Shown: in pieces, positions 1 through 55,642 of the stretch
How positions within the stretch are numbered: position 1 is the stretch's first letter
Layout: each line of letters starts with the position of its first letter
Assembly: GCA_051382305.1 (NCBI GenBank)
Contig: JBBCAV010000131.1
Location: 1-55,642 of the forward strand
Length of the DNA stretch: 55,642 bases
Direction: 5' to 3'
Origin: Bdellovibrionota bacterium FG-2
GTDB taxonomy: Bacteria; Bdellovibrionota; UBA1018
Position numbers and translations under genes: made by a program
Notes under the pieces: generated by a model
Told to the model about the DNA's origin: nothing
The model's database searches: none
The model's input: the letters and a program-made list of their open reading frames with translations, nothing else

Positions 1-2509
1 CAAACGCCAGAAACTCATGCAAGGCATTTCGGATTCAACCGATCTCACGTCTCGCGCGGCTGCATCACAAAGCCGCTTTGAGTCATCGACCACGCAACTT
101 GCCCAACTCACCGAACAAGCCGAAGTACTCGATCAGCGCCAAGAAGAAATGCGCACCGACTCCGTACGCATCGAAGAAGAAACGGCAGTGCAAACCGAGC
201 AGTGCGAAAACCTGAGAACCCAAAAAGCAGCCAATCGCGCACGCATTGATGATGCCGAACGCGCCTTGAAACAAAAAGAGCGCGAGCGCGAAGACGCGAT
301 GAAAAAACTCACCGGAATTCGCTCCCGCTTGCAAAGTTTAGAAGAGCTCGATGCTTCTCACGAAGGTTTCGGCGACGCGCCTCGCGCGGTTTTGGATTGG
401 GCAAAGGGACGTGGAAACGCGGACCAAGTGCTGGCCCTAGCCGACATCTTGGATGTCTCTCGTGATTTCGAAGCGGCCGTCGAAGGCTGGCTCGGCACTC
501 GGATCGAAAGTCTGATCTCGAGCGACTCAGGCCTAGCCTGGGAAGCCCTTCAATCCACCCAAAAAGATGCAAAGGGCGCGGTCTCGATCCGGATTGCAGC
601 ACCTGGGAAAACAACGTCTGCTGATTTCAAAAAAGTTTCTGCGACCCTGACTTCTACCGGTTGCGAAGTTGTCGGCGCTCTTGAAGACTACGTTTCGATT
701 CGTCAGGGTTTCTCAAACTCCCTGACTCAGATTGCCTCGAGAGCACTGAGCTGCGTTGCCGTCGTCAAAGCGCTGAGCCCAGAACAAGCCAAAGCCCTCA
801 CCGCTGAAGCCGGTGGCGTATCAGGCTGGTCTTTTGTAGGGATCGATGGCAGCGCCATGGAATGGATCGGCGATGGCTGGATCCTCCGCCGCGAAGTCGT
901 ATCAGGCCAAGAAGATGGCGAAGCCGCCACGATCATGCGCCGCAAGCGCGCGATAGCGGATTTCAAAGAACAGGCCACGGCTGCGGACGGGGTTTACGAA
1001 AACGCTGAAAATGCTGTTACCCAGGCGCGCGAAGAAATCGCTCAACTTGCTGAAGCTCTCCTTCAAACGGATGAGGCTTTGCAAGAAGCCAACATTCAAA
1101 AAGCGACGCTGGAGCACGACGCTCAACAAATAAAGCGTACACTCGCAGATTTGACGCGCGAAATTCAATCGGTGACCTCCAAAAAAGCGAATTGCGAAAC
1201 AATGGCGGCCGACGCTTCTCGCGAGCGTGAAGAAGCGCAGATCAAGGTCTCCGAAATCATCGCTTCTCGTAAAGATCTCGAAGCGGCCATTGCAAGCCAC
1301 GAAGAGGCGGTTTCTGAAAGCGAAGAGCGACTCAAACACCGTGACAGTGAACTTGGCGAAGTCCGCGTACGCGAAGCCTCCTTGCGCGAGCGCGTGCAAA
1401 GCCTGAGGCGCGAGCTTGAGTCCAGTCGGGCTCTCATTGCCGATCGTGAGCGCCGGATGCGCGAGATTGATCGCACTTTGGAGCGTGCGCGCAGTGAAAG
1501 TGATCAGTTCTCGGGTGGCGAAAACACGATCGAACAGAAGATCATGGATCTCACCGCTCAACTTTCGACTCAAAAGCAGGCCTTTGCTGAAATTCGGGAC
1601 CGCATCGATGTGGTTAACCGTCGCGTCAAAGAAGGCATGGAGAAAATCAAAGACCTCCATCATAATGGCGATGATCGGCAGGGCTCTGCGACCAACCTTG
1701 CGATCGAATCTGAGAAATTGTCTTCGGACCTTGGTCACTTGGTTCAGGATCTCGAACAAAAGTATCAGCCGGGCTGCGTGGATGAACCCGTCCCCACCCC
1801 GATTCAAGAAGAAATGACCGGAGCCATCGTCACTCATGAAATGACCGAAGACGACGAGAAGATCTTGTATGAAGAAGTCGAACGCCTCCGTGATCGGCTC
1901 CGTCGTTTGGGCGAAGTCAACACGTCTGCGATTGAAGAGTACGAAGAGCTTAAGAAACGTTACGATCACCTTCTCATGGAGAAGTCCGATCTCGAGAGAT
2001 CCCTCGTTAACCTTCAAGAAGCGATTGATCATATTAACCTCACCTCTGAGGAGCGTTTCCGTAAGGCGTTTGAATCGATTTCGGATCGCTTTACAAAGTT
2101 GTTCCCGATTATCTTTGGCGGAGGCCAAGCGAAAATTTCACTGGTGTACCCTGAAGGTTCGACGGACATCTTGGAAGCCGGCGTGGATATTCTTGCTCAG
2201 CCTCCTGGTAAAAAGATTGTGAACATCGGTCTTCTTTCCGGGGGAGAAAAAGCGCTCACCGCGATTTGCCTGATTTTTGCGATCTTCATGGTCAAGCCCT
2301 CTCCGTTCTGCATTTTGGACGAAGTCGATGCGCCGCTTGATGATGCCAACATCGGCAAATTCAACGCCCTCTTGCGCGAAATGTGCGTGAAGAGTCAGTT
2401 CATCGTGATTACCCATAACAAGAAAACCATGGAGCTCAACGACACGCTCTATGGGGTGACGATGGAAGAACCCGGCGTTTCCAAGATGGTGTCTATTGAG
2501 CTGCATTAG
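1..2509 (+). CDS. smc: Chromosome segregation protein SMC, hinge to C-terminal head (5' part lies outside the window)
   Basis: Long coiled coils, LGEVN motif, signature LSGGEKALTA, Walker B/D-loop FCILDEVDAPLD, ITHNK. No Walker A in the window, so the ATG at 17 is internal. Confidence 0.95.
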   Translation, partial: KRQKLMQGISDSTDLTSRAAASQSRFESSTTQLAQLTEQAEVLDQRQEEMRTDSVRIEEETAVQTEQCENLRTQKAANRARIDDAERALKQKEREREDAMKKLTGIRSRLQSLEELDASHEGFGDAPRAVLDWAKGRGNADQVLALADILDVSRDFEAAVEGWLGTRIESLISSDSGLAWEALQSTQKDAKGAVSIRIAAPGKTTSADFKKVSATLTSTGCEVVGALEDYVSIRQGFSNSLTQIASRALSCVAVVKALSPEQAKALTAEAGGVSGWSFVGIDGSAMEWIGDGWILRREVVSGQEDGEAATIMRRKRAIADFKEQATAADGVYENAENAVTQAREEIAQLAEALLQTDEALQEANIQKATLEHDAQQIKRTLADLTREIQSVTSKKANCETMAADASREREEAQIKVSEIIASRKDLEAAIASHEEAVSESEERLKHRDSELGEVRVREASLRERVQSLRRELESSRALIADRERRMREIDRTLERARSESDQFSGGENTIEQKIMDLTAQLSTQKQAFAEIRDRIDVVNRRVKEGMEKIKDLHHNGDDRQGSATNLAIESEKLSSDLGHLVQDLEQKYQPGCVDEPVPTPIQEEMTGAIVTHEMTEDDEKILYEEVERLRDRLRRLGEVNTSAIEEYEELKKRYDHLLMEKSDLERSLVNLQEAIDHINLTSEERFRKAFESISDRFTKLFPIIFGGGQAKISLVYPEGSTDILEAGVDILAQPPGKKIVNIGLLSGGEKALTAICLIFAIFMVKPSPFCILDEVDAPLDDANIGKFNALLREMCVKSQFIVITHNKKTMELNDTLYGVTMEEPGVSKMVSIELH

Positions 2510-3251
2510 AGTTTTGAGGCTCGGCGCGCTCGTTAGTTTGGCACTTGGTGGTGGGCTAGCGTGCGCGGCGCAAAAAACCGCAACGGCGCCTTCAACAAAA
2601 CCTTCTCCTGTATCGATACTGGCCGAACCTGTCGCGCGACAGGTTCCGAAGCCAAAAGAGCTTCCAAAGCTTCTTCAAGAGGTGGAGTCAAAGTACACCC
2701 AAGCCGCGACATTGATGGCGAAGTTTAGCCAAGTCAATGAGATGGCGGCACTCAAACGCACCAAGACTAGCTCGGGCGTAATTTTGTTTAAGTTGCCAGG
2801 GAAAGTCCGTTGGGAAACCTTAAAACCTGATCAGAATTTACTGGTCAGTGATGGTCGAACATTTTGGTTCTACACGCCTCCTCCCGCTTTTGATGAAACG
2901 GAGCATGGGCAACTCATCGAGACGCGGTCTCAGCAGTTTCAATCACGCCTTCTGCACGCACTTCTTTCGGGCGCGTTTTCGATGGCGGCCCAAGGGACAA
3001 TGGGCATGGGTATTCGTGAAAAGTCGGCGACAGATTTCATTTTAACCCCAAAAAAAGGCAGCGCAGGCACGGTCGCACAAGCCGGGATTCATATTGATCC
3101 TGAAAAAAAGCTGATCACCGAAGTAACCCTTAATCACGTGGGCGGCAACAGCTCAGTGATTACTTTGACAGAGATCGAACTGGGGAAACCACTCGATGAC
3201 GGGCTTTTTCTATTTACAGCGCCTCCGGGGACGGAGCGGGTGAAGCAGTAG
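2496..3251 (+). CDS. lolA: Outer-membrane lipoprotein carrier LolA
   Basis: Signal peptide; AKFSQ, SSGVILFKLPGKVRWE, LLVSDGRTFWFY and C-terminal LFLFTAPPG match the LolA pattern. Confidence 0.85.
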   Translation: MSCIRVLRLGALVSLALGGGLACAAQKTATAPSTKPSPVSILAEPVARQVPKPKELPKLLQEVESKYTQAATLMAKFSQVNEMAALKRTKTSSGVILFKLPGKVRWETLKPDQNLLVSDGRTFWFYTPPPAFDETEHGQLIETRSQQFQSRLLHALLSGAFSMAAQGTMGMGIREKSATDFILTPKKGSAGTVAQAGIHIDPEKKLITEVTLNHVGGNSSVITLTEIELGKPLDDGLFLFTAPPGTERVKQ

Positions 3252-3401
3252 GGATTTGAGACTCGGGCGGTGTGGCGCGTTTTCGGAGCTGCGCCCGGGA
3301 ACAGAAGGCACGTCGCAAGTGCGAAAGTCTCAATAAAACATCGGAATTGATGGGCAAGTTATTGCGGAACGGTTTTACTATTTTTGGCTCGGGCTTCGCA
3401 G

Positions 3402-3909
3402 CGGCGCTTGCCCATGCACGACCTCCCTACACAGACCCAGAATCTCATCAATTGTCTCTAGGCCAAAGTCAGGAGTGATAATCCGCAACTCAAGAGACCC
3501 ACTGTTGAAGTCGAATTCGATCTTATCCAAGCTGAAACCTGTTCTGGAAATGTGACTATGCATCTTATCGCCCGTGATCACCAAACTCATTCATTCATTT
3601 ACCTCGCGGAAGAAACAGAAAACTCCGGCGAATGGGAAGCCCAGGACAGCGAATTCTTTTCGCGCATCTATCTGTTTGTAAGGCATTGCCTTCAATTAGC
3701 GTTACCAGAAAGTGGAAAAACGACACTGGATAAAAAGGGCACTCTGCTAAAGTCCGTCGCAGCCAGAGAATTTGAAAAGATTATGCGCCTTTAAGCAGTT
3801 TAACTAATTCAGATACAGACTCCCGCAACAGCTTTTCGTCAATTTTATCGATTGGATTATGCAAAAAATCCTTAAAGAAAGTCACCTGTGGGTTTGTAGC
3901 AATATGCTG
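3402..3909 (+). repeat. Diverged direct repeat, copy 1 (508 bp)
   Basis: Aligns to 5950-6457 at a constant offset of 2548 at every checked landmark; 46/60 nt identical over the first 20 codons, mostly third-position changes. Confidence 0.9.
3414..3794 (+). pseudogene. Hypothetical ~126-aa protein interrupted by in-frame TAG (copy 1)
   Basis: ATG 3414 MHDLPTQTQNLINCL*AKVRSDNPQLKRP...; TAG at 3459-3461 where the paralog has TAC. The ORF-track entry 3552..3794 is its distal part. Confidence 0.7.
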
Positions 3910-4944
3910 GCAATAATTTAAGCCATAGAAAGTCGATGCCCCAAAGTGAATGCCATCCTTAACCAGAACACGCGATAATTTTTTCACTGCGCCATTTGGG
4001 AAAATATCGATGTAATAAGTAGACACCAAGACACCATAACGCGTGTCAACCTCGAAATCGGGTCGATAATAGAAGGACTCGACACTCCCATTGGAATAAA
4101 AACTAATACTACCACTTAATTCAACCATTCGTCCCATTCAGTCAATCGAACCGTTTCCAAACGCAAACGACTTGATGCCCTCTCCTTCTTCTTTTGAATA
4201 GAAGCTCATGGCTTCATCGACATTCGTATAAGTACCAAAATAGGCTGTAACCCCCATCCAGCTATATTCCGAAAACGAGGATTTCCTCAGCTCATTCACA
4301 TAAGTCTTTTGTGTCATCGTCGTGATCTGGTCTGAAGTAATGACCGAATTCAAGTACCGCACGCGAATCGAATTCGTGTGGTCGTACTTCAAAGCCTCAC
4401 GATACAGCAACTCATGCAACGCTAAACCAATCCTATTCTCATCATCCATCTTATCCCACAGATCCTTATTGATGACGTAGCGAGCGTCCCCCTGAATATC
4501 CGGCTCATGCTGGATTGCGACTTGAACCACGCGGCAGCCGTTCGGAAAAAAGAGATGTCCCGAGTCTGGGATATCCACCAAATTCACACCCGCCAAGAAC
4601 CGCGACTCCACCCCGAGAAAACTGACAATCCCAGCGCCAAGCTTTTCAGCGCGAGCCGGATCGACTCTCCTTAAGCGATCAAGTACGTACTGGACCTTCT
4701 GAGCAAAGCTGAGCCGAGAGCTTCCCATCTCGCGATTGATTCCTCGGTAAGCTCGCCCTTCGTAAAAATCTAAGAGCTCAACTGACGAAATATTCCCATG
4801 CTCATCAAAACATACGAGCCCGTCACCCCCATTGCCGACCTCCGTTCCCGCGGCCAACATCTCAATATCCTGGGCAAACAACATCGAATGAAACAATAGA
4901 ACTCCGGCAAGTGCGCCCAAACTCCATTTTGATAAATTAAGCAT
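3781..4944 (-). pseudogene. Secreted protein (GTEVGNGGD type) broken by TGA at 4138-4140 and fused in frame to the 3' end of a duplicated gene
   Basis: Signal peptide from ATG 4944 (MLNLSKWSLGALAGVLLFHSMLFA), GNGGDGLVC, LALHELLY. ORFs 4138..5007 and 3781..4137 are contiguous in one frame (SID*MG, compare SWMG upstream). The last 42 aa are homologous to the end of 6329..6745. Confidence 0.65.
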
Positions 4945-5767
4945 CTTTCTCCTCCAAAAATGGCCCCGATTGCAGCGCAAAAAGCTGCGTTGATAGGCAA
5001 TAAACATGGTCTCTCTCAGGCTTTGATTCGATCCACTGAACTAACTCGCGTCTGAACTTCTGAATTCTCTTTTTAATCTCAGGGAGCTGCTCGGGCGAGA
5101 CGGTGACATTCACGGCTGAAAAGTCGCGCGCCTCAATTGCTTGTTCATGAAGCGCTTGGGCAGCGCGCTTTAGAAGCTGTTCATGATATTTTTTGATGGC
5201 GGCGCTCGCTACTTCAGAGGGGGCTGCCACGAACTGATTGGTACAAACCCACTTACCTTTTTCCTCACGAAGAATGCCAAGCTTCGTAAGCCTGGCAATT
5301 GCCGTCTCTGCTTCACTCACGCTGATTTTGAGTTGAGCAGAAATCCATTTCAGCTCGCTGCGAAACGCTTTGGTACGCGTAAGCTCAAGAATGGCGAAGT
5401 GATCCCAATCCGCAATAAGATGAAACAACTCCAACGTAAGCATCCGATCAGGATTGCTGCGAAAACTTTCAAGCTTTGATCGCGCCGCTTCTTTATCGCC
5501 GCGGCTGCGAGCATGCTCGGATTGAACAAGGGCACAAAACACTTCGCCTTGCACCGCTGTTAATTTCAACTTCTTCGCTACACTCACGGCAAGCCTTGGC
5601 GAGAGCCCCTGTTTGCGGAGGAGGACGTCGCTCACCCTCGTAGGAGCAAGCCCCAAGTCCCTCGCGAACGCGCGCTGCGAATAGCTAGAGTTGTAGCGCC
5701 TGCGCGCTTCAAACTCGTTTTTCAATATCGCTCGGTAATCGAGCGTTGCGGGCGAATTCGTGGTCAT
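4937..5767 (-). CDS. TIGR02147 / DUF4423 family HTH protein
   Basis: YSQRAFARDLGLAPTRVSDVL HTH, WDHFAILEL, IKKYHEQLL, VYCLSTQLF. Confidence 0.9.
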   Translation of the reverse strand: MTTNSPATLDYRAILKNEFEARRRYNSSYSQRAFARDLGLAPTRVSDVLLRKQGLSPRLAVSVAKKLKLTAVQGEVFCALVQSEHARSRGDKEAARSKLESFRSNPDRMLTLELFHLIADWDHFAILELTRTKAFRSELKWISAQLKISVSEAETAIARLTKLGILREEKGKWVCTNQFVAAPSEVASAAIKKYHEQLLKRAAQALHEQAIEARDFSAVNVTVSPEQLPEIKKRIQKFRRELVQWIESKPERDHVYCLSTQLFALQSGPFLEEKDA

Positions 5768-5949
5768 GAAAACACTACTGCCAAAGCAAGCGGCGCTGTC
5801 AACAGCTCACACGACAAAGTGACATGTGAGGTGGATGTGTTCGAATTATGGCCTAAGATTTTGCAAAACACAAAGAACAATAAAATTCATAAGTTTTGAG
5901 TAAACTGCAACTTAACGCATCTCACGCCTACCAGGCCCAATCCTCTCAC

Positions 5950-6457
5950 CGGCGCCTCCCTATGCACGACCTTCCTTCACAAGCCCAAAATCTAATCGAC
6001 TGTCTTTACACCAAAGCTAGAAGTGACAATCCCTAACTCAAAAGACCGACGATTGAGGTGGAGTTCGATATTATCGTGGCTGAAAACATATCTGGTAATA
6101 TGACCTCGCATCTGATTGCTCGAGATCGCAAAACGCACTCATTTTTTTACCCTTCGGAAGAGACAGAAGACTCGGGCGAATGGAATGCCAAGGAGAGCGA
6201 GTTTTTTTCGCGCATATACCTATTCGTGAGACACTGCCTTCAGATAGCTTTATATGAAGGTGGAAAAACCAGTTCAGATAAAAAGGGGTCTTTACTGAAG
6301 TTCATCGCAGCGAGGGAATATAAACGGCTTAGGCGCGCTTCAGCAGATTAACAAGTTCAGATACAGACTCCCGCAAGAGCTTTTCGTCAATTTTCTCGAT
6401 TTGATTATTCAAGAAATCCTTAAAAAACGTCACCTGGAGTTTTGTATCAATATGCTG
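5950..6457 (+). repeat. Diverged direct repeat, copy 2 (508 bp)
   Basis: Colinear with 3402-3909. Confidence 0.9.
5962..6351 (+). pseudogene. Hypothetical ~129-aa protein interrupted by in-frame TAA (copy 2)
   Basis: ATG 5962 MHDLPSQAQNLIDCLYTKARSDNP*LKRPTIEVEFD...; TAA at 6034-6036 where copy 1 has CAA. Confidence 0.7.
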
Positions 6458-6745
6458 ATATGACATGACAAAAATCTTCCCACGATACGTCAGTTTTTGC
6501 TCTAAATCACTCATAATGACCGCAACATACTTCCAATCTCCAGGCACTTTCCTAAGCCACCGAGACATATCAATATGGATTTGGAAAAAATGTCTCTCCC
6601 CAAACGCAAATCCCCCCTCAACATCCACCACCTCCTGAACAAAAACCCCGCGCTTCGACTTGAACTCGTTCAAGGCCGTATCGAGGACCTCTTGGTCCGT
6701 CTTGAAAACCCTGCCTGAATGCATTTTCGCTTCAACGACTGACAT
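6329..6745 (-). CDS. Hypothetical protein
   Basis: Open frame; ATG 6745 lies 6 nt below a near-consensus sigma28 -10; C-terminus conserved in the partial paralog at 3781-3909. Confidence 0.7.
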   Translation of the reverse strand: MSVVEAKMHSGRVFKTDQEVLDTALNEFKSKRGVFVQEVVDVEGGFAFGERHFFQIHIDMSRWLRKVPGDWKYVAVIMSDLEQKLTYRGKIFVMSYQHIDTKLQVTFFKDFLNNQIEKIDEKLLRESVSELVNLLKRA

Positions 6746-6751
6746 GTCCAC

Positions 6752-6778
6752 CTATCGGCAATCACAGGGAAATTTTTA
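6752..6778 (-). promoter_or_regulatory. Sigma28 (FliA)-type promoter
   Basis: Minus strand TAAA-N15-GCCGATAG versus consensus TAAA-N15-GCCGATAA. Confidence 0.7.
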
Positions 6779-6805
6779 ACCCCTCATTTTTCCGATATTT
6801 TCCCC

Positions 6806-6833
6806 TCATGAACTAGGCCATTTTTGCCGAGAA
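6806..6833 (+). promoter_or_regulatory. Possible sigma28-type promoter
   Basis: TCAT-N16-GCCGAGAA upstream of ATG 6857. Confidence 0.4.
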
Positions 6834-6856
6834 GATATAGAGGACTTGTGACCTAA

Positions 6857-7741
6857 ATGAAGCATAGCGTGTTTATCAGCAGTCTGCTTGTGTGTTGGCT
6901 TTTTGGCGTTGGGGGTTGCACCACAACCGTGGTCACCCCGCTGCCTCCACCCGCCCCTTTTCTGCCCCCCTATTTGAAAGTTCCTCATCCTGCGGGTTAT
7001 GACTTGGGAGATCTTCGCGCAATCTTCCAAGAAAAAGACGCGCCCACTGCGGAATCCCTTAAAGACTGCGACGCGGACTACATGAAACTTCGCACGCTAA
7101 CGGTCAGTGAAGAAGAGCGCGAAGTCGGCGCCAGAGAACTTATAAAACAAGACCCAGTTCGCCTCCACTGGTGTTTCTTTTCAAAGCTCTTGGCCATAGA
7201 AGATACGATCGTGAGTCCAAAGTCTTTTATCGATGAGCGCCAGAAAAAGGTCTTGGAAACCTATCTTTTTCTCGTCCCAATTTCAAAAGCCTTTATGGCT
7301 GAATATAAAGACTCCCGCTATTATCGCTGGTCCATTCGATACTATCGGAGGATTAGCGAAACGGTGTTTTTCAAGCGAGTTGAAATTTCTGCTCCCGTCA
7401 CAGCCGAACTTGTTGAAGCTGCAACCCCTAATGGTTTTCCAAAAGAGGAACGGCCTTCACGCGCGGTTCTTGATCGTTACGGACTCGGCCTCAGACAACC
7501 GGCAACGCTAGAGTCTCCTGCGGTAGCGCCCTCTCCCAACCCGGCACCTAGCTCAGAAATATTGGCCGCTTTACCTTCGGGAATTCCGGGACTCGACGTT
7601 CCTCCTCCTGATTCGGCAGCACCCCTTATTACTCCTGAGCCCTCGCCAAGCGTAGCGCCTAGTCCTGGGCCAAGCCCGGAGCCAAGCATTGCAGCACCAG
7701 CGACCCCACCTACTAGCGCTCCATCAAGCCCCGCACAGTGA
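6857..7741 (+). CDS. Hypothetical lipoprotein with Pro-rich C-terminal tail
   Basis: Hydrophobic leader ending VGGC; helical core; P/S/A-rich tail. Confidence 0.8.
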   Translation: MKHSVFISSLLVCWLFGVGGCTTTVVTPLPPPAPFLPPYLKVPHPAGYDLGDLRAIFQEKDAPTAESLKDCDADYMKLRTLTVSEEEREVGARELIKQDPVRLHWCFFSKLLAIEDTIVSPKSFIDERQKKVLETYLFLVPISKAFMAEYKDSRYYRWSIRYYRRISETVFFKRVEISAPVTAELVEAATPNGFPKEERPSRAVLDRYGLGLRQPATLESPAVAPSPNPAPSSEILAALPSGIPGLDVPPPDSAAPLITPEPSPSVAPSPGPSPEPSIAAPATPPTSAPSSPAQ

Positions 7742-7762
7742 ACTGTTATCTATCAAAAATGA

Positions 7763-7791
7763 TTGCTTAAATGACAAATCTATGCTTTAAT
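7763..7791 (+). promoter_or_regulatory. Sigma70-type promoter of the TA operon, probably near-leaderless
   Basis: TTGCTT-N17-TTTAAT with extended TGn; ATG at 7800. Confidence 0.45.
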
Positions 7792-7799
7792 ATCTATAT

Positions 7800-8111
7800 A
7801 TGATTGGTTATGGAACCAGTTTTAATTCCTTTTCCGAAACGCTCCTCGCCATGAGCCAGAGAGCCAAATCACTAAGGCTAACCCAAAACTGGACCCAACA
7901 GGAGATCGCCGATCGCTCGGGCGTTGGCGTTGCCACGATCCATCGCTTCGAAAAGACGGGACAGGTTTCAATCGAAAACGCACTGCGAATTGCGACCGCA
8001 CTAGGCGTCGAAGCCACGTTTGAGCGGCTCTTTGAAACGCCAAAATACAAATCACTCGATGAGGCATTAGGGCCCTCCACCACATCGACGAGAAAGCGCG
8101 CTCGAAAATGA
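7800..8111 (+). CDS. XRE-family HTH antitoxin (HipB-like)
   Basis: WTQQEIADRSGVGVATIHRFEKTG HTH; ATGA overlap with hipA. Confidence 0.88.
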   Translation: MIGYGTSFNSFSETLLAMSQRAKSLRLTQNWTQQEIADRSGVGVATIHRFEKTGQVSIENALRIATALGVEATFERLFETPKYKSLDEALGPSTTSTRKRARK

Positions 8112-9349
8112 AAATTGAAAAAGGCCTCAAGCCCGTCACGCTCTTGAATGTGCATCTTGAACTAGAGGGAACATCAAAGCGCAAAGTGGGGATGCTCGCA
8201 AAGAAGGACCGCGAACTTCTTTTTGAATATGACCACGAGTTTCTACAAAGTGGCTTAGAGCTCTCGCCTTTTTGCCTCCCCCTCAAATCTGGCGTCACAG
8301 TCGGAGATCCCTCCGTTTTTCAAGGGCTGATGGGTGTTTTCGAGGACAGTCTACCCGATGGTTGGGGCCGTTTACTCTTAGACAGACGGATCGCACAGGC
8401 TGGGCTTTCTCCGGCAAGTTTTGGCCCGCTTGATCGCCTGGCCTTTGTCGGTTCACATGGGATGGGTGCTCTCGTCTACGAGCCTGAGATAGAGCAGATC
8501 ACACCAACCGTTGTCGACCTCAATCAGGTTGCTTTGGAGATTCAAGGCGTGCTTAATCACACGGACATAAAGGAACTTGATCGACTGCTCGCACTAGGCG
8601 GCTCACCGCAGGGCGCACGCCCCAAGGCTCTTGTACAATTAAGCTCAGACGGGAAAATAGTCCTCTATGGCGCACAAGCCATTCAACCCGGCTTCGTACC
8701 CTATCTCGTCAAGTTTAGATCCAAGGGGGACGACGAACACACTGGAACCCTCGAGTACGTTTATGCCCGAATGGCAGCCCTTGCCGGAATCGACCTTCCC
8801 GAGACGCGCCTCCTGGGACGAAAGAAGAATCGCCCTGGCTATTTTGCTATTCGGCGCTTTGATCGCGACGGCGGAAACAAATTACACAATCATACGCTTT
8901 CGGGGTTACTGCAGGCGCCCCACACTTATCCCGCTCTGAGTTACCGCGAACTTCTACTCGCAACTCGCAAGCTCACGAGAAGCGAAAAGTGCGTTTCGGA
9001 GATGTTTCGGCGCGCTTGTTTCAATGTCTTCGCCAAAAACCGAGATGATCATGCTCGGAACTTTAGTTTCCTCATGGACGCAAATGGAAACTGGCGCCCC
9101 AGCCCGGCCTACGATTTGACCTACTCTAGCGGCCCCGGAGGAGAACACATGATGCTCGTTGCAGATGAAGGACGAAATCCCACAACGCAACACCTTAAGG
9201 CACTCGCTCACGAAGTGGGCCTCAAACACCCAGGCCCAATCATTGAAGAAGTGCGAGCGGCGGTCAGCCAATTCGAAGCACTCGCGATAGAGGAAAAACT
9301 CCCAAAGAAACTGCGCGATACAGTGGGCCGGGCGCTTTTCGTACAGTAA
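8108..9349 (+). CDS. hipA: Type II TA system HipA-family kinase toxin
   Basis: DSLPDGWGR (HipA-N), GSPQGARPKA, NRDDHARNFSF, SPAYDL. Confidence 0.93.
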   Translation: MKIEKGLKPVTLLNVHLELEGTSKRKVGMLAKKDRELLFEYDHEFLQSGLELSPFCLPLKSGVTVGDPSVFQGLMGVFEDSLPDGWGRLLLDRRIAQAGLSPASFGPLDRLAFVGSHGMGALVYEPEIEQITPTVVDLNQVALEIQGVLNHTDIKELDRLLALGGSPQGARPKALVQLSSDGKIVLYGAQAIQPGFVPYLVKFRSKGDDEHTGTLEYVYARMAALAGIDLPETRLLGRKKNRPGYFAIRRFDRDGGNKLHNHTLSGLLQAPHTYPALSYRELLLATRKLTRSEKCVSEMFRRACFNVFAKNRDDHARNFSFLMDANGNWRPSPAYDLTYSSGPGGEHMMLVADEGRNPTTQHLKALAHEVGLKHPGPIIEEVRAAVSQFEALAIEEKLPKKLRDTVGRALFVQ

Positions 9350-9384
9350 AGCGTTCGAATAAAAGGCGAACGCCAAATAGCCCC

Positions 9385-10701
9385 TCACGCTGCCTTGTCT
9401 TGTTGCGCAGCAGGCAGCGTCACACTTGAAACCCCAAAACGCTGCTCCAACGCCACGATTCTCGCCTCAGTATTGGGATGGACCTTCGCACGCATATGAA
9501 GCCGTCCCAAAGTCTTGACGTGCCGACCTTGAAAATTCAGAAGATCTAGCTTACGAAGCGCATTAACCAAATCATTGGAATTAGCGCCCAGCTTCTCTAC
9601 CGCATAGCGATCCGCTTCTTGTTCAAACTGAAGATTCTTTTGGCCCAAGAAACGAAAACACACAAAAAATGAACCCATCGCAATGAGGCCACCCCAGAGA
9701 AACGACGAGCCTGACCGAGTGACAAGAAACACGAGAAGATTCAGTGCAATTGACGCAAAAGCTAGACTCAAAATCAACGCGACGGAAAAGAGCAGTCTCC
9801 GTCTTAAGTGCCGAAGGGCTATGTGAGCGGCTTCGTGATCAATCACGGCTCGCAACTCATCGCCATTTAAGACTCCAATAAGAGTTTTGGAGACAAGAAG
9901 AAGGGGACGAAAAATCCACCGCCCCCACGAAAACCCGGCGACAAGCGCGGTCGCACTATCCATCCGATCAAGATCAAAAATACGAAGCTCGGGCCGCGCT
10001 AGCTTCGCTTTAGAAAAAGTATCGTTCACCGCGCTCGAAACGACCGCTTCTTCACCCTGCTCTGAGGGCACCTTTATAGGGAGCGTTTTGCGCAAGAAAA
10101 AAGGCGCCAACGCAAAGTTCACAAAGAGCCCGCCGCCAATTCCAAAAATCCCGCCTAGGATTACTAGGATCAAAGTCACCTCGCGTCCAGCCTGAACCCA
10201 CACGGCCAACCCCAAAGCAACTCGGACCGACAATAACATGACGCCCAGATAAATCACGGCTCCGAACGCCGCGCCCATAAAAACTTTTGTGGCAAGCCCG
10301 AACGCTAAAGTAGGGCGCGCACTGCGGAGAGCCCCGGAAGCCTGCGACCCCTTTGTTTCAAAGCGCTTCTCCAGCCTAGCCTGGATCCAGCCTTGTCCCA
10401 AGACCGCTGCGAGGAACAAAAGATTGGCCGAAACAGGAAACACCTTGCGCACCTCGCCTGTTCCTAGAAAAAGGACAAACTGAAACAGTAGAACGCAAAA
10501 GCCGGTCAAACGAACACGCTGAAGCTCATGATCCTTATCATACTCCGGCTCGCCTTCGGGCGCGCCTTTGCCCTCTCGTCCCAGCTGCTCCAGATAGCGC
10601 CCAAAATAGTCGGCCCAAAGTGCGAACAAGACAACCGGAATGGCCGTCAAAATCGCGACACCCCTCATTGCAATTTGTGGATCAAGTGCGTCCAGTTCCA
10701 T
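9385..10701 (-). CDS. M48-family membrane zinc metalloprotease
   Basis: Multiple TM segments, ELRAVIDHEAAH (HExxH), EQEADRYA, HPNTEARI. Confidence 0.88.
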   Translation of the reverse strand: MELDALDPQIAMRGVAILTAIPVVLFALWADYFGRYLEQLGREGKGAPEGEPEYDKDHELQRVRLTGFCVLLFQFVLFLGTGEVRKVFPVSANLLFLAAVLGQGWIQARLEKRFETKGSQASGALRSARPTLAFGLATKVFMGAAFGAVIYLGVMLLSVRVALGLAVWVQAGREVTLILVILGGIFGIGGGLFVNFALAPFFLRKTLPIKVPSEQGEEAVVSSAVNDTFSKAKLARPELRIFDLDRMDSATALVAGFSWGRWIFRPLLLVSKTLIGVLNGDELRAVIDHEAAHIALRHLRRRLLFSVALILSLAFASIALNLLVFLVTRSGSSFLWGGLIAMGSFFVCFRFLGQKNLQFEQEADRYAVEKLGANSNDLVNALRKLDLLNFQGRHVKTLGRLHMRAKVHPNTEARIVALEQRFGVSSVTLPAAQQDKAA

Positions 10702-10708
10702 ACCTATG

Positions 10709-10735
10709 TCTTCGGCAAGACTCTCCGAAATATGA
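10709..10735 (-). promoter_or_regulatory. Possible sigma28-type promoter for the M48 gene
   Basis: Minus strand TCAT-N15-GCCGAAGA, 7 nt before the ATG. Confidence 0.5.
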
Positions 10736-10761
10736 AGGGGAAAAGCAGCTCAAAATAAGTC

Positions 10762-10788
10762 TAAAGACAGTTAGTTAAATTCCGAAGA
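10762..10788 (+). promoter_or_regulatory. Possible sigma28-type promoter for the motor-like operon
   Basis: TAAA-N15-TCCGAAGA. Confidence 0.5.
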
Positions 10789-10832
10789 GCTTACTGGGGA
10801 AGGAGACTCGGGTCTCTCACCACGGACATATA

Positions 10833-11927
10833 ATGGACTTTTATAAGAAAACAAAGAGCGCAGTCGGTGTATCACTCAGAATCCTTCTTGGATTGAGCGG
10901 GCTCATGTCCACAGGGCATGCCGCCGATAAGCCTCCTGAGCGCAACTTTTATGAGGTATTGGACGATCTAATGTCTGACTTTGAATATGACCTGAAAAAC
11001 GGAAACGTCTCGGGCATGCGAGACCTCTCCATTCGAAATGTGGGCATGAGCGAAAACATCCCCGCTTCATTCAAGCCCCATCTTGAACTTCTCGTCACCG
11101 AGAAGATCATGAAGAATATGAAAACACGGGTTATTCAATGCCTGCCTTGTCGCGCGAAGCGCACAACACTTAATGGCGATCAAGTCGTCATTACTTCTCC
11201 CGAAACCAACCCTTCGGAGCTCGCACGAATTGCAAAACTTTCAGGAATTCAAAATTTTCTCGACATCTCGTTTTCCTATCAACCCAACGGTCTGATCCTA
11301 TCGATGTATGTCTCAGAGCCCGAATCAGGCTCCATCGTTTGGTCGCGAAGTTACAACTCCGAGACCTCACGCGCCTCGGCGTTTAGAAGAGGCGTTGACT
11401 ACTCGCAAGTCGACGACGCCCGCAAGTTCACCGAATATGTCCCCGGCATTCAGTATCGACTGACCATCTACTACTTCTTTGAACCCAATGTTCCCAAAAC
11501 CACCGGTTGTCTCGGGGGCGGACTCAGGATGATGGAACGCTATGATAATCGGAAGAAAGAAGTCGGCTTCGAATTTGACTACATTAAGGATGCCTCGACA
11601 CTTGTCAACTCTGCTGCGGCTACCACCGCAAATTTATGGTCGGGAATCAATGTTACCCTTCTCTTTATGCACTCCTGGAACCTTATTGGAGATGAGGAAA
11701 ACTTTAACAAAGTTCGAAGTAATATCTTTTTAGGCATCGGAGGTACTTATACCTCCGGCTTTTTGGGCGGCTTAGGACGAGGCGGTTTTGAATGGCGCCT
11801 AGGCAAACACTTTGCGGTGTCTGCCAACGTAGGCTATCGGCCGGAGTCCACCGTGTTTATTCCACTTTCAACGGGATCAACAGTCAAGGGGGGCGAGTAC
11901 GGTTTAGGGATTGGGTATCTTTTTTAG
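10833..11927 (+). CDS. Exported protein: CsgG/FlgO/LpoB-like N-domain plus C-terminal outer-membrane beta-barrel
   Basis: Leader ending GHA; alpha/beta pattern ending LILSMYVSEPESGSIVWSRSY; alternating Gly/aromatic strands ending YGLGIGYLF. Fold assignment by eye. Confidence 0.6.
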   Translation: MDFYKKTKSAVGVSLRILLGLSGLMSTGHAADKPPERNFYEVLDDLMSDFEYDLKNGNVSGMRDLSIRNVGMSENIPASFKPHLELLVTEKIMKNMKTRVIQCLPCRAKRTTLNGDQVVITSPETNPSELARIAKLSGIQNFLDISFSYQPNGLILSMYVSEPESGSIVWSRSYNSETSRASAFRRGVDYSQVDDARKFTEYVPGIQYRLTIYYFFEPNVPKTTGCLGGGLRMMERYDNRKKEVGFEFDYIKDASTLVNSAAATTANLWSGINVTLLFMHSWNLIGDEENFNKVRSNIFLGIGGTYTSGFLGGLGRGGFEWRLGKHFAVSANVGYRPESTVFIPLSTGSTVKGGEYGLGIGYLF

Positions 11928-11946
11928 ATTTTTTAGGGAGGCTTGA

Positions 11947-12741
11947 GTGCAAACAGGTTTGAGGATTGCAGCATTGATCATCGCGGTGAGTATGAGCGGG
12001 GCTTCTTGTAGCACGCTTCGCTCGCTCTTTGCGTTGGACAGTGGAAAGAAGCAAGCCTCGGCTCCCATTGAAAATCCATTTGGAGAATATTACCCGGGCG
12101 CCCAAGCAGAGCTACATCAAAACATGATCCTTCGAACTAAAAAGGGGGATCGCTCAATCGAACTTGAACTTCCGAAGAGCCACCAGGAGATGTCCGATTT
12201 AGTGATTCCGGTAAATCCTGCATTTAACGACGGAAGAAGCGCCGCCTTTTCCAGTTCTATCAGCCCCTCTACGGTAACCGGTCCAGAAATGTCCACCGAT
12301 GGGTTGATTGACGAAAGCTATCGCGCGCGCGCGCCCGGCCTGAGCGATCGGGAACTGACACAAGCCATGCCCACTAATCTTGCAGAAGACGACGCCAAGA
12401 GAAGAGAAGTTGAACAAAGCATGGGACTCGTGCCTTCGGATACGGGAGTGCCCGTAAGGGAGAACAGTTATCTCGCGGCCATTGATCACATCAAACAACT
12501 TTATAAATATGGTCGAATTGAAGCGGCGCTTCTGGAACTTGATGAACTTCTCCGACTCTACCAAACGGATCCAAAACTTTACTCCATGAGGGGGACGCTG
12601 CTTGATCGGCTTGGAAAGTCGGAACTTGCACTTAAGTCATGGAACCAATCCCTACGATTCGATCCCTCTAACAATGGTCTCAAACAATTCATTGAACGCC
12701 GACAACAACGCACACCGGCAGGGGGGACTGGGGTAAAATGA
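11947..12741 (+). CDS. TPR-containing lipoprotein
   Basis: Lipobox-like GASC; TPR pattern LYSMRGTLLDRLGKSELALKSWNQSLRFDPSN. Confidence 0.85.
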   Translation: MQTGLRIAALIIAVSMSGASCSTLRSLFALDSGKKQASAPIENPFGEYYPGAQAELHQNMILRTKKGDRSIELELPKSHQEMSDLVIPVNPAFNDGRSAAFSSSISPSTVTGPEMSTDGLIDESYRARAPGLSDRELTQAMPTNLAEDDAKRREVEQSMGLVPSDTGVPVRENSYLAAIDHIKQLYKYGRIEAALLELDELLRLYQTDPKLYSMRGTLLDRLGKSELALKSWNQSLRFDPSNNGLKQFIERRQQRTPAGGTGVK

Positions 12742-15089
12742 CAAAACTCAAAACCCTCTTCACCATTGCTCTCGTAACTCTAACGACGCTCGCACTTTCA
12801 ACGGCTGCAAGCGCGGGCCCCGGGAAGTTTAATGCCGCCGAGATTACCCGCACGACGACGGAAAACCAAATTCGCAATTTGCTTGAGCCCCTCTTGGCCA
12901 AATACTGTAGAGATGAATGCAAACTCCTTTCCGTATCCGCGACTGTAGATGTCGCCGTGCCCGAAGAACTCGCCCCCGGTTTTGATGACCTCACGCCCGC
13001 CAATACGCTTTCTCTTGCGGCCTCTTCTGCACGCGTGAAGATTCTTGTGGACGAAAAGGTTGGTCCCGTTTCTCGTGGGCGACTCGTCGATATGATTCAG
13101 CAGTATTTGGACACGCTCGAATTTCAGGTGAAGCTCGATGTCCAATACAAACCCTTTCCCCAGCCTTTCGGTTCCGACGCCAAGATCTCAGACCTCAGGG
13201 ACCGAGTTTCCAAACAATTTAGGAATACGATCCAAGAGATTTTTCAGCAGTTCTGCCCGGATAACTGCCTCCTAGGGGACTTCAACCTCAAGGCCGAAGC
13301 AGTCAACGCCGAAGAAGCCCAGTTTGGGTCGTCTACCGAATTTGTACAAGACGGAGCCTTGGCTCTGAAAATTCGCGAGATATCCGCCACACTCATTTTA
13401 GACGAAGAGCTCCCACCCGAAGAACGCGCCAACATTTTAGAATTAGCCAAACTCAAAACGAACTACCTCAAAAACGTCACGCTTAACGCCATGCCGATTA
13501 AGTTCCCCCGGCCCGACAAGACGGCTATTTCGGGCGCGAGAGAGAAAGCACTGCAGGCCAAGCAAAAAACTTCCGAGAGCAATAGCGCAAGCACGACTGC
13601 AAAGACCGAAAACAACGCAAACACCAATGCGAGCACGACCGCAAAGACCGAGAACATCAGCAATAACAATAATAACGAGAAGAACGAGAGATCAGAGGTC
13701 ATCAAGAGAACCGAAATCATCGAGCGGGTAGAAAATGGCGATGCCTTAAAAGAAGAATTTAAGCAAATGCGGGTCTTTGGTCTCATCTTCGCGTGCTCCG
13801 TTATTTCACTTCTTCTCTTCCTGGCGGTGGCGGGCTTTCGCCCTCGCACCTCTTCTGGTCCCAGCGGGGGCTCTGTCCATCGCGTGATTCAAAGCCTCGC
13901 GGCAGATCCGATTTCTTCAAACGCGCCATCGACCTATCGCGCCCCAGATCCAGTTGCACCCCACGAAGAGCTGCGCGTCCCCGCGCTCTCCAAACGTTAT
14001 GAAATTGAACGCCTTGTCGAAGAACTAACGGCTATCTTTGCCCAGCAACCGAAGGTTGCCAAACAAGTTTTCACACGCATCCTGACCGAGGAGGGCATCG
14101 AGACTACGGCCGAGTACATTCATATTTTTGGCGAAGGCATTGTGCTAGACATGGTTCGAGACCCCAGCCTTCAAACCGATGTCATTGGTTTGATGGAGTT
14201 CTACTCGAAGAACACCATCGAAATCACCGATGATGAAAAACTTGAACTTCTACGAAAACTCCATAACCGAACCATTGCCGGGAAACTCACGGTCCTTGGT
14301 AACCGCTCCTCGTCCATGTTTGATTTTCTTACAGAGATGGATGGACCCCAAATTATTGAAATGCTTCGTGGTGAATCTGACACCTTGAAGTCGATCGTCC
14401 TTACGCAATGCGATCCCCAAAAGCGTGCAGCAGTCTATGCCCAACTTGATGATAAGACGCGACTCAAACTTCTCACTGAACTTTCTCGAATTGACTATCT
14501 GCCGAAGGACTTTATCTACAATGTGGCCAGCGCCTTGAAACGCAAACGTCGCGACAATCCAAGACTCAACACCGAAGCACTCCCTGGGTCTGAAGTCCTC
14601 GTGGGACTCTTGGAGAGAACGAGCGCCGAAATGCAGCGTACCGTAATTCGAAATCTTGAAATGGCCAGTCCGGAAAGTGCACGGACAGTGAAGAGTAAGC
14701 TTGTCAGTATTGAAACGCTGCGTTTCTTACGAGACAGTCAACTCCTCGAGGTGGTCCTCAATCTCAAGCACGACGAACTCTTGATCTTTTTGAAGGGTGC
14801 CTCGGCTGAAGTTCGCAACGCCGTATTTTCAAAATCACCTAAAGAACTTGTTTTTGAGCTTGAAGAGGAGCTCGGCGGACTTGGCACAATTAGCCGCGAA
14901 GACTATCAAGGCGTTGAACGCAAGATTCTCAATCGCATGAAGATGATGGCAACGGAGGGGCTAGTAAACCTTGTCGAAACCAATGACCGACTCTTCTCAG
15001 AAACAAAGGGGGGTTCGGGGTTTGTTGAGGCGGGTCCAAACGCAGGAGGCCGTGGTGCGCAATCAGGCTCTTCACGGAAGGTCGCATGA
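12738..15089 (+). CDS. Membrane-anchored FliG-domain protein (FliF-like periplasmic repeats + TM + FliG N/M/C)
   Basis: Signal peptide ...AASA; two ~116-aa repeats with CxxxC; TM aa 346-367; FliG-M-like FDFLTEMDGPQIIEML...; FliG-C-like LLIFLKGASAEVRNAVF...KILNRMKMMATEGLVNL. Confidence 0.8.
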   Translation: MTKLKTLFTIALVTLTTLALSTAASAGPGKFNAAEITRTTTENQIRNLLEPLLAKYCRDECKLLSVSATVDVAVPEELAPGFDDLTPANTLSLAASSARVKILVDEKVGPVSRGRLVDMIQQYLDTLEFQVKLDVQYKPFPQPFGSDAKISDLRDRVSKQFRNTIQEIFQQFCPDNCLLGDFNLKAEAVNAEEAQFGSSTEFVQDGALALKIREISATLILDEELPPEERANILELAKLKTNYLKNVTLNAMPIKFPRPDKTAISGAREKALQAKQKTSESNSASTTAKTENNANTNASTTAKTENISNNNNNEKNERSEVIKRTEIIERVENGDALKEEFKQMRVFGLIFACSVISLLLFLAVAGFRPRTSSGPSGGSVHRVIQSLAADPISSNAPSTYRAPDPVAPHEELRVPALSKRYEIERLVEELTAIFAQQPKVAKQVFTRILTEEGIETTAEYIHIFGEGIVLDMVRDPSLQTDVIGLMEFYSKNTIEITDDEKLELLRKLHNRTIAGKLTVLGNRSSSMFDFLTEMDGPQIIEMLRGESDTLKSIVLTQCDPQKRAAVYAQLDDKTRLKLLTELSRIDYLPKDFIYNVASALKRKRRDNPRLNTEALPGSEVLVGLLERTSAEMQRTVIRNLEMASPESARTVKSKLVSIETLRFLRDSQLLEVVLNLKHDELLIFLKGASAEVRNAVFSKSPKELVFELEEELGGLGTISREDYQGVERKILNRMKMMATEGLVNLVETNDRLFSETKGGSGFVEAGPNAGGRGAQSGSSRKVA

Positions 15090-15607
15090 ACCCCGTCACG
15101 CCGCTCACAGCAAGAATCAAGCCCTCCGTTTCGGTTTTGAAAAATATTCGACTCTTGAAAGTCTTTAGCGATCAGGAACTCTCCAGCCTCATTCAACACG
15201 GAGAAGGCATGGCCTGCGAAGCTTATAATAACATAGTAATCGAAGGCGAAATGACCTGGGGCCTGTATCTCATCTTGGATGGCATGGTCGGCGTCTACAA
15301 ACGAAACAAACTTACCGGCGTGGACTACGATGTCGGACAATTGCGAACCGGCAACTTCTTCGGAGAAATGTCTCTCGTCGACGAATACCCGCGCTCTGCC
15401 ACCGTACGAGCGCTATCGGATTGCCAACTTTTTTCGATAACAAAAGAAGGTTTTCAACAATTCCTTTCGAAGAATCCGAGCTCAAAATCCAAATTTTTTG
15501 AGAGTTGCGTAGAGACCCTGGTCCACCGACTTCGGGAGTTGGACGAGAACTACGTCATTAGTCAATACCAGCTTTGGAAAACAGCGCTCAAAAAGGAGGC
15601 GGCTTAA
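15086..15607 (+). CDS. Stand-alone cyclic-nucleotide-binding domain protein
   Basis: GNFFGEMSLVDEYPRSATVRA phosphate-binding cassette; no HTH. Confidence 0.92.
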   Translation: MNPVTPLTARIKPSVSVLKNIRLLKVFSDQELSSLIQHGEGMACEAYNNIVIEGEMTWGLYLILDGMVGVYKRNKLTGVDYDVGQLRTGNFFGEMSLVDEYPRSATVRALSDCQLFSITKEGFQQFLSKNPSSKSKFFESCVETLVHRLRELDENYVISQYQLWKTALKKEAA

Positions 15608-15608
15608 C

Positions 15609-16391
15609 ATGAACTTTTCATCCCTTTTTGGACTTAGCTTTGGCGCTTACATCATGTACTACGCGCTCAGTAGCTCCGGACCGGGCCTTTCGACCTTTCT
15701 TGATCTTCATGGTTTCATGATTGTTTTCGGGGGAACAGCGGCCGCAGCGAGCATTAGTTTTCCGTTTGGCAAAGTACTGTCCCTGATCAAAGTCTTTATC
15801 CTGCGCGTCCTAGGCCGCTATAAGGCCGATTACCAAGGCGTGATTACCCAGCTCTTGGAGCTTAATAAGAAGGCGAGTTCCGGTGTGACCGGGTTAGGCG
15901 AAGCACTGCCCGGGATCAAAAACGAATTCCTCAAAGAAGCAGTGGGGCTTGTCTCCTCCGGTGTGCTGACGGAGGTCGAAATTCGCGCAGCCTTGGAACA
16001 ACGACTTAAGACGGTAGAAGCGCTTTTTATGAAGGAAGCAAATATGTTCCGCACTATCGGGCGCTTTCCTCCTGCCTTTGGACTGCTCGCGACCACCCTG
16101 GGGATGATCAGCGTTTTGCAGCAGATGGGGCAACCCGAAGCGCAGAAACTCATCGGTCCCGCGATGTCTATCGGATTGATTGGAACTTTGTACGGGATCA
16201 CGCTAGCGAATATGGTGTTTCTCCCGATTGCCGAGAATTTGTCCGAGCGCACTCACGAAGAAGTTATGTTGCGAAAGGTTATTATCGAAGGGGCGTTGAT
16301 GCTCAAGGCGCAAGTTAATCCGATTTCGATGAGAGAGAATTTGAATTCGTTCTTGTTGCCTAAGGACCGAGTGGTTCGAAAAGCCGCTTAA
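15609..16391 (+). CDS. motA: MotA/PomA-family stator protein
   Basis: MIVFGGT, FPPAFGLLATTLGMI, GTLYGITLANMVFLPIA, QVNP. Confidence 0.93.
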   Translation: MNFSSLFGLSFGAYIMYYALSSSGPGLSTFLDLHGFMIVFGGTAAAASISFPFGKVLSLIKVFILRVLGRYKADYQGVITQLLELNKKASSGVTGLGEALPGIKNEFLKEAVGLVSSGVLTEVEIRAALEQRLKTVEALFMKEANMFRTIGRFPPAFGLLATTLGMISVLQQMGQPEAQKLIGPAMSIGLIGTLYGITLANMVFLPIAENLSERTHEEVMLRKVIIEGALMLKAQVNPISMRENLNSFLLPKDRVVRKAA

Positions 16392-16403
16392 GAGGAGAGA
16401 ACC

Positions 16404-17180
16404 GTGTCTGTCGCCAAGTCATTTTTGAAGCTAGTCAAGAAGGGAGAAGCGCGAATTGAGCGCCGGCGCAGCAACGACGTGCCGGAGCAAGCAGCAGACG
16501 ATGAATCGAATTGGCTCGTATCCTATGCAGACATGATGACTTTGCTTTGTGGCTTCTTTATCATGATGTTCAGCATGTCCAAACTCGATGCGCCCCAGTT
16601 TGAGCCTGTGCGAGAGGCCGTAGCAAAGCAGTTTGGCGGAGATTTCAAATCCCCTACCAAAGCGTTGGCCAAGTTTGTGTCACAAGTGCTTGACCAAAAC
16701 GGAACGGACAAACAAGCCATTCTGAAATCTGATCCGTATGGCGTGACAATTGTTTTCAAATCGACCGTATTTTTTGACAGCATGGGTGCAGACATGAGAC
16801 CCGAAGGACGCGCGGTGCTCGTGAAACTCGTTGAGTCTCTCGCATCTCGTCAAGAGATGGAGATGAAGAAATATAAGATCGTGGTCGAGGGTCACACCGA
16901 TAGCCGGCCCGTCGTCAGTGGTCCTTACCCTTCCAATTGGGAACTTTCAGCTTCAAGAGCGTCAAAAGTCTTACGCCTGTTTCTTGATCGCGGCTTTTCG
17001 CCTTCACCCCTCACCGCCATAGGCTATGCGGATAGCCACCCGATTGCTGACGCACGACTTCCAACTGGTGAACTGAACGAAGACGCAATGAACCAGAACC
17101 GACGAGTTGTCGTACGCGTTTTGGAACCAAAAGTGGACGCGATTCCCATGCCAGATGGGCCGGCAACTACTGCCCATTGA
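16404..17180 (+). CDS. motB: MotB/PomB-family stator protein
   Basis: WLVSYADMMTLL with the conserved Asp; OmpA-like domain EGHTD, SNWELSASRA, GYADSHP, NRRV. Confidence 0.95.
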   Translation: MSVAKSFLKLVKKGEARIERRRSNDVPEQAADDESNWLVSYADMMTLLCGFFIMMFSMSKLDAPQFEPVREAVAKQFGGDFKSPTKALAKFVSQVLDQNGTDKQAILKSDPYGVTIVFKSTVFFDSMGADMRPEGRAVLVKLVESLASRQEMEMKKYKIVVEGHTDSRPVVSGPYPSNWELSASRASKVLRLFLDRGFSPSPLTAIGYADSHPIADARLPTGELNEDAMNQNRRVVVRVLEPKVDAIPMPDGPATTAH

Positions 17181-17226
17181 CGGCGCGAGGAATTCCCTAG
17201 AAACTTATGATTGGGGGAACCGTGTC

Positions 17227-18120
17227 ATGCGATGGAGCTGTCCTCATTGTGCTGCAAACTTAGCCGTTACAGATGAGAAATTGGGATCAGGCTGGTCTTT
17301 TTCACGTTGTTACAAATGTGGAGGATTTGCTTTGGTGAGAAGGTCAGATGTGAACCTCATCAAAGTAGATAAGGCGCCAGCAGGGGAGCACGTCCTGCTA
17401 CCTGAGCCGTCTGAAGATCCCATTTTGGGTCAACAGGCTGCAGATCGTTTGGGAAAATATATTGGCACCAAGACAATGCCAAAAAATATGGGGCCTATCA
17501 CGCATATTGATGGCAAAACAACCTTTCCCCCACCGCTCCCGGAACTTACCGAACTTGTGACTTCGCCGCCGCCACTGCCTCCTCCTCCCGCGGCTCGCGA
17601 TTGGACTCGAGCTATTCTTCCGACTGCCATCGGAATTGCCGGCATCATGGCAATCGGCTCGGGCGTTTACATTTACTGGAAGGGCGAAGCCCTTTATGAA
17701 CGCGCAAAAATAGCGGCAAAAACTGAAACCCTTCGTAACGAAAGCGCAAAACCTGCACCAGTTTCGTTCACAGAAAACAACGACGTAGTGAGAGCACCAT
17801 CCATGCCCCTTACTGATCAAGTTCATCAAAATGCGATGGCCCCTACTCGTGTTAATACACCGGAGCCCGTGCCACCGCCCACAGTGGCCGCAGTAGCGCC
17901 GGAATCTGCACGAATGAAAATTAGAGCAAGACTGGCCGCAAAACTCCACACCGGCCCAGGTCTGGAGTTTCCCGTCGTCGGGGTTGCAAATCCCGAGACC
18001 ACTTATCCGGTGATCGACTGGAGCAATCGTTGGTTCAAAATTTCACTCCCAGGTGAGACCGGCGAAAAGTCCAAGAACCAAGCGTGGATTCGCAATGATC
18101 TCATTCAGCTCGTGCAATAA
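17227..18120 (+). CDS. Zinc-ribbon / Pro-rich / TM / SH3b-like protein
   Basis: CPHC...CYKC at the N-terminus (MJ0042-like); one TM; LHTGPGLEFPVVG...WFKI...AWI SH3b pattern. Start moved to ATG 17227. Confidence 0.8.
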   Translation: MRWSCPHCAANLAVTDEKLGSGWSFSRCYKCGGFALVRRSDVNLIKVDKAPAGEHVLLPEPSEDPILGQQAADRLGKYIGTKTMPKNMGPITHIDGKTTFPPPLPELTELVTSPPPLPPPPAARDWTRAILPTAIGIAGIMAIGSGVYIYWKGEALYERAKIAAKTETLRNESAKPAPVSFTENNDVVRAPSMPLTDQVHQNAMAPTRVNTPEPVPPPTVAAVAPESARMKIRARLAAKLHTGPGLEFPVVGVANPETTYPVIDWSNRWFKISLPGETGEKSKNQAWIRNDLIQLVQ

Positions 18121-18127
18121 TTAATCG

Positions 18128-19624
18128 CTATCGAAGAAGACATTTCCAGATATCAATTTGCTTTGCAGGATAATTCCATCGAGATCCCTGCAGTTTCCAG
18201 AATTTTTCACACCTCGCATTCGGAAACATAGGTGGAGCATCATATCGATTATCACTAATATATAGGACGGGTTTGATGAGCCTGGGCCAAGCAGGCCCTA
18301 CTCCATCAGAGACCGAGAGAGGGCGCCATTCATCTCGGGCCCGCGTCTCTCGGGGAATCCAACTCACAACATTGCGTCCCTGAAGTGCAAACGACGCCTG
18401 TGAGGCCGTTTGATAGCGCGAGGCAAGAACGGGCCAGTGACTCGAAGCTGGATCAAGTTTGCCATTCACTTGATCGTCAAAAAAAGCAGGGAGCTTTGAC
18501 CACCCATACAGATCATTCGTTACATCCAGTCGGGGATCAGGGTTTCTCGAAAGCGCCTGCATCAGGACACCCCCGAGAGGAACAACACAACTCACTAGCA
18601 CAAATGCAGAAACCACTACTGCCTGACCCGTTTGAAAAAAGGCCAATCGTCTAATCAGCCCTGCCTGAAAATTATGATGATAACAGTAAACAAAAGCGAG
18701 CAGTGTTGGCCACCAAACGATGAGGGCCCAGTGGGGTTTGAAATCTGAAAAGATCGGCTGAATAAGGAACACGATCGCGGCAGGAAGAATCCAAACCCAT
18801 AAAAATTTAATCGGTTGTGCCACTCGACTAGGGTTCCGGACGAAGTTGAACAAAGAGAAAAAGAAAAACCCAATCAAAGGCAGACCCGCCAGAAGTCCTT
18901 GCGCGCCCCAGAAACGAAGGGCACGAACCCCAGAAGCGCCGCCCCCTCCGGCATGACGCTCCTGGATTTGATAAAGAATCGAGGCCCATTCATGAGTCGA
19001 GTTCCAATAGAGAATCGGCACAAACCCCAAAATACTTGCAGATAAGACAAGAATAAATCCCGCCTTCAAACGTGGCCGCGGCGCAAATAACAAAATACTC
19101 AGCAGGGCTGAAGCAATCGCAAGTAAGCCTGAATATTTTGAAAGGACCAGAAAAAGCCCCCCCCCAAAAAGAAGAAGTTTCGTAGGGAAGGACAGCCGCT
19201 CTTCAAAACAAAGACCAAAGGTTCCAACCAAAGCGGCGGTGAAGCCAAAGAACAGGGGGAGATCAGGCACCATCATCCAAGAAAGCGCAAAAAAGCCAGG
19301 AAAAGATAGGAGCAATACCCCGGAGAATCGGGTGAGCAAAACTCCAGTACTTCGCAACCAGGCTAACCCTAACGCGAGGCTCGAAGCAGCAAAAAAGGCG
19401 GCAGGAAACCGGACGACCATCACGGAGTTAGGACCAAAAATCGGCCCCAACAAAAACTGAGAAACCGTGATACTCCATGCGACTGCCGGGGGATGATAAG
19501 CATACCCCAGTGCGGGATTCTGGGCCAAGACCCAATAATAAGCTTCGTCATCCGTGAGACCAAATAGTTGCCCAAAAAGAAGTATGAGGAAAAAGAAAAC
19601 TAGGGGCAACCAGCGCCGTGGCAT
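18128..19624 (-). CDS. ArnT/PMT-like (GT-C fold) membrane glycosyltransferase
   Basis: DDEAYYWV, YAYHPPAVAW, VRFP, PDLP, LSKYSG; many TMs. Confidence 0.88.
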   Translation of the reverse strand: MPRRWLPLVFFFLILLFGQLFGLTDDEAYYWVLAQNPALGYAYHPPAVAWSITVSQFLLGPIFGPNSVMVVRFPAAFFAASSLALGLAWLRSTGVLLTRFSGVLLLSFPGFFALSWMMVPDLPLFFGFTAALVGTFGLCFEERLSFPTKLLLFGGGLFLVLSKYSGLLAIASALLSILLFAPRPRLKAGFILVLSASILGFVPILYWNSTHEWASILYQIQERHAGGGGASGVRALRFWGAQGLLAGLPLIGFFFFSLFNFVRNPSRVAQPIKFLWVWILPAAIVFLIQPIFSDFKPHWALIVWWPTLLAFVYCYHHNFQAGLIRRLAFFQTGQAVVVSAFVLVSCVVPLGGVLMQALSRNPDPRLDVTNDLYGWSKLPAFFDDQVNGKLDPASSHWPVLASRYQTASQASFALQGRNVVSWIPRETRARDEWRPLSVSDGVGPAWPRLIKPVLYISDNRYDAPPMFPNARCEKFWKLQGSRWNYPAKQIDIWKCLLR

Positions 19625-19627
19625 CCC

Positions 19628-20575
19628 CTACCCCTCAGTGTGTTTCGGTTTTCGAGACGCGAAATCTGGAACCGTAAACTCAATCATCGTTCGAATCCCC
19701 GTGCTAAAGCGTTTCCAATAGGCTTCGGCCTTTTTTGGATCGGCAGAAGGAAGCTCTAAAGTCAGCGTAGGAATTCCCTGTTCATGTCCCGCGTAGTTTC
19801 CCAGTGAACCGGGAAAATAGCCCGAAGAAATCGCTTTCAGCTTTTTCCGCAACGCCAAACACTCGTGCACATACGCTTTTGAAAAGCGCGCAAGCGACAA
19901 GGGCGTGGGCCCATCATAATCAATAAAATTTAGAGGCGCATGCACCGAAAGAAGCTTCTGGGGTTGAAACGTCTTAATCAGATCTTCTTGAAAATGGGTC
20001 TCAGGTTCAGAGCGCGGTTTTTCTCCAGGAAAACGTCGCAGATCCGAACGAAATTTCGTTTTCCAGGCCAGAATGGCCGTTGTATCCCAATCTCGGGTGA
20101 GAAAGTTACGGTTCACATCCACCCCATGGGCATTCACGCGGGTTCTGGGTTTCTTAAAAAAACTATCCGGATTTACGAGAGGGGCAATAATCACATGAGC
20201 CTTCGGAAATCGCTTCTCGTTGTCTTTCATCCAATGGGCGAGTTGAATGCCTAAAAAAAGCGGGGTGATCTCATCTCCATGGGCCATCGAAAAAATGAGC
20301 GTCGTATTTTTGGAATTCACGTCGCCGAATTCTGCATATACCAAGGGCCGGCCCAGAACAGAATGCCCCGCAGTTTTCCATTCCAACCCTTCGCAGGGCT
20401 TAATTTTCCACTTAAGCGCCACAAAAGACTTCGACAGGGCTTCGCACCACTGCTGAATCTCGGTTTGTTCTTTTTCGGGGCCGGGTTCTTGAGCAAAAAC
20501 ACAAGTCGGGGCCTGAGAAAAGAGCAGAAGCGCGACAATAAAAGAGCTAAGAATATTTCGAACGATCATATGCAA
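19628..20575 (-). CDS. M14 zinc carboxypeptidase, murein peptide amidase MpaA-like, exported
   Basis: HGDE, NPD, RVNAHGVDVNRNF, SEPET, SVH, TLELP; signal peptide. Confidence 0.85.
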   Translation of the reverse strand: MHMIVRNILSSFIVALLLFSQAPTCVFAQEPGPEKEQTEIQQWCEALSKSFVALKWKIKPCEGLEWKTAGHSVLGRPLVYAEFGDVNSKNTTLIFSMAHGDEITPLFLGIQLAHWMKDNEKRFPKAHVIIAPLVNPDSFFKKPRTRVNAHGVDVNRNFLTRDWDTTAILAWKTKFRSDLRRFPGEKPRSEPETHFQEDLIKTFQPQKLLSVHAPLNFIDYDGPTPLSLARFSKAYVHECLALRKKLKAISSGYFPGSLGNYAGHEQGIPTLTLELPSADPKKAEAYWKRFSTGIRTMIEFTVPDFASRKPKHTEG

Positions 20576-21202
20576 TCAAGAAGTAAGCGTTTTCCTTTTA
20601 AGTTTGCGATGTCCCAAGTACCATTTTCCAATGATGACAAAAAGAAGTCCAAAAGCACCAAAAGCGAGTCCGTGTTCAACCCTCTGAATCACCCGGACCA
20701 CTCGATCCAGCTCATCTCCAAAATAATACACAGCTCCGATGATTGAGGGAACACTAATGAATGCCGCAATCCCATCATAGAAGATAAAAGTCCGAAATGG
20801 GACATGCAGGGCGCCCGCTGAGAAGAAGAAGGGCGATCGAAGACCGGGCATAAACCGCGCGGCGAAGATCAAGCGGGTCCCTTTAGCGTTGAGCTGCTTG
20901 CTGACATAGTTGAGCCGTTCATCAGGAAGAATCCTATGAAAAAACCAACGTTTGGTGAGCCTTCTTCCAAAGTAATAGCCCAGCCAAAAAACAATGGTAT
21001 CGCCCACCAAAACGCCGAACAAACAAATCGCGATCATGACCCCAAGCTTAGTGACGCCATAATAAGACAAGAGTCCCGCTGCAAACAAAGTAATGTCTTC
21101 GGGCAAAGGAAGTCCAAATCCGCACGCCAAGAGAATTGCCAAGACGAGCAAATAAGGAGTGGGGCCATAGAAGGTGAGGAGAAAATCGACAAGTCGGTCC
21201 AT
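20576..21202 (-). CDS. dedA: DedA family membrane protein
   Basis: GLPLPEDITL, LVGDTIVFWLG, ARFMPGLR. Confidence 0.92.
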   Translation of the reverse strand: MDRLVDFLLTFYGPTPYLLVLAILLACGFGLPLPEDITLFAAGLLSYYGVTKLGVMIAICLFGVLVGDTIVFWLGYYFGRRLTKRWFFHRILPDERLNYVSKQLNAKGTRLIFAARFMPGLRSPFFFSAGALHVPFRTFIFYDGIAAFISVPSIIGAVYYFGDELDRVVRVIQRVEHGLAFGAFGLLFVIIGKWYLGHRKLKRKTLTS

Positions 21203-21213
21203 TTGGGTGCCTA

Positions 21214-22128
21214 TTATTTTTTATTTAAGGGGTGATTGCAACGGTATTCGTCCATCAGGGCCCCAATATCCACATGCGTATAGCGCTGTGTCGTTGAAAG
21301 CCGTGCGTGGCCCAACATTTCTTGAATCGAGCGAAGGTCGGCTCCTGCCGCCAATAAATGGGTCGCAAAGCTATGCCGGAGACCGTGCGGCGAGAGGCTT
21401 TTTGAAGCAGCAATTCGTACTAAATTCCGATTCAATATTCTTCCCACGCTTCGTGTCGAAAGCCGCCCTCCCTTATAATTCACAAACAGAGGGCTGCTCC
21501 CGAGGCTCCCAAGCGCGCCCCACGCCTCGCGATCCTGTTGATGGGCCTTAAGCGCGTCTATAGCCGGCGTCCCGAGCGGAACCATTCGCTCCTTATCGCC
21601 CTTTCCCCTAACCAGCACCCACCCTTTGTTGAGATCCACATGGCTCCAGTTGAGATCTACGGCTTCGCTGACACGAAGGCCGCATCCATATATCACTTCA
21701 AAAAGGGCTCGATCCCGCCGCCCCAATCGCGTGGCAAGATCCGGGGCTTCGATGAGCTCCTGCATTTCTTCAATTTTCAAAAATCGCGGCAGCTCCCGCT
21801 CACATTTTGGAGTAGGCACCAAGACGCCTACATCTTGACTCACCCAACCTTCTTTTCGTGCATACCGTAGGAAAGAGCGAATTGACGAAAGTTTGCGACA
21901 AATCGAGCTTCTTTTGTGGGAATCATAAAGTGTTGAAAGATAACTTCGAAGCTTTGCGGGCGTCAGCTCTCGTTGAAGGGCCGCGAGATCCTCGATCGCG
22001 TATTGAGTTTTAAGCCCCTTGGCCCAATGATCTAAGTCCTGTGTATAAGCACGAACAGTTTGTGGACTGTAGCCCCGCCGAGATTTAAGATAGTCTAAAT
22101 AGGATTGGATTGCCGTTACGATCGTCAC
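21214..22128 (-). CDS. xerC: Tyrosine recombinase XerC
   Basis: RDRALFEVIYGCGLRVSE, GKGDKER, HGLRHSFATH, LGHARLSTTQRYTHV; adjacent to trmFO. Confidence 0.88.
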   Translation of the reverse strand: MTIVTAIQSYLDYLKSRRGYSPQTVRAYTQDLDHWAKGLKTQYAIEDLAALQRELTPAKLRSYLSTLYDSHKRSSICRKLSSIRSFLRYARKEGWVSQDVGVLVPTPKCERELPRFLKIEEMQELIEAPDLATRLGRRDRALFEVIYGCGLRVSEAVDLNWSHVDLNKGWVLVRGKGDKERMVPLGTPAIDALKAHQQDREAWGALGSLGSSPLFVNYKGGRLSTRSVGRILNRNLVRIAASKSLSPHGLRHSFATHLLAAGADLRSIQEMLGHARLSTTQRYTHVDIGALMDEYRCNHPLNKK

Positions 22129-22174
22129 GATGTTTTAAGTGTAGACGGGCGGACACTAATATAAAAGGAGCGGC

Positions 22175-23512
22175 ATGTCAGAGCCAAACGTCCAAGAAGT
22201 TCACATCATCGGGGCCGGACTCGCGGGAAGTGAAGCGGCCTACTTCTTAGCAGAGCGCGGCATCTCGGTCACAATTCATGAAATGCGCCCACAAACCATG
22301 ACCGCAGCGCACTCGAGCGGAGACTGTGCTGAACTGGTTTGCAGTAATTCGTTCAAATCGACCAACCCAAACACCGCTCACGGCATGCTCAAGACAGAAA
22401 TGACCCAGATGGGTTCGCTGGTCCTGAAAATCGCCCCCGATGTTGCAGTCCCTGCCGGAGATGCACTCGCGGTGGATCGAAAACTGTTTTCCGAAAAAAT
22501 CACCCAAGTCCTGCACACCCATCCGAATATTTCTTTTTTCCACGAAGACGTGAGCAAGCCTCGGAACGACAAAATCACGTTGATCGCCACCGGCCCCCTC
22601 CCCTCCCCCTCCCTCACTGAGTGGCTCGTGCGAATCACGGGCAGTGAAGATCTCTATTTTTACGATGCGATCGCCCCCATTGTCGAAGCCTCGAGCGTCG
22701 ATCCGCTCTATTCTTTTTCAGCGAATCGCTACGATAAGGGCGAAGAAGCCGCCTATTTGAATTGTCCGATGGACGAAGCGCAGTACCAAGAATTTATCGA
22801 CACCCTCCTTACCGCCCGCTGTGTTCCTCCAAAACTTTTTGAACAAGAGAAATTTTATTCCGGCTGCCAGCCCATCGAGGCGATCGCCCAGACAGGCCGT
22901 GAGAGTTTACGTTTTGGGCCGATGAAACCTGTGGGCTTAGACGATCCGCGTACGGGCAAGAGGCCCCATGCCGTCTTACAGCTACGCCCCGAAAACCGCT
23001 CAAAAACTGCCTACAATCTCGTCGGATTTCAGACCAAGCTCACTTACGGGGAGCAGGCCCGAGTGTTTCGCAGGATCCCGGCGCTTCGGGATGCCGAGTT
23101 TTTGCGCTTCGGATCGATTCATCGAAACACCTATGTGTGCGGACCGCGAGTCTTGAGGCCGGATCTTTCCCTTCGAGGGCAACCCAAAGTTTATCTCGGT
23201 GGACAACTCACGGGCGTTGAAGGCTATCTCGAGTCCGCCGCCTGCGGGATGTTGGCAGCCCATTTTATTTATCAAAGGCTTCGTGAGCGCCCGCATGAAG
23301 CGCCGCCTGCCGACACCACCCTCGGAGCTCTTCTTCGACATGTCACCGCCGCAAACGACAAAAACTACCAACCCTCCGGAATGCATTTTGGCCTCCTCGA
23401 TCCTCTGTTTTTTCCGGATGTCACAGGACTCCCAAAAGACGTGAGCCGGGCGAAAATGGCCGAACATGCCCGCGGGAGTTTTTCAAAGTGGTGGAGGCGC
23501 CAACATGATTGA
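22175..23512 (+). CDS. trmFO: tRNA m5U54 methyltransferase TrmFO
   Basis: IGAGLAGSEAA, AELVCSNS, FYDAIAP, FGPMKPVGL, GVEGYLES. Confidence 0.96.
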   Translation: MSEPNVQEVHIIGAGLAGSEAAYFLAERGISVTIHEMRPQTMTAAHSSGDCAELVCSNSFKSTNPNTAHGMLKTEMTQMGSLVLKIAPDVAVPAGDALAVDRKLFSEKITQVLHTHPNISFFHEDVSKPRNDKITLIATGPLPSPSLTEWLVRITGSEDLYFYDAIAPIVEASSVDPLYSFSANRYDKGEEAAYLNCPMDEAQYQEFIDTLLTARCVPPKLFEQEKFYSGCQPIEAIAQTGRESLRFGPMKPVGLDDPRTGKRPHAVLQLRPENRSKTAYNLVGFQTKLTYGEQARVFRRIPALRDAEFLRFGSIHRNTYVCGPRVLRPDLSLRGQPKVYLGGQLTGVEGYLESAACGMLAAHFIYQRLRERPHEAPPADTTLGALLRHVTAANDKNYQPSGMHFGLLDPLFFPDVTGLPKDVSRAKMAEHARGSFSKWWRRQHD

Positions 23513-24416
23513 GAAAGTCCTAGGACCCATTCTCATTGGGTTGGCGGCGTTTATGTGGGCGACGGACGCGCTCATGCGAGTTCCCGTTTTGCGCACTCTT
23601 GATCCCACGTTTATCGTTTTTATCGAACACCTCATCGGTGTCGGCGTTTTGATGCCTTGGGTTTTGTTCAAGTATCGCAAGGGACTCTTCGGCTTAAGCA
23701 AGAAGGAATGGTTGGGCGCGCTCGTGATTGGCGCCGGAGGCTCGGGGCTTGCCACAGTTCTTTTTACGGCGAGTTTTGGTTATGTCAATCCGACCATCGC
23801 AATCTTGCTTCAGAAACTGCAACCGCTCTTTGTTTTACTTCTCGCCGTCGTATTTCTTCGGGAGCGCCCGGGCTGGCGCGTGGTGGGCTGGGGAATTCTC
23901 GCTTTGATTTCAGCCGTGGTACTGAGCTTCCCCCATTTTGATTTAGGGTTTTTGGATCAACGAATCGACATTCATTCAAAGGGCGTGCTTTACGCGGTGG
24001 GGGCCGCCTTTTTGTGGGCACTCGCCACAATCATTGGCAAGGCTTTCCTCATGAAGAACGCGCCAGACTTCGTGACGTTTTGGCGATTTAGCTTTGGGTT
24101 AGTCGCAGTGGGGGTGCTTTTATTTTTGGGAGGCGCAGGATTGGCCCAAGAACCCTGGGGAAAGCTCATGAACGAAAGCACCCGAAACTCGCTCCTTTAT
24201 ATGGCGCTGGTGCCGGGACTTTTGTCGATGCTCTTTTACTACGCCGGGCTTTCGCGAGCCTCGGCCAGTGTGGCGTCTTTAGTCGAATTGACGTTTCCGC
24301 TTTTTGCTGTGGTTTTGAATTATTTTTTCTTAGGCCTCAGCTTAACGGGAACCCAGCTGGGCGCGGGCGCGGTTTTGGTATTTGCAGTGTCGCGGATATC
24401 GGTGTCGAAGGGGTGA
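23505..24416 (+). CDS. DMT/EamA family transporter
   Basis: About 10 TMs in two EamA repeats, LLQKLQPLF; start at ATG 23505. Confidence 0.9.
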   Translation: MIEKVLGPILIGLAAFMWATDALMRVPVLRTLDPTFIVFIEHLIGVGVLMPWVLFKYRKGLFGLSKKEWLGALVIGAGGSGLATVLFTASFGYVNPTIAILLQKLQPLFVLLLAVVFLRERPGWRVVGWGILALISAVVLSFPHFDLGFLDQRIDIHSKGVLYAVGAAFLWALATIIGKAFLMKNAPDFVTFWRFSFGLVAVGVLLFLGGAGLAQEPWGKLMNESTRNSLLYMALVPGLLSMLFYYAGLSRASASVASLVELTFPLFAVVLNYFFLGLSLTGTQLGAGAVLVFAVSRISVSKG

Positions 24417-24426
24417 GGATTAGGGG

Positions 24427-24497
24427 CACTTCACAAACAGCGAAGTTAGAGGCCTACCCCCCCGACCCTTCGGCCCAGAACTTCACTCTTTCGGAAG
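24427..24497 (+). repeat. REP/REPIN-like dispersed repeat, copy A
   Basis: 66/71 nt identical to the reverse complement of 55554-55624; two ACTTC-N9-GAAG hairpins. Confidence 0.85.
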
Positions 24498-24816
24498 CGC
24501 TTTGGAATCCGTTGCTGAAAAGTGCGCAAGTAACGTCATGCCTCAGCACCAATCCCAAAACGCCTAGAATTCACAGGTTTTTTTGACACCAGGGCCAGAA
24601 AGCACAAGCAAAATTCCGACTGAGTTTTCCACCGCCCCCAAATGCTTGACGCATAGCGTACAGAATTATCAGCACATTTTAGGCACTTAATGCATATAGT
24701 CATTGACAAATCCTTCAGCAACCGGCACAACCGATGCCTGGCAAGCGACTTGCTATGGGGACCTGGGTAAACCAAAAGGTAAATCGAAAACCGTTCTCTC
24801 TGGGAGGAGAAAAGAA

Positions 24817-25653
24817 ATGAAAAAACAGGGTGGGGTTATTTTATTGGCATCGGCGATGATGAGTCTTTCGGCTTCGGCAGAAACTTCTACATCTTCAGCA
24901 CAACAATTGACGTCTGACATTCTCAACAAGATGACTTCGACCGCCGTGGTCATCATCGGTGGATCTGCTCTGGATAATCCTGCAAGTCTTCGGGCTCCTG
25001 ACGACGGAGTCATGACTTTGGATACAGTTCTGGGTGCGGGATATAAGGTCACCCCAGAAATTACGGCTGGGGTCTTCGGCGAAGTTGTTCTTCAGCCTTT
25101 TCTCAAACGCGACTACACCTTCTCTGATCCAGCCGTCAAAGTGAGTCACTCCAAATTGATTACCTCTGGGACCTTCAGTCTCGCTGCTGATCTTCGCGTT
25201 TATCCAGGTTTACTCGACTCAACACGCAATAAAGACCAGTATTTTGCTTGGAGAACCACGCAGAATATGAACTATGAAATTCCAGGTACACGTTTGACCG
25301 TAGGCTCTGTCAGCTATATGCGTCAGTATGTGATGGGCCCTCAAGGCGCCGCTGCTGGAGCCTCTGAGAAGCCTTCAACGGACTTTTTAGGCTATTGGGG
25401 TCCAAACGTGAACTATCAGCTCACTCCCAAGTTCGCGCTGGTCGCCCTTTATGAAATTTATCCTATTCATAAGCTCGGAAATGGTTTTGGACTTGCTTCA
25501 ATCTCGCAAGGCTATCCCATGGACTTTGAACCGGGCGTCAGTATCGACGTAACGGACAAGCTCAATGTGAGTCCTTTCTTTAACATCTATCCAACCGACG
25601 CAAAACTCGCCAACACGACGATCAACGTGACTGTCGTTGCGAAGCTGTTCTAA
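24817..25653 (+). CDS. Outer-membrane beta-barrel protein
   Basis: GGAGG RBS, signal peptide ...SASA, amphipathic strands, terminal Phe. Confidence 0.8.
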   Translation: MKKQGGVILLASAMMSLSASAETSTSSAQQLTSDILNKMTSTAVVIIGGSALDNPASLRAPDDGVMTLDTVLGAGYKVTPEITAGVFGEVVLQPFLKRDYTFSDPAVKVSHSKLITSGTFSLAADLRVYPGLLDSTRNKDQYFAWRTTQNMNYEIPGTRLTVGSVSYMRQYVMGPQGAAAGASEKPSTDFLGYWGPNVNYQLTPKFALVALYEIYPIHKLGNGFGLASISQGYPMDFEPGVSIDVTDKLNVSPFFNIYPTDAKLANTTINVTVVAKLF

Positions 25654-25679
25654 GCGTCCGGCATAATCGGATTATTTGC

Positions 25680-25716
25680 GCGCCTGAGAGGGTTCTCCCC
25701 TTTCAGGCGTTTTTTT
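25680..25716 (+). terminator. Rho-independent terminator
   Basis: CGCCTGA...TCAGGCG stem followed by a T7 run. Confidence 0.85.
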
Positions 25717-25760
25717 GTCGTTCTCCTCTCCCCCAATTTAAGGTAAGACCAACACATCCT

Positions 25761-26450
25761 ATGAAAACACTCACCGAATTTGCTGCCATCACATTGAAAA
25801 ATGCCTCCAAAACTCAAGCGGAACTCACCACCGCAGGAAAAACTCCCGAAGAATTGCCCGCGGCAATGGGCGAGGCGCTGAAACTGGAGGGCGATAAGCT
25901 CACGTTTCTTCTCGCGGCTCTTGAAATCGTAGGCACAAAAGTTACCGATCTAAAGCGGGTCGTTGTTTATTCGCTCAACGAAGGCGAAACAGCTCCCCCA
26001 ACAGTGAAGCAAAAAGGCGAGCATTGTTACCTCGTCGAGTTCTATCCTTCGCTTACGCAAAAAGCTCAACACGATGACCGCGGTGACTCGCGAGGCCGTG
26101 ACGGTCGCGGTGGTGCGCGCGGCGACAAACGTGGCAAAAGAGGCGACTCCCGAGGCCCTCGCCCAGGTGGCGATAGAAGACCCCCACGTGAAAGCGCTCC
26201 GGCCAACCCGCTGAGCATTCGCCCATCTATTGTAGCACGCCCAACCGGAGAGCCGAGCGAAGCACGACCAGCGCTAGCGCCTCGCGAACCCCGCCCGCCG
26301 CGCGTCCCTAAAGAACCCGTAAAGTCTAACGGCTATGTAATCAAGCTTGCCTCAAAGGCCGGGGCCACTGAAGGCGTAACTCCCCCTGCGGAAATGCCGC
26401 AGGCGACGGAGACGTCTGGATCATCCGACACTCCACCGACAACGACGTAA
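25761..26450 (+). CDS. Hypothetical protein with Arg/Gly/Pro-rich disordered C-half
   Basis: Long ORF; ~100-aa globular N-domain then RGD/RGG-rich tract. Confidence 0.75.
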   Translation: MKTLTEFAAITLKNASKTQAELTTAGKTPEELPAAMGEALKLEGDKLTFLLAALEIVGTKVTDLKRVVVYSLNEGETAPPTVKQKGEHCYLVEFYPSLTQKAQHDDRGDSRGRDGRGGARGDKRGKRGDSRGPRPGGDRRPPRESAPANPLSIRPSIVARPTGEPSEARPALAPREPRPPRVPKEPVKSNGYVIKLASKAGATEGVTPPAEMPQATETSGSSDTPPTTT

Positions 26451-26471
26451 GCGAACTCATCATCCTGCACT

Positions 26472-26930
26472 CTACTTATGGGGCACGACATTAAACGTCG
26501 CCGTCGCCATTGAGACCGGACTTTTTTCGCCTTTGCGGAATATAAATCCGTGCACCACGCAAACGCGTTTCCCGCGAAAAATCACTTTCGTGCGCGCACG
26601 TAACGTATCGCCAACATCCAGGGGTTGCAGGTAATTCACCTTCAGCTCGACGGTAGAGCAAAAATCCTTAGGCCCGAGCGTTGAAAATACGGCCGCTCCA
26701 CAACCAAAATCAAAGAAGGCGGAGATCACGCCTCCATGCACACGACCGGCGGGAGAAAGATGATCTTCACGAACCTTGAGCTCCGCTTCGGCCGAATAAT
26801 GGGTACGATCCATCTTGATAAGCTTGTACCCCAGCCAGCGCCCGAACTGATCGGGGTGCTGATAGTTTTCAAGCTCGAAGCTTTCGTGAGCCTGTTTTGA
26901 TTCCGCCACAGTCTTCTTATTAATTTTCAC
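26472..26930 (-). CDS. PaaI-family thioesterase
   Basis: HGGVISAFFD, STVELKVNYL. Confidence 0.9.
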   Translation of the reverse strand: MKINKKTVAESKQAHESFELENYQHPDQFGRWLGYKLIKMDRTHYSAEAELKVREDHLSPAGRVHGGVISAFFDFGCGAAVFSTLGPKDFCSTVELKVNYLQPLDVGDTLRARTKVIFRGKRVCVVHGFIFRKGEKSPVSMATATFNVVPHK

Positions 26931-28185
26931 GTAAAGCCTCCTGAGCGTTCGCCCATTTTGAATATCGAGTCAACAAAAGTAGTCCAGGCACCGAGGCCGC
27001 AACACTGATCATAAAATAAAGCGGCCACCCCACACTCTTTGCCAAAAACCCAGTGGGGGCGCCGCCAATAATTCGCGTCAGGGCCATCAGACTCGTCAGC
27101 AAAGCAAACTGGGTCGCGGTAAAGCGCTTATCACAGAGTCTCATCAAGAATGCGGAAAATGCGGCCGTACCCATTCCGCTGCAGAAGTTTTCAGCCGCAA
27201 TTGAAACAACCATCATCGGATAGTGATGTCCTAAAGTCGCCAGTGCCGCAAATGAAAATCCAGAAACCGCCTGAAAAATCCCAAAAGACCAAAGCGAGAG
27301 TCGCAGCCCCCAACGCACCATAAGGGCGCCCCCGGTGAGGGTGCCCAAGATTGTCGCGACCAATCCAAACCCCTTCGTCACGGCTCCAATGTCGGTCTTC
27401 GTAAATCCAAGCTCCATCATAAAAGGCGTCGTAAGCGCGGTCGCAATCACGACATCCAATTTATAGAGCACTACAAAAATCAAAATCTCAACCGCGCCCG
27501 GCCGTTTGAAAAATTCAATGAAGGGAAAAATAATCGCATCGGTCAAAGACTTCGGAGGATTGGGAGCCTCTTGCGGCTCTGGCGCTAGAAAGCTCATCAG
27601 GACGCCCACGCCCATCGCGGCCGCCATAATAAAATAAACCATTTTCCACGGAAGGCGATCCGCCAAAATCAACGCGACCGCGCCCGAAAAAAGCATGGCG
27701 ATCCGATAGCCCATAATATGAATCGCCGCGCCCGGGCCCTGCTCTTTTTTCCCAAGCAGATCCGTTCGGTAAGCATCCACTACAATGTCTTGGCTTGCAC
27801 TAAAAAACGAAACGATCACTGCAAGAAAGGCCGTCATGAATGCATGACCCACCGGATCTGAAAAACCGAGGCAGGCGATCGCTAAGACTAGGGCGAATTG
27901 CGAGAGCAAAACCCAACTGCGCCTACGTCCCCAAAAAGGAGGAACGAACCGATCCATCAATGGTGCCCAGACAAATTTAAATGCATAGGGCAATCCCACC
28001 AGAGAAAACAAACCAATTGTGGTGAGATCGACATTCTCGGTCTTCATCCAAGCTTGAAGCGTGGCGCCGGTCAACGCCAGGGGCATTCCCGAGGAAAACC
28101 CAAAGACCAAGATCGTCAACATCCTGCGGCTAAAAAAAGGTGAACCCATTGAACTCATCGTAACAGGCTTTGCGCTCTCACTCAA
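26920..28185 (-). CDS. ampG: AmpG muropeptide MFS permease
   Basis: GFSSGMPLAL, KFVWAPLMD, SASQDIVVDAY, TATQFALLTSL. Start could be ATG 28158. Confidence 0.93.
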   Translation of the reverse strand: MSESAKPVTMSSMGSPFFSRRMLTILVFGFSSGMPLALTGATLQAWMKTENVDLTTIGLFSLVGLPYAFKFVWAPLMDRFVPPFWGRRRSWVLLSQFALVLAIACLGFSDPVGHAFMTAFLAVIVSFFSASQDIVVDAYRTDLLGKKEQGPGAAIHIMGYRIAMLFSGAVALILADRLPWKMVYFIMAAAMGVGVLMSFLAPEPQEAPNPPKSLTDAIIFPFIEFFKRPGAVEILIFVVLYKLDVVIATALTTPFMMELGFTKTDIGAVTKGFGLVATILGTLTGGALMVRWGLRLSLWSFGIFQAVSGFSFAALATLGHHYPMMVVSIAAENFCSGMGTAAFSAFLMRLCDKRFTATQFALLTSLMALTRIIGGAPTGFLAKSVGWPLYFMISVAASVPGLLLLTRYSKWANAQEALREN

Positions 28186-28203
28186 CTTCAGTTAGAAGAA
28201 GGC

Positions 28204-29787
28204 ATGGGCAAAAATACTTCTCGAGCCGAGTTTCCTTCCGATCTTCAAGCGCTTCGCGAGACTCTTGCCACTCTTCCCGCCGCACTCGAAGAGGACCCGG
28301 GGTGGTATGGCTCTGTTTACTTCGAACGCAAGACCAGTCGCGTACTCGCGGCTAATCTAAAAAATACCCAGATTTCGGATTCGACGACCATGGGGGCCGT
28401 GCTCCGAATTTTCAATGGCGAGACGCTTTTTGAACAAGCCACAGACGAACTCACTGTAGAGAGTCTCAAGACACAGGCCAAAGAACTGATCGCCCGCGTA
28501 CGCGAGGCCGACGCTCTTTCCAAAAACTCACGCAAAACCTATCCCGCACCAAGCTGGAAAGATCGTCTGTCACAAAAACTCGATCCTGAAATTCTCTCTC
28601 AGATTCCCACTCCCTTAACGCCTGCGACCCCAGTTCATTTTGGAATCGCTTATCAAAATGACCCTCGAACGCCCTCTCCCAGCGATACTTTTGATCGACT
28701 GAAAACTATTTTAGAGGCCTGTAAAGAAGTGGCCCATGAGGTAGGAATTGATTCCTCCGATTTGACCTATGTGTTAGCCCGCCAAACAGTCGCCGAAGAA
28801 GTCGCTCTATTTATTGATCGCGAAGTCAACATGTCGCAAACCCTACTTCGAGTCGCACTCGTGGCCATCACCATGTCAGGGGCAGAGCGCACGATTTCAA
28901 AAAAAGGCGGCCTAGGTGGGCTAGAAGCAATCCAAATCTCCAAAGACGAATTGCGCCCACAAATCAAAGATCTTTACGCACTTCGGAACGCGGAACGACT
29001 CGTACCTGGACGCTATCGCGTGCTCTTTAGTCCAGCAACCACGGGTGTGATCGCTCATGAAGCCTTTGGCCATTCGCAGGAGGGCGACACATGTGCGCGT
29101 GGGCGTAGCAAAGCTTGGGATTTGTACAAGAGCGGCAAAAAGGTCGGAAACCTAAACGCGACGATCCTAAATAACCCGGCGATTTTTGCAAATGCGATGG
29201 AACCTTGTGCCGCGTGGGGAAGTTACTTCTTTGATGAAGAAGGATGGCTGGCGCAAGAACAGGTCTTGCTGGATCAGGGAGGGCTTTGTTCACCCATGAC
29301 AAATTTTACATCGGCGATTCAATTGGGGGTTGCCCGAACCGCCAATGGTAAACGCGAGAGCTGGGCGAATGGGGTTTATACCCGGCAAACCAACACTTAT
29401 TTTAGCGCAGGCGAGAAGACCCTTGCGCAGCTCATTGTAGACCTTAATGACGGTTATCTTGCCTTCCATCCGGCCGGCGGAATGGAAGACCCCAAGGGAA
29501 TGGGCATTCAAGTTGGACTCGCTTTTCTTGAGGAAGTCAAAAACGGCAAGCGTACGGGGCGCTACTTCAAGGGCCCGGCCGGCGGCGAAATTCAAATGAC
29601 GGGATATACACCAGACATTTTGAATTCCATTATCGCAAAATCAAAGGTCGAGGCGGACCAAGATACTCCTGACCGCGCCGCACATCCTTACAATGATGTC
29701 GGCGGCTGCGGTAAATATCACAAAGAGTTGGTCCAAGCGGGTTGTGGCGGACCCTACATACTTATCGAAAACGTCATACTCGGTTAA
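28204..29787 (+). CDS. tldD: TldD-family metalloprotease, catalytic subunit
   Basis: HEAFGHSQEGD, FDEEG, RQTNTY, GGCGK. Confidence 0.85.
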   Translation: MGKNTSRAEFPSDLQALRETLATLPAALEEDPGWYGSVYFERKTSRVLAANLKNTQISDSTTMGAVLRIFNGETLFEQATDELTVESLKTQAKELIARVREADALSKNSRKTYPAPSWKDRLSQKLDPEILSQIPTPLTPATPVHFGIAYQNDPRTPSPSDTFDRLKTILEACKEVAHEVGIDSSDLTYVLARQTVAEEVALFIDREVNMSQTLLRVALVAITMSGAERTISKKGGLGGLEAIQISKDELRPQIKDLYALRNAERLVPGRYRVLFSPATTGVIAHEAFGHSQEGDTCARGRSKAWDLYKSGKKVGNLNATILNNPAIFANAMEPCAAWGSYFFDEEGWLAQEQVLLDQGGLCSPMTNFTSAIQLGVARTANGKRESWANGVYTRQTNTYFSAGEKTLAQLIVDLNDGYLAFHPAGGMEDPKGMGIQVGLAFLEEVKNGKRTGRYFKGPAGGEIQMTGYTPDILNSIIAKSKVEADQDTPDRAAHPYNDVGGCGKYHKELVQAGCGGPYILIENVILG

Positions 29788-29803
29788 GAGGGTAGAATAA
29801 CAC

Positions 29804-31189
29804 ATGGGCACACAACGCTGGAACATCGAACAACTCAAGACCGCTCTTGAAAAAAGAGAAGAGCTCAAGGGTTGGATTCTCATCCACGAACACTTTAAGC
29901 GGCGCGAGCGCTATTTGATGCAGAGGCAGGCCTCCCTGACGATGGATCAAGATCGCGAAGTCAATGGCGAAAATCTGCGGGTTCGCGTGATGGTGCTACT
30001 TCCAAAGGACGGCCGACAAGGCGAAGCGTCTCGCAAACTTTTCATGAGCGAGCCCCTCACCCCGCAGATCGACTCAGCCATTGAGGCCGCTCTTCAAACA
30101 GATTATCAGGAATGGTCGCTCCCGGAAGAAAATACCATGACCCCTCCCCGGAATTTACCCCAACTGAAGACCTCGGATCCCAAAATGGCCGAAAATCTTG
30201 ACGGCGTAATGAAAGAGCTCACGGCGCGCATTTCTAATGCGGCGTTAAAGCCTCGGAACTCGAAGTTCAATTCTGCTGAACTGTTTTTATCGCTTCATGA
30301 TCTTGAGGTGTACAACAGCCGAGGCCTGACCTATCGCTATTCGCAGAGCCGGATCTATACTGAGGCGGCGTTTTCGTTTTCGAAAAAACTTAGCACAGGC
30401 GAGATGATTTCTGATGAATACCTCAACACTCGCTGGGCCATTGCCCTTGAGGATTTTCCGATCGAAGGCCTGTTCGAAGAAACCGCGGAACGCGCAGAGC
30501 AAACGTTGGATGTGCACAAACCAGAATCGGGAAGGTATCCCGTCATTGTGGATGCTGAAGTTTTGGGTCAGCTAATTTCTGCGCAAGCCTCTCAGATTTC
30601 GGCTACCAACTCCTATCACGGTTTGCCATTTGTTAAACAGGGCGACGAATTGTTTTCGGGGGCAAAAGGCGATTTAGTTTCCATCACGTTGGATCCCAGC
30701 CTCGATTATGGCGCCGACACGGTTGCGATCTCGGAACAAGGGCTACGACAAGTTCCTCTCAAACTCGTCGAAAACAACCGCGTCGTAGGAACCTCTGCCG
30801 ATCAACAGTTTGGCGAATACCTCGGCATGAAGCCCACGACCGTGCGGGGTACCGTAGTATTAAGCCCGGGCTCCATGACCCGCGAAAAAATGACTCAAAG
30901 TGCGCCGCGCGTGCTGGAGATTTTGCAGTTCTCCGCGTTGGTCGTTGATCCCAATCGCGGGACTTTCAGCAGTGAAATAAGGTTGGCCCGCCTTTTCGAT
31001 AATGAAACCAAGACCGTGAAATTCCTTAAAGGGGGCTCGCTCTCAGGCTCCCTCAGAGAGAATATGCTCGAAGCCCGTTTCACCCAGAATTGTGTGAAAC
31101 GCGCAAATTTTTCGACGCTTTCGAATTCAGGCAGCGGCTATTATGGGCCGGAGTTTGGGCTGCTCAACGATGTGTCGGTAGTGGGTTAA
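29804..31189 (+). CDS. TldE/PmbA-like partner subunit
   Basis: GRYPVIVD, ITLDP, GTFS, GGSLSG; no HExxH; follows tldD. Confidence 0.8.
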   Translation: MGTQRWNIEQLKTALEKREELKGWILIHEHFKRRERYLMQRQASLTMDQDREVNGENLRVRVMVLLPKDGRQGEASRKLFMSEPLTPQIDSAIEAALQTDYQEWSLPEENTMTPPRNLPQLKTSDPKMAENLDGVMKELTARISNAALKPRNSKFNSAELFLSLHDLEVYNSRGLTYRYSQSRIYTEAAFSFSKKLSTGEMISDEYLNTRWAIALEDFPIEGLFEETAERAEQTLDVHKPESGRYPVIVDAEVLGQLISAQASQISATNSYHGLPFVKQGDELFSGAKGDLVSITLDPSLDYGADTVAISEQGLRQVPLKLVENNRVVGTSADQQFGEYLGMKPTTVRGTVVLSPGSMTREKMTQSAPRVLEILQFSALVVDPNRGTFSSEIRLARLFDNETKTVKFLKGGSLSGSLRENMLEARFTQNCVKRANFSTLSNSGSGYYGPEFGLLNDVSVVG

Positions 31190-31827
31190 AAATACAACCG
31201 AGTTCCAAAAACCGTGCTTGAGGCTTCGCCGGAGCGATTCGTGCCCACGTAGCTTCCAAAAATTCGAAGCGCTTTAAAATCGATAAAGGGCGAAACCTCA
31301 TAGCGATTGCCCGATTCAAAATACCGCCTAAAAGTTCCGTTTACTCCAAAGAATCGGGTCAAATAGGCGGTCAAAGCAGCCCCCCCGACCGGCTCATGCG
31401 TAAACCGTAGCTGATCTCTCATGTTTAACCCACCGACCAACGTGAGATTCGTCCCTTGGTCGTGATAACCAAAAACGCGCAAGTGAGCCGTCGCGAGCGT
31501 TTCAGGTTGGGACGAAAAATCCCGCTCAGCGGCAAGACCAAAAATAGAGGCAAAAGCGGCACCCGAAACATGAAAAAAGTTGTTGCCGGACCGCGGAAAC
31601 TGATAATCTCCCTGTAGGTAAAACTCATAAGGACTTGGCGAATGTAGAGCCAACCAGAGATCCATCAATCGCATCTTGTCGCGCGTCTCAATCCAATCCG
31701 AGAGCCAGAAGCCATATTTATGCTTATCTTCATTTTTTTTGACCACAATCGTGTAAATGTCGTCGGCTTGGGCTCGAACCGGCAGGACTAAGCTGAGCAC
31801 AATCAGGAGCGAGATGAGAAATTTCAT
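31186..31827 (-). CDS. Hypothetical exported protein, probable small beta-barrel
   Basis: Signal peptide AQA; strand pattern ending GTRLYF. Confidence 0.7.
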   Translation of the reverse strand: MKFLISLLIVLSLVLPVRAQADDIYTIVVKKNEDKHKYGFWLSDWIETRDKMRLMDLWLALHSPSPYEFYLQGDYQFPRSGNNFFHVSGAAFASIFGLAAERDFSSQPETLATAHLRVFGYHDQGTNLTLVGGLNMRDQLRFTHEPVGGAALTAYLTRFFGVNGTFRRYFESGNRYEVSPFIDFKALRIFGSYVGTNRSGEASSTVFGTRLYF

Positions 31828-32213
31828 TTAGTTTTCCTTTTAATGGGGGTTTTGGGTTTCTTGGGTTTAGGTTCAACCCCGATGCGCGGATCGCGTTTCT
31901 TAATGAGCTTAATAACGCGTTGGGCGATCTCTTCAAAGTCTGGGTGATTTTGGGAAATGTAGAGCCATTTACCCAGGATCGGATGATTTTTAAGGGCCGG
32001 GAACTCTTCGAGCAGTGAAGCATGAAACTCCCGCTCGGTAGGAACCATAAGCCCGTTCCAAGGTTCCGCATCGGCCCCAACAAGAACGACAAGCCGCCCA
32101 TAAAGATAGCCTGCCAAGGCCCCGAACATTTTCTTCTGAAAAAACTCTGGATTCGTTTCCAACTCCTCTAGAATCCACTGAAGGGGATGGTTTTGGCGGA
32201 CTTTCGGTTTCAT
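31824..32213 (-). CDS. TfoX-N-like hypothetical protein
   Basis: KKMFGALAGYLYG, HPILGKWLY, DPRIG. Confidence 0.7.
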   Translation of the reverse strand: MKPKVRQNHPLQWILEELETNPEFFQKKMFGALAGYLYGRLVVLVGADAEPWNGLMVPTEREFHASLLEEFPALKNHPILGKWLYISQNHPDFEEIAQRVIKLIKKRDPRIGVEPKPKKPKTPIKRKTK

Positions 32214-32288
32214 AGCTCATTCTAACCGGAACAAATTCAAAGACAATTTCAAACTTCTCCTATAAAATGTGCTATTCTTAAGGAACAA

Positions 32289-33524
32289 GTGACCGACATA
32301 ATTACGAACACATGGCAGTCCCTGGGGCTTCGGCCTCAAATTCTTGAGCTTCTTTCTAAGGCGGGGTATGAGACCCCAACCCCGGTTCAGGCGGAATCAA
32401 TTCCTATTGCGCTCAAAGGAGGCGATCTGCTTGCTTCTGCGCAAACGGGAACCGGAAAAACCGCCGCTTTTTCGCTCCCTATGATTGAGCGCTTCGCCGG
32501 CCGGCAAGGAACGTTTGGCTTGGTCCTGGCCCCTACGCGAGAAGTCGCACAGCAAACTCACGCCACCCTTCAGCAATTTGGAGAGCCCTTAGGGGTTCGT
32601 TCAATCGTGCTGATTGGGGGAATCAACATCCGACTTGATTCGGTCGCTTTGCAGTCCTACCCTCAGATTATTGTCGCAACACCGGGCAGGCTTTGTGATC
32701 CCCTCGATCGTGGAACCATTTGGCTGGATTTCATCGAGACGCTTGTTCTGGATGAAGCCGATCGAATGCTCGATATGGGATTTGCAGATGAACTCGCAAG
32801 GATCGTCAATGACATACCAAAAGATCGACAGACACTGCTCTTTTCGGCGACCATTCCCGCTTCAATTGAACAGCTAACCAAGAAAATTCTTCATAACCCC
32901 CATCGCGTCAGTATTGGCAAACCCTCGGGGTCCGCAAAATCGGTGGAACAGCGCCTGCTTTGGATGGATGAGAGCGCCAAGAACTCCGAGCTGCGCCGAC
33001 TTTTGCGCGAAGAAAAAGGGAGCGTCATTATTTTTACCCGCTCCAAAGCTGGGGCAACTCGCGTCTGGAGATCACTGCATAGCTGTGGCATCTACGACGC
33101 GACCTACATTCATTCTGATCGTCTGCAAGCACACCGTGAACAAGCGCTTGCGGAATTTAAAGAAGGCAAATACCGCATTCTCGTAGCCACCGACGTTGCG
33201 GGCCGAGGGATTCATGTGGATGACATCGCGCACGTCGTTAATTATGACATGCCCATGGAAGCCGAAGACTACGTTCATCGTATCGGAAGAACGGGCCGAG
33301 TCGATGCCTTAGGAAAAGCAACCACCTTCGTTACGGCCCGCGATCGCCTGGTTTTAGGTCGCATTCAGAAACTCGTAGGCGAGGCGATTCCCGCTGAATT
33401 CACCCCATCCTATCCTTCGCATGAAGAAGGCTCCAGACGCCCTCCAGGGCGATCGGGGCCTCCCAGCCGCGGTGGCCGGGGCGGTGGCGGTTCCTCGCGA
33501 GGCCCAAACAAACGAAGGAGATAA
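32289..33524 (+). CDS. DEAD-box RNA helicase (RhlE-like)
   Basis: AQTGTGKT, PTRE, TPGR, DEAD, SAT, HRIGRTGR, RGG tail. Confidence 0.95.
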   Translation: MTDIITNTWQSLGLRPQILELLSKAGYETPTPVQAESIPIALKGGDLLASAQTGTGKTAAFSLPMIERFAGRQGTFGLVLAPTREVAQQTHATLQQFGEPLGVRSIVLIGGINIRLDSVALQSYPQIIVATPGRLCDPLDRGTIWLDFIETLVLDEADRMLDMGFADELARIVNDIPKDRQTLLFSATIPASIEQLTKKILHNPHRVSIGKPSGSAKSVEQRLLWMDESAKNSELRRLLREEKGSVIIFTRSKAGATRVWRSLHSCGIYDATYIHSDRLQAHREQALAEFKEGKYRILVATDVAGRGIHVDDIAHVVNYDMPMEAEDYVHRIGRTGRVDALGKATTFVTARDRLVLGRIQKLVGEAIPAEFTPSYPSHEEGSRRPPGRSGPPSRGGRGGGGSSRGPNKRRR

Positions 33525-33530
33525 ACATCT

Positions 33531-34019
33531 GTGAATGTCGAGTTTATGGATGTCGTCGTCTGGATCGGTTACGTGGTTTGTGCAGCAGCCGTCTTATATT
33601 TTGCCATCACCCAGCTTAAAAAAATGGATTTTGGCGGTCACACTGCCCATAAGCCCTCAAAAGCCAAACCCGTACGCGTAATCAAAGCCGCAGGCGGGTT
33701 GAAGTCCGACATTATGCAAGAAGGCCAAGGAGACGGCGCGAAAAGTCTGGACACGCTCACCGTTCATTTTGACGCCTTTTTGTCTTCGGGTGAAAAGATC
33801 GACTCCTCTCATGACCGCGGCCATTCACTCACTTTCAAGCTAGGAACAGGGGCTGTAATTTATGGTTGGGATCAGGCACTGAAGGGTGTGCGCGCGGGTG
33901 AAAAAAGAAAAGTCACCGTCCCGGCCGCGATGGCGTACGGCAAGAAAGGGAAAAACAAAGTCCCCCCCAATGCCACGGTGATATTTGAAGTCGAAGTGCT
34001 AAGCATTCAAAAACATTGA
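33531..34019 (+). CDS. FKBP-type PPIase with N-terminal membrane anchor
   Basis: DSSHDRG, VIYGWDQ, MAYG, VPPNATVIFEVEVL. Confidence 0.9.
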   Translation: MNVEFMDVVVWIGYVVCAAAVLYFAITQLKKMDFGGHTAHKPSKAKPVRVIKAAGGLKSDIMQEGQGDGAKSLDTLTVHFDAFLSSGEKIDSSHDRGHSLTFKLGTGAVIYGWDQALKGVRAGEKRKVTVPAAMAYGKKGKNKVPPNATVIFEVEVLSIQKH

Positions 34020-34024
34020 CGGCC

Positions 34025-35026
34025 CTAAATCCAAAAACTCGCTACAGACGCACACAACAATGGAATCGTAAAATTATCATCCAGCACCGTTCCGAAAACT
34101 TCAGCCACCGCGCCGACTGCGGCGACTGAAAAAGCTAAGGCGATAGCTGGCATCCCCGCAATTTGAGGAACCCAACCCGCAAGAAAACCCCAAACGGCAA
34201 AAAACGAGAAGCCAAAAAATGCTGCGGTTCCCAAGAAGCTTTTTTCTCTCCAAAGTTTAACAGTGCCCCAACGCTTGCCAAAAACTGTGGCAGCGGGATC
34301 CCCCACGGCCAAAACCAGACAGCCGAGCTCTGCAGCATGTTTCGGAAAAATCCAAATCATTAAGGTCAAAGCGATAGTAAAATAGGTCGCCGAATTAACA
34401 TGATGTCGCTCCCAAGGTCTTGCCACCACCTTAAATACGCGATCCAACAAAAAATCATTAATACGGGGAGACAGTTTTCGAAGCGATTCACAAGTAATCG
34501 CAAACCCTGAAAACACAAGAAGCACGACAAGGGCCTGCTTTTGCGTCAGAAAATACTCGTACAAGAAAACGGACACCAAACCATTAACAAGGTGATAGAC
34601 ATTTCGCGGATAATTAGTCCCCTTGAAGCGGGCTAACTTTGGAACAGCCTGTGAAGAAGCATATTGTCGATGAGTTGCTCTAACCCCAACCCGCAGCGCC
34701 TCATAACCTCGGGCCAGAGCGTGATTATGTTTCTTCAACTCTCTCTTAAGCTCTTTCTTCAGTTCCTTCTTGCCTCGCGCAGTTTCCAGGGCCTGAGCGT
34801 AGGACTCTAAACTCTTTGCCACAACCTCTAGGGAATGACTCAAAGCCTTCTGACGAGCGGCGGCACTTTTCCTAAGCATGAGGGCTTGTTTGCTCAATTG
34901 ATCGCACTGAAGTTTCGAGCGCTCGACCCATTTGGGATCAAGAAGTTTCGGTCGCTGCAGTGTGTTCATGAATTGATAGAGATCGGCCGTGATGCCAAAA
35001 AGAGCGGCTGTATGATGAGAGTTCAT
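34025..35026 (-). CDS. CTP-dependent diacylglycerol/polyprenol kinase family protein with soluble N-terminal extension
   Basis: RNVYH, LAVGDPAATVFGKRWG, KSFLGT, DDNFTIP. Confidence 0.85.
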   Translation of the reverse strand: MNSHHTAALFGITADLYQFMNTLQRPKLLDPKWVERSKLQCDQLSKQALMLRKSAAARQKALSHSLEVVAKSLESYAQALETARGKKELKKELKRELKKHNHALARGYEALRVGVRATHRQYASSQAVPKLARFKGTNYPRNVYHLVNGLVSVFLYEYFLTQKQALVVLLVFSGFAITCESLRKLSPRINDFLLDRVFKVVARPWERHHVNSATYFTIALTLMIWIFPKHAAELGCLVLAVGDPAATVFGKRWGTVKLWREKSFLGTAAFFGFSFFAVWGFLAGWVPQIAGMPAIALAFSVAAVGAVAEVFGTVLDDNFTIPLLCASVASFWI

Positions 35027-35165
35027 GGCTAGACAATAGCCCAGATAGCCAGGAAAAATCTCCCGAAAAATGCGCTCCGATCAAAGAGAAACATGCGGCC
35101 TTTGACGTGCCGCAAGGTGACATTTCGCTTCAAAAACGTTTCCCAATATTCTAAAGACAGTTAGA

Positions 35166-35825
35166 ATGACACCCCATGAGCTAAGAGATTTTGTTTACGG
35201 CCAAATCGCCCGCATAGGAAAAGCGGTCTCCAGTCCCAAGCGACTGGAGATTCTTGACCTTTTATCGCAAGGTGAAAAGTCGGTCGAAACGCTATCCGAA
35301 AGATCTGAGATGAGCATCAAGCTCACCAGCTCTCATCTCAAAGAACTACGGGCCGCCCATTTAGTAGAGAAGCGAAAAGAAGGCAAATACGTCATTTACC
35401 GACTTGCCGACGAATCCATTATTGAACTGTGGGTAAAACTCAGGTCCCTCGCCGAAACGCAATATCATGAACTCACAAGCACCCTAGAGCAGCACGGAGG
35501 CGCTTCTGACGAAACCTACCACGTTGCAGTCAAGCAGGTATTTGAGAAGGCAAAAAAGGGGGATCTTCTCCTTTTGGACGTTCGCCCCCTAGATGAATAT
35601 CTGGCAGGCCACCTTCCCTTTGCACAGTCGATTCCGATTGAAGAGCTACGCAAGCGGATGAGCGAGCTCCCGAAAGGCAAGGAAATTGTTACCTACTGCA
35701 AAGGGAGCCACTGCCTGCAAGCGAATGTAGCCGTCAAAATCTTACGAAAACGCGGCTATAAAGCGTCGCGCCTCAAAGATGGAATCACCGACTTCAGAGC
35801 CGAAGGAGTCACCTTAGAAAAATAA
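35166..35825 (+). CDS. ArsR-family regulator fused to a rhodanese domain
   Basis: SSPKRLEILDLL HTH; LLDVRP, GHLPFAQSIP, YCKGSHC. Confidence 0.93.
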   Translation: MTPHELRDFVYGQIARIGKAVSSPKRLEILDLLSQGEKSVETLSERSEMSIKLTSSHLKELRAAHLVEKRKEGKYVIYRLADESIIELWVKLRSLAETQYHELTSTLEQHGGASDETYHVAVKQVFEKAKKGDLLLLDVRPLDEYLAGHLPFAQSIPIEELRKRMSELPKGKEIVTYCKGSHCLQANVAVKILRKRGYKASRLKDGITDFRAEGVTLEK

Positions 35826-35838
35826 TTCTATTACCAGT

Positions 35839-35892
35839 TTGACATCGAGACCGTTTACCCGTAATATCAATCCAACAATCATTAGATTGATA
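35839..35892 (+). promoter_or_regulatory. Sigma70 promoter with overlapping palindromic operator
   Basis: TTGACA-N17-TAATAT (35839-35867); inverted repeat TATCAATCCAA-N6-TTAGATTGATA (35865-35892, 10/11 match). Confidence 0.8.
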
Positions 35893-35920
35893 GATTAAAA
35901 GAAATGCGAAGGTACCCGAA

Positions 35921-37270
35921 ATGAAACTATATGCAAGCCGCACACCCTTTTTTAGTTTTGTCGTTTTAAGCCTTCTGCCGCTGGTGGCCTTGGCCTCCGC
36001 CCCCCCTGAACTAAGCTTTTCCGACGTCTGGTCGCATATCGCGGGGCAGACGCCGTCTGAAAAAGCGGTCGCAAGTGAGCTCGAGGCGTCCCTAATCGCT
36101 GCTGCTCGTAGCCAAAGGCACTGGTTTCCCGTCCTTTATCTCGACGCGAAAGGCTACGATACCAATGATCCGGGCGCTGCATTATTTTCTAAGTTGAGTC
36201 AGAGACAGATTTCACCTTCAGACTTTTCTCCCGATCTTATGAATCATCCCGGAGCCCAATTAACGGAGAAACTCACACTCGGTTTAAACCTCCCGCTCTA
36301 TGAAGGAGGCGTCCGCAAAGCGCACGCGCAAATCGACCAAACACTCGTCCAAGCAAAAGGGCTTGAAGAACAAGCCACAAAACAGAAAATGTATCTTGAA
36401 ACGGCCCGGATTTTTCAAAGCCTTACGATAGAAGCGCGCGCGCTTAAGAATCTTTCGCAACTCGAAAAGGTTCTCATCGAAATTCTTGCCCGTTACCGAC
36501 TCGGCTCTAAAGCAAACCCCGTGGGTTACTCAGGGCTTTTGGGACTCCAAAGTCTCAGAAACAAAATTGCAGGTCTTATGCTTCAAAAACAGGCCAAAAT
36601 GGCGACCTATTACGGAGCCCTCCGAAAGATGTCTCAAGATGCATCCAATGCCCTGCCCGAAAAGTGGGAACCTCAGGACGAAGACGTCATCGAGTTCTCA
36701 AGAAATCACCTCAATCCAATGGCTGCAACGGAAATGAAAAATCCAGGCTCTCTGCGTCTCCAGAGCATGGAGACTGCAGCCCTCGCCTCCGACCAGGCGA
36801 TCGCCATAGAAAAGGCGAAATTTTTGCCCCGCTTCGGACTTTTTGCGGAAAGCAGCCTTAACCACGGTTCCCGAGACACGGCAGTTTCTCACACCGGCGG
36901 CGCCTACTTACAATGGGATCTTTTCTCGGCCTCGAATTTTGGGGCCGTTCACCAGGCCCAAGCGGCAAGCGCCGCAACTCATTCGCGGGTTCAGGAGGCG
37001 AAAATTCAAGAAGAAATTCAAACCCTGGGAAGCAAAGAAGCCTCCGGTGCGCTCGAAAAAGGCCTAAAACTTCTCACCGATAGCGCTCGCCTCTTGGAAG
37101 AGCAAACAGAAGTTGCCAGAAAACTCTTTAAAGGTGGCGCGATGAACGCCCTGCAATTTAGCGAGGTCCTAAACCGCAGAGCGGACCTCCTGAGTGCTAT
37201 TGATCAGACGGAAACCCAATATCTAAACGCGCAAATTACCCTTAGCGAATCAGGAGCTTCTAATGAGTGA
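35921..37270 (+). CDS. TolC-family outer-membrane efflux protein
   Basis: Signal peptide; LNLPLYEGG, FLPRF, LQWDLFS repeats. Confidence 0.88.
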   Translation: MKLYASRTPFFSFVVLSLLPLVALASAPPELSFSDVWSHIAGQTPSEKAVASELEASLIAAARSQRHWFPVLYLDAKGYDTNDPGAALFSKLSQRQISPSDFSPDLMNHPGAQLTEKLTLGLNLPLYEGGVRKAHAQIDQTLVQAKGLEEQATKQKMYLETARIFQSLTIEARALKNLSQLEKVLIEILARYRLGSKANPVGYSGLLGLQSLRNKIAGLMLQKQAKMATYYGALRKMSQDASNALPEKWEPQDEDVIEFSRNHLNPMAATEMKNPGSLRLQSMETAALASDQAIAIEKAKFLPRFGLFAESSLNHGSRDTAVSHTGGAYLQWDLFSASNFGAVHQAQAASAATHSRVQEAKIQEEIQTLGSKEASGALEKGLKLLTDSARLLEEQTEVARKLFKGGAMNALQFSEVLNRRADLLSAIDQTETQYLNAQITLSESGASNE

Positions 37271-40200
37271 ACAACAAAAAATGAATCAAGGTCTCGCCGG
37301 CCGACTCGCAAAAACATTCATTCGCTCAAAACTCACGCCGGTTATCGCGGTCGTCAGCATTCTCCTTGGCGTGGGCGCGGTAATTCTTACGCCTAAAGAA
37401 GAAGAGCCCCAGATCTCTGTACCGATGATCGACATTCAAACCATCGTGCCAGGGGCCGAAGCAAGCGAAGTTGAAAGACTGGTGACCGAGCCCATTGAGC
37501 GCGCCGTGTGGGGCCTTGAAGGGGTCGAATACGTGTACTCCACCAGTCGTCCCAACTGGAGCTTGGTCACTGTACGATTCAAAGTCAATGAACCTATGGA
37601 GCCCAGTCTCGTGAAAGTCCACCACAAATTGCTGACCATCCGAGGGAGCCTCCCTACCGTCGCGCAACCCTCCGAGGTCAAATCCTACTCGATTGATGAC
37701 GTGCCCTTTCTCGTAATGACTTTTAGCAGCGACAAGATCGATGATTTCAAGCTGCGCTCCCTCATTGCGCCACTTGCAAAAGAGCTCTCGAGCACGCCAG
37801 ACCTAAGCCAAGTCGAGCTTCTAGGGGGGCGAAAAAGAGCCGTTCGTGTGATCGCCGATCCCTTACGCCTGGCAAGCCATGGCGTCTCGCTCCTTTCGGT
37901 CGCGCAAGCACTACAAGCAAACGACGTGAACGCTCCAGCCGGAAAAGACTGGGGCAAGCGCGAAGTCTATGACGTCGAAATTGGAGGCCGAATCTCTTCG
38001 GCGCAAGAAGTAGAGGCCATTGCCGTAGGCCAACGCGCAGGCACTGTGATTCGAATTCGCGATATTGCGGATGTGCGCGAAGGACCTGAGGAGCGGTCTC
38101 GGATTTCACTGTTGATTGATAAAGCCAACCCTAGTGGAAAAAGTGCCGTTTCCATCGCATTTGCTAAACGCAAAGGAACCAATGTCGTTACGCTCGCCAA
38201 TCGAATTTTGGAGCGGGCGCAGTCCTTTTCTTCGGCACTTCCCCGCGAAGTTGAGATGTCGATTCTACGAAACTACGGCGCCACGGCGGCTGCGAAATCC
38301 AACGAACTGATCGAGCACCTGCTGCTCGCTACTTTTTCAGTCACCGTCTTAATCGCAATCTTCATGGGAATTCGCGCCTCTCTTGTCGTAGCCATTGCGA
38401 TTCCGGTCACGCTGGCGCTGACGTTGGCGCTTTACTATTTTTTGGGCTACACGCTCAATCGCGTCACTCTTTTTGCGCTCATTTTCTCCATCGGGATACT
38501 GGTTGATGATGCGATCGTGGTCGTCGAAAATATTGAACGCCATCTTAAGCTCGATCGAAAAGCCAATCTCATTACCACCACGATTCGTGCGGTGACCGAA
38601 GTCGGAGAGCCAACCATTCTCGCGACGTTCGCCGTCATCGCCTCCGTTTTACCCATGGCTTTTGTGCGCGGTCTCATGGGGCCCTATATGCGACCCATTC
38701 CGGTCGGAGCGAGTTTAGCGATGATTTTGTCCCTGCTCGTTGCTTTTATTGTCACCCCCTGGGCTGCGATAAAAATTTTAGGAAAACACGCACAGGCTGA
38801 GAAGACAGAGATCGAAGAAGTAAAAAAGGAAAGTTGGATGGATCGCGCCTATTGCACACTTATGGCTCTCCTGCTTGGAAAGAAGAAACATGCCCTGCAG
38901 CTGGGGCTCCTTACGGTCTTCCTTCTGGTCGCGGCGATGTCAACCCTTTATGCGCGAGCCGTAAAAGTGCAGATGCTCCCGTTTGACAACAAGAACGAGT
39001 TTCAGGTCTTAATCGATTATCCAGCAACTACCCCCCTGGAACAAAGTGCAAAATGGTCAACAGAACTTGCCGAAAAACTCGTAAAAAATCCTGAAATCAA
39101 GCGGGTCCAGATTTTCGGCGGAGAAGCCGCGCCTTATTCATTCTCGGGAATGGTCAAACACACGTTCCTCCGAAAAAGCGACGCACTCAACGATCTCCAA
39201 GTCGAACTCACAGACAAAGACGAGCGCAAGATCAAAAGCCATGACATCATTCAAAAAGTGCGCTCTGAAATCGCAGCATTTGGAAAAGAAAAGAACGCGA
39301 TCACGCGCGTGCTAGAAGTTCCGCCCGGCCCCCCAGTCATGGCTACCATTGTCGCCGAGATTTACGGCCCTAGTGCAGCGGTCAGACAAAAAGTTGGTGA
39401 CGAAGTCCGTGGAATTTTCTCCGCCCATCCTGGCCTCGTGGACGTAGACTATTCTTGGAGATCGGCGAGACCTCGTAAGCTCTACGTCTATGATCAAATG
39501 AAAGGGGGCCTACTTGGCACTCGTGCTGACCAACTGGTCGGCTTGGGGAGATTCCTCTTTTCTGAAGTTTCCCTGGGCACGCTCAACGACACCACTGCTG
39601 CCGAATCTGTTTCAATTGATCTTTCCGTTGCAGACGATACCCGATCTAGCGAAAATCCATTCGGGAAGCTTTCGCTTCCATCGTTTGAGACAGGCGTTGT
39701 ACCCGCCACAAATGTCCTAAAAACAGCGCCCCCAAGAGAGACCACAGCCTTGATGCGAAAAAACCTAAAACCGGTGAACTATGTGTTCGCCGAAATTCAA
39801 GGCGGCGAAGCGCCCGTCTACCAAATCAAGGGACTTACTCCTAAGATCAATTACCCTACGCAAACGGCCGAGGCGCCCTGGAACACCGAAAGCCCCGTCA
39901 TTAAATGGGACGGCGAATGGTTCATGACCTTTGAGGTTTTTCGCGATCTCGGCACGGCCTTCGCCGTGGTTATGGTGCTTATCTACATTCTCGTTTTGGG
40001 ATGGTTTCGAAGCTTCGTCGTACCGCTTGTGATTATGACTCCGATTCCAATAAGCCTCATTGGAATTCTGCCGGGGCACGCGCTTTTTGGCGCCGTCTTT
40101 ACCGCCCCCTCCATGATTGGATTCATCGCCGGGGCTGGCATTATCGTGCGAAACTCTATCATTTTGGTCGATTTTATTGAGCATGAAATCAAGCAAGGCA

Positions 40201-40451
40201 CAAAATTAAAGGACGCCGTCATTAACGCGGGCGTTCTTCGCTTTCGACCCATGCTGCTCACCGCCGCCGCCGTGGTCGTGGGAAGTTCCGTCATGCTCTT
40301 TGATCCGATTTTTCAGGGGTTGGCGATTAGCTTGATGTTTGGCTCAATTGCCGCAACAATCCTCAGTCGGCTCGCTGTTCCTGTTCTGTACTACTGGGTG
40401 GTAGGAAAAAGCAGGGTGCGGGCGCTTCAAACATTAGATACACAAAACTAA
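37263..40451 (+). CDS. RND efflux permease subunit
   Basis: KEEEPQI, GILVDDAIVVVENI, GIIVRNSIILVDF, RFRPMLLT. Confidence 0.95.
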   Translation: MSEQQKMNQGLAGRLAKTFIRSKLTPVIAVVSILLGVGAVILTPKEEEPQISVPMIDIQTIVPGAEASEVERLVTEPIERAVWGLEGVEYVYSTSRPNWSLVTVRFKVNEPMEPSLVKVHHKLLTIRGSLPTVAQPSEVKSYSIDDVPFLVMTFSSDKIDDFKLRSLIAPLAKELSSTPDLSQVELLGGRKRAVRVIADPLRLASHGVSLLSVAQALQANDVNAPAGKDWGKREVYDVEIGGRISSAQEVEAIAVGQRAGTVIRIRDIADVREGPEERSRISLLIDKANPSGKSAVSIAFAKRKGTNVVTLANRILERAQSFSSALPREVEMSILRNYGATAAAKSNELIEHLLLATFSVTVLIAIFMGIRASLVVAIAIPVTLALTLALYYFLGYTLNRVTLFALIFSIGILVDDAIVVVENIERHLKLDRKANLITTTIRAVTEVGEPTILATFAVIASVLPMAFVRGLMGPYMRPIPVGASLAMILSLLVAFIVTPWAAIKILGKHAQAEKTEIEEVKKESWMDRAYCTLMALLLGKKKHALQLGLLTVFLLVAAMSTLYARAVKVQMLPFDNKNEFQVLIDYPATTPLEQSAKWSTELAEKLVKNPEIKRVQIFGGEAAPYSFSGMVKHTFLRKSDALNDLQVELTDKDERKIKSHDIIQKVRSEIAAFGKEKNAITRVLEVPPGPPVMATIVAEIYGPSAAVRQKVGDEVRGIFSAHPGLVDVDYSWRSARPRKLYVYDQMKGGLLGTRADQLVGLGRFLFSEVSLGTLNDTTAAESVSIDLSVADDTRSSENPFGKLSLPSFETGVVPATNVLKTAPPRETTALMRKNLKPVNYVFAEIQGGEAPVYQIKGLTPKINYPTQTAEAPWNTESPVIKWDGEWFMTFEVFRDLGTAFAVVMVLIYILVLGWFRSFVVPLVIMTPIPISLIGILPGHALFGAVFTAPSMIGFIAGAGIIVRNSIILVDFIEHEIKQGTKLKDAVINAGVLRFRPMLLTAAAVVVGSSVMLFDPIFQGLAISLMFGSIAATILSRLAVPVLYYWVVGKSRVRALQTLDTQN

Positions 40452-40462
40452 GGAGAAATCAG

Positions 40463-40645
40463 ATGTCTATTGAAATGAAAATTCGTGCTTTTGCAGGGTC
40501 CTTTATTCTCGCAAGCCTTGGGCTATCCGTGGTGCATTCACCCAACTGGCTTTGGTTTACGGCGTTTGTAGGGGCCAATCTTCTGCAATCCAGCATCACC
40601 GGCTTTTGCCCACTAGAGATTATTCTTCGTAAACTGCGCACGTAG
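40463..40645 (+). CDS. DUF2892 (YgaP-like) membrane protein
   Basis: FVGANLLQSSITGFCP; AGGAG RBS. Confidence 0.9.
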   Translation: MSIEMKIRAFAGSFILASLGLSVVHSPNWLWFTAFVGANLLQSSITGFCPLEIILRKLRT

Positions 40646-40680
40646 TTGCCAACCTATCAAAATCCGTGTAACCAATAGAA

Positions 40681-41019
40681 ATGGCAAAAAAATCCAAACC
40701 GAAAAAAGCTAAGAATGAAATCTTTGTTCGCTACGAATTTTCTGACGAAAAGGGGCGCCCTGAAGGGGGAGACGTTTTTCGCTTCACTTCGATGGAACAA
40801 ATTCAAGAGATGACCGCGGAGATTATTGACGTCGCTCAAAGCGATGGCGTAGCCGTTAATCTTACGATTGGTACGGAAAAAGTGTTTTATGGGTTTCTCA
40901 AGAATGCCGGAATGGGCAAGAACGATGTAGACAAAGAGCTCGTCGTCGAAGAGGTCAATCCTTTTCCGCCCAAAAAGGCTACGGCCAAAAAAGCCACCAC
41001 CAAGAAAGCCAAGAAGTAG
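40681..41019 (+). CDS. Hypothetical protein with Lys/Ala-rich tail
   Basis: ORF fills the gap; KKATAKKATTKKAKK tail. Confidence 0.7.
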   Translation: MAKKSKPKKAKNEIFVRYEFSDEKGRPEGGDVFRFTSMEQIQEMTAEIIDVAQSDGVAVNLTIGTEKVFYGFLKNAGMGKNDVDKELVVEEVNPFPPKKATAKKATTKKAKK

Positions 41020-41043
41020 CCGCCAAAGGAATTTCCTCTTACC

Positions 41044-42231
41044 GTGTCTAAAGTGGCGGTGATCGGCTCGGGTCCAGCAGGTCTGATGGCCGCGCATGTG
41101 TTGGCTTCGCGCGGATTTGCCGTTTCGGTATTTGACAAAAAACAGGCATTGGGTGCAAAACTTCTTCTTGCGGGAAGCTCAGGCCTGAATATTACTCATG
41201 AGGCTTCGCTCGAGGAGTTCGTAGGATTTTACCGCGGACCGCGCGGGCATTTTCAGAAAATGCTGAAGGATTTTTCACCGCAGGACTGGCTTGCCTTTGT
41301 TCAAGCCCTGGGGATTGAAACCTTCTTGGGGACCAGTCGACGCTATTTTGTGGATGGTTTGAAAGCCGCACCTCTTTTACGCTGCTGGCTCAACCACTTA
41401 AAGGAGATGGGTGTTGAATTTCACTCACGCCATGAGTGCGTTGATTTTGAGACGCTTGGGACAAAGCCCAATCGGGTGCGTTTGAGTTTTCAAAACGGCC
41501 TATCGCAGGAATTTAACGCTGCTTGTTTTGCGCTAGGGGGCGGAAGTTATGAGCCCCACGAAGTTCCGCTACGCTTTCCGGGTCTTTTTACGCGAAAAGG
41601 GATTTCATTTATTCCTTTTGAGGCTTCGAACGTCGGTTTTGAGCTCCAGTGGTCACCACAGTTTAAGACAGAGGCTGAGGGCAAGCCCCTGAAGAATGTA
41701 ACCCTCACTTCTTCAAAGGGTAAATCTACGGGCGACCTCATGGTCACGAGCTATGGATTGGAGGGAACGCCTGTGTATCAAGTGGGGGAAGTGGGCGAGG
41801 TTTTCTTGGATCTGAAACCCGATCTTACCTATATCCAAGCCCTAGCAAGACTCGCCAAATCACAAGAGAACCTCGCTCCCATCCGGCGCATCAAGAAGCT
41901 ACTCAAGCTTTCGCCCGCAGCTTTTGCCCTCCTTTATCATTGCACACCTCCGGAGATTCGAGGCGATCTCGAGTCGCTCGTGAAACAAGTGAAAAAGTTT
42001 CCACTCAAATTCATTTCAAAAAGACCGATTTCCGAGGCTATTTCCTCTGCGGGCGGCGTGAGTTTTGACGAGGTGGACGAAGATCTCATGCTCCGAAAAT
42101 ATCCAGGGATCTATCTCGCTGGCGAAATGCTAAACTGGGACGCCCCCACGGGTGGGTTTTTGATTCAGGCCTGCGTCTCGCAGGGGCATTATGTGGGGAC
42201 GGTGATCGCTCGGAGCATGGCGACGGACTAG
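41044..42231 (+). CDS. BaiN/YhiN-like NAD(P)/FAD flavoprotein (TIGR03862-like)
   Basis: IGSGPAGLMAA, GSSGLNITH, AISSAGGV, WDAPTGGFLIQ. Confidence 0.9.
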   Translation: MSKVAVIGSGPAGLMAAHVLASRGFAVSVFDKKQALGAKLLLAGSSGLNITHEASLEEFVGFYRGPRGHFQKMLKDFSPQDWLAFVQALGIETFLGTSRRYFVDGLKAAPLLRCWLNHLKEMGVEFHSRHECVDFETLGTKPNRVRLSFQNGLSQEFNAACFALGGGSYEPHEVPLRFPGLFTRKGISFIPFEASNVGFELQWSPQFKTEAEGKPLKNVTLTSSKGKSTGDLMVTSYGLEGTPVYQVGEVGEVFLDLKPDLTYIQALARLAKSQENLAPIRRIKKLLKLSPAAFALLYHCTPPEIRGDLESLVKQVKKFPLKFISKRPISEAISSAGGVSFDEVDEDLMLRKYPGIYLAGEMLNWDAPTGGFLIQACVSQGHYVGTVIARSMATD

Positions 42232-42806
42232 GGCGGGGCAAATCCAGCCGCGCGAAGGGAACCCAAAACCATAGCGCGCAGGCCCGCATCGATTTCTCGA
42301 CTCACTCCAAATGTTTCTAAGAAGTTTTTTGCGAGATACTTCTTCATGGCATCATACTCTCGCCCCCACGTGACGAGACGCGAGTAAAGTAGTTTATCCC
42401 AAAAGCCTTCGTCTCTTTCGTTTTTACGAAAAGCCTCACCCTTTTTTGCGCCCGTGATCTGAAAGGCGATTTCGCCCGCAAAGCGCCGAAGAAACGAGTG
42501 AAGCTCCTGTTTTGCAATCGTGTACTGCTTTGTTTCCGTCTTTACAAGCAGGTGAAGGTGATTGCCCACATTGGCGAATTTATAGACTCTAATGTGGTAC
42601 TGTGCCGCGCATTTGCTCAGAATACGGTTTACGCGCGCTTCGTTCTTTGGGGTCAACATGGACCAGGCTTTAGTGGCTTTAGTTGATCTCAAAACGAGAT
42701 GAATCGCGTGCTTATGGGAGAAGGGGCGGGCCTCTTTGCGCCTTCCTTTGAGGAGGGCACCGCCATGATCAATGCGGAGTTTGGGAAGAAAAGAGAGCTG
42801 CTTCAC
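42228..42806 (-). mobile_element. REP-associated tyrosine transposase (Y1/HUH family)
   Basis: HLVLRS, NVGNHLHLL (HUH), FW...YSR, KYLAKN (catalytic Tyr); REP-like hairpin upstream. Confidence 0.85.
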
Positions 42807-42887
42807 GGGCTAGTGAATAGCTTATGAGGGTAGACATAGCAATATTTAACGTGGGGCGATGGTATTTTTGGCACGACACCGCACTGG

Positions 42888-42922
42888 AACTTCTCAAAAT
42901 GTGAAGTTAGGGGCGTACCCCC
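42888..42922. repeat. Single REP-like unit upstream of the RAYT gene
   Basis: AACTTC-N9-GAAGTT-AGGGGCGTACCCCC; 28/35 identical to 24427-24461. Confidence 0.7.
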
Positions 42923-43306
42923 TGGGGGGATAGCCCTCCCCCTGCCCCCACACCAACAGTCCGATATATCCTTCGCGTCAAAAATGCTCAAAACCCCTTA
43001 GAAAATGAGGCTTTTTGTATTGCAAAATGCGCGCATTTCTTCGGGATATGCACTGAGATGCTAGTGTGAGCGCCGGTTTTCAGATGTTTTGGGGGGAATT
43101 CTGTTCGAACCTTTTCCCTGCGGGCAGCGCCAGAATTCTACCAATCTTCATCGGTCCCTCAGTGGTCCATGAAAAAAGAGGCTATTTCCAGACCTCTACG
43201 GTAAAAAAAAATGATATAAAGACAAAAATTCTGTGGAATTTTGCTTGCGCGATTCAAATAAAGTCCGTACATTTCGTAAATCCCGCATAAAAGGAGGCGG
43301 TTTTAT

Positions 43307-43657
43307 ATGGCAAAGAAAACTAAATTTCACTTTATCAATACACTTCATGAACAGGTTTTGAAGATTGCTTCGACCACCAAGAAGGGCGATGTTCGCATCA
43401 AGCGCGCTGACCTCAAGAAAACCTTGGAAGACACTTTCGCTTTGGGCGCAAAAGCTGCGGCTTCAGGCGAGCGCGTTCGTTTCCCTATTGTTGGCACGCT
43501 TGTCCGTAAAGACGTAGCTGCTCGCAAAGCTGGCAAAGGCAAAAACCCTTTCACCGGCGAAGAAATCATGATCAAAGCACGCCCAGCGAGCAAAAAGCCT
43601 CGTTGGTCGTTCCCTAAGCACCTTAAAGAGACTTTCTCTAACAAGAAATTCTGGTAA
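43307..43657 (+). CDS. HU-family DNA-binding protein
   Basis: GKNPFTGEEIMIKARPA; AGGAGG RBS. Confidence 0.9.
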   Translation: MAKKTKFHFINTLHEQVLKIASTTKKGDVRIKRADLKKTLEDTFALGAKAAASGERVRFPIVGTLVRKDVAARKAGKGKNPFTGEEIMIKARPASKKPRWSFPKHLKETFSNKKFW

Positions 43658-43671
43658 GATCTTAGTATTAA

Positions 43672-43725
43672 CCCGGTTCCTTCGTCTCGCCTTTCGGGGT
43701 GGGTCGCGGGAACCGGTTTTTTTTT
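43672..43725 (+). terminator. Rho-independent terminator
   Basis: CCGGTTCC...GGAACCGG stem followed by a T9 run. Confidence 0.8.
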
Positions 43726-43744
43726 CGCCCTTTTTTCCCACTCT

Positions 43745-43773
43745 TTGACAGCGCGCTCCACCTTTGTCACAAT
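43745..43773 (+). promoter_or_regulatory. Sigma70 promoter
   Basis: TTGACA-N17-CACAAT with extended TGn; GTG start 9 nt downstream. Confidence 0.6.
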
Positions 43774-43782
43774 AGAAGCCCA

Positions 43783-45831
43783 GTGACAGCCAAACGCCAA
43801 TCCAACCGCCGCTCCGAAAAAGGTCAGGCCTCCATCATGGTGGGCATGATGATGATGACCTTTATCGTTTTTCTGGCGTTTGTGATCAACACGGCAATGC
43901 TCATTAATGCGAAGATCAATCTTCAAAACGCCGCGGACTTGGCGGCGTATGCCGGCGCGGCGGCACAGGCACGGCAGCTCAATTACATTTCATTTTTGAA
44001 TTACGAAATGCGCCGGCAGTACAAGAAGTTTTTGTTCCGCTATTATGTGATGGGCAATATCGCACAGGACGAGTTTCCGAGAGGGCCGACGGGGAAAAAA
44101 AAACCGGAATGGAAACCAAACCCTACGGAAGCGAGTTACGGGGTTCCCGCCGTTTGTGTCGTCATGAATCCTGCCGACAACTATTGTCACATTGGAACCA
44201 TCCCCAAGATCGCGATCCCGGCGGCCAGCATGATGGACAAGGTGAATGAGACATTAAGAGTGCAATTGCAGAATATCGAAGACATTCGCCAAGCCAACTG
44301 CGAACAGATCGGACGTCTTAATACTAATTTGCTTATATTTTGGCTCTTTAATGCGGATCATGATTTTTCGAAGCTTGCATCGATGTTCAATGATCCAGCG
44401 CAACAGCAGACTCTACAGACGTTTCGGGGACTGGCTTTTGGTTTAGGATTAGTCCCCAGAGAGGTGCTACTTCGCCTTCGTATTGCGACCCTTGCGAGCT
44501 ACCTCAACGCCCCTCCTCTGACACTTTCTAAAGATAAGGTAGAGGCGCTTAAGGCAAAATCCGATCCGACCTACTATGAGCGCTCCATTCAAGCATTTCA
44601 ATCAGCGTATTATACGTTGGGCAATCACACATTTTCTGATGACTCGATTGAACTCGAGGAGCTGCAAAATCCTGCCCAAATCAAGCTCAACGACATCAAA
44701 GCAGAATTTGATACCTACTCTGTCGAATTTGCACTCGATCCAACCAAAGTAGGTCAAGCAACTGACTGCGTGCCCAATCTTATTCCGGTCTCTGTTCCGT
44801 CCATCACACTCGGCGTCCGAAAGGATTCAACGGTTTTGACCTATTATGCCCTGAGATTGAAAGCGAAAGCCAAAGTCCTGTTCTCCCCTTTTGGCGAGGT
44901 CTCACTCAAAGCCTACGCGGCAGCGAGGCCTTTTGGGAGTCGAATTGGTCCTCCCATTGATTCTGCATTGGGAAATTTTGTGCAAGCAAGTACGGTAAAC
45001 AACGCCTTTAAACCAGGGAGCCAAGGGCTTGCGAGCACAAAGAATTTTATTCCTAACCTCCCTATCGCTGATGGCGAGGTCGCCGTCCGGGGAATGGGTT
45101 GGGACAACGATCTTACACTGGGTGCCATGTATCAAGCCTTGGCCGCGGCTGGCTCGGGCAATATGATTACGCAAGCAAATGTCGAGGCGGGCTATCAGGC
45201 TGCGATGGCCCCAAATCCCTATGAGGGGCGCCGTTACAACATTCCAACGGACCGCTTTCCTGATCCCTTTGTTAAATACTTTGATTCCTCTGATACTTTT
45301 GCGTTTTGGGCACCCCTTGTTTCTCCTGAAATGGCCATAGGGGGGGCGGTTGATGAAACCCTTAATACCGCAATTAAGGAGACTCTGCAAAAACCTCCTA
45401 CCGCCAACGCTTCGAAGGGCGATCCTGAGGGCGACTACAAAAAACTTCTGGATGGAATGATGGCCGCTTTTAAAAGCTACGCCGCGACTTTACGCAAAGG
45501 AGAAGGCGAAGATGGCGAGGGCTTCAACATCGTTCACATTCGCAATCCCTTTAATGCAGGAGGAAAACCTATCACGCTCGGTGGAGGAGAGAGTTCGCCA
45601 CTCATAAAAACCGACGACCCTCGAACGGTCAAAACCTCTTGGAACGACGTCCTCACTTCTGGTTACAAGAAACAGGGACGAGTAGGCTATAGTGTCAAAA
45701 TCGTTTCGTTTGATTCACTCACAAAAAGCAAACAATCTGCAAATGGCGGAATGGGTGGCGGAAGCTGGTCTAACGATCTTGCGCCCAATGATGATGAAGC
45801 GAAGATGGAGATAGATCTGATTAAGCATTAA
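43783..45831 (+). CDS. Tad-domain (TadG-like) pseudopilin/adhesin
   Basis: EKGQASIMVG prepilin-like site, hydrophobic helix, LQNAADLAAYAGA. Confidence 0.85.
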   Translation: MTAKRQSNRRSEKGQASIMVGMMMMTFIVFLAFVINTAMLINAKINLQNAADLAAYAGAAAQARQLNYISFLNYEMRRQYKKFLFRYYVMGNIAQDEFPRGPTGKKKPEWKPNPTEASYGVPAVCVVMNPADNYCHIGTIPKIAIPAASMMDKVNETLRVQLQNIEDIRQANCEQIGRLNTNLLIFWLFNADHDFSKLASMFNDPAQQQTLQTFRGLAFGLGLVPREVLLRLRIATLASYLNAPPLTLSKDKVEALKAKSDPTYYERSIQAFQSAYYTLGNHTFSDDSIELEELQNPAQIKLNDIKAEFDTYSVEFALDPTKVGQATDCVPNLIPVSVPSITLGVRKDSTVLTYYALRLKAKAKVLFSPFGEVSLKAYAAARPFGSRIGPPIDSALGNFVQASTVNNAFKPGSQGLASTKNFIPNLPIADGEVAVRGMGWDNDLTLGAMYQALAAAGSGNMITQANVEAGYQAAMAPNPYEGRRYNIPTDRFPDPFVKYFDSSDTFAFWAPLVSPEMAIGGAVDETLNTAIKETLQKPPTANASKGDPEGDYKKLLDGMMAAFKSYAATLRKGEGEDGEGFNIVHIRNPFNAGGKPITLGGGESSPLIKTDDPRTVKTSWNDVLTSGYKKQGRVGYSVKIVSFDSLTKSKQSANGGMGGGSWSNDLAPNDDEAKMEIDLIKH

Positions 45832-46928
45832 GCGCGCCCTTTCCTAAAATGGCGCTCCAGCCAAATCCTCATCAGGGGATTATGGAATCGATAGCTCCCG
45901 TCACTGGGGTATACGGTCAGGATTTTTTTCTTCACAAAAGACTTCAGCGCATCAGTCACATGTACCTGTCTTGTTAACAGAGGAGATGATTTAAGAATTT
46001 TATCGGGCATCGTAGATGGCGCCAAAGAGATGACCTCTAATACCTCATTTTGAATCGGAGTAAGGTCCGCAATAAGGTCGGAAAAATAGCTATGTTCTTT
46101 GGCTACCATTTTATTGATTGTTTCATCGTAAAGCTGCCTAGAAAAAACGCGTTCGCCGTGCAAAATTGCAAGGAGAAACATTTCAGATAAGATGAGCTGA
46201 ACATCCTCGGTGAGTCCCCGGACTTCGGCATAAAGCGAAGAAAAGACATCCCTGGGAATACTCATTTTCATTTTTTTTAGTCGGTGCCCGACAAAATTGA
46301 AAAACTGATCCTCCGGAATAACGTCCAATGAGAAATGGATCGCCTGTTTGTAAAACCATTTACCTTCTGTCGTAAAGAGTTCATTCATCTCATTACGAAT
46401 AGAACCCACAAAGACAACTCTAAGGTCCCATAACTTAATGATGTGCTCTCTTAGCTTTTTATCTGCTTCTGGATCCTTAAAACGCTTGATATTCTGAAAC
46501 TCATCAAGAATAAGAACGGGAGACTTGTTCGCGGTCTTGGTCTTTTGAATTTGGTTAAGGGCATATCCGAGGTAGTGATCGATAACCGTCGGGTCTTCTT
46601 GATTTGATTCCTGAAACCTGCGCCCAAGCTCTAAGAATTTTCCTTTTTGCGGGGTGGACATCGAATAAGTTTCGTCGAGATAGATGAGGTGCTTTACCAG
46701 ATCCAAAATCGAAGAGCACTTGTTCACATTAATCCGGACGCCGATAAAATCGGAATTTCGAACCGTGTTTACTACAAATGCTGTTTTACCGATTCTTCTT
46801 TGCTCGGAGATATACAGATTATTCGAACTGGTCTTCAGCCTAGTGACGAATTCATTCCCCTCATCGCGGGGGCAAAAATCCTCATTTGCCATATCCTGAT
46901 AACCGATAATAAACGGGTTTTTTATCAT
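45828..46928 (-). CDS. AAA ATPase (archaeal-ATPase-like) with C-terminal winged helix
   Basis: NPF, QRRIGKT, LILDEFQ, FVGS, YRFHNPLMRIWL. Confidence 0.85.
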   Translation of the reverse strand: MIKNPFIIGYQDMANEDFCPRDEGNEFVTRLKTSSNNLYISEQRRIGKTAFVVNTVRNSDFIGVRINVNKCSSILDLVKHLIYLDETYSMSTPQKGKFLELGRRFQESNQEDPTVIDHYLGYALNQIQKTKTANKSPVLILDEFQNIKRFKDPEADKKLREHIIKLWDLRVVFVGSIRNEMNELFTTEGKWFYKQAIHFSLDVIPEDQFFNFVGHRLKKMKMSIPRDVFSSLYAEVRGLTEDVQLILSEMFLLAILHGERVFSRQLYDETINKMVAKEHSYFSDLIADLTPIQNEVLEVISLAPSTMPDKILKSSPLLTRQVHVTDALKSFVKKKILTVYPSDGSYRFHNPLMRIWLERHFRKGRA

Positions 46929-47096
46929 GAGAAGACCTACTTTTCCAAGAAAAGCGTACTAAATTGCGGCACAAATAACTAACCTATACCATCACTATAC
47001 GATGACCAGACTATAAAACCCAAGAAAATCAATTGATACAACCATACAGATTGCACCACATGGTGCGGCATTTTATTGCACCACCTGATGCAGGAA

Positions 47097-47666
47097 CTAT
47101 TTCCACTTGATACTGCAACCCATTGACGCTGGTTGCGCCACAGGAACCGCTTTGCCCGCCAAGATACAATCAAGCGCCTTCGCGAGGTCTCGCTGGGTCA
47201 CCCTCAACGGCTCTTTCCAGTTGTCATCGAGTCGCCCACGATAGCGCAATTGAAACTGGCCCGACACGTTTTGATAGACATAGAAATCCGGCGTACAAAC
47301 TGCGCCATAAGCACGCGCGACTTCTTGAGTTTCATCAAAGAGATAGGGAAACGCGTAACTCTTTTCTTGCGCACGCAGTTTCATCTGCGCAAAACTATCG
47401 TCGGGATAGCGTGCGGCGTCGTTTGAATTGATCGCGACCAAGGCTGCCCCTTTATCGTGATACAGCTTAGCCAGATCGTTAATACGATCATCGACCGCTT
47501 GAACGTAGGGGCAGTGGTTGCACATGAAAACTACAACCAAGGCTTTTGCGGCGTGCGGGCCAGTGCTGTAGTCCGAAAGCGCATGCGTTTTTCCGCATAC
47601 GCCTGGGAGCGAAAAATCGGGAGCAATTGAGCCAAGTTCACCGGGTTCGGAGTGTGTGAGTGCCAT
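47097..47666 (-). CDS. Thioredoxin-fold AhpC/TSA family protein
   Basis: CNHCPYV, YLFDETQ, CTPDF, GCSIKWK. Confidence 0.93.
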   Translation of the reverse strand: MALTHSEPGELGSIAPDFSLPGVCGKTHALSDYSTGPHAAKALVVVFMCNHCPYVQAVDDRINDLAKLYHDKGAALVAINSNDAARYPDDSFAQMKLRAQEKSYAFPYLFDETQEVARAYGAVCTPDFYVYQNVSGQFQLRYRGRLDDNWKEPLRVTQRDLAKALDCILAGKAVPVAQPASMGCSIKWK

Positions 47667-47668
47667 AA

Positions 47669-48160
47669 TTAGTTTTTCTGAGGGGTGGGTGATGCGACAG
47701 GACGAGGACCGGGGAAATCAATTTCTTGGGGCCCATCGCCTTCAATCACGACGGCTTCTTTGGGCGCCACGGGCTCGACCTTAGCGGGTGGAACGACTTG
47801 GACTTTGGGCGCCGTTGATCCAGCAGTCGCGGCGGTCGCATCGCCATGCTCGAGGTATCCCTTCTTGGCACCAGGTTTTGATGTTTTTTTCATTGCCCCC
47901 AAAACTGCCTTTTCTATCGACTCCTTAATATGATTTTTTACAAAGTTATCAAGCTCACGATTGGCTGGTGTAATGATCTTATCAACAAGTTCTTGCTTCT
48001 TTTCTTTTGAAAGTTCCTTGCCGGAAATCGCTTCATAATACTGCTGATACGCTTTTGACATTTGATCTTGCGCCTCTTTCAAAGATGCGGGTGCTGCAAA
48101 AAGCGCAAGGGGGTAAAGAAGTGACAAAATCGAAATCCCGAAAATTTTGGCTAAATTCAT
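47669..48160 (-). CDS. Hypothetical secreted protein
   Basis: Signal peptide from ATG 48160 (MNLAKIFGISILSLLYPLALFA). Confidence 0.7.
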   Translation of the reverse strand: MNLAKIFGISILSLLYPLALFAAPASLKEAQDQMSKAYQQYYEAISGKELSKEKKQELVDKIITPANRELDNFVKNHIKESIEKAVLGAMKKTSKPGAKKGYLEHGDATAATAGSTAPKVQVVPPAKVEPVAPKEAVVIEGDGPQEIDFPGPRPVASPTPQKN

Positions 48161-48300
48161 GCAAATTACTCCACAGAGCTGTGTCTTCTGCGACACGTCT
48201 CTTTTCATTAGTCTTTCCTTCACGCAAGATTTGGAACGATGATTTATATTGTCAGCGCTTGGATCTGTATTTACAATAGAAAAAGGTGGGGTAAAAATCG

Positions 48301-49476
48301 ATGTCAAAACGGGGAATCTTTGTTGGAGTCCTGTTCCTTCTTGGCGGTGCGCTTGGCGAACCCAATTGTTTTGCGTTCACCTTGGATCTTCCATGCGCTC
48401 CTGATAAACCGACCACGCAAGCCCCCAACCCACTACCTCCGTGCGCCTCTTTTAAGGCAAGGCTTGCGGCGACGTTAGAGAATTATGTAAAAGCTTACGC
48501 CGATAGTTACTATAGCGGTACGACGGAGCTTCTAGACAAAGACAGCAAAACTCCTCCGCCTCAAGACTTTGGAACTCCAGTTTGTAACCTGCTTCCTAGC
48601 CCACTAAACAAATGCACTGCGGAGCCAGATTCATCCAATAAAAACGTCAGGGGGAATTCGTGCGGGGATCTGATTTATCTCGGTGTAACGATTGATGTCG
48701 TTCTTAAATGGTGTACGAAATTTAAAGTTCCATTTCCATGCGATATAGGTAGCAATAATTCCATGTTGCTCGACGGCTCTGGAACCAAAGGAACAACCGA
48801 ATATGCTTGGGTGCGCGGTGGATGGATTCACATTCTTGCATTCAAATGGAAAGAAGTAGAGAGCGAGATTCTTTCAACACAGAAAATCACCGTGGCTTCT
48901 TCTTGTGAGCCAGCTGCTAAAAAACTTGCAGCGCTATTTTCTGACATGAAGGAGCTGACTTCGAGCATAACAGCTGAATTCGGGCCAGACGTGCCGCTTA
49001 ACAGTATCCTTACTGGCTGTGTCGACTCAGCCAGTTGGATCTGGAACCCCGATGTCACGGCTCCTCAACCCGACCTTGGAAAGATGCGACAACGCCTTCA
49101 ATATGTGTGTGCGGCTCAAGCAGCGATTGATAAGGGGATAGGCACCGCCGCATTATGTGAGGTCATGGATCGGGCCGGAAAGACTTTTCAAAGTGAGTTT
49201 TTTGATTCACCCTCAGGAGGTTCGTTCATAGCTGATTCGATTAAGCCGATATCAGATGCTTGCGCCAGCGAATGCAGAAGTAAGTGTGATCCTTCTTGCT
49301 GGCACGACAGCTACTATTACGCCGCGAAACACAATGTCTCGAACGAATGTTCTTCGTGCGCCACGACCTGCGCAAATACCTGCTACAATACGCGCCTTCG
49401 GGAGCGAGTCACTAACAAGCTCAAGCCCTTTTCAGTAAAAGCCTCAGCAGGAGGGTGCAGCAATGGTCCACAATAA
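48301..49476 (+). CDS. Cys-rich secreted protein
   Basis: Signal peptide; more than 20 Cys including CxxxCxxxC tracts. Confidence 0.8.
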   Translation: MSKRGIFVGVLFLLGGALGEPNCFAFTLDLPCAPDKPTTQAPNPLPPCASFKARLAATLENYVKAYADSYYSGTTELLDKDSKTPPPQDFGTPVCNLLPSPLNKCTAEPDSSNKNVRGNSCGDLIYLGVTIDVVLKWCTKFKVPFPCDIGSNNSMLLDGSGTKGTTEYAWVRGGWIHILAFKWKEVESEILSTQKITVASSCEPAAKKLAALFSDMKELTSSITAEFGPDVPLNSILTGCVDSASWIWNPDVTAPQPDLGKMRQRLQYVCAAQAAIDKGIGTAALCEVMDRAGKTFQSEFFDSPSGGSFIADSIKPISDACASECRSKCDPSCWHDSYYYAAKHNVSNECSSCATTCANTCYNTRLRERVTNKLKPFSVKASAGGCSNGPQ

Positions 49477-50389
49477 TTTTTCTAAATCTACGATGATTGC
49501 ACTGGGCTTTTCAGTAAGCCTTTTAACGATCATGGGTATCGGCTGCGCAGAAGATTACCTTGTTACGAATTGCAACGGTGTAGCCCTCGAGATGGCTCCA
49601 GGGGTCGTTTGTCCGTCGAAAAAAATGCCAAGCCCAGGTCCCAAGGCGAGCATCACACCTCCTGTCCCAACGAATCCGGGCAACTACGGACTCCATACTT
49701 CACTCGCTGCGACAGAGGATAGCGCCACCTCCGCCCTAAAAAACATTCAGCCGGCAAAGACTCTCGCATCTGACAAAGGACAAAAGAAAGGCCAAACAGG
49801 TGGTGTTTCGACCGCCTTTTCGGCTGGGGCGACAGCCGGGGGAGCGGATTCCGCATTGCCTCAAAGTCTCGCCAAAAGACCCGATGATACTGGCGGAGCT
49901 GCTGCCGACAAATCCCCTGAGCTTAGTTTAGGTAACAATTTGATTTCCGGCGGATCATCACAATCCAAAGGCGCGGCCGGTGGTTCAGGTCTCGGCGCTG
50001 GTGGACTCGAGAGCTCAGGCTCGCAGAAGGCTGTGGGCAATTCGGTTGCGATGAACACGCAAACTTCTGATGGGAACGGAACCGATGGAAAAAGTGGTTA
50101 TGCCTCAGGCGGTGGCGGCGGTGCAAAGCCACCAGGGGGATCAGGCGACTCCGGTTCAGGTGGCTCAGGCTGGGGCAGCAGCGGCGCTTCGGCAGAAGCG
50201 GTAGCGGACTTGAACTTTGATCCAGATAAATCACAGAAGCCCGTTGACCCCGTGGGCAGCGCAGACCCTGAGGACTATTTTGTTCGTCTGGGACTTGAGG
50301 TGGACATCTTCAAGACTGTTTCAAAGCGTATCTTTAAGAAGAGCGCCCAGTGGATTACTGAGAGACCCGCGGCGCCGACGAAGAAGTAG
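49463..50389 (+). CDS. Gly/Ser-rich lipoprotein
   Basis: Lipobox-like GIGC; low-complexity body; C-terminal DIFKTVSKRI. Confidence 0.8.
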   Translation: MVHNNFSKSTMIALGFSVSLLTIMGIGCAEDYLVTNCNGVALEMAPGVVCPSKKMPSPGPKASITPPVPTNPGNYGLHTSLAATEDSATSALKNIQPAKTLASDKGQKKGQTGGVSTAFSAGATAGGADSALPQSLAKRPDDTGGAAADKSPELSLGNNLISGGSSQSKGAAGGSGLGAGGLESSGSQKAVGNSVAMNTQTSDGNGTDGKSGYASGGGGGAKPPGGSGDSGSGGSGWGSSGASAEAVADLNFDPDKSQKPVDPVGSADPEDYFVRLGLEVDIFKTVSKRIFKKSAQWITERPAAPTKK

Positions 50390-50448
50390 CTTTAGAATCG
50401 GCAACTAGTTGCCGAATTAGCTTTAGAATCGGCAACTAGTTGCCGATT
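50387..50448. repeat. Two tandem 31-bp-period units, each containing a perfect palindrome
   Basis: TAGCTTTAGAATCGGCAACTAGTTGCCGA at 50387 and 50418; palindromes at 50398-50415 (18 bp) and 50427-50448 (22 bp). Confidence 0.95.
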
Positions 50449-50468
50449 GTTAGTTCTTGCTGTATACT
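50440..50468 (+). promoter_or_regulatory. Sigma70 promoter whose -35 lies inside the palindrome
   Basis: TTGCCG-N17-TATACT, then GAGG and ATG 50478. Confidence 0.65.
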
Positions 50469-50477
50469 CAGAGGCGA

Positions 50478-51599
50478 ATGGAATACAAACGTCTCCTTGA
50501 ATTGCGGCAAATTTTGAAACGCAAAAGTGCGTTTTTCTTTGGCCCGCGCGCCACGGGTAAGTCTTGGTGGATCAAGCGCGAGCTGGGCAACGCACTGGTC
50601 TTTGATCTATTGGATTCGGATGTCTATTCCAGGTTTTTGCGAAGACCCCGACAACTTGGGGAGGAGTGCCTGGATGCCGATTTAGTCGTCATTGATGAAA
50701 TCCAAAAACTACCCGCACTCCTCGATGAGGTTCACCGACTGATCGAGAAGGATAAAGCAAAACGTTTTCTCTTAACGGGCTCAAGTGCCCGCAAACTAAG
50801 ACAACAGGGCGTGAATCTCCTCGGCGGACGCGCAAGCAATAAGTTATTTTTCCCACTTACGAGTTTGGAAATCTCAGACTTTGATTTAGTGAAATACGTA
50901 AACATCGGCGGCCTTCCTTCAATTTATCTTTCTGACGATCCCGAAACCGACCTCAAAGACTATGTTCAAACCTATCTTAAGGAGGAGATCCAGGCTGAGG
51001 CTTTAGTCAGGAGAATTGACCATTTTGCACGCTTCCTTGATACAATTGGATTGTCATCCGGCCAAGAACTCAACATTGCTCAAGTGGCGAGCGACGCAGG
51101 CGTCCCTCCTCGTACGGTGGCTAGTTTTATTGAAGTAATGAAAGATACGCTCATTGCCTTCGAACTTGAACCCTTCTGCCGCACAAAAACTCGGAAAGCC
51201 TCTACAAAGTCAAAGATTTTTCTATTTGACGTGGGGATCGCTAACTTTCTCAGCGGTCGAAGAACTCTTGTGCCTAAATCCGAAGCTTTTGGTGCGGCCT
51301 TTGAGCACTTCATTATTCAAGAAATTCGTGCGCTACTTTCCTACCAAGGCTCAGACGAATCACTGTCTTACTGGCGCGCTAAAGACCATGAGGTTGATTT
51401 GATCATCGGAAACAGGCTCGCAATTGAAATCAAATCCACAGAACACATCAACGAGCGTCACATCAAGGGCCTGAGGGCGCTACGAGAAGAAAAACTAATC
51501 GAGCGCTACATCATTGTATCACGCGATCCGATTCGTCGCACAATTGATGGCATTGAAGCTTGGCCCTACGCCGCTTTTCTCAAGTCGCTCTTTACTTAA
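50478..51599 (+). CDS. AAA_14 ATPase with DUF4143 (PD-(D/E)xK-like) domain
   Basis: GPRATGKS, VIDEIQK, LTGSSA, GGLP, FDVG, EVDL...IEIKS. Confidence 0.92.
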   Translation: MEYKRLLELRQILKRKSAFFFGPRATGKSWWIKRELGNALVFDLLDSDVYSRFLRRPRQLGEECLDADLVVIDEIQKLPALLDEVHRLIEKDKAKRFLLTGSSARKLRQQGVNLLGGRASNKLFFPLTSLEISDFDLVKYVNIGGLPSIYLSDDPETDLKDYVQTYLKEEIQAEALVRRIDHFARFLDTIGLSSGQELNIAQVASDAGVPPRTVASFIEVMKDTLIAFELEPFCRTKTRKASTKSKIFLFDVGIANFLSGRRTLVPKSEAFGAAFEHFIIQEIRALLSYQGSDESLSYWRAKDHEVDLIIGNRLAIEIKSTEHINERHIKGLRALREEKLIERYIIVSRDPIRRTIDGIEAWPYAAFLKSLFT

Positions 51600-54500
51600 C
51601 CCGGCCTGAACTCTTGCCAATCCGTTCCGAAACAATCTGAAACAGATTGAGGCTCGTCTTGGAATGCCAAATGTCCGTCGTATCTTCACGAGCACCGAAG
51701 TTCATCGTGCCCGATGACGATGTCGTCCGCGCCGCTCCAAATGAAAATCCGGTACCCAACGAAGCACCGCTCGCAGAGGAGCCGCCCCGTGCACCACCGC
51801 CGCCACCCCCAGAATAGGTCGCGCTGGAGGAGAGAATTCCGGTGCCTAAAATCTGACTTGCACCATCTTGACCCAATTGCCCCAGGTGAGCCAGCGCCGC
51901 ACCGAGCTCTCCCAAGCCTCCAAGATAAGGTGACATGGCTTGACCGGCGCCAGCTCCGCGCCTCATTTGTTTTTCGAGATCATCGAAATTCATCTGACTT
52001 GCCAGTGGCAGCGCCTGCTGATCCAAGCCGGAGCGCATGAGGAATCCCCCATCCGTTGCGCCAGCCATTTGCTCACACACTTCTGCGGAGATTCCGGATT
52101 CGCGACATTTGTGGTAGCCTTCCATCTTTGCTTGAAGCTTCACACTCGTGGTTTGGTTCGGATTGCCGCCGGTTTTTGAACTGGTGTTGCCCGCCTTTCC
52201 GGCGGTGGCCGCGGATGGGTCGCCGCCGCCTGTCTCTTTGTTGGTAGGAATTGGCGTAGTGTCGCCGGTGAATGTTTTCTTCCCTTGATCAAAAAGACTC
52301 TTAACGGAATTGCATGACTGCTCTTTAGACTTGTCATGCTCGTGCCAGTTGTAGTAGCGAACCCCGGCCAAAAACCCGAAGGTCATCGCGGTGTAGCAGG
52401 CTTGCGTTCTGCGCTGACTGCGCTCTTCGTCGGTCATTTGATCAGGGGATTTGTCTGCGTTGGGGTCGACTTTCGCTTTCTCTTTTTCTTCGGCGTCTCT
52501 CTTGGCTTTGGCCTCAGCCGTTTCTGCTGGCGGGGGGGCAGAGGGGCAAGACGCATTCTTAGGGTCGCAGGCTGGCGCTGGAGCCTTCGTTCCATCAACA
52601 CAGGATTTTTGCATGGGATCGCAAGTTCCTCCCGAGGAGGCTTTCACTTCGGGATCCTTTTCGGGAGTTACCGAACACGTTTTTGGATCTGCTGCTGTTT
52701 TGAGACACGACTCCTCGGCCTCGAGCGCTTTTCGTTTCGCATCACTGGGGGCAGAAGAGGAAACTGGGCCGTCAGTATTTTTGCCATCTTCATCTAGTTG
52801 TTTCATACGGTCTTCATTGTTCTTAATTTGCCGATCGGCGACTGAATCCAGGCGCTTATTGCGTTCGACACAAACTGAGTCTCCCTTGCAAGGATCTTCT
52901 GGTGGGGGGAGCGACTCCACTTTCGGTTTTGAGGCTTCTCGAATTTTTGTCTCTTCATCGACTTTTGCTTGATCAAGTTCAGCCCCTGCCTGAACCTTAT
53001 CAATGTTTGCTTTTCCTTGGTTATCTTTAGCTTCGTCCAGCCTTTTTTTTGCAGCTACAACGTCTGGGTCCTTAAAAACATCGCCTTTGGATTCTCGGGC
53101 CGCTTTCTCGTAATTAGTTTTAGCAACGTCAACATCAGCGTCAGCTTGTTGCTTTTTAGCAATCGCATTATCCAAGTTTTTTTTCAGATCTGGCGTAGAC
53201 GGCGGTTGTGCAGGAGGTGATCCCGGTTGTGCAGGAGGTGATCCCGGTTGTGCAGGAGGTGATCCCGGTTGTGCAGGAGGTTGCTCAGGCTCTAGGCCTG
53301 GTATTTTTGGCGGTGCTTTATCAGGCCCCAAACCTGGTATTTTCGGCGCTGGCTTGTCCGGTTCTAATCCTGGTATTGGCGGAGGAGCCGCTGTCCCTTT
53401 GCCACTTTCAGGAAATTTATCATCAAGAGATTTCTTTACATCTTTTAGGTCTGGTGCCGGAACTGGTGGTGCTGGTGCCGGAACTGGTGGTGCTGGTGCC
53501 GGAACTGGTGGTGCTGGTGCCGGAACTGGTGGTGCTGGTGCCGGAACTGGTGGTGCTGGTGCCGGAACTGGTGGTGCTGGTGCCGGAACTGGTGGTGCTG
53601 GTGCCGGAACTGGTGGTGCTGGTGCCGGAACTGGTGGTGCTGGTGCCGGAACTGGTGGTGCTGGTGCCGGAACTGGTGGTGCTGGTGCTGGTTGGTCGCC
53701 CTTAATTGACTGTTTTGCCGCAGCCAATTTTGCATCTGCTGCAGCCTGAGCCTCTTTTGCAGCCGCAACTTTTTCCTGTGATTTTTTGAATTCTTCGTCA
53801 GTGCTATCCGAGTGGTTGATCACATTATCTTGCGCCTTTTTAACGTCATCTTTCGCCTTTTTGCTGGCGACTTCAGCCGCTTTTAGCTCGGCATCAAGTT
53901 CAGCCGTTGTTTTTTGTGGAGGCGGTGGCGGAGGGGGTGACGCGGGAACCGGCGTCGGCTTCGGTGACTGATCCTTACCTCCGCCAGTCACCTTATTCAT
54001 GTTCTGAGTTGCTTGAGCCAAAGCATCTTGGCCTGCAGCCGGCTCTTGACCGCCAGCGGAATTCTGCTTTAAAGCCGCAGCCTCATCTTCATTGCGTTTA
54101 GCACATGCCGTGTACTGCCCCTGAAAGTCACTTGCCTGCTGTTCGTATGTTATAATTTGCGCTGCGAGCTCGACACACTCAGGGCATTCCTTGGCGCTAT
54201 TAGGATCTTTTAGCGTGCCCTTAAAAAGTCCAAATCTCTTTGCGCGCAACGTATTTGCCTTCTCAGAAGCTTGCTTCCATTTCCCTAGAAGCGGCGTACA
54301 ATCCTCCTCCGCCCGCGCCACACTCGCCACGTAGTTCGCAGCCACGCCCAGCAAGAACGCCTTGGAACCGCCCGCGAACATCACGGCGGCCATCATGGGG
54401 TGAATTTCACTGGGAGGCGGAACCGGGTTTCGATAATCAAATTTAAGATTGTCGTGTTTGATTGATGAACCTTTGCCGAGTCCACAAATATATTTCGGAT

Positions 54501-55299
54501 GTCCAAATCCTTCACCCGCTACACCCACCAAACCGCCAATCCCCTGGACCGCCCCCTGCAGAGGATCGGTCGCGAGGAGGACCGAAGCGGCAAGCTCGGC
54601 AATTCCTGCGGCGCACGCCATGAAACTGCACGCGCGCTCAGCAAGTCCGCCAACCAATGTACTCGACGCGCACACCAGTCCGCAAGACGCGGCAGTCGCG
54701 GTGTCGAGCGCGAAAAGAAGCAGCTCCCAGTTTTTGCCATCATCCGCTTTTTGATACGCGTAACATTGTGAATAGAGTTGAACATCATTCTTGTAATTGC
54801 AGCGCATGAGATTGTCGCTGTAGTTTGAGCAGGACATTCCTTCGTCGGTCGTGAGCATTGCGACTTTAGTCCCGCAGGTTATTTCCTTGTCGCTCCCCTT
54901 TTGGGTCAAGCGAGTCAGTCCCGCCTCTGCGTTGGGTTTTTCTCGACTCGTCGGAGATCCATGATTGGCGCACCACTGATCAGGATCCTGCCCCTTCAAA
55001 CCCGCAAGTCCCGCGGCCACCGATGAGGCCTTCGCCGGATCCAACTTGTCGGCAAAGACCGAGCTCTGGGCCGCCCCCCAACCTTTGGAGTCACCTCTAT
55101 GTTCGCGCGTTTGATCATTGACAAGAACTCCGCAAATATCGTCGCAACTTTGAGTGACCTCCGGAGGCTTGAACTTGTCATTGTCATAAGTCATTGAATC
55201 GGGCGAGGCCCAAGCCGGAAACGACGCCAGCGAACTCGCGTACGAAACGAGTACGAGCCATGCGATGCGATTCTGTTTTTTGGCGGCGCCAAAGAGCAT
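51592..55299 (-). CDS. Large secreted Cys-, Pro- and Gly-rich repeat protein
   Basis: Signal peptide ...PAWA; Cys-rich ends; central Pro-rich tandem repeats and coiled coils; C-terminal NLFQIVSERI. Confidence 0.85.
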   Translation of the reverse strand: MLFGAAKKQNRIAWLVLVSYASSLASFPAWASPDSMTYDNDKFKPPEVTQSCDDICGVLVNDQTREHRGDSKGWGAAQSSVFADKLDPAKASSVAAGLAGLKGQDPDQWCANHGSPTSREKPNAEAGLTRLTQKGSDKEITCGTKVAMLTTDEGMSCSNYSDNLMRCNYKNDVQLYSQCYAYQKADDGKNWELLLFALDTATAASCGLVCASSTLVGGLAERACSFMACAAGIAELAASVLLATDPLQGAVQGIGGLVGVAGEGFGHPKYICGLGKGSSIKHDNLKFDYRNPVPPPSEIHPMMAAVMFAGGSKAFLLGVAANYVASVARAEEDCTPLLGKWKQASEKANTLRAKRFGLFKGTLKDPNSAKECPECVELAAQIITYEQQASDFQGQYTACAKRNEDEAAALKQNSAGGQEPAAGQDALAQATQNMNKVTGGGKDQSPKPTPVPASPPPPPPPQKTTAELDAELKAAEVASKKAKDDVKKAQDNVINHSDSTDEEFKKSQEKVAAAKEAQAAADAKLAAAKQSIKGDQPAPAPPVPAPAPPVPAPAPPVPAPAPPVPAPAPPVPAPAPPVPAPAPPVPAPAPPVPAPAPPVPAPAPPVPAPAPPVPAPDLKDVKKSLDDKFPESGKGTAAPPPIPGLEPDKPAPKIPGLGPDKAPPKIPGLEPEQPPAQPGSPPAQPGSPPAQPGSPPAQPPSTPDLKKNLDNAIAKKQQADADVDVAKTNYEKAARESKGDVFKDPDVVAAKKRLDEAKDNQGKANIDKVQAGAELDQAKVDEETKIREASKPKVESLPPPEDPCKGDSVCVERNKRLDSVADRQIKNNEDRMKQLDEDGKNTDGPVSSSAPSDAKRKALEAEESCLKTAADPKTCSVTPEKDPEVKASSGGTCDPMQKSCVDGTKAPAPACDPKNASCPSAPPPAETAEAKAKRDAEEKEKAKVDPNADKSPDQMTDEERSQRRTQACYTAMTFGFLAGVRYYNWHEHDKSKEQSCNSVKSLFDQGKKTFTGDTTPIPTNKETGGGDPSAATAGKAGNTSSKTGGNPNQTTSVKLQAKMEGYHKCRESGISAEVCEQMAGATDGGFLMRSGLDQQALPLASQMNFDDLEKQMRRGAGAGQAMSPYLGGLGELGAALAHLGQLGQDGASQILGTGILSSSATYSGGGGGGARGGSSASGASLGTGFSFGAARTTSSSGTMNFGAREDTTDIWHSKTSLNLFQIVSERIGKSSGRVK
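53203..53281 (-). repeat. 21-bp coding tandem repeat x3.8 (PPAQPGS)
   Basis: CGGTTGTGCAGGAGGTGATCC perfect units. Confidence 0.95.
53451..53688 (-). repeat. 21-bp coding tandem repeat x11.3 (APAPPVP)
   Basis: CTGGTGCCGGAACTGGTGGTG, 11 perfect units plus 7 nt. Confidence 0.97.
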
Positions 55300-55327
55300 G
55301 CGAATCCCCCGATCCTTCTCATTAGAT

Positions 55328-55355
55328 TCATCGACAAACCGAAGCCCTGACTTGA
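55328..55355 (-). promoter_or_regulatory. Possible sigma28-type promoter
   Basis: Minus strand TCAA-N16-GTCGATGA upstream of ATG 55299. Confidence 0.4.
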
Positions 55356-55553
55356 GACAAATGCGCGTTATGATTCCCCTAATTGATAATTATTACGCAG
55401 TGCGCATCGTGGGTCAACCGGAACTTTTGTCGGGAAAAAACGCTGTGAAATCAACGCCTGAACGCGCGGGGGTCGGCGGACAGCGCAGTGAGGGTGACGT
55501 GTACGCCGGCGAGGCGCCGGGACGGATTCCACATGCCTCTCCGGGGGCCGCGA

Positions 55554-55624
55554 CTTCCGAAAGAGTGAAGTTAAGGGCCCAAGGGTCGGGGCGGTAGGCC
55601 TCTAACTTCGCTGTTTGAGAAGTG
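55554..55624 (-). repeat. REP/REPIN-like dispersed repeat, copy B
   Basis: Reverse complement matches 24427-24497 at 66/71 nt. Confidence 0.85.
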
Positions 55625-55642
55625 ACGCCGAAGCACAGGCGC

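Follow-up and report, generated by a model that had tools for sequence, protein, structure and literature searches.

A candidate flagellum-independent rotor-stator module with a ring-FliG fusion protein in an uncultured Bdellovibrionota order

A contig of Bdellovibrionota bacterium FG-2 (JBBCAV010000131.1; the window, that is, the whole stretch analysed, comprises 55,642 nucleotides) carries a compact gene cluster in which a flagellar-type stator pair lies beside a protein with FliG domains and beside candidate outer-membrane components. Does this cluster encode a motor of its own, a supplement to the flagellum, or a device of another kind? We consider it probable that the region is a flagellum-independent rotor-stator module assembled from flagellar motor parts. 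Predatory bacteria without flagella also carry the core gene set, which therefore looks like an undescribed envelope motor, and no description of such a rotor-stator module was found in the literature searched.

Gene arrangement and the rotor candidate

Seven co-oriented open reading frames occupy positions 10833-18120 of the window:

10833..11927, + strand: g1, candidate outer-membrane protein
11947..12741, + strand: g2, probable TPR lipoprotein
12738..15089, + strand: g3, rotor candidate of 783 amino acids, an RBM-FliG fusion
15086..15607, + strand: g4, stand-alone cyclic-nucleotide-binding protein of 173 amino acids
15609..16391, + strand: g5, MotA/PomA-type stator A subunit of 260 amino acids
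16404..17180, + strand: g6, MotB-type stator B subunit
17227..18120, + strand: g7, lineage-specific accessory protein with a zinc ribbon and an SH3-like domain

The g7 reading frame, which ends at 18120, is open from 17107, but translation probably begins with the ATG at 17227. The preliminary description of this DNA had noted seven co-oriented, tightly spaced genes with ATGA overlaps. Both the reading frames and the overlaps are real, the latter being read directly from the sequence at 12738 (g2/g3) and 15086 (g3/g4), and the remaining intergenic gaps measure 19, 1, 12 and 46 nt. The arrangement is beyond chance, because the gene order recurs in all 20 related loci.

The g3 polypeptide begins with a signal peptide followed by two FliF-like RBM domains of α-β-β-α-β topology (residues 33-137 and 146-254), each of which contains an invariant CxxxC, such that four cysteines are invariant in the alignment. 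An S/N/T-rich, low-complexity spacer of 60-70 residues (~262-325), a single TM helix (~345-366) and a near-complete FliG (part of the N domain, M and C; ~464-744) complete the chain, and the motif EKIERVENGDA is invariant among the homologues. Residues 464-744 align with residues 43-326 of Aquifex FliG (3hjl). FliG_M and FliG_C score 28.8 and 57.8 bits (Pfam cut-offs 25 and 23.3), and the FliG equivalog TIGR00207 scores 63.6 bits, below its cut-off of 226.7; by these sequence scores g3 carries FliG domains and is probably not a FliG orthologue. Pfam finds no YscJ_FliF (PF01514) match in g3, and the two RBMs and one TM helix differ from the RBM1-3, β-collar and two TM helices of FliF. The seven best Foldseek matches of the AF2 model are nonetheless all FliF MS-ring structures (E 5e-7 to 4e-6), and a second structure search (VIA) returned FliF with Z scores of 11.0, 10.4 and 9.9. 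The modelled RBM pair resembles FliF RBM2/RBM3 most, and by analogy g3 would be FliF-like in its working, outside the FliF/YscJ sequence family.

Engineered Salmonella and Vibrio FliF-FliG fusions (PDB 8z4d/8z4g; PMC10941966) likewise hold the ring part and FliG in one chain, and a single-chain rotor is therefore feasible; 8z4d is among both the sequence matches and the fold matches of g3. Unlike these laboratory fusions, which use full-length FliF inside a flagellum, g3 is natural, much shorter, highly divergent and located outside a flagellar cluster.

In the FliG tree, a long branch unites the 14 canonical sequences and separates them from every FliG domain of the module (SH-aLRT 100). Given this separation from all the canonical FliG in the sample, the sequences allow that the module is a sister of the flagellar motor core and not a late derivative; if true, this bears directly on the origin of the flagellar rotor-stator pair. 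The EHPQR motif of FliG_M binds FliM. At the site of this motif, which is named in PMC6290876, six aligned canonical FliG, of which Bdellovibrionota supplied four, have NEHPQT or KEHPQT. EHPQ is replaced in all three fusion subfamilies, by ES[LDI]T in that of g3 and by E-x-x-[QRT]-x-Q in the second, and the site is not conserved in the Bradymonadales subfamily. Since EHPQR is lost and the gene set includes no switch, export gate, rod or filament, the rotor would be a bare ring, probably one-directional.

According to PMC12505986, E. coli FliG residues R281, D288 and D289 pair with MotA E98 and R90. The g3 torque helix keeps the acidic pair (EE in ELEEEL), has Glu/Asp at the R281 position with a conserved Lys immediately before it in the g3 subfamily, and shows a charge pattern that differs again in the other two fusion subfamilies; the alignment of the MotA partner residues is approximate only. 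The differing charges count against the rotor-stator reading.

The spacer between ring and membrane spans 40-91 residues across the fusions, with a median of 72 residues (52% S/N/T/Q/G) in the g3 subfamily and of 51.5 residues (30% Pro) in the Bradymonadales subfamily. Such a flexible segment is a poor torque shaft and fits a Ton/Tol-like tether equally well, since TonB and TolA also have long low-complexity or Pro-rich spacers. A Ton/Tol-like transducer would have MotAB pull or twist g3 and the spacer carry the force to g1/g2, with no continuous rotation of a rigid ring, and its role would be envelope integrity, outer-membrane tethering or uptake. Despite the spacer, we judge this unlikely, in that FliF-like RBMs combined with a complete FliG and its torque-helix domain point to a tangentially driven ring.

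Stator pair and outer-membrane partners

The g5 protein matches MotA_ExbB (70.1 bits, Pfam) and aligns over its full length with C. sporogenes MotA (9e-30) and Vibrio PomA (5.5e-29); its best NCBIfam matches are MotP, PomA and MotA, all under the equivalog cut-offs (142.5 vs 394). The adjacent g6 gene encodes a TM helix, Asp43, a plug and an OmpA-like peptidoglycan-binding domain, with PDB matches found. An essential Asp and a peptidoglycan-binding domain had been claimed for this pair from the outset, and both claims hold: MotB_plug (59 bits) and OmpA (54.5 bits) pass their Pfam thresholds, all 23 aligned sequences share D43 and the NWELSxxRA stretch, and the peptidoglycan-binding motif is likewise invariant. 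With adjacent A and B genes, plug, Asp and OmpA-like domain, g5/g6 is by sequence a divergent member of the MotAB/PomAB stators, a family whose A subunit has four TM helices and a large cytoplasmic domain. A quick tree groups g5 with plug-type stators, apart from the TolQ/ExbB-like paralogues of the same genome (SH-aLRT 94), and TolQ matches g5 with an E value of 0.035 vs 1e-41 for MotP, which again argues against the Ton/Tol-like alternative. The module stators were not recovered as a single clade in the MotA tree.

MotAB-like motors also drive Zorya anti-phage defence, and g6 does match ZorB models (1.9e-19), as g4 matches the cNMP-binding parts of Pycsar effectors (1e-10). These are matches to generic domains, however. 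Among the Zorya components, which comprise a long-tailed ZorA, ZorB and ZorC/D or ZorE-type effectors, the g6-ZorB match is the only one seen; g5 has 260 residues, no long tail and no ZorA match, and g1, g2, g3 and g7 match no ZorC/ZorD-like or other defence model. Moreover, the genes lie in conserved chromosomal synteny across the order, and a defence role is scarcely credible.

The g1 protein consists of a signal peptide, a periplasmic α/β domain (~36-175) and a C-terminal eight-stranded β-barrel (205-363), with CxxC invariant at C103/C106. Its preliminary assignment as an outer-membrane barrel draws no support from sequence (OMP_b-brl 13.7 bits, cut-off 28.7) and is instead borne out by the barrel in the AF2 model (pLDDT 84.5), whose closest structural matches are NspA (Z 16.4), OprF-N (Z 15.7) and OmpW (Z 14.8). 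The N-terminal domain superimposes on the LpoB C-domain (Z 10.5, rmsd 4.0 over 130 residues), and its best Foldseek matches are TolB (E ~2e-6). None of the 340 g1 homologues has a Pfam domain; a counterpart with 25% identity (E 1e-28) belongs to the distant cluster L067. As modelled, the barrel is too small for a channel or a bearing, and secretion through g1 is unlikely because eight strands leave no pore-sized lumen.

The g2 protein has conserved N-terminal motifs, PIxNPF and the β-hairpin-like ILRTKKGDRSVEVELP, then a disordered middle and a short C-terminal TPR domain. Its description as a TPR lipoprotein fared unevenly: at least 90% of 23 homologues keep Cys21, which follows a signal-like N-terminus and makes a predicted lipoprotein plausible from sequence, whereas the TPR matches all fall below the Pfam cut-offs (TPR_2 23.4 bits, cut-off 27).

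Several of these features recall Tol-Pal and Ton (TolQR/ExbBD, TolA/TonB, TolB, Pal, CpoB), in which an inner-membrane ion motor, a long periplasmic spacer and outer-membrane partners are likewise combined. Tol-Pal also includes a TPR protein and an OmpA-like peptidoglycan binder, as does the module, and the TolB-N/LpoB-like fold of g1 and its small, anchor-type barrel add to the case for a Ton/Tol-like transducer. On the other side, the motor of the module is MotAB-type with a plug, and coupling would be through a FliG domain instead of a TM helix inside the motor. Neither a TolA/TonB-like C-terminal domain nor a TolB propeller was seen in the module, and of the Tol-Pal components (TolQ/TolR, TolA, TolB propeller, Pal) only the g1 N-domain has a likeness, to TolB-N/LpoB.

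Stator scaffolds offer a further comparison. The Vibrio MotX/MotY T-ring and Campylobacter PflA/PflB are periplasmic stator scaffolds that surround the flagellar rod; they combine TPR/Sel1-like repeat proteins with proteins anchored to the outer membrane or to peptidoglycan, and are either encoded together with MotAB/PomAB or required by these stators. By analogy, g1 and g2 could form such a scaffold, although no search of the module proteins gave a sequence or fold match to MotX/MotY or PflA/PflB.

Conservation of the gene set and relation to flagella

The order g1-g2-g3-g5-g6 is kept in 20 of 20 loci from 20 genomes, which represent ten families of one uncultured Bdellovibrionota order, with intact reading frames of similar lengths throughout. 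Two further Bdellovibrionota families have these five genes arranged as OMP-TPR-MotA-MotB-fusion, and a version with a one-RBM fusion, its five genes also rearranged, occurs in Bradymonadales (Myxococcota). There, MotB lies directly upstream of the fusion in all 25 loci, and where the full flank is available TPR and MotA genes are present in 17/17 loci and a g1-like gene in 16/17. The question posed earlier of whether the genes are conserved together is thus answered positively in two phyla. The g3 N-terminal domain was found only in one Bdellovibrionota order, plus two weak one-RBM matches, and in 0/53 and 0/100 genomes of the two largest families in the phylum sample, on which ground a Bdellovibrio bacteriovorus-like identity for the window organism was rejected.

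No MotA, MotB, g1 or g2 gene lies within 8 kb of the second fusion subfamily (23 metagenome loci). A dedicated stator is thus not an obligatory neighbour of the rotor gene, an observation that counts against a strict rotor-stator unit.

The FliG, MotA and MotB equivalog scores, all far under their cut-offs, might indicate a decaying, functionless remnant of flagellar genes. This reading, already disfavoured, is very improbable given intact reading frames in the same order in 20/20 loci and also in a second phylum, identities of 59-91% among the 120 of 340 g1 homologues listed, and the invariance of the MotB Asp, the peptidoglycan-binding motif and the four g3 cysteines.

Genome-wide profile searches covered Flg_bb_rod, Flagellin_N, FHIPEP, YscJ_FliF and FliG_C. 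The genome of the window carries canonical FliG, FliF, FlhA, rod genes, flagellins and three further plug-type MotB genes, four in all, on other contigs; on the contig of the window these profiles found no export gate, rod/hook or filament gene beyond the module. The earlier statement that the window has no other flagellar genes holds for these five profiles, and the separate canonical fliG/motAB for which a check had been proposed exist, so that g3/g5/g6 are not the sole set.

One could accordingly regard the module as an accessory of the flagellum, with an extra stator set and a g3 that stores, recruits or regulates stators for the flagellar motor. The flagellar type of the stator, the four plug-type MotB genes and the presence of canonical FliG in nearly all carriers of the order favour this view, and in the window's own order, where most carriers are flagellated, a link to the flagellum may exist. 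Against it, canonical FliG occurs without the module in 8/57 genomes of the window's family, the module always comes with outer-membrane proteins of its own, and the FliM-binding motif is lost. The Myxococcota bear on it most directly. The fusion is present in 20 of 301 sampled genomes, and 16 of these 20 carriers, the kind of genome the preliminary description had suggested looking for, give no rod/hook match (Flg_bb_rod). Exactly one MotB_plug is present in 15 of the 16, and it adjoins the fusion in 14 of the 15, the two lying on different contigs in the remaining genome (G530). Closer inspection of five carriers found neither a flagellin over the cut-off nor a canonical FliG in four of them, and the sole YscJ/FliF-family match of these four is a short SctJ-like ORF. 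The stator of the non-flagellated Lujinxingia vulgaris is also PomA-type (PomA 6e-26, TolQ 3e-3). Since carriers without a rod/hook match retain the module with the only plug-type MotB, a purely accessory role is improbable.

The module thus shares with the flagellar motor core the FliF-type RBM folds, the FliG N/M/C domains, a PomA/MotA-type A subunit and a B subunit with plug, Asp and OmpA-like domain. It differs in that the FliF-like and FliG parts form a single chain with two RBMs (one in Bradymonadales), a single TM helix after a cleavable-looking signal peptide and a 40-91-residue spacer, and in bringing its own outer-membrane barrel and TPR lipoprotein. The co-occurring export gate, rod, hook and filament by which a flagellum is recognised as a system are not part of it, nor is a switch, and these are missing from most Myxococcota carriers.

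Proposed mechanism and accessory genes

In the rotor-stator module that we favour, g3 subunits would oligomerise through their two periplasmic RBMs into a ring, as FliF does, and one TM helix per subunit would link the ring to a FliG-like domain on the cytoplasmic face. The g5/g6 pair would be a plug-gated 5:2 stator of PomAB/MotAB type, anchored to peptidoglycan by the OmpA-like domain of g6; ion flow via the invariant Asp would turn MotA against the FliG_C torque helix and so drive the g3 ring. The long low-complexity or Pro-rich spacer may allow the RBM ring a position well away from the inner membrane. Topology and synteny suggest that the ring meets g1 and g2 at the outer membrane, where they would act as load or scaffold. 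Of the original proposal of a self-contained trans-envelope motor with its own rotor, the module is supported, and "trans-envelope" is a reading of that topology and synteny. Presumably g4 couples the motor to cAMP or cGMP, like other small effector proteins that act on FliG or MotA, and for the output we would guess first at a role on the surface or in the envelope, for instance surface motility or contact with prey. More tentatively, the module is possibly an autonomous rotary nanomachine, in which a MotAB-spun RBM-FliG ring drives a g1/g2 outer-membrane complex through the spacer under cyclic-nucleotide control for the surface movement or prey contact of predatory bacteria; it would then be the only FliG-type rotor besides that of the flagellum.

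The g4 protein contains a cNMP_binding domain (PF00027, 61.9 bits) and no DNA-binding domain. Its gene adjoins the fusion gene in 17/20 loci of the window's order, and a homologue does so in 9 of the 15 second-subfamily loci that have at least 600 nt downstream; six of 25 Bradymonadales loci have a homologue 1.5-5 kb past the fusion, in two of the six on the opposite strand.

Myxococcus Agl-Glt and Bacteroidota GldLM gliding machineries resemble the module as envelope-spanning sets with an ion motor, outer-membrane barrels and TPR proteins, but their motors are TolQR-like or GldLM and have no FliG-type rotor. The g7 protein, in which an MJ0042-type zinc ribbon (TIGR02098, 23.5 bits, cut-off 20.9) is followed by a Pro-rich stretch, a TM helix and a C-terminal SH3-like domain (SH3_3, 23.9 bits, sub-threshold at a cut-off of 27), weakly resembles the GltJ N-terminus; the similarity is confined to the zinc ribbon, and at 21 bits vs a cut-off of 450 (NF033761) g7 falls outside the GltJ equivalog. 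No g7 match was found in the 26 one-RBM loci searched (L068 and 25 Bradymonadales loci). In the window's order, g7 matches are present in 16/20 loci and lie downstream of motB in 15.

Layout of the locus and its flanks

Seven ORFs in one orientation (+ strand) occupy 10833-18120 and encode, in order, an outer-membrane (OM) barrel protein (g1), a TPR probable lipoprotein (g2), the rotor candidate (g3), a cNMP-binding protein (g4), a MotA/MotB-type pair (g5, g6) and a zinc ribbon/SH3-like accessory protein (g7). The preliminary description had them as co-oriented, tightly spaced genes with ATGA overlaps, and this arrangement is borne out by the ORFs and by direct reading of both overlaps, which join g2 to g3 and g3 to g4. 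The remaining intergenic gaps are 19, 1, 12 and 46 nt, the 46-nt gap presuming that g7 starts at the ATG at 17227. In a consensus scan of the region, promoter- and terminator-like sites were counted at or below shuffled expectation. The genes flanking the module, by which we mean the g1, g2, g3, g5 and g6 families, include none that is flagellar.

Flanking features
8108-9349, HipA-like kinase (HipA_C, 151.9 bits)
Within 18128-20575, - strand, 498-aa polytopic membrane protein with no Pfam match
Within 18128-20575, - strand, M14 carboxypeptidase-like protein
Flank of the module, strand opposite to the module, M48 peptidase
Flank of the module, VTT/DedA protein

The genes for the polytopic membrane protein and the M14 carboxypeptidase-like protein adjoin the module and are each found again in 15 of 20 related loci, a recurrence that may be plain lineage synteny. 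The HipA-like kinase gene overlaps the 3' end of a 103-aa ORF at 7800-8111, and the two look like a HipBA-type toxin-antitoxin pair.

The g3 fusion protein and its partners

All uses of the FliG-MotAB torque pair known to us are in flagella, and in Ton, Tol, Gld, Agl and Zorya the 5:2 ion motor works with partners that differ from FliG. The g3 protein (783 aa) contains FliG_M and FliG_C domains, both above the Pfam cut-off, and the structure of full-length Aquifex FliG (3hjl) can be aligned, over its residues 43-326, to residues 464-744 of g3. In the structure model of the N-terminal 372 residues, built with 38 homologues (mean pLDDT 77), a signal peptide is followed by two α-β-β-α-β units spanning 33-137 and 146-254; residues 278-325 are disordered, and a long helix containing a TM segment comes last. 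The first seven Foldseek matches to this model were FliF MS-ring chains (E 5e-7 to 4e-6). FliF was again on top in an independent fold search (8z5v, Z 11.0, rmsd 2.1, 96 aa; 6scn, Z 10.4 over 172 aa; 8z4d, Z 9.9), followed by generic ferredoxin-like domains and then by SpoIIIAG, PrgK and other ring-building proteins, with Z of 7-9. With its FliF-like N-terminal fold and its FliG domains, g3 as modeled therefore reads as a short FliF-like ring former joined to FliG; such a chain would presumably assemble into a ring and rotate.

All 38 g3-type sequences compared share four invariant cysteines, arranged as two CxxxC, along with the motif PGF and, just N-terminal to the TM helix, the motif EKIERVENGDA. 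The spacer between ring and membrane has a median length of 72 residues and is 52% S/N/T/Q/G in the subfamily of the window, as parsed from 36 of 38 sequences; its counterpart in the Bradymonadales form of the fusion is 30% Pro and has a median length of 51.5 residues.

The alignment of g5 to MotA and PomA of solved structure spans its whole length (E about 1e-29); g6 combines a plug and an OmpA-like domain with the invariant Asp43. As all NCBIfam equivalog scores are under cut-off, the two are divergent members of the stator families. No sequence family matches g1, and its structure model (pLDDT 84.5) has two parts, an 8-strand barrel resembling NspA, OprF-N, OmpW and OmpA (Z 14.5-16.4) and a periplasmic α/β domain similar in fold to the C-domain of LpoB (Z 10.5, rmsd 4.0, 130 aa) and to the N-domain of TolB. 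So small a predicted barrel argues against secretion via g1. In g2 a signal-like start is followed by a conserved Cys, and the protein also has several short conserved motifs and a short TPR domain; g4 is a stand-alone cNMP-binding domain, through which the motor may be under cNMP control; g7 consists of an MJ0042-type zinc ribbon, a TM helix and an SH3-like C-terminal end. Complex prediction, with g2 paired with the periplasmic part of g3, the N-domain of g1 and the periplasmic part of MotB, gave a score of 0.05 against a mark of 0.32, which speaks neither for nor against contact. Both the spacer of g3 and the TolB-N-like domain of g1 would suit a Ton/Tol-like, non-rotary system, an identity that we consider improbable for a module whose candidate rotor carries FliG domains. 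The best-supported reading is a stand-alone rotor-stator unit, with g1 and g2 possibly serving as its load or scaffold.

The candidate rotor sequence differs from that of the flagellum at several points. The EHPQ motif of flagellar FliG_M is replaced in all three tiers of fusion proteins, namely the subfamily of the window, a second subfamily with two RBMs (FliF-like ring-building domains) and the one-RBM form of Bradymonadales. The MFVFE stretch of Thermotoga FliG, which we take to be the switching hinge, aligns to LVSIE in g3. The acidic pair of the flagellar torque helix is kept in g3, whereas the position of R281 is acidic. With regard to rotor-stator charge co-variation, the alignment used is uncertain by about two residues.

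Distribution of the module

The protein collection holds 201 full-length g3 relatives; the best 120 of these are 50-81% identical to g3. Those that bear a name are called hypothetical, 'flagellar motor switch protein FliG' or 'FliG C-terminal domain-containing', and come from Bdellovibrionales, Bdellovibrionota or Oligoflexia MAGs. A profile of the g3 N-terminal domain was searched in 400 genomes of the phylum.

Genomes with a g3 N-terminal domain match
Order of the window, all families: 68/91
Family of the window (f1): 49/57
Family f3: 12/17
Seven small families: 7/7
Families f5, f6 and f7: 0/10
Largest family of the phylum: 0/100
Second largest family of the phylum: 0/53
Elsewhere in the phylum: 2 weak matches

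By this distribution the source organism is not a classical Bdellovibrio. The window was then compared with 20 loci from 20 genomes in 10 families. The order and strand of g1, g2, g3, g5 and g6 are identical in all 20, while g4 is found in 17 and a g7 match in 16. Five genes of the proposed operon are thus conserved as a set in its lineage and, in a one-RBM version, in a second phylum.

Against 1.84 billion representative proteins, the g3 N-terminal profile gave 161 matches falling into the three tiers, and FliG_C ends all 10 proteins sampled from the two distant ones. The one-RBM fusion is about 550-620 aa long and carries RLCPGRCEL and PGFE motifs. Its loci in two other Bdellovibrionota families have the order g1-like, TPR, MotA, MotB, fusion, and the g1 homologue there is 25% identical to g1 of the window (E 1e-28). 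A scan with 14 fusion sequences as queries, taking one genome per species, yielded 25 one-RBM loci, all titled Bradymonadales, Bradymonadaceae, Lujinxingiaceae, Persicimonas, Myxococcales, Myxococcota or similar. MotB lies immediately upstream of the fusion in 25/25; among loci with a full 8 kb flank, TPR and MotA genes occur in 17/17 and a g1-like gene in 16/17. One of the carriers is the cultured Lujinxingia vulgaris TMQ2 (locus L089), in which same-strand, tightly spaced ORFs without a Pfam match border the five-gene set (L089:1002-4378 and 9800-12335). Those upstream encode 796 and 329 aa and those downstream 368, 183 and 284 aa; the 368-aa ORF begins at the stop of the fusion, and a cNMP-binding protein is encoded 3.4 kb past the fusion.

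The second tier comprises proteins of 720-990 aa with two RBMs; one of these proteins is named Silvanigrellales. MotA, MotB, g1 and g2 were not found within 8 kb of the fusion in 23 metagenome loci of this tier (L111-L133), and of the 15 loci with at least 600 nt downstream, 9 have a g4 homologue (36-42% identity) next after the fusion. Upstream of the fusion are a YkuD-type L,D-transpeptidase and a DsbA-like thioredoxin protein (e.g. L124:5360-10927); the DsbA-like neighbor is suggestive of a relation to the four invariant periplasmic cysteines of the fusion.

Relation to the flagellum

The genome of the window, which is 85% complete, encodes a canonical FliG, FliF and FlhA and three more plug-type MotB proteins; its rod/hook matches number six and its flagellin matches seven. 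All of these are on contigs other than the window, so that the genes of the self-contained motor put forward in the preliminary description do coexist with a separate canonical FliG, with FliF and with other plug-type MotB. Conversely, canonical FliG occurs without the module in 8 of 57 genomes of the window's family.

The one-RBM fusion, counted at E < 1e-50, is present in 20 of 301 sampled Myxococcota genomes, 16 of which gave no match to the rod/hook profile Flg_bb_rod. Exactly one MotB_plug match was found in 15 of these 16, and it adjoins the fusion in 14; in the remaining genome (G530) fusion and match lie on separate contigs. Each of the four flagellated carriers encodes three or four plug-type MotB proteins, one of them from a gene adjoining the fusion. 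Upon closer examination of five carrier genomes, four contained neither flagellin above cut-off nor canonical FliG, and their YscJ/FliF-family match was limited to one short SctJ-like ORF. The module thus accompanies the sole MotAB of genomes lacking flagellar genes, and together with the non-carriers that have a canonical FliG these rod-less carriers indicate that it is neither required for a flagellum nor dependent on one. An anti-phage defence system was rejected as the identity of the module.

A quick ML tree built on 64 rows covering the FliG M+C region unites the 14 canonical FliG on a long branch (SH-aLRT 100) and puts the subfamily of the window in a group of its own (100), joined to the second tier (91). 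Since 13 of the 14 canonical rows are from one phylum and long branches meet, all that follows from this tree is that the module FliG did not arise by recent copying of the FliG gene of the host. The MotA tree, in which row L110 is the module's own copy in the flagellated one-RBM carrier G403, sets the TolQ/ExbB-like paralogues of the genome apart from plug-type stators (94), without resolution among the latter, and so speaks neither for nor against a common origin of the module stators.

A description of the five-gene or fusion set was not found in the portions of the literature, PMC13277936 included, reached by full-text search. MotAB homologues are classified in PMC12505986, the consulted text of which does not mention a FliG fusion. 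In the accessible part of PMC7460792, a figure legend refers to 'predicted components of flagella' of bradymonabacterial genomes that it neither specifies nor analyses, and bradymonabacterial movement is credited to type IV pili in that of PMC11509652.

If the rotor-stator reading is correct, the module would represent a novel machine that retains only the rotor ring, FliG and stator of the flagellum, has OM proteins of its own and persists in bacteria without flagella. With five genes and a fused 1:1 FliF-like:FliG chain, it would moreover count as a natural rotor-stator system of minimal size. What is minimally needed for rotor assembly and stator recruitment, and whether existence outside the flagellum is original to the rotor-stator core or was acquired later, would become testable questions; genetics and cryo-ET are feasible because L. 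vulgaris TMQ2 is in culture.

Two further FliG-like proteins were observed. One, the third FliG-like protein of the genome of the window, is encoded in a frame of at most 206 aa (contig C66:8426-8719; ORF L002:1189-1806), with little beyond FliG_C (93.6 bits) and a near-canonical torque helix (PKRAGDLLREE...GPQR). In G403, a single 865-aa frame among rod genes (L107, contig C12:108128-110539) combines a full YscJ_FliF match with a canonical FliG_C and, judged from its sequence, is apparently a natural fusion of a real FliF and FliG.

Follow-up and report, generated by a model that had tools for sequence, protein, structure and literature searches.

FliG and the stator proteins MotAB work together, to our knowledge, only in the flagellum. 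The flagellar ring protein FliF has three RBM domains, the third of them with an inserted β-collar, lying between two transmembrane (TM) helices. Laboratory FliF–FliG fusions, spontaneous or engineered, are reported for Salmonella and Vibrio (PDB 8z4d/8z4g) and consist of the true flagellar proteins. A natural fusion has been described from Chlamydiaceae: according to that study (Bergeron 2016, PeerJ, PMC4768692), which also gives the FliF domain plan, this protein of ~330 aa has two TM helices and a cytosolic part that is like the M domain of FliG only, and a role alongside the injectisome is proposed for it.

Here, we describe a fusion protein encoded in a 55.6-kb stretch of DNA (the window, meaning the whole stretch analysed). 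It joins in one chain what the flagellum keeps in two, FliF and FliG, and like the chlamydial protein it is a natural single chain of FliF-like and FliG-like parts with two RBM-type periplasmic domains, outside the classical flagellum. Compared by description only, it differs from that protein in its length of 783 aa, its FliG N, M and C domains with a torque helix, and its pairing with MotAB. Unlike the laboratory fusions of Salmonella and Vibrio, it is a paralogue of natural origin, old and diverged, and has an operon of its own; and unlike the ring proteins of injectisomes and of SpoIIIA, it carries a FliG domain, with T3SS and sporulation genes absent from its vicinity. A literature search, with most subscription journals and supplements outside its scope, found no description of the fusion family. 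We think it fairly likely that this 783-aa chain serves as the rotor-like half of a private rotor–stator module existing beside the ordinary flagellum. The fusion, its own MotA and MotB and a set of envelope proteins, inherited together, look like an undescribed second motor-like machine.

Domain architecture and internal duplication of the fusion protein

The fusion gene (12738..15089, on the + strand, as are all features below) translates to 783 aa, and its ATG shares bases with the stop codon of the upstream gene in an ATGA overlap. The N-terminus (aa 1–26, 12738..12815) is signal-peptide-like, running from a K-rich start through a 17-residue hydrophobic stretch to A-S-A before G27; the initial annotation had proposed a cleavable signal peptide ending in AASA, of which the signal-like segment can be read directly and the cleavage is putative. 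Two RBM-fold domains follow, A (aa 30–143, 12825..13166) and B (aa 146–259, 13173..13514), and then a linker (aa 260–318, 13515..13691) that is rich in Asn, Ser and Thr, much as first noted, and that varies in length between homologues, appearing as gap-rich, unconserved columns in a 37-sequence alignment. A low-complexity linker of 60–100 residues that joins these domains to the membrane would make a poor torque shaft, which counts against the rotor reading. Beside the membrane, on its periplasmic side, lies a strongly conserved charged segment (aa 319–345, 13692..13772), in which E326, E329, R330, V331, E332, D335 and E340 are invariant across the 37 sequences. The claim of a single TM anchor holds: apart from the signal-like N-terminus there is one clear TM helix (V346–F367, 13773..13838), conserved as a hydrophobic block in the same alignment, after which R-P-R begins the cytoplasmic part. 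Two modelled helices (aa 414–451, 13977..14090) precede a FliG-like region (aa 452–744, 14091..14969). Compared with FliF, the fusion thus has two RBM domains instead of three, a signal-like N-terminus in place of the first TM helix and a long disordered linker, and a hairpin tip of ~20 residues replaces the β-collar of RBM3.

In the AlphaFold model of aa 27–271 (pLDDT 90.4), each half folds as helix-strand-strand-helix-strand, with the elements of domain A at aa 30–56, 61–72, 93–105, 110–124 and 130–138 and those of domain B at aa 146–172, 177–190, 208–222, 227–240 and 247–254, so that the α-β-β-α-β order of the RBM fold is found in both. Strands 1 and 2 are separated by an insert of ~20 residues, which carries, in domain A, a conserved APGFDD hairpin tip, and the C57xxxC61 motif of that domain sits at the junction of helix 1 and strand 1. 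Both cysteine pairs (C57 and C61 in domain A, C173 and C177 in domain B) are invariant in 37/37 aligned homologues, together with F140-P141 and F256-P257; the four cysteines, P141 and F256-P257 are still invariant across 31 sequences comprising 30 distant homologues and P0001 (C59, C63, P144, C176, C180, F259 and P260 in the numbering of P0149). The tandem repeat proposed in the initial annotation is confirmed by this conservation and by a profile–profile match of domain A to domain B (probability 96.6%, E 6.2e-10, 109 columns, 21% identity), a match that places the internal repeat beyond chance. The CxxxC pairs probably form disulfides that staple the RBM domains.

The best matches of both domains are ring-forming proteins, namely FliF, EscJ, PrgK, SctD and SpoIIIAG, with SctJ/EscJ/PrgK, SctD/CdsD/YscD and SpoIIIAF/AG/AH scoring below FliF RBM3. 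A likeness to FliF at the level of sequence, which the initial annotation had seen by eye, found no support from Pfam, PDB sequence profiles or hhalign. With E allowed up to 0.01, neither Pfam YscJ_FliF nor YscJ_FliF_C matched the fusion; the single site that PF01514 picks out in the genome is not the fusion gene, and the same is true of 80/81 genomes; and a PDB sequence-profile search returned no FliF among nine matches at E up to 1. Alignment of the fusion to a 40-sequence FliF profile, which is narrow (62–71% identity), gave hhalign probabilities of 0.4–3.5%. The two weak top alignments, on FliF 238–283 and 56–88, were rejected as evidence of FliF homology. Oligomer prediction with four copies of aa 27–262 and a 51-row alignment scored 0.37 against a mark of 0.42, with an unrelated control at 0.43.

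The FliG-like part and the operon stator

The cytoplasmic part matches the Pfam models FliG_M and FliG_C above their cut-offs (M at aa 538–606, C at aa 639–744, with the torque helix at ~aa 699–712). The FliG N domain had no match in the Pfam search of the fusion, and of the three FliG domains named in the initial annotation it is recognised in the model at fold level only: Salmonella FliG residues 5–323 align to aa 452–745, and 3hjl aligns over 321 columns. The fusion has diverged far from flagellar FliG: it scores 63.6 bits on the NCBIfam equivalog TIGR00207, whose cut-off is 226.7, and shares 21% identity with the genus's own canonical FliG. Ahead of the FliG_N equivalent, helices at model residues 2–23 and 25–39 (the aa 414–451 region, pLDDT 82–93) lead up to model residue 39, to which Salmonella FliG residue 5 aligns. 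In the model, these helices occupy the topological place of the C-terminal FliG-binding tail of FliF and so match in position the FliF-tail-like segment proposed in the initial annotation. The order of TM helix, FliG-binding-tail position and full FliG N/M/C fold is that of the flagellar core of FliF, FliG and MotA5B2 (PomA5B2).

Two sets of conserved residues invite comparison with flagellar FliG. The first is the EHPQR motif of the M domain, which binds FliM. Where the FliG proteins of T. maritima and of the genus itself read E-H-P-Q, the fusions have E546 (37/37), S547 (35/37), L/I/D548 and T549 (37/37), keeping the Glu only; this reduction to E-S-(L/D)-T is in line with a rotor that lacks the FliM/FliN switch. 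The second is the torque helix, where K264, R281, D288, D289 and R297 are the relevant charges of E. coli FliG. Three of these (R281, D288 and D289) are also given in PMC12505986. Among 37 fusions, charges are conserved at K/R686 (37), K/R702 (34), E/D703 (36), E/D710 (37), E711 (36) and R720 (35). With an alignment register uncertain by one residue, K/R686 is the equivalent of K264, the position of R281 is acidic (E/D703) with K/R702 beside it, and the equivalent of R297 is S719, one residue before the conserved R720; the acidic pair of E/D710 and E711 is kept. In this genus, canonical FliG retains the K-R...E-D torque pattern.

The stator encoded downstream consists of a 260-aa A subunit of MotA/PomA type (15609..16391; PF01618, 70.1 bits) and a MotB-type B subunit (16404..17180), which like its flagellar counterpart has a plug (PF13677, 59 bits) and an OmpA-like peptidoglycan-binding domain (PF00691, 54.5 bits). 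The operon MotA matches the PDB stators MotA of 8ucs and PomA of 8bri with E from 9e-30 to 5.5e-29 and falls under every NCBIfam equivalog cut-off, the best being MotP with 142.5 bits against 394. The canonical rotor-facing charges are R90 and E98 in E. coli MotA and R88 and E96 in PomA. The MotA pair is also named in PMC12505986. Across 64 orthologues of the operon MotA, K/R87 (64/64), K/R88 (63/64) and E/D98 (63/64) are conserved, HMMER leaving a one-residue gap there such that E98 aligns to PomA E97 or E96; position 90, canonically Arg, is S/A/G/T/N in 62/64 and basic in 0/64. The other MotA of the genome retains the canonical A-R-K-E-G...E pattern. As the torque charges of the fusion and the charges of the operon MotA are both non-canonical, the two partners appear to have been altered together.

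An operon inherited as a unit beside the ordinary flagellum

The operon reads, in order, candidate outer-membrane barrel, TPR protein, fusion, cyclic-nucleotide-binding protein, MotA, MotB and zinc-ribbon/SH3 protein. Synteny was counted in 72 genome loci, all from metagenome-assembled genomes, using for each gene only loci with enough flanking DNA. MotA adjoins in 64/65 of these, MotB in 63/64 and the last gene in 45/60. The latter (17227..18120, start uncertain, likely M41 of the listed ORF 17107..18120) encodes a protein with an MJ0042-type zinc ribbon (TIGR02098, 23.5 bits at residues 41–72), a Pro-rich segment, a TM helix and an SH3 domain (SH3_3, 23.9 bits, under the cut-off of 27). A promoter and terminator scan of 10500–18400 stayed at chance level (5 against 5.2 expected and 6 against 9.4 expected). 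Among the sequencing data sets listed as containing the operon there was none of RNA and one of DNA, possibly the source sample.

The first gene (10833..11927) encodes an exported 364-aa candidate β-barrel with a signal-like N-terminus and a ...GIGYLF end; it has no Pfam match, and its language-model look-alikes include OMP_b-brl and LpoB/CsgG-type clusters, as leads only. It adjoins the fusion in 58/58 loci with enough upstream DNA. The TPR protein (264 aa, 11947..12741), with room to be seen in 61 loci and adjoining in all of them, has Pfam matches that all lie under the cut-offs (TPR_2, 23.4 bits against 27) and a hydrophobic N-terminus with Cys21, through which it is possibly a lipoprotein, the lipobox being non-canonical.

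ExbBD–TonB and TolQR–TolA transmit force to the outer membrane, and with such constant outer-membrane partners (58/58 and 61/61 loci), a long flexible periplasmic linker and a single TM anchor, the fusion might be a transducer of this kind, MotAB working the FliG-like domain of a single or a few fusions and the linker carrying the pull to the barrel and the TPR protein. We hold this to be quite improbable: the RBM-fold domains best match the ring formers FliF, EscJ, PrgK, SctD and SpoIIIAG, known Ton/Tol motors grip a TM helix of their partner and not a cytoplasmic FliG domain, and the conserved part here is the torque helix, which in flagella is turned towards MotA. ExbBD and TolQR are given as relatives of MotAB in PMC12505986.

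Between the fusion and MotA lies the gene for a stand-alone cyclic-nucleotide-binding protein of 173 aa (15086..15607; PF00027, 61.9 bits), whose start overlaps the fusion stop by 4 nt. It adjoins in 60/70 loci with room, being absent from L015 and from nine loci of a subgroup at 39–42% identity to the window fusion. This translational coupling would suit a membrane-bound FliG decoy that parks special stator units under cyclic-nucleotide control, without mechanical output, as would a distant subfamily of fusions in which the cyclic-nucleotide gene is the one neighbour common to both subfamilies (10/22 loci). Such a decoy is nonetheless highly improbable, for it would have no need of two conserved periplasmic domains or of co-inherited barrel and TPR proteins, and the nine loci lacking the cyclic-nucleotide gene keep MotAB.

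Members of the distant subfamily have the same architecture at 18–31% identity, and 8/10 tested carry FliG_M and FliG_C. At their 22 loci we saw neither a barrel nor a TPR neighbour, and an HMM search (E up to 1, positive control 1.6e-30) found MotA at 0/22, so that not every branch of the protein family is tied to a stator of its own. In a phylum sample of 201 genomes, queries with the N-terminal part of the window fusion and with P0149 both found the same 24 genomes, of one order, and none of the distant subfamily; the metagenome scan used a closer 11-sequence alignment.

Within the order, the fusion is present in 59/81 genomes (48 of the 63 that are at least 90% complete). The operon-type MotA, defined by at least 56% identity, occurs in 56/59 carriers and in 0/22 non-carriers; the three carriers without it are 64–86% complete, and in them the fusion lies close to where a contig stops. 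The barrel orthologue occurs in 60/81 genomes, comprising all 59 carriers and G237, and is thus missing from 21/22 non-carriers. The module is therefore inherited as a unit. The flagellum follows a different distribution, with FlhA in 79/81 genomes, FliF in 80/81, and both in all 22 non-carriers, 15 of which are at least 90% complete. Since these fusion-less genomes keep FliF and FlhA, the flagellum runs without the module, on other MotA paralogues, which in the genomes of the order share 23–39% identity with the operon type. No carrier without a flagellum was found among the 59, so independence from the flagellum is argued from the non-carriers and not from the carriers.

FliF is found in 58/59 carriers and FlhA in 57/59 (the misses include genomes 64% and 72% complete), and the operon stator, with its plug and OmpA domains, belongs to the flagellar MotA/PomA type; the distant subfamily, with its own stator at 0/22 loci, might use the flagellar one. 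The fusion could accordingly belong to the flagellar motor as an accessory or alternative component, for example an extra stator-recruiting ring round the MS/C-ring or the rotor of a second type of flagellum sharing the export apparatus. We regard this as unlikely, given that 22/81 flagellated relatives lack the fusion and the operon-type MotA, yet all have FliF and FlhA, and that 21 of them lack the barrel orthologue as well. The operon also brings outer-membrane components of its own, the FliM-binding motif is lost, and the stator–rotor charges differ from those of the canonical pair in the same genome. Flagellar genes are absent from the operon, which has no export-apparatus, rod, hook, FliM or FliN genes, and from the window, where Pfam found no other flagellar family in 37 further ORFs. 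Other contigs of the source genome hold FlhA and canonical forms of FliF and FliG, the latter as a 339-aa frame. The architecture proposed in the initial annotation stands, and the disulfide-stapled double ring and torque ring that it inferred are putative. With its own MotAB operon and normal FliF and FliG elsewhere, the fusion is a paralogous module and not the flagellar rotor in fused form.

Proposed mechanism and implications

For the preferred reading, a private rotor–stator module, we envisage that the fusion is exported N-terminus first and anchored by its one TM helix, and that its FliG-like C domain offers the charged torque helix to a MotA5B2-type stator, encoded three genes downstream, which would be held to peptidoglycan by MotB and powered by ion flow. 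The two RBM-fold domains would assemble with each other, presumably as oligomers with disulfides in their CxxxC motifs, and the long flexible linker would let them reach the barrel candidate and the TPR protein encoded just upstream. Brakes of the YcgR type act on FliG and MotA, and the cyclic-nucleotide-binding protein likely regulates the FliG-like part in a similar manner. Rotation and an output of the machine are what we infer from these parts. More tentatively, and with considerable doubt, the whole may be an autonomous, export-apparatus-free machine, rotary or Ton-like and pulling, built from flagellar rotor and stator parts, that couples ion flow at the inner membrane to a dedicated outer-membrane barrel/TPR complex under cyclic-nucleotide control. 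If so, envelope motors would gain a new class, and there would be a living case of what a FliF/FliG–MotAB core can do without type III secretion, which bears on the origin of the flagellar motor.

The charge pattern, altered on both partners, suggests how two rotor–stator pairs could coexist in one cell without crosstalk. If the private module is real, it would be a second co-evolved FliG–MotAB pair, anchored in the manner of FliF and equipped with its own outer-membrane proteins, and the flagellar torque interface would have been put to a new use. Ideas on pre-flagellar rotors could then be tested on a concrete case. With about seven genes and a one-protein rotor, the module would also offer a far smaller system in which to study the engagement of FliG by a 5:2 stator.

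Domain composition of the fusion protein

The fusion is encoded by one open frame of 783 aa at window 12738..15089 (+), whose start codon and the preceding gene's stop codon overlap as ATGA and whose own stop is overlapped by the next gene, beginning at 15086. Pfam recognised the two FliG domains proposed in the initial annotation, FliG_M at aa 538-606 (28.8 bits, cut-off 25) and FliG_C at aa 639-744 (57.8 bits, cut-off 23.3), and no family in the first 537 residues. Since the FliG equivalog of NCBIfam stays far below its cut-off (63.6 bits vs 226.7), profile scores mark the fusion as a holder of FliG domains but not as the flagellar switch protein's orthologue; the canonical FliG from another genome of the genus is 21% identical to the fusion over 234 residues (E 9e-17).

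An AlphaFold model of aa 27-271 (pLDDT 90.4, 51 aligned sequences) contains two tandem helix-strand-strand-helix-strand domains, each with its CxxxC where helix 1 passes into strand 1. Comparison of the two domains by hhalign (probability 96.6%, E 6.2e-10, 109 columns, 21% identity) indicates that they are related at the profile level, bearing out the tandem repeats of the initial annotation. In a Foldseek search of the PDB, FliF MS-ring chains took ranks 1-7 (E 6.7e-7 to 2.5e-5) and EscJ reached E 1.6e-3, in keeping with the ring-building (RBM) fold predicted for the repeats. With a margin of about 2 Z units over the common fold, support for the modelled RBM fold is good and descent from FliF is only suggested. 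The earlier likeness to FliF RBM3 is borne out at the level of the fold. Descent from FliF finds no support from sequence methods: Pfam found no match in the periplasmic part, the FliF profile PF01514 matched canonical FliF alone and not the fusion in this genome and likewise in 80/81 relatives, and hhalign of the fusion against a 40-sequence FliF profile gave a probability below 4%.

For the cytoplasmic part, a model of aa 414-783 (pLDDT 84.1) was aligned by Foldseek with full-length FliG of Aquifex and Salmonella over 307-321 columns (E 1e-6 to 1e-5). Residue 5 of Salmonella FliG corresponds to aa 452 of the fusion in the structure alignment, so two confidently modelled helices at aa 415-452 would occupy, by position, the place of the C-terminal FliG-binding tail of FliF in a fusion. 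The FliG-N-like stretch noted earlier is supported in fold, the FliF C-tail-like one in position.

A word-indexed search that scored 8000 candidates returned 136 proteins matching the fusion at E up to 1e-3. Among the 120 matches listed, lengths are 731-839 aa, identities 49-81%, and 118 carry both FliG_M and FliG_C. Those labelled at source are 'hypothetical', 'FliG C-terminal domain-containing' or, where an automatic pipeline assigned the name, 'FliG', and stem from Bdellovibrionota/Oligoflexia-type metagenome bins. Across 37 aligned homologues, C57, C61, C173, C177, P80-G81, F140-P141 and F256-P257 are invariant, as are many positions of the FliG part and a charged block just ahead of the TM helix (E326, E329-E332, D335, E340). 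The charged periplasmic segment abutting the helix, aa 319-345 (window 13692-13772), with seven invariant residues, ranks with the best-conserved stretches of the protein; it has no nameable counterpart and occupies the position expected for a MotB plug or the membrane surface. Separately, roughly half of the 37 have in common a K-K-V-[AS]-G-W at the end of the disordered tail (last 10 alignment columns), which may be a short docking motif; the fusion of the window terminates in R-K-V-A, without this ending.

A seven-gene operon and its inheritance

The fusion belongs to a run of seven genes on one strand, from 10833 to 18120, overlapping or spaced 1-46 nt apart, with genes on the opposite strand on both sides. 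A 364-aa exported protein ending in GIGYLF, a candidate outer-membrane barrel with no Pfam match, and a TPR protein precede the fusion; a 173-aa cNMP-binding protein follows directly, then MotA, MotB (plug and OmpA domain) and a zinc-ribbon/TM/SH3 protein. None of the 37 other ORFs scanned in the window falls in a flagellar family, and other contigs of the genome hold a canonical FliG frame (339 aa), FliF and FlhA. A third FliG-related gene of this genome (L002:1306-1809, contig C66) encodes 167 aa, barely more than FliG_C (94.5 bits), and adjoins START-domain and PPK2 genes; its 3.3-kb locus contains no flagellar neighbour.

Elsewhere in the window, and unrelated to the operon, lies a HipA-type kinase toxin gene (8108-9349, +; HipA_C 151.9 bits, Couple_hipA 60.1 bits), just downstream of a 103-aa ORF (7800-8111, +) that could be a HipB-like partner. 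A 1235-aa ORF (51592-55299, -) gave no Pfam match at E up to 1e-5, and a 710-aa protein (43699-45831, +) has only a TadE/G-like N-terminal pilin-type segment.

Synteny was assessed in 72 loci of species-representative genomes, all labelled MAGs, counting only loci with enough flanking DNA. On the same strand and adjacent to the fusion were the barrel candidate (58/58), the TPR protein (61/61), MotA (64/65), MotB (63/64), the cNMP protein (60/70) and the zinc-ribbon/SH3 protein (45/60). The cNMP gene is absent from nine loci of a subgroup at 39-42% identity and from L015, the sole locus without MotAB. On this 5.6-kb contig the zinc-ribbon/SH3 gene follows straight after the fusion, without cNMP, MotA or MotB, the only such arrangement among loci with room; it could reflect a deletion or a misassembly.

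The N-terminal part of the fusion occurs in 24 of 201 sampled genomes of the phylum, all 24 in one order, and the fusion in 59/81 genomes of that order. Among these carriers, 56 have a MotA of at least 56% identity, 52 of them on the same contig as the fusion; the 22 non-carriers have none, their best MotA matches being at most 39% identical. The barrel orthologue is found in all 59 carriers and in G237, an 88%-complete genome with the gene at a contig end. Three genomes of 97-98% completeness (G049, G080, G216), from the genus with most carriers in family f3, jointly lack fusion, operon-type MotA and barrel. FlhA is present in 79/81 genomes and FliF in 80/81, all 22 non-carriers having both. 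Gain or loss thus affects the module as a whole, and the flagellum can do without it.

The best-supported reading, which we consider probable, is that the operon encodes a dedicated rotor-stator module in addition to the flagellum. Flagellar-type MotAB would act on the FliG-like domain of the membrane-anchored fusion, the RBM domains would link to a dedicated outer-membrane pair, and the cNMP-binding protein would serve as regulator. Among its main difficulties is that no carrier without flagellar genes was found in the 81 genomes; that the fusion is a flagellar accessory seems unlikely to us, beside non-carriers with both FlhA and FliF. The floppy linker is another difficulty. A Ton/Tol-like pulling device, not a ring, appears somewhat less probable still, set beside the modelled RBM fold, and we regard a stator decoy as very improbable.

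Residues at the proposed rotor-stator interface

The torque-helix region is strongly conserved in the 37 fusions: K/R686 in 37, K/R702 in 34, E/D703 in 36, E707 in 33 (E/D in 37), E709 in 34, E/D710 in 37, E711 in 36 and R720 in 35. Compared with canonical FliG, the fusion keeps the acidic pair, its Arg281-equivalent is acidic and a basic residue stands one position earlier; the FliM-binding motif EHPQ reads E-S-(L/D)-T. None of 64 orthologues of the operon MotA has a basic residue at the canonical Arg position (S 37, A 12, G 6, T 5, N 2), with K/R87 (64/64), K/R88 (63/64) and E/D98 (63/64) kept; the other MotA of the genome retains the canonical A-R-K-E-G...E spacing. Both partners therefore appear, in these alignments, to depart from their flagellar counterparts over the same region. 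These departures may represent co-adaptation of a private interface, with the alignment register uncertain by one residue.

Distant relatives and the extent of the module

The nearest described natural case is the Chlamydiaceae FliF-FliG fusion (PMC4768692), a far shorter protein that resembles FliG in an M-like part only and has no MotAB paired with it. MotAB relatives were surveyed in 2025 (PMC12505986), with flagellar set apart from generic ion transporters; the survey's accessible portion makes no mention of a FliG-fused partner. Our literature search, with most subscription journals and supplements outside its scope, found no description of the fusion family; the present analysis adds the co-inheritance counts, the negative FliF profile test, the shifted stator charges and a stator-less distant subfamily.

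This subfamily emerged from an exhaustive search with aa 27-271, which gave 101 representatives at E up to 1e-3. Its members, the distant ones among them (18-28% identity), are again 717-986 aa long, with source labels including an Oligoflexaceae and a 'Zetaproteobacteria' bin. Of ten tested, eight contain both FliG_M and FliG_C and one FliG_C alone; the tenth is low in complexity and unrelated. Both CxxxC pairs, the first F-P's proline and the entire second F-P are invariant across 31 sequences. An HMM of 64 MotA orthologues, which recovered control paralogues at 1.6e-30 and 2.8e-9, found MotA in 0/22 distant metagenome loci at E up to 1, a further main difficulty for the rotor-stator reading; nor do these loci contain a barrel or TPR neighbour. 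Upstream of the fusion lie an L,D-transpeptidase (14/22) and a DsbA-like thioredoxin (12/22), the latter fitting the idea of oxidised CxxxC pairs, and a cNMP-binding gene follows it in 10/22 (L091-L112; e.g. L099:5782-10948). The private stator is thus a feature of the clade of the window and not of the whole protein family, and the cyclic-nucleotide partner is its more widely shared neighbour.
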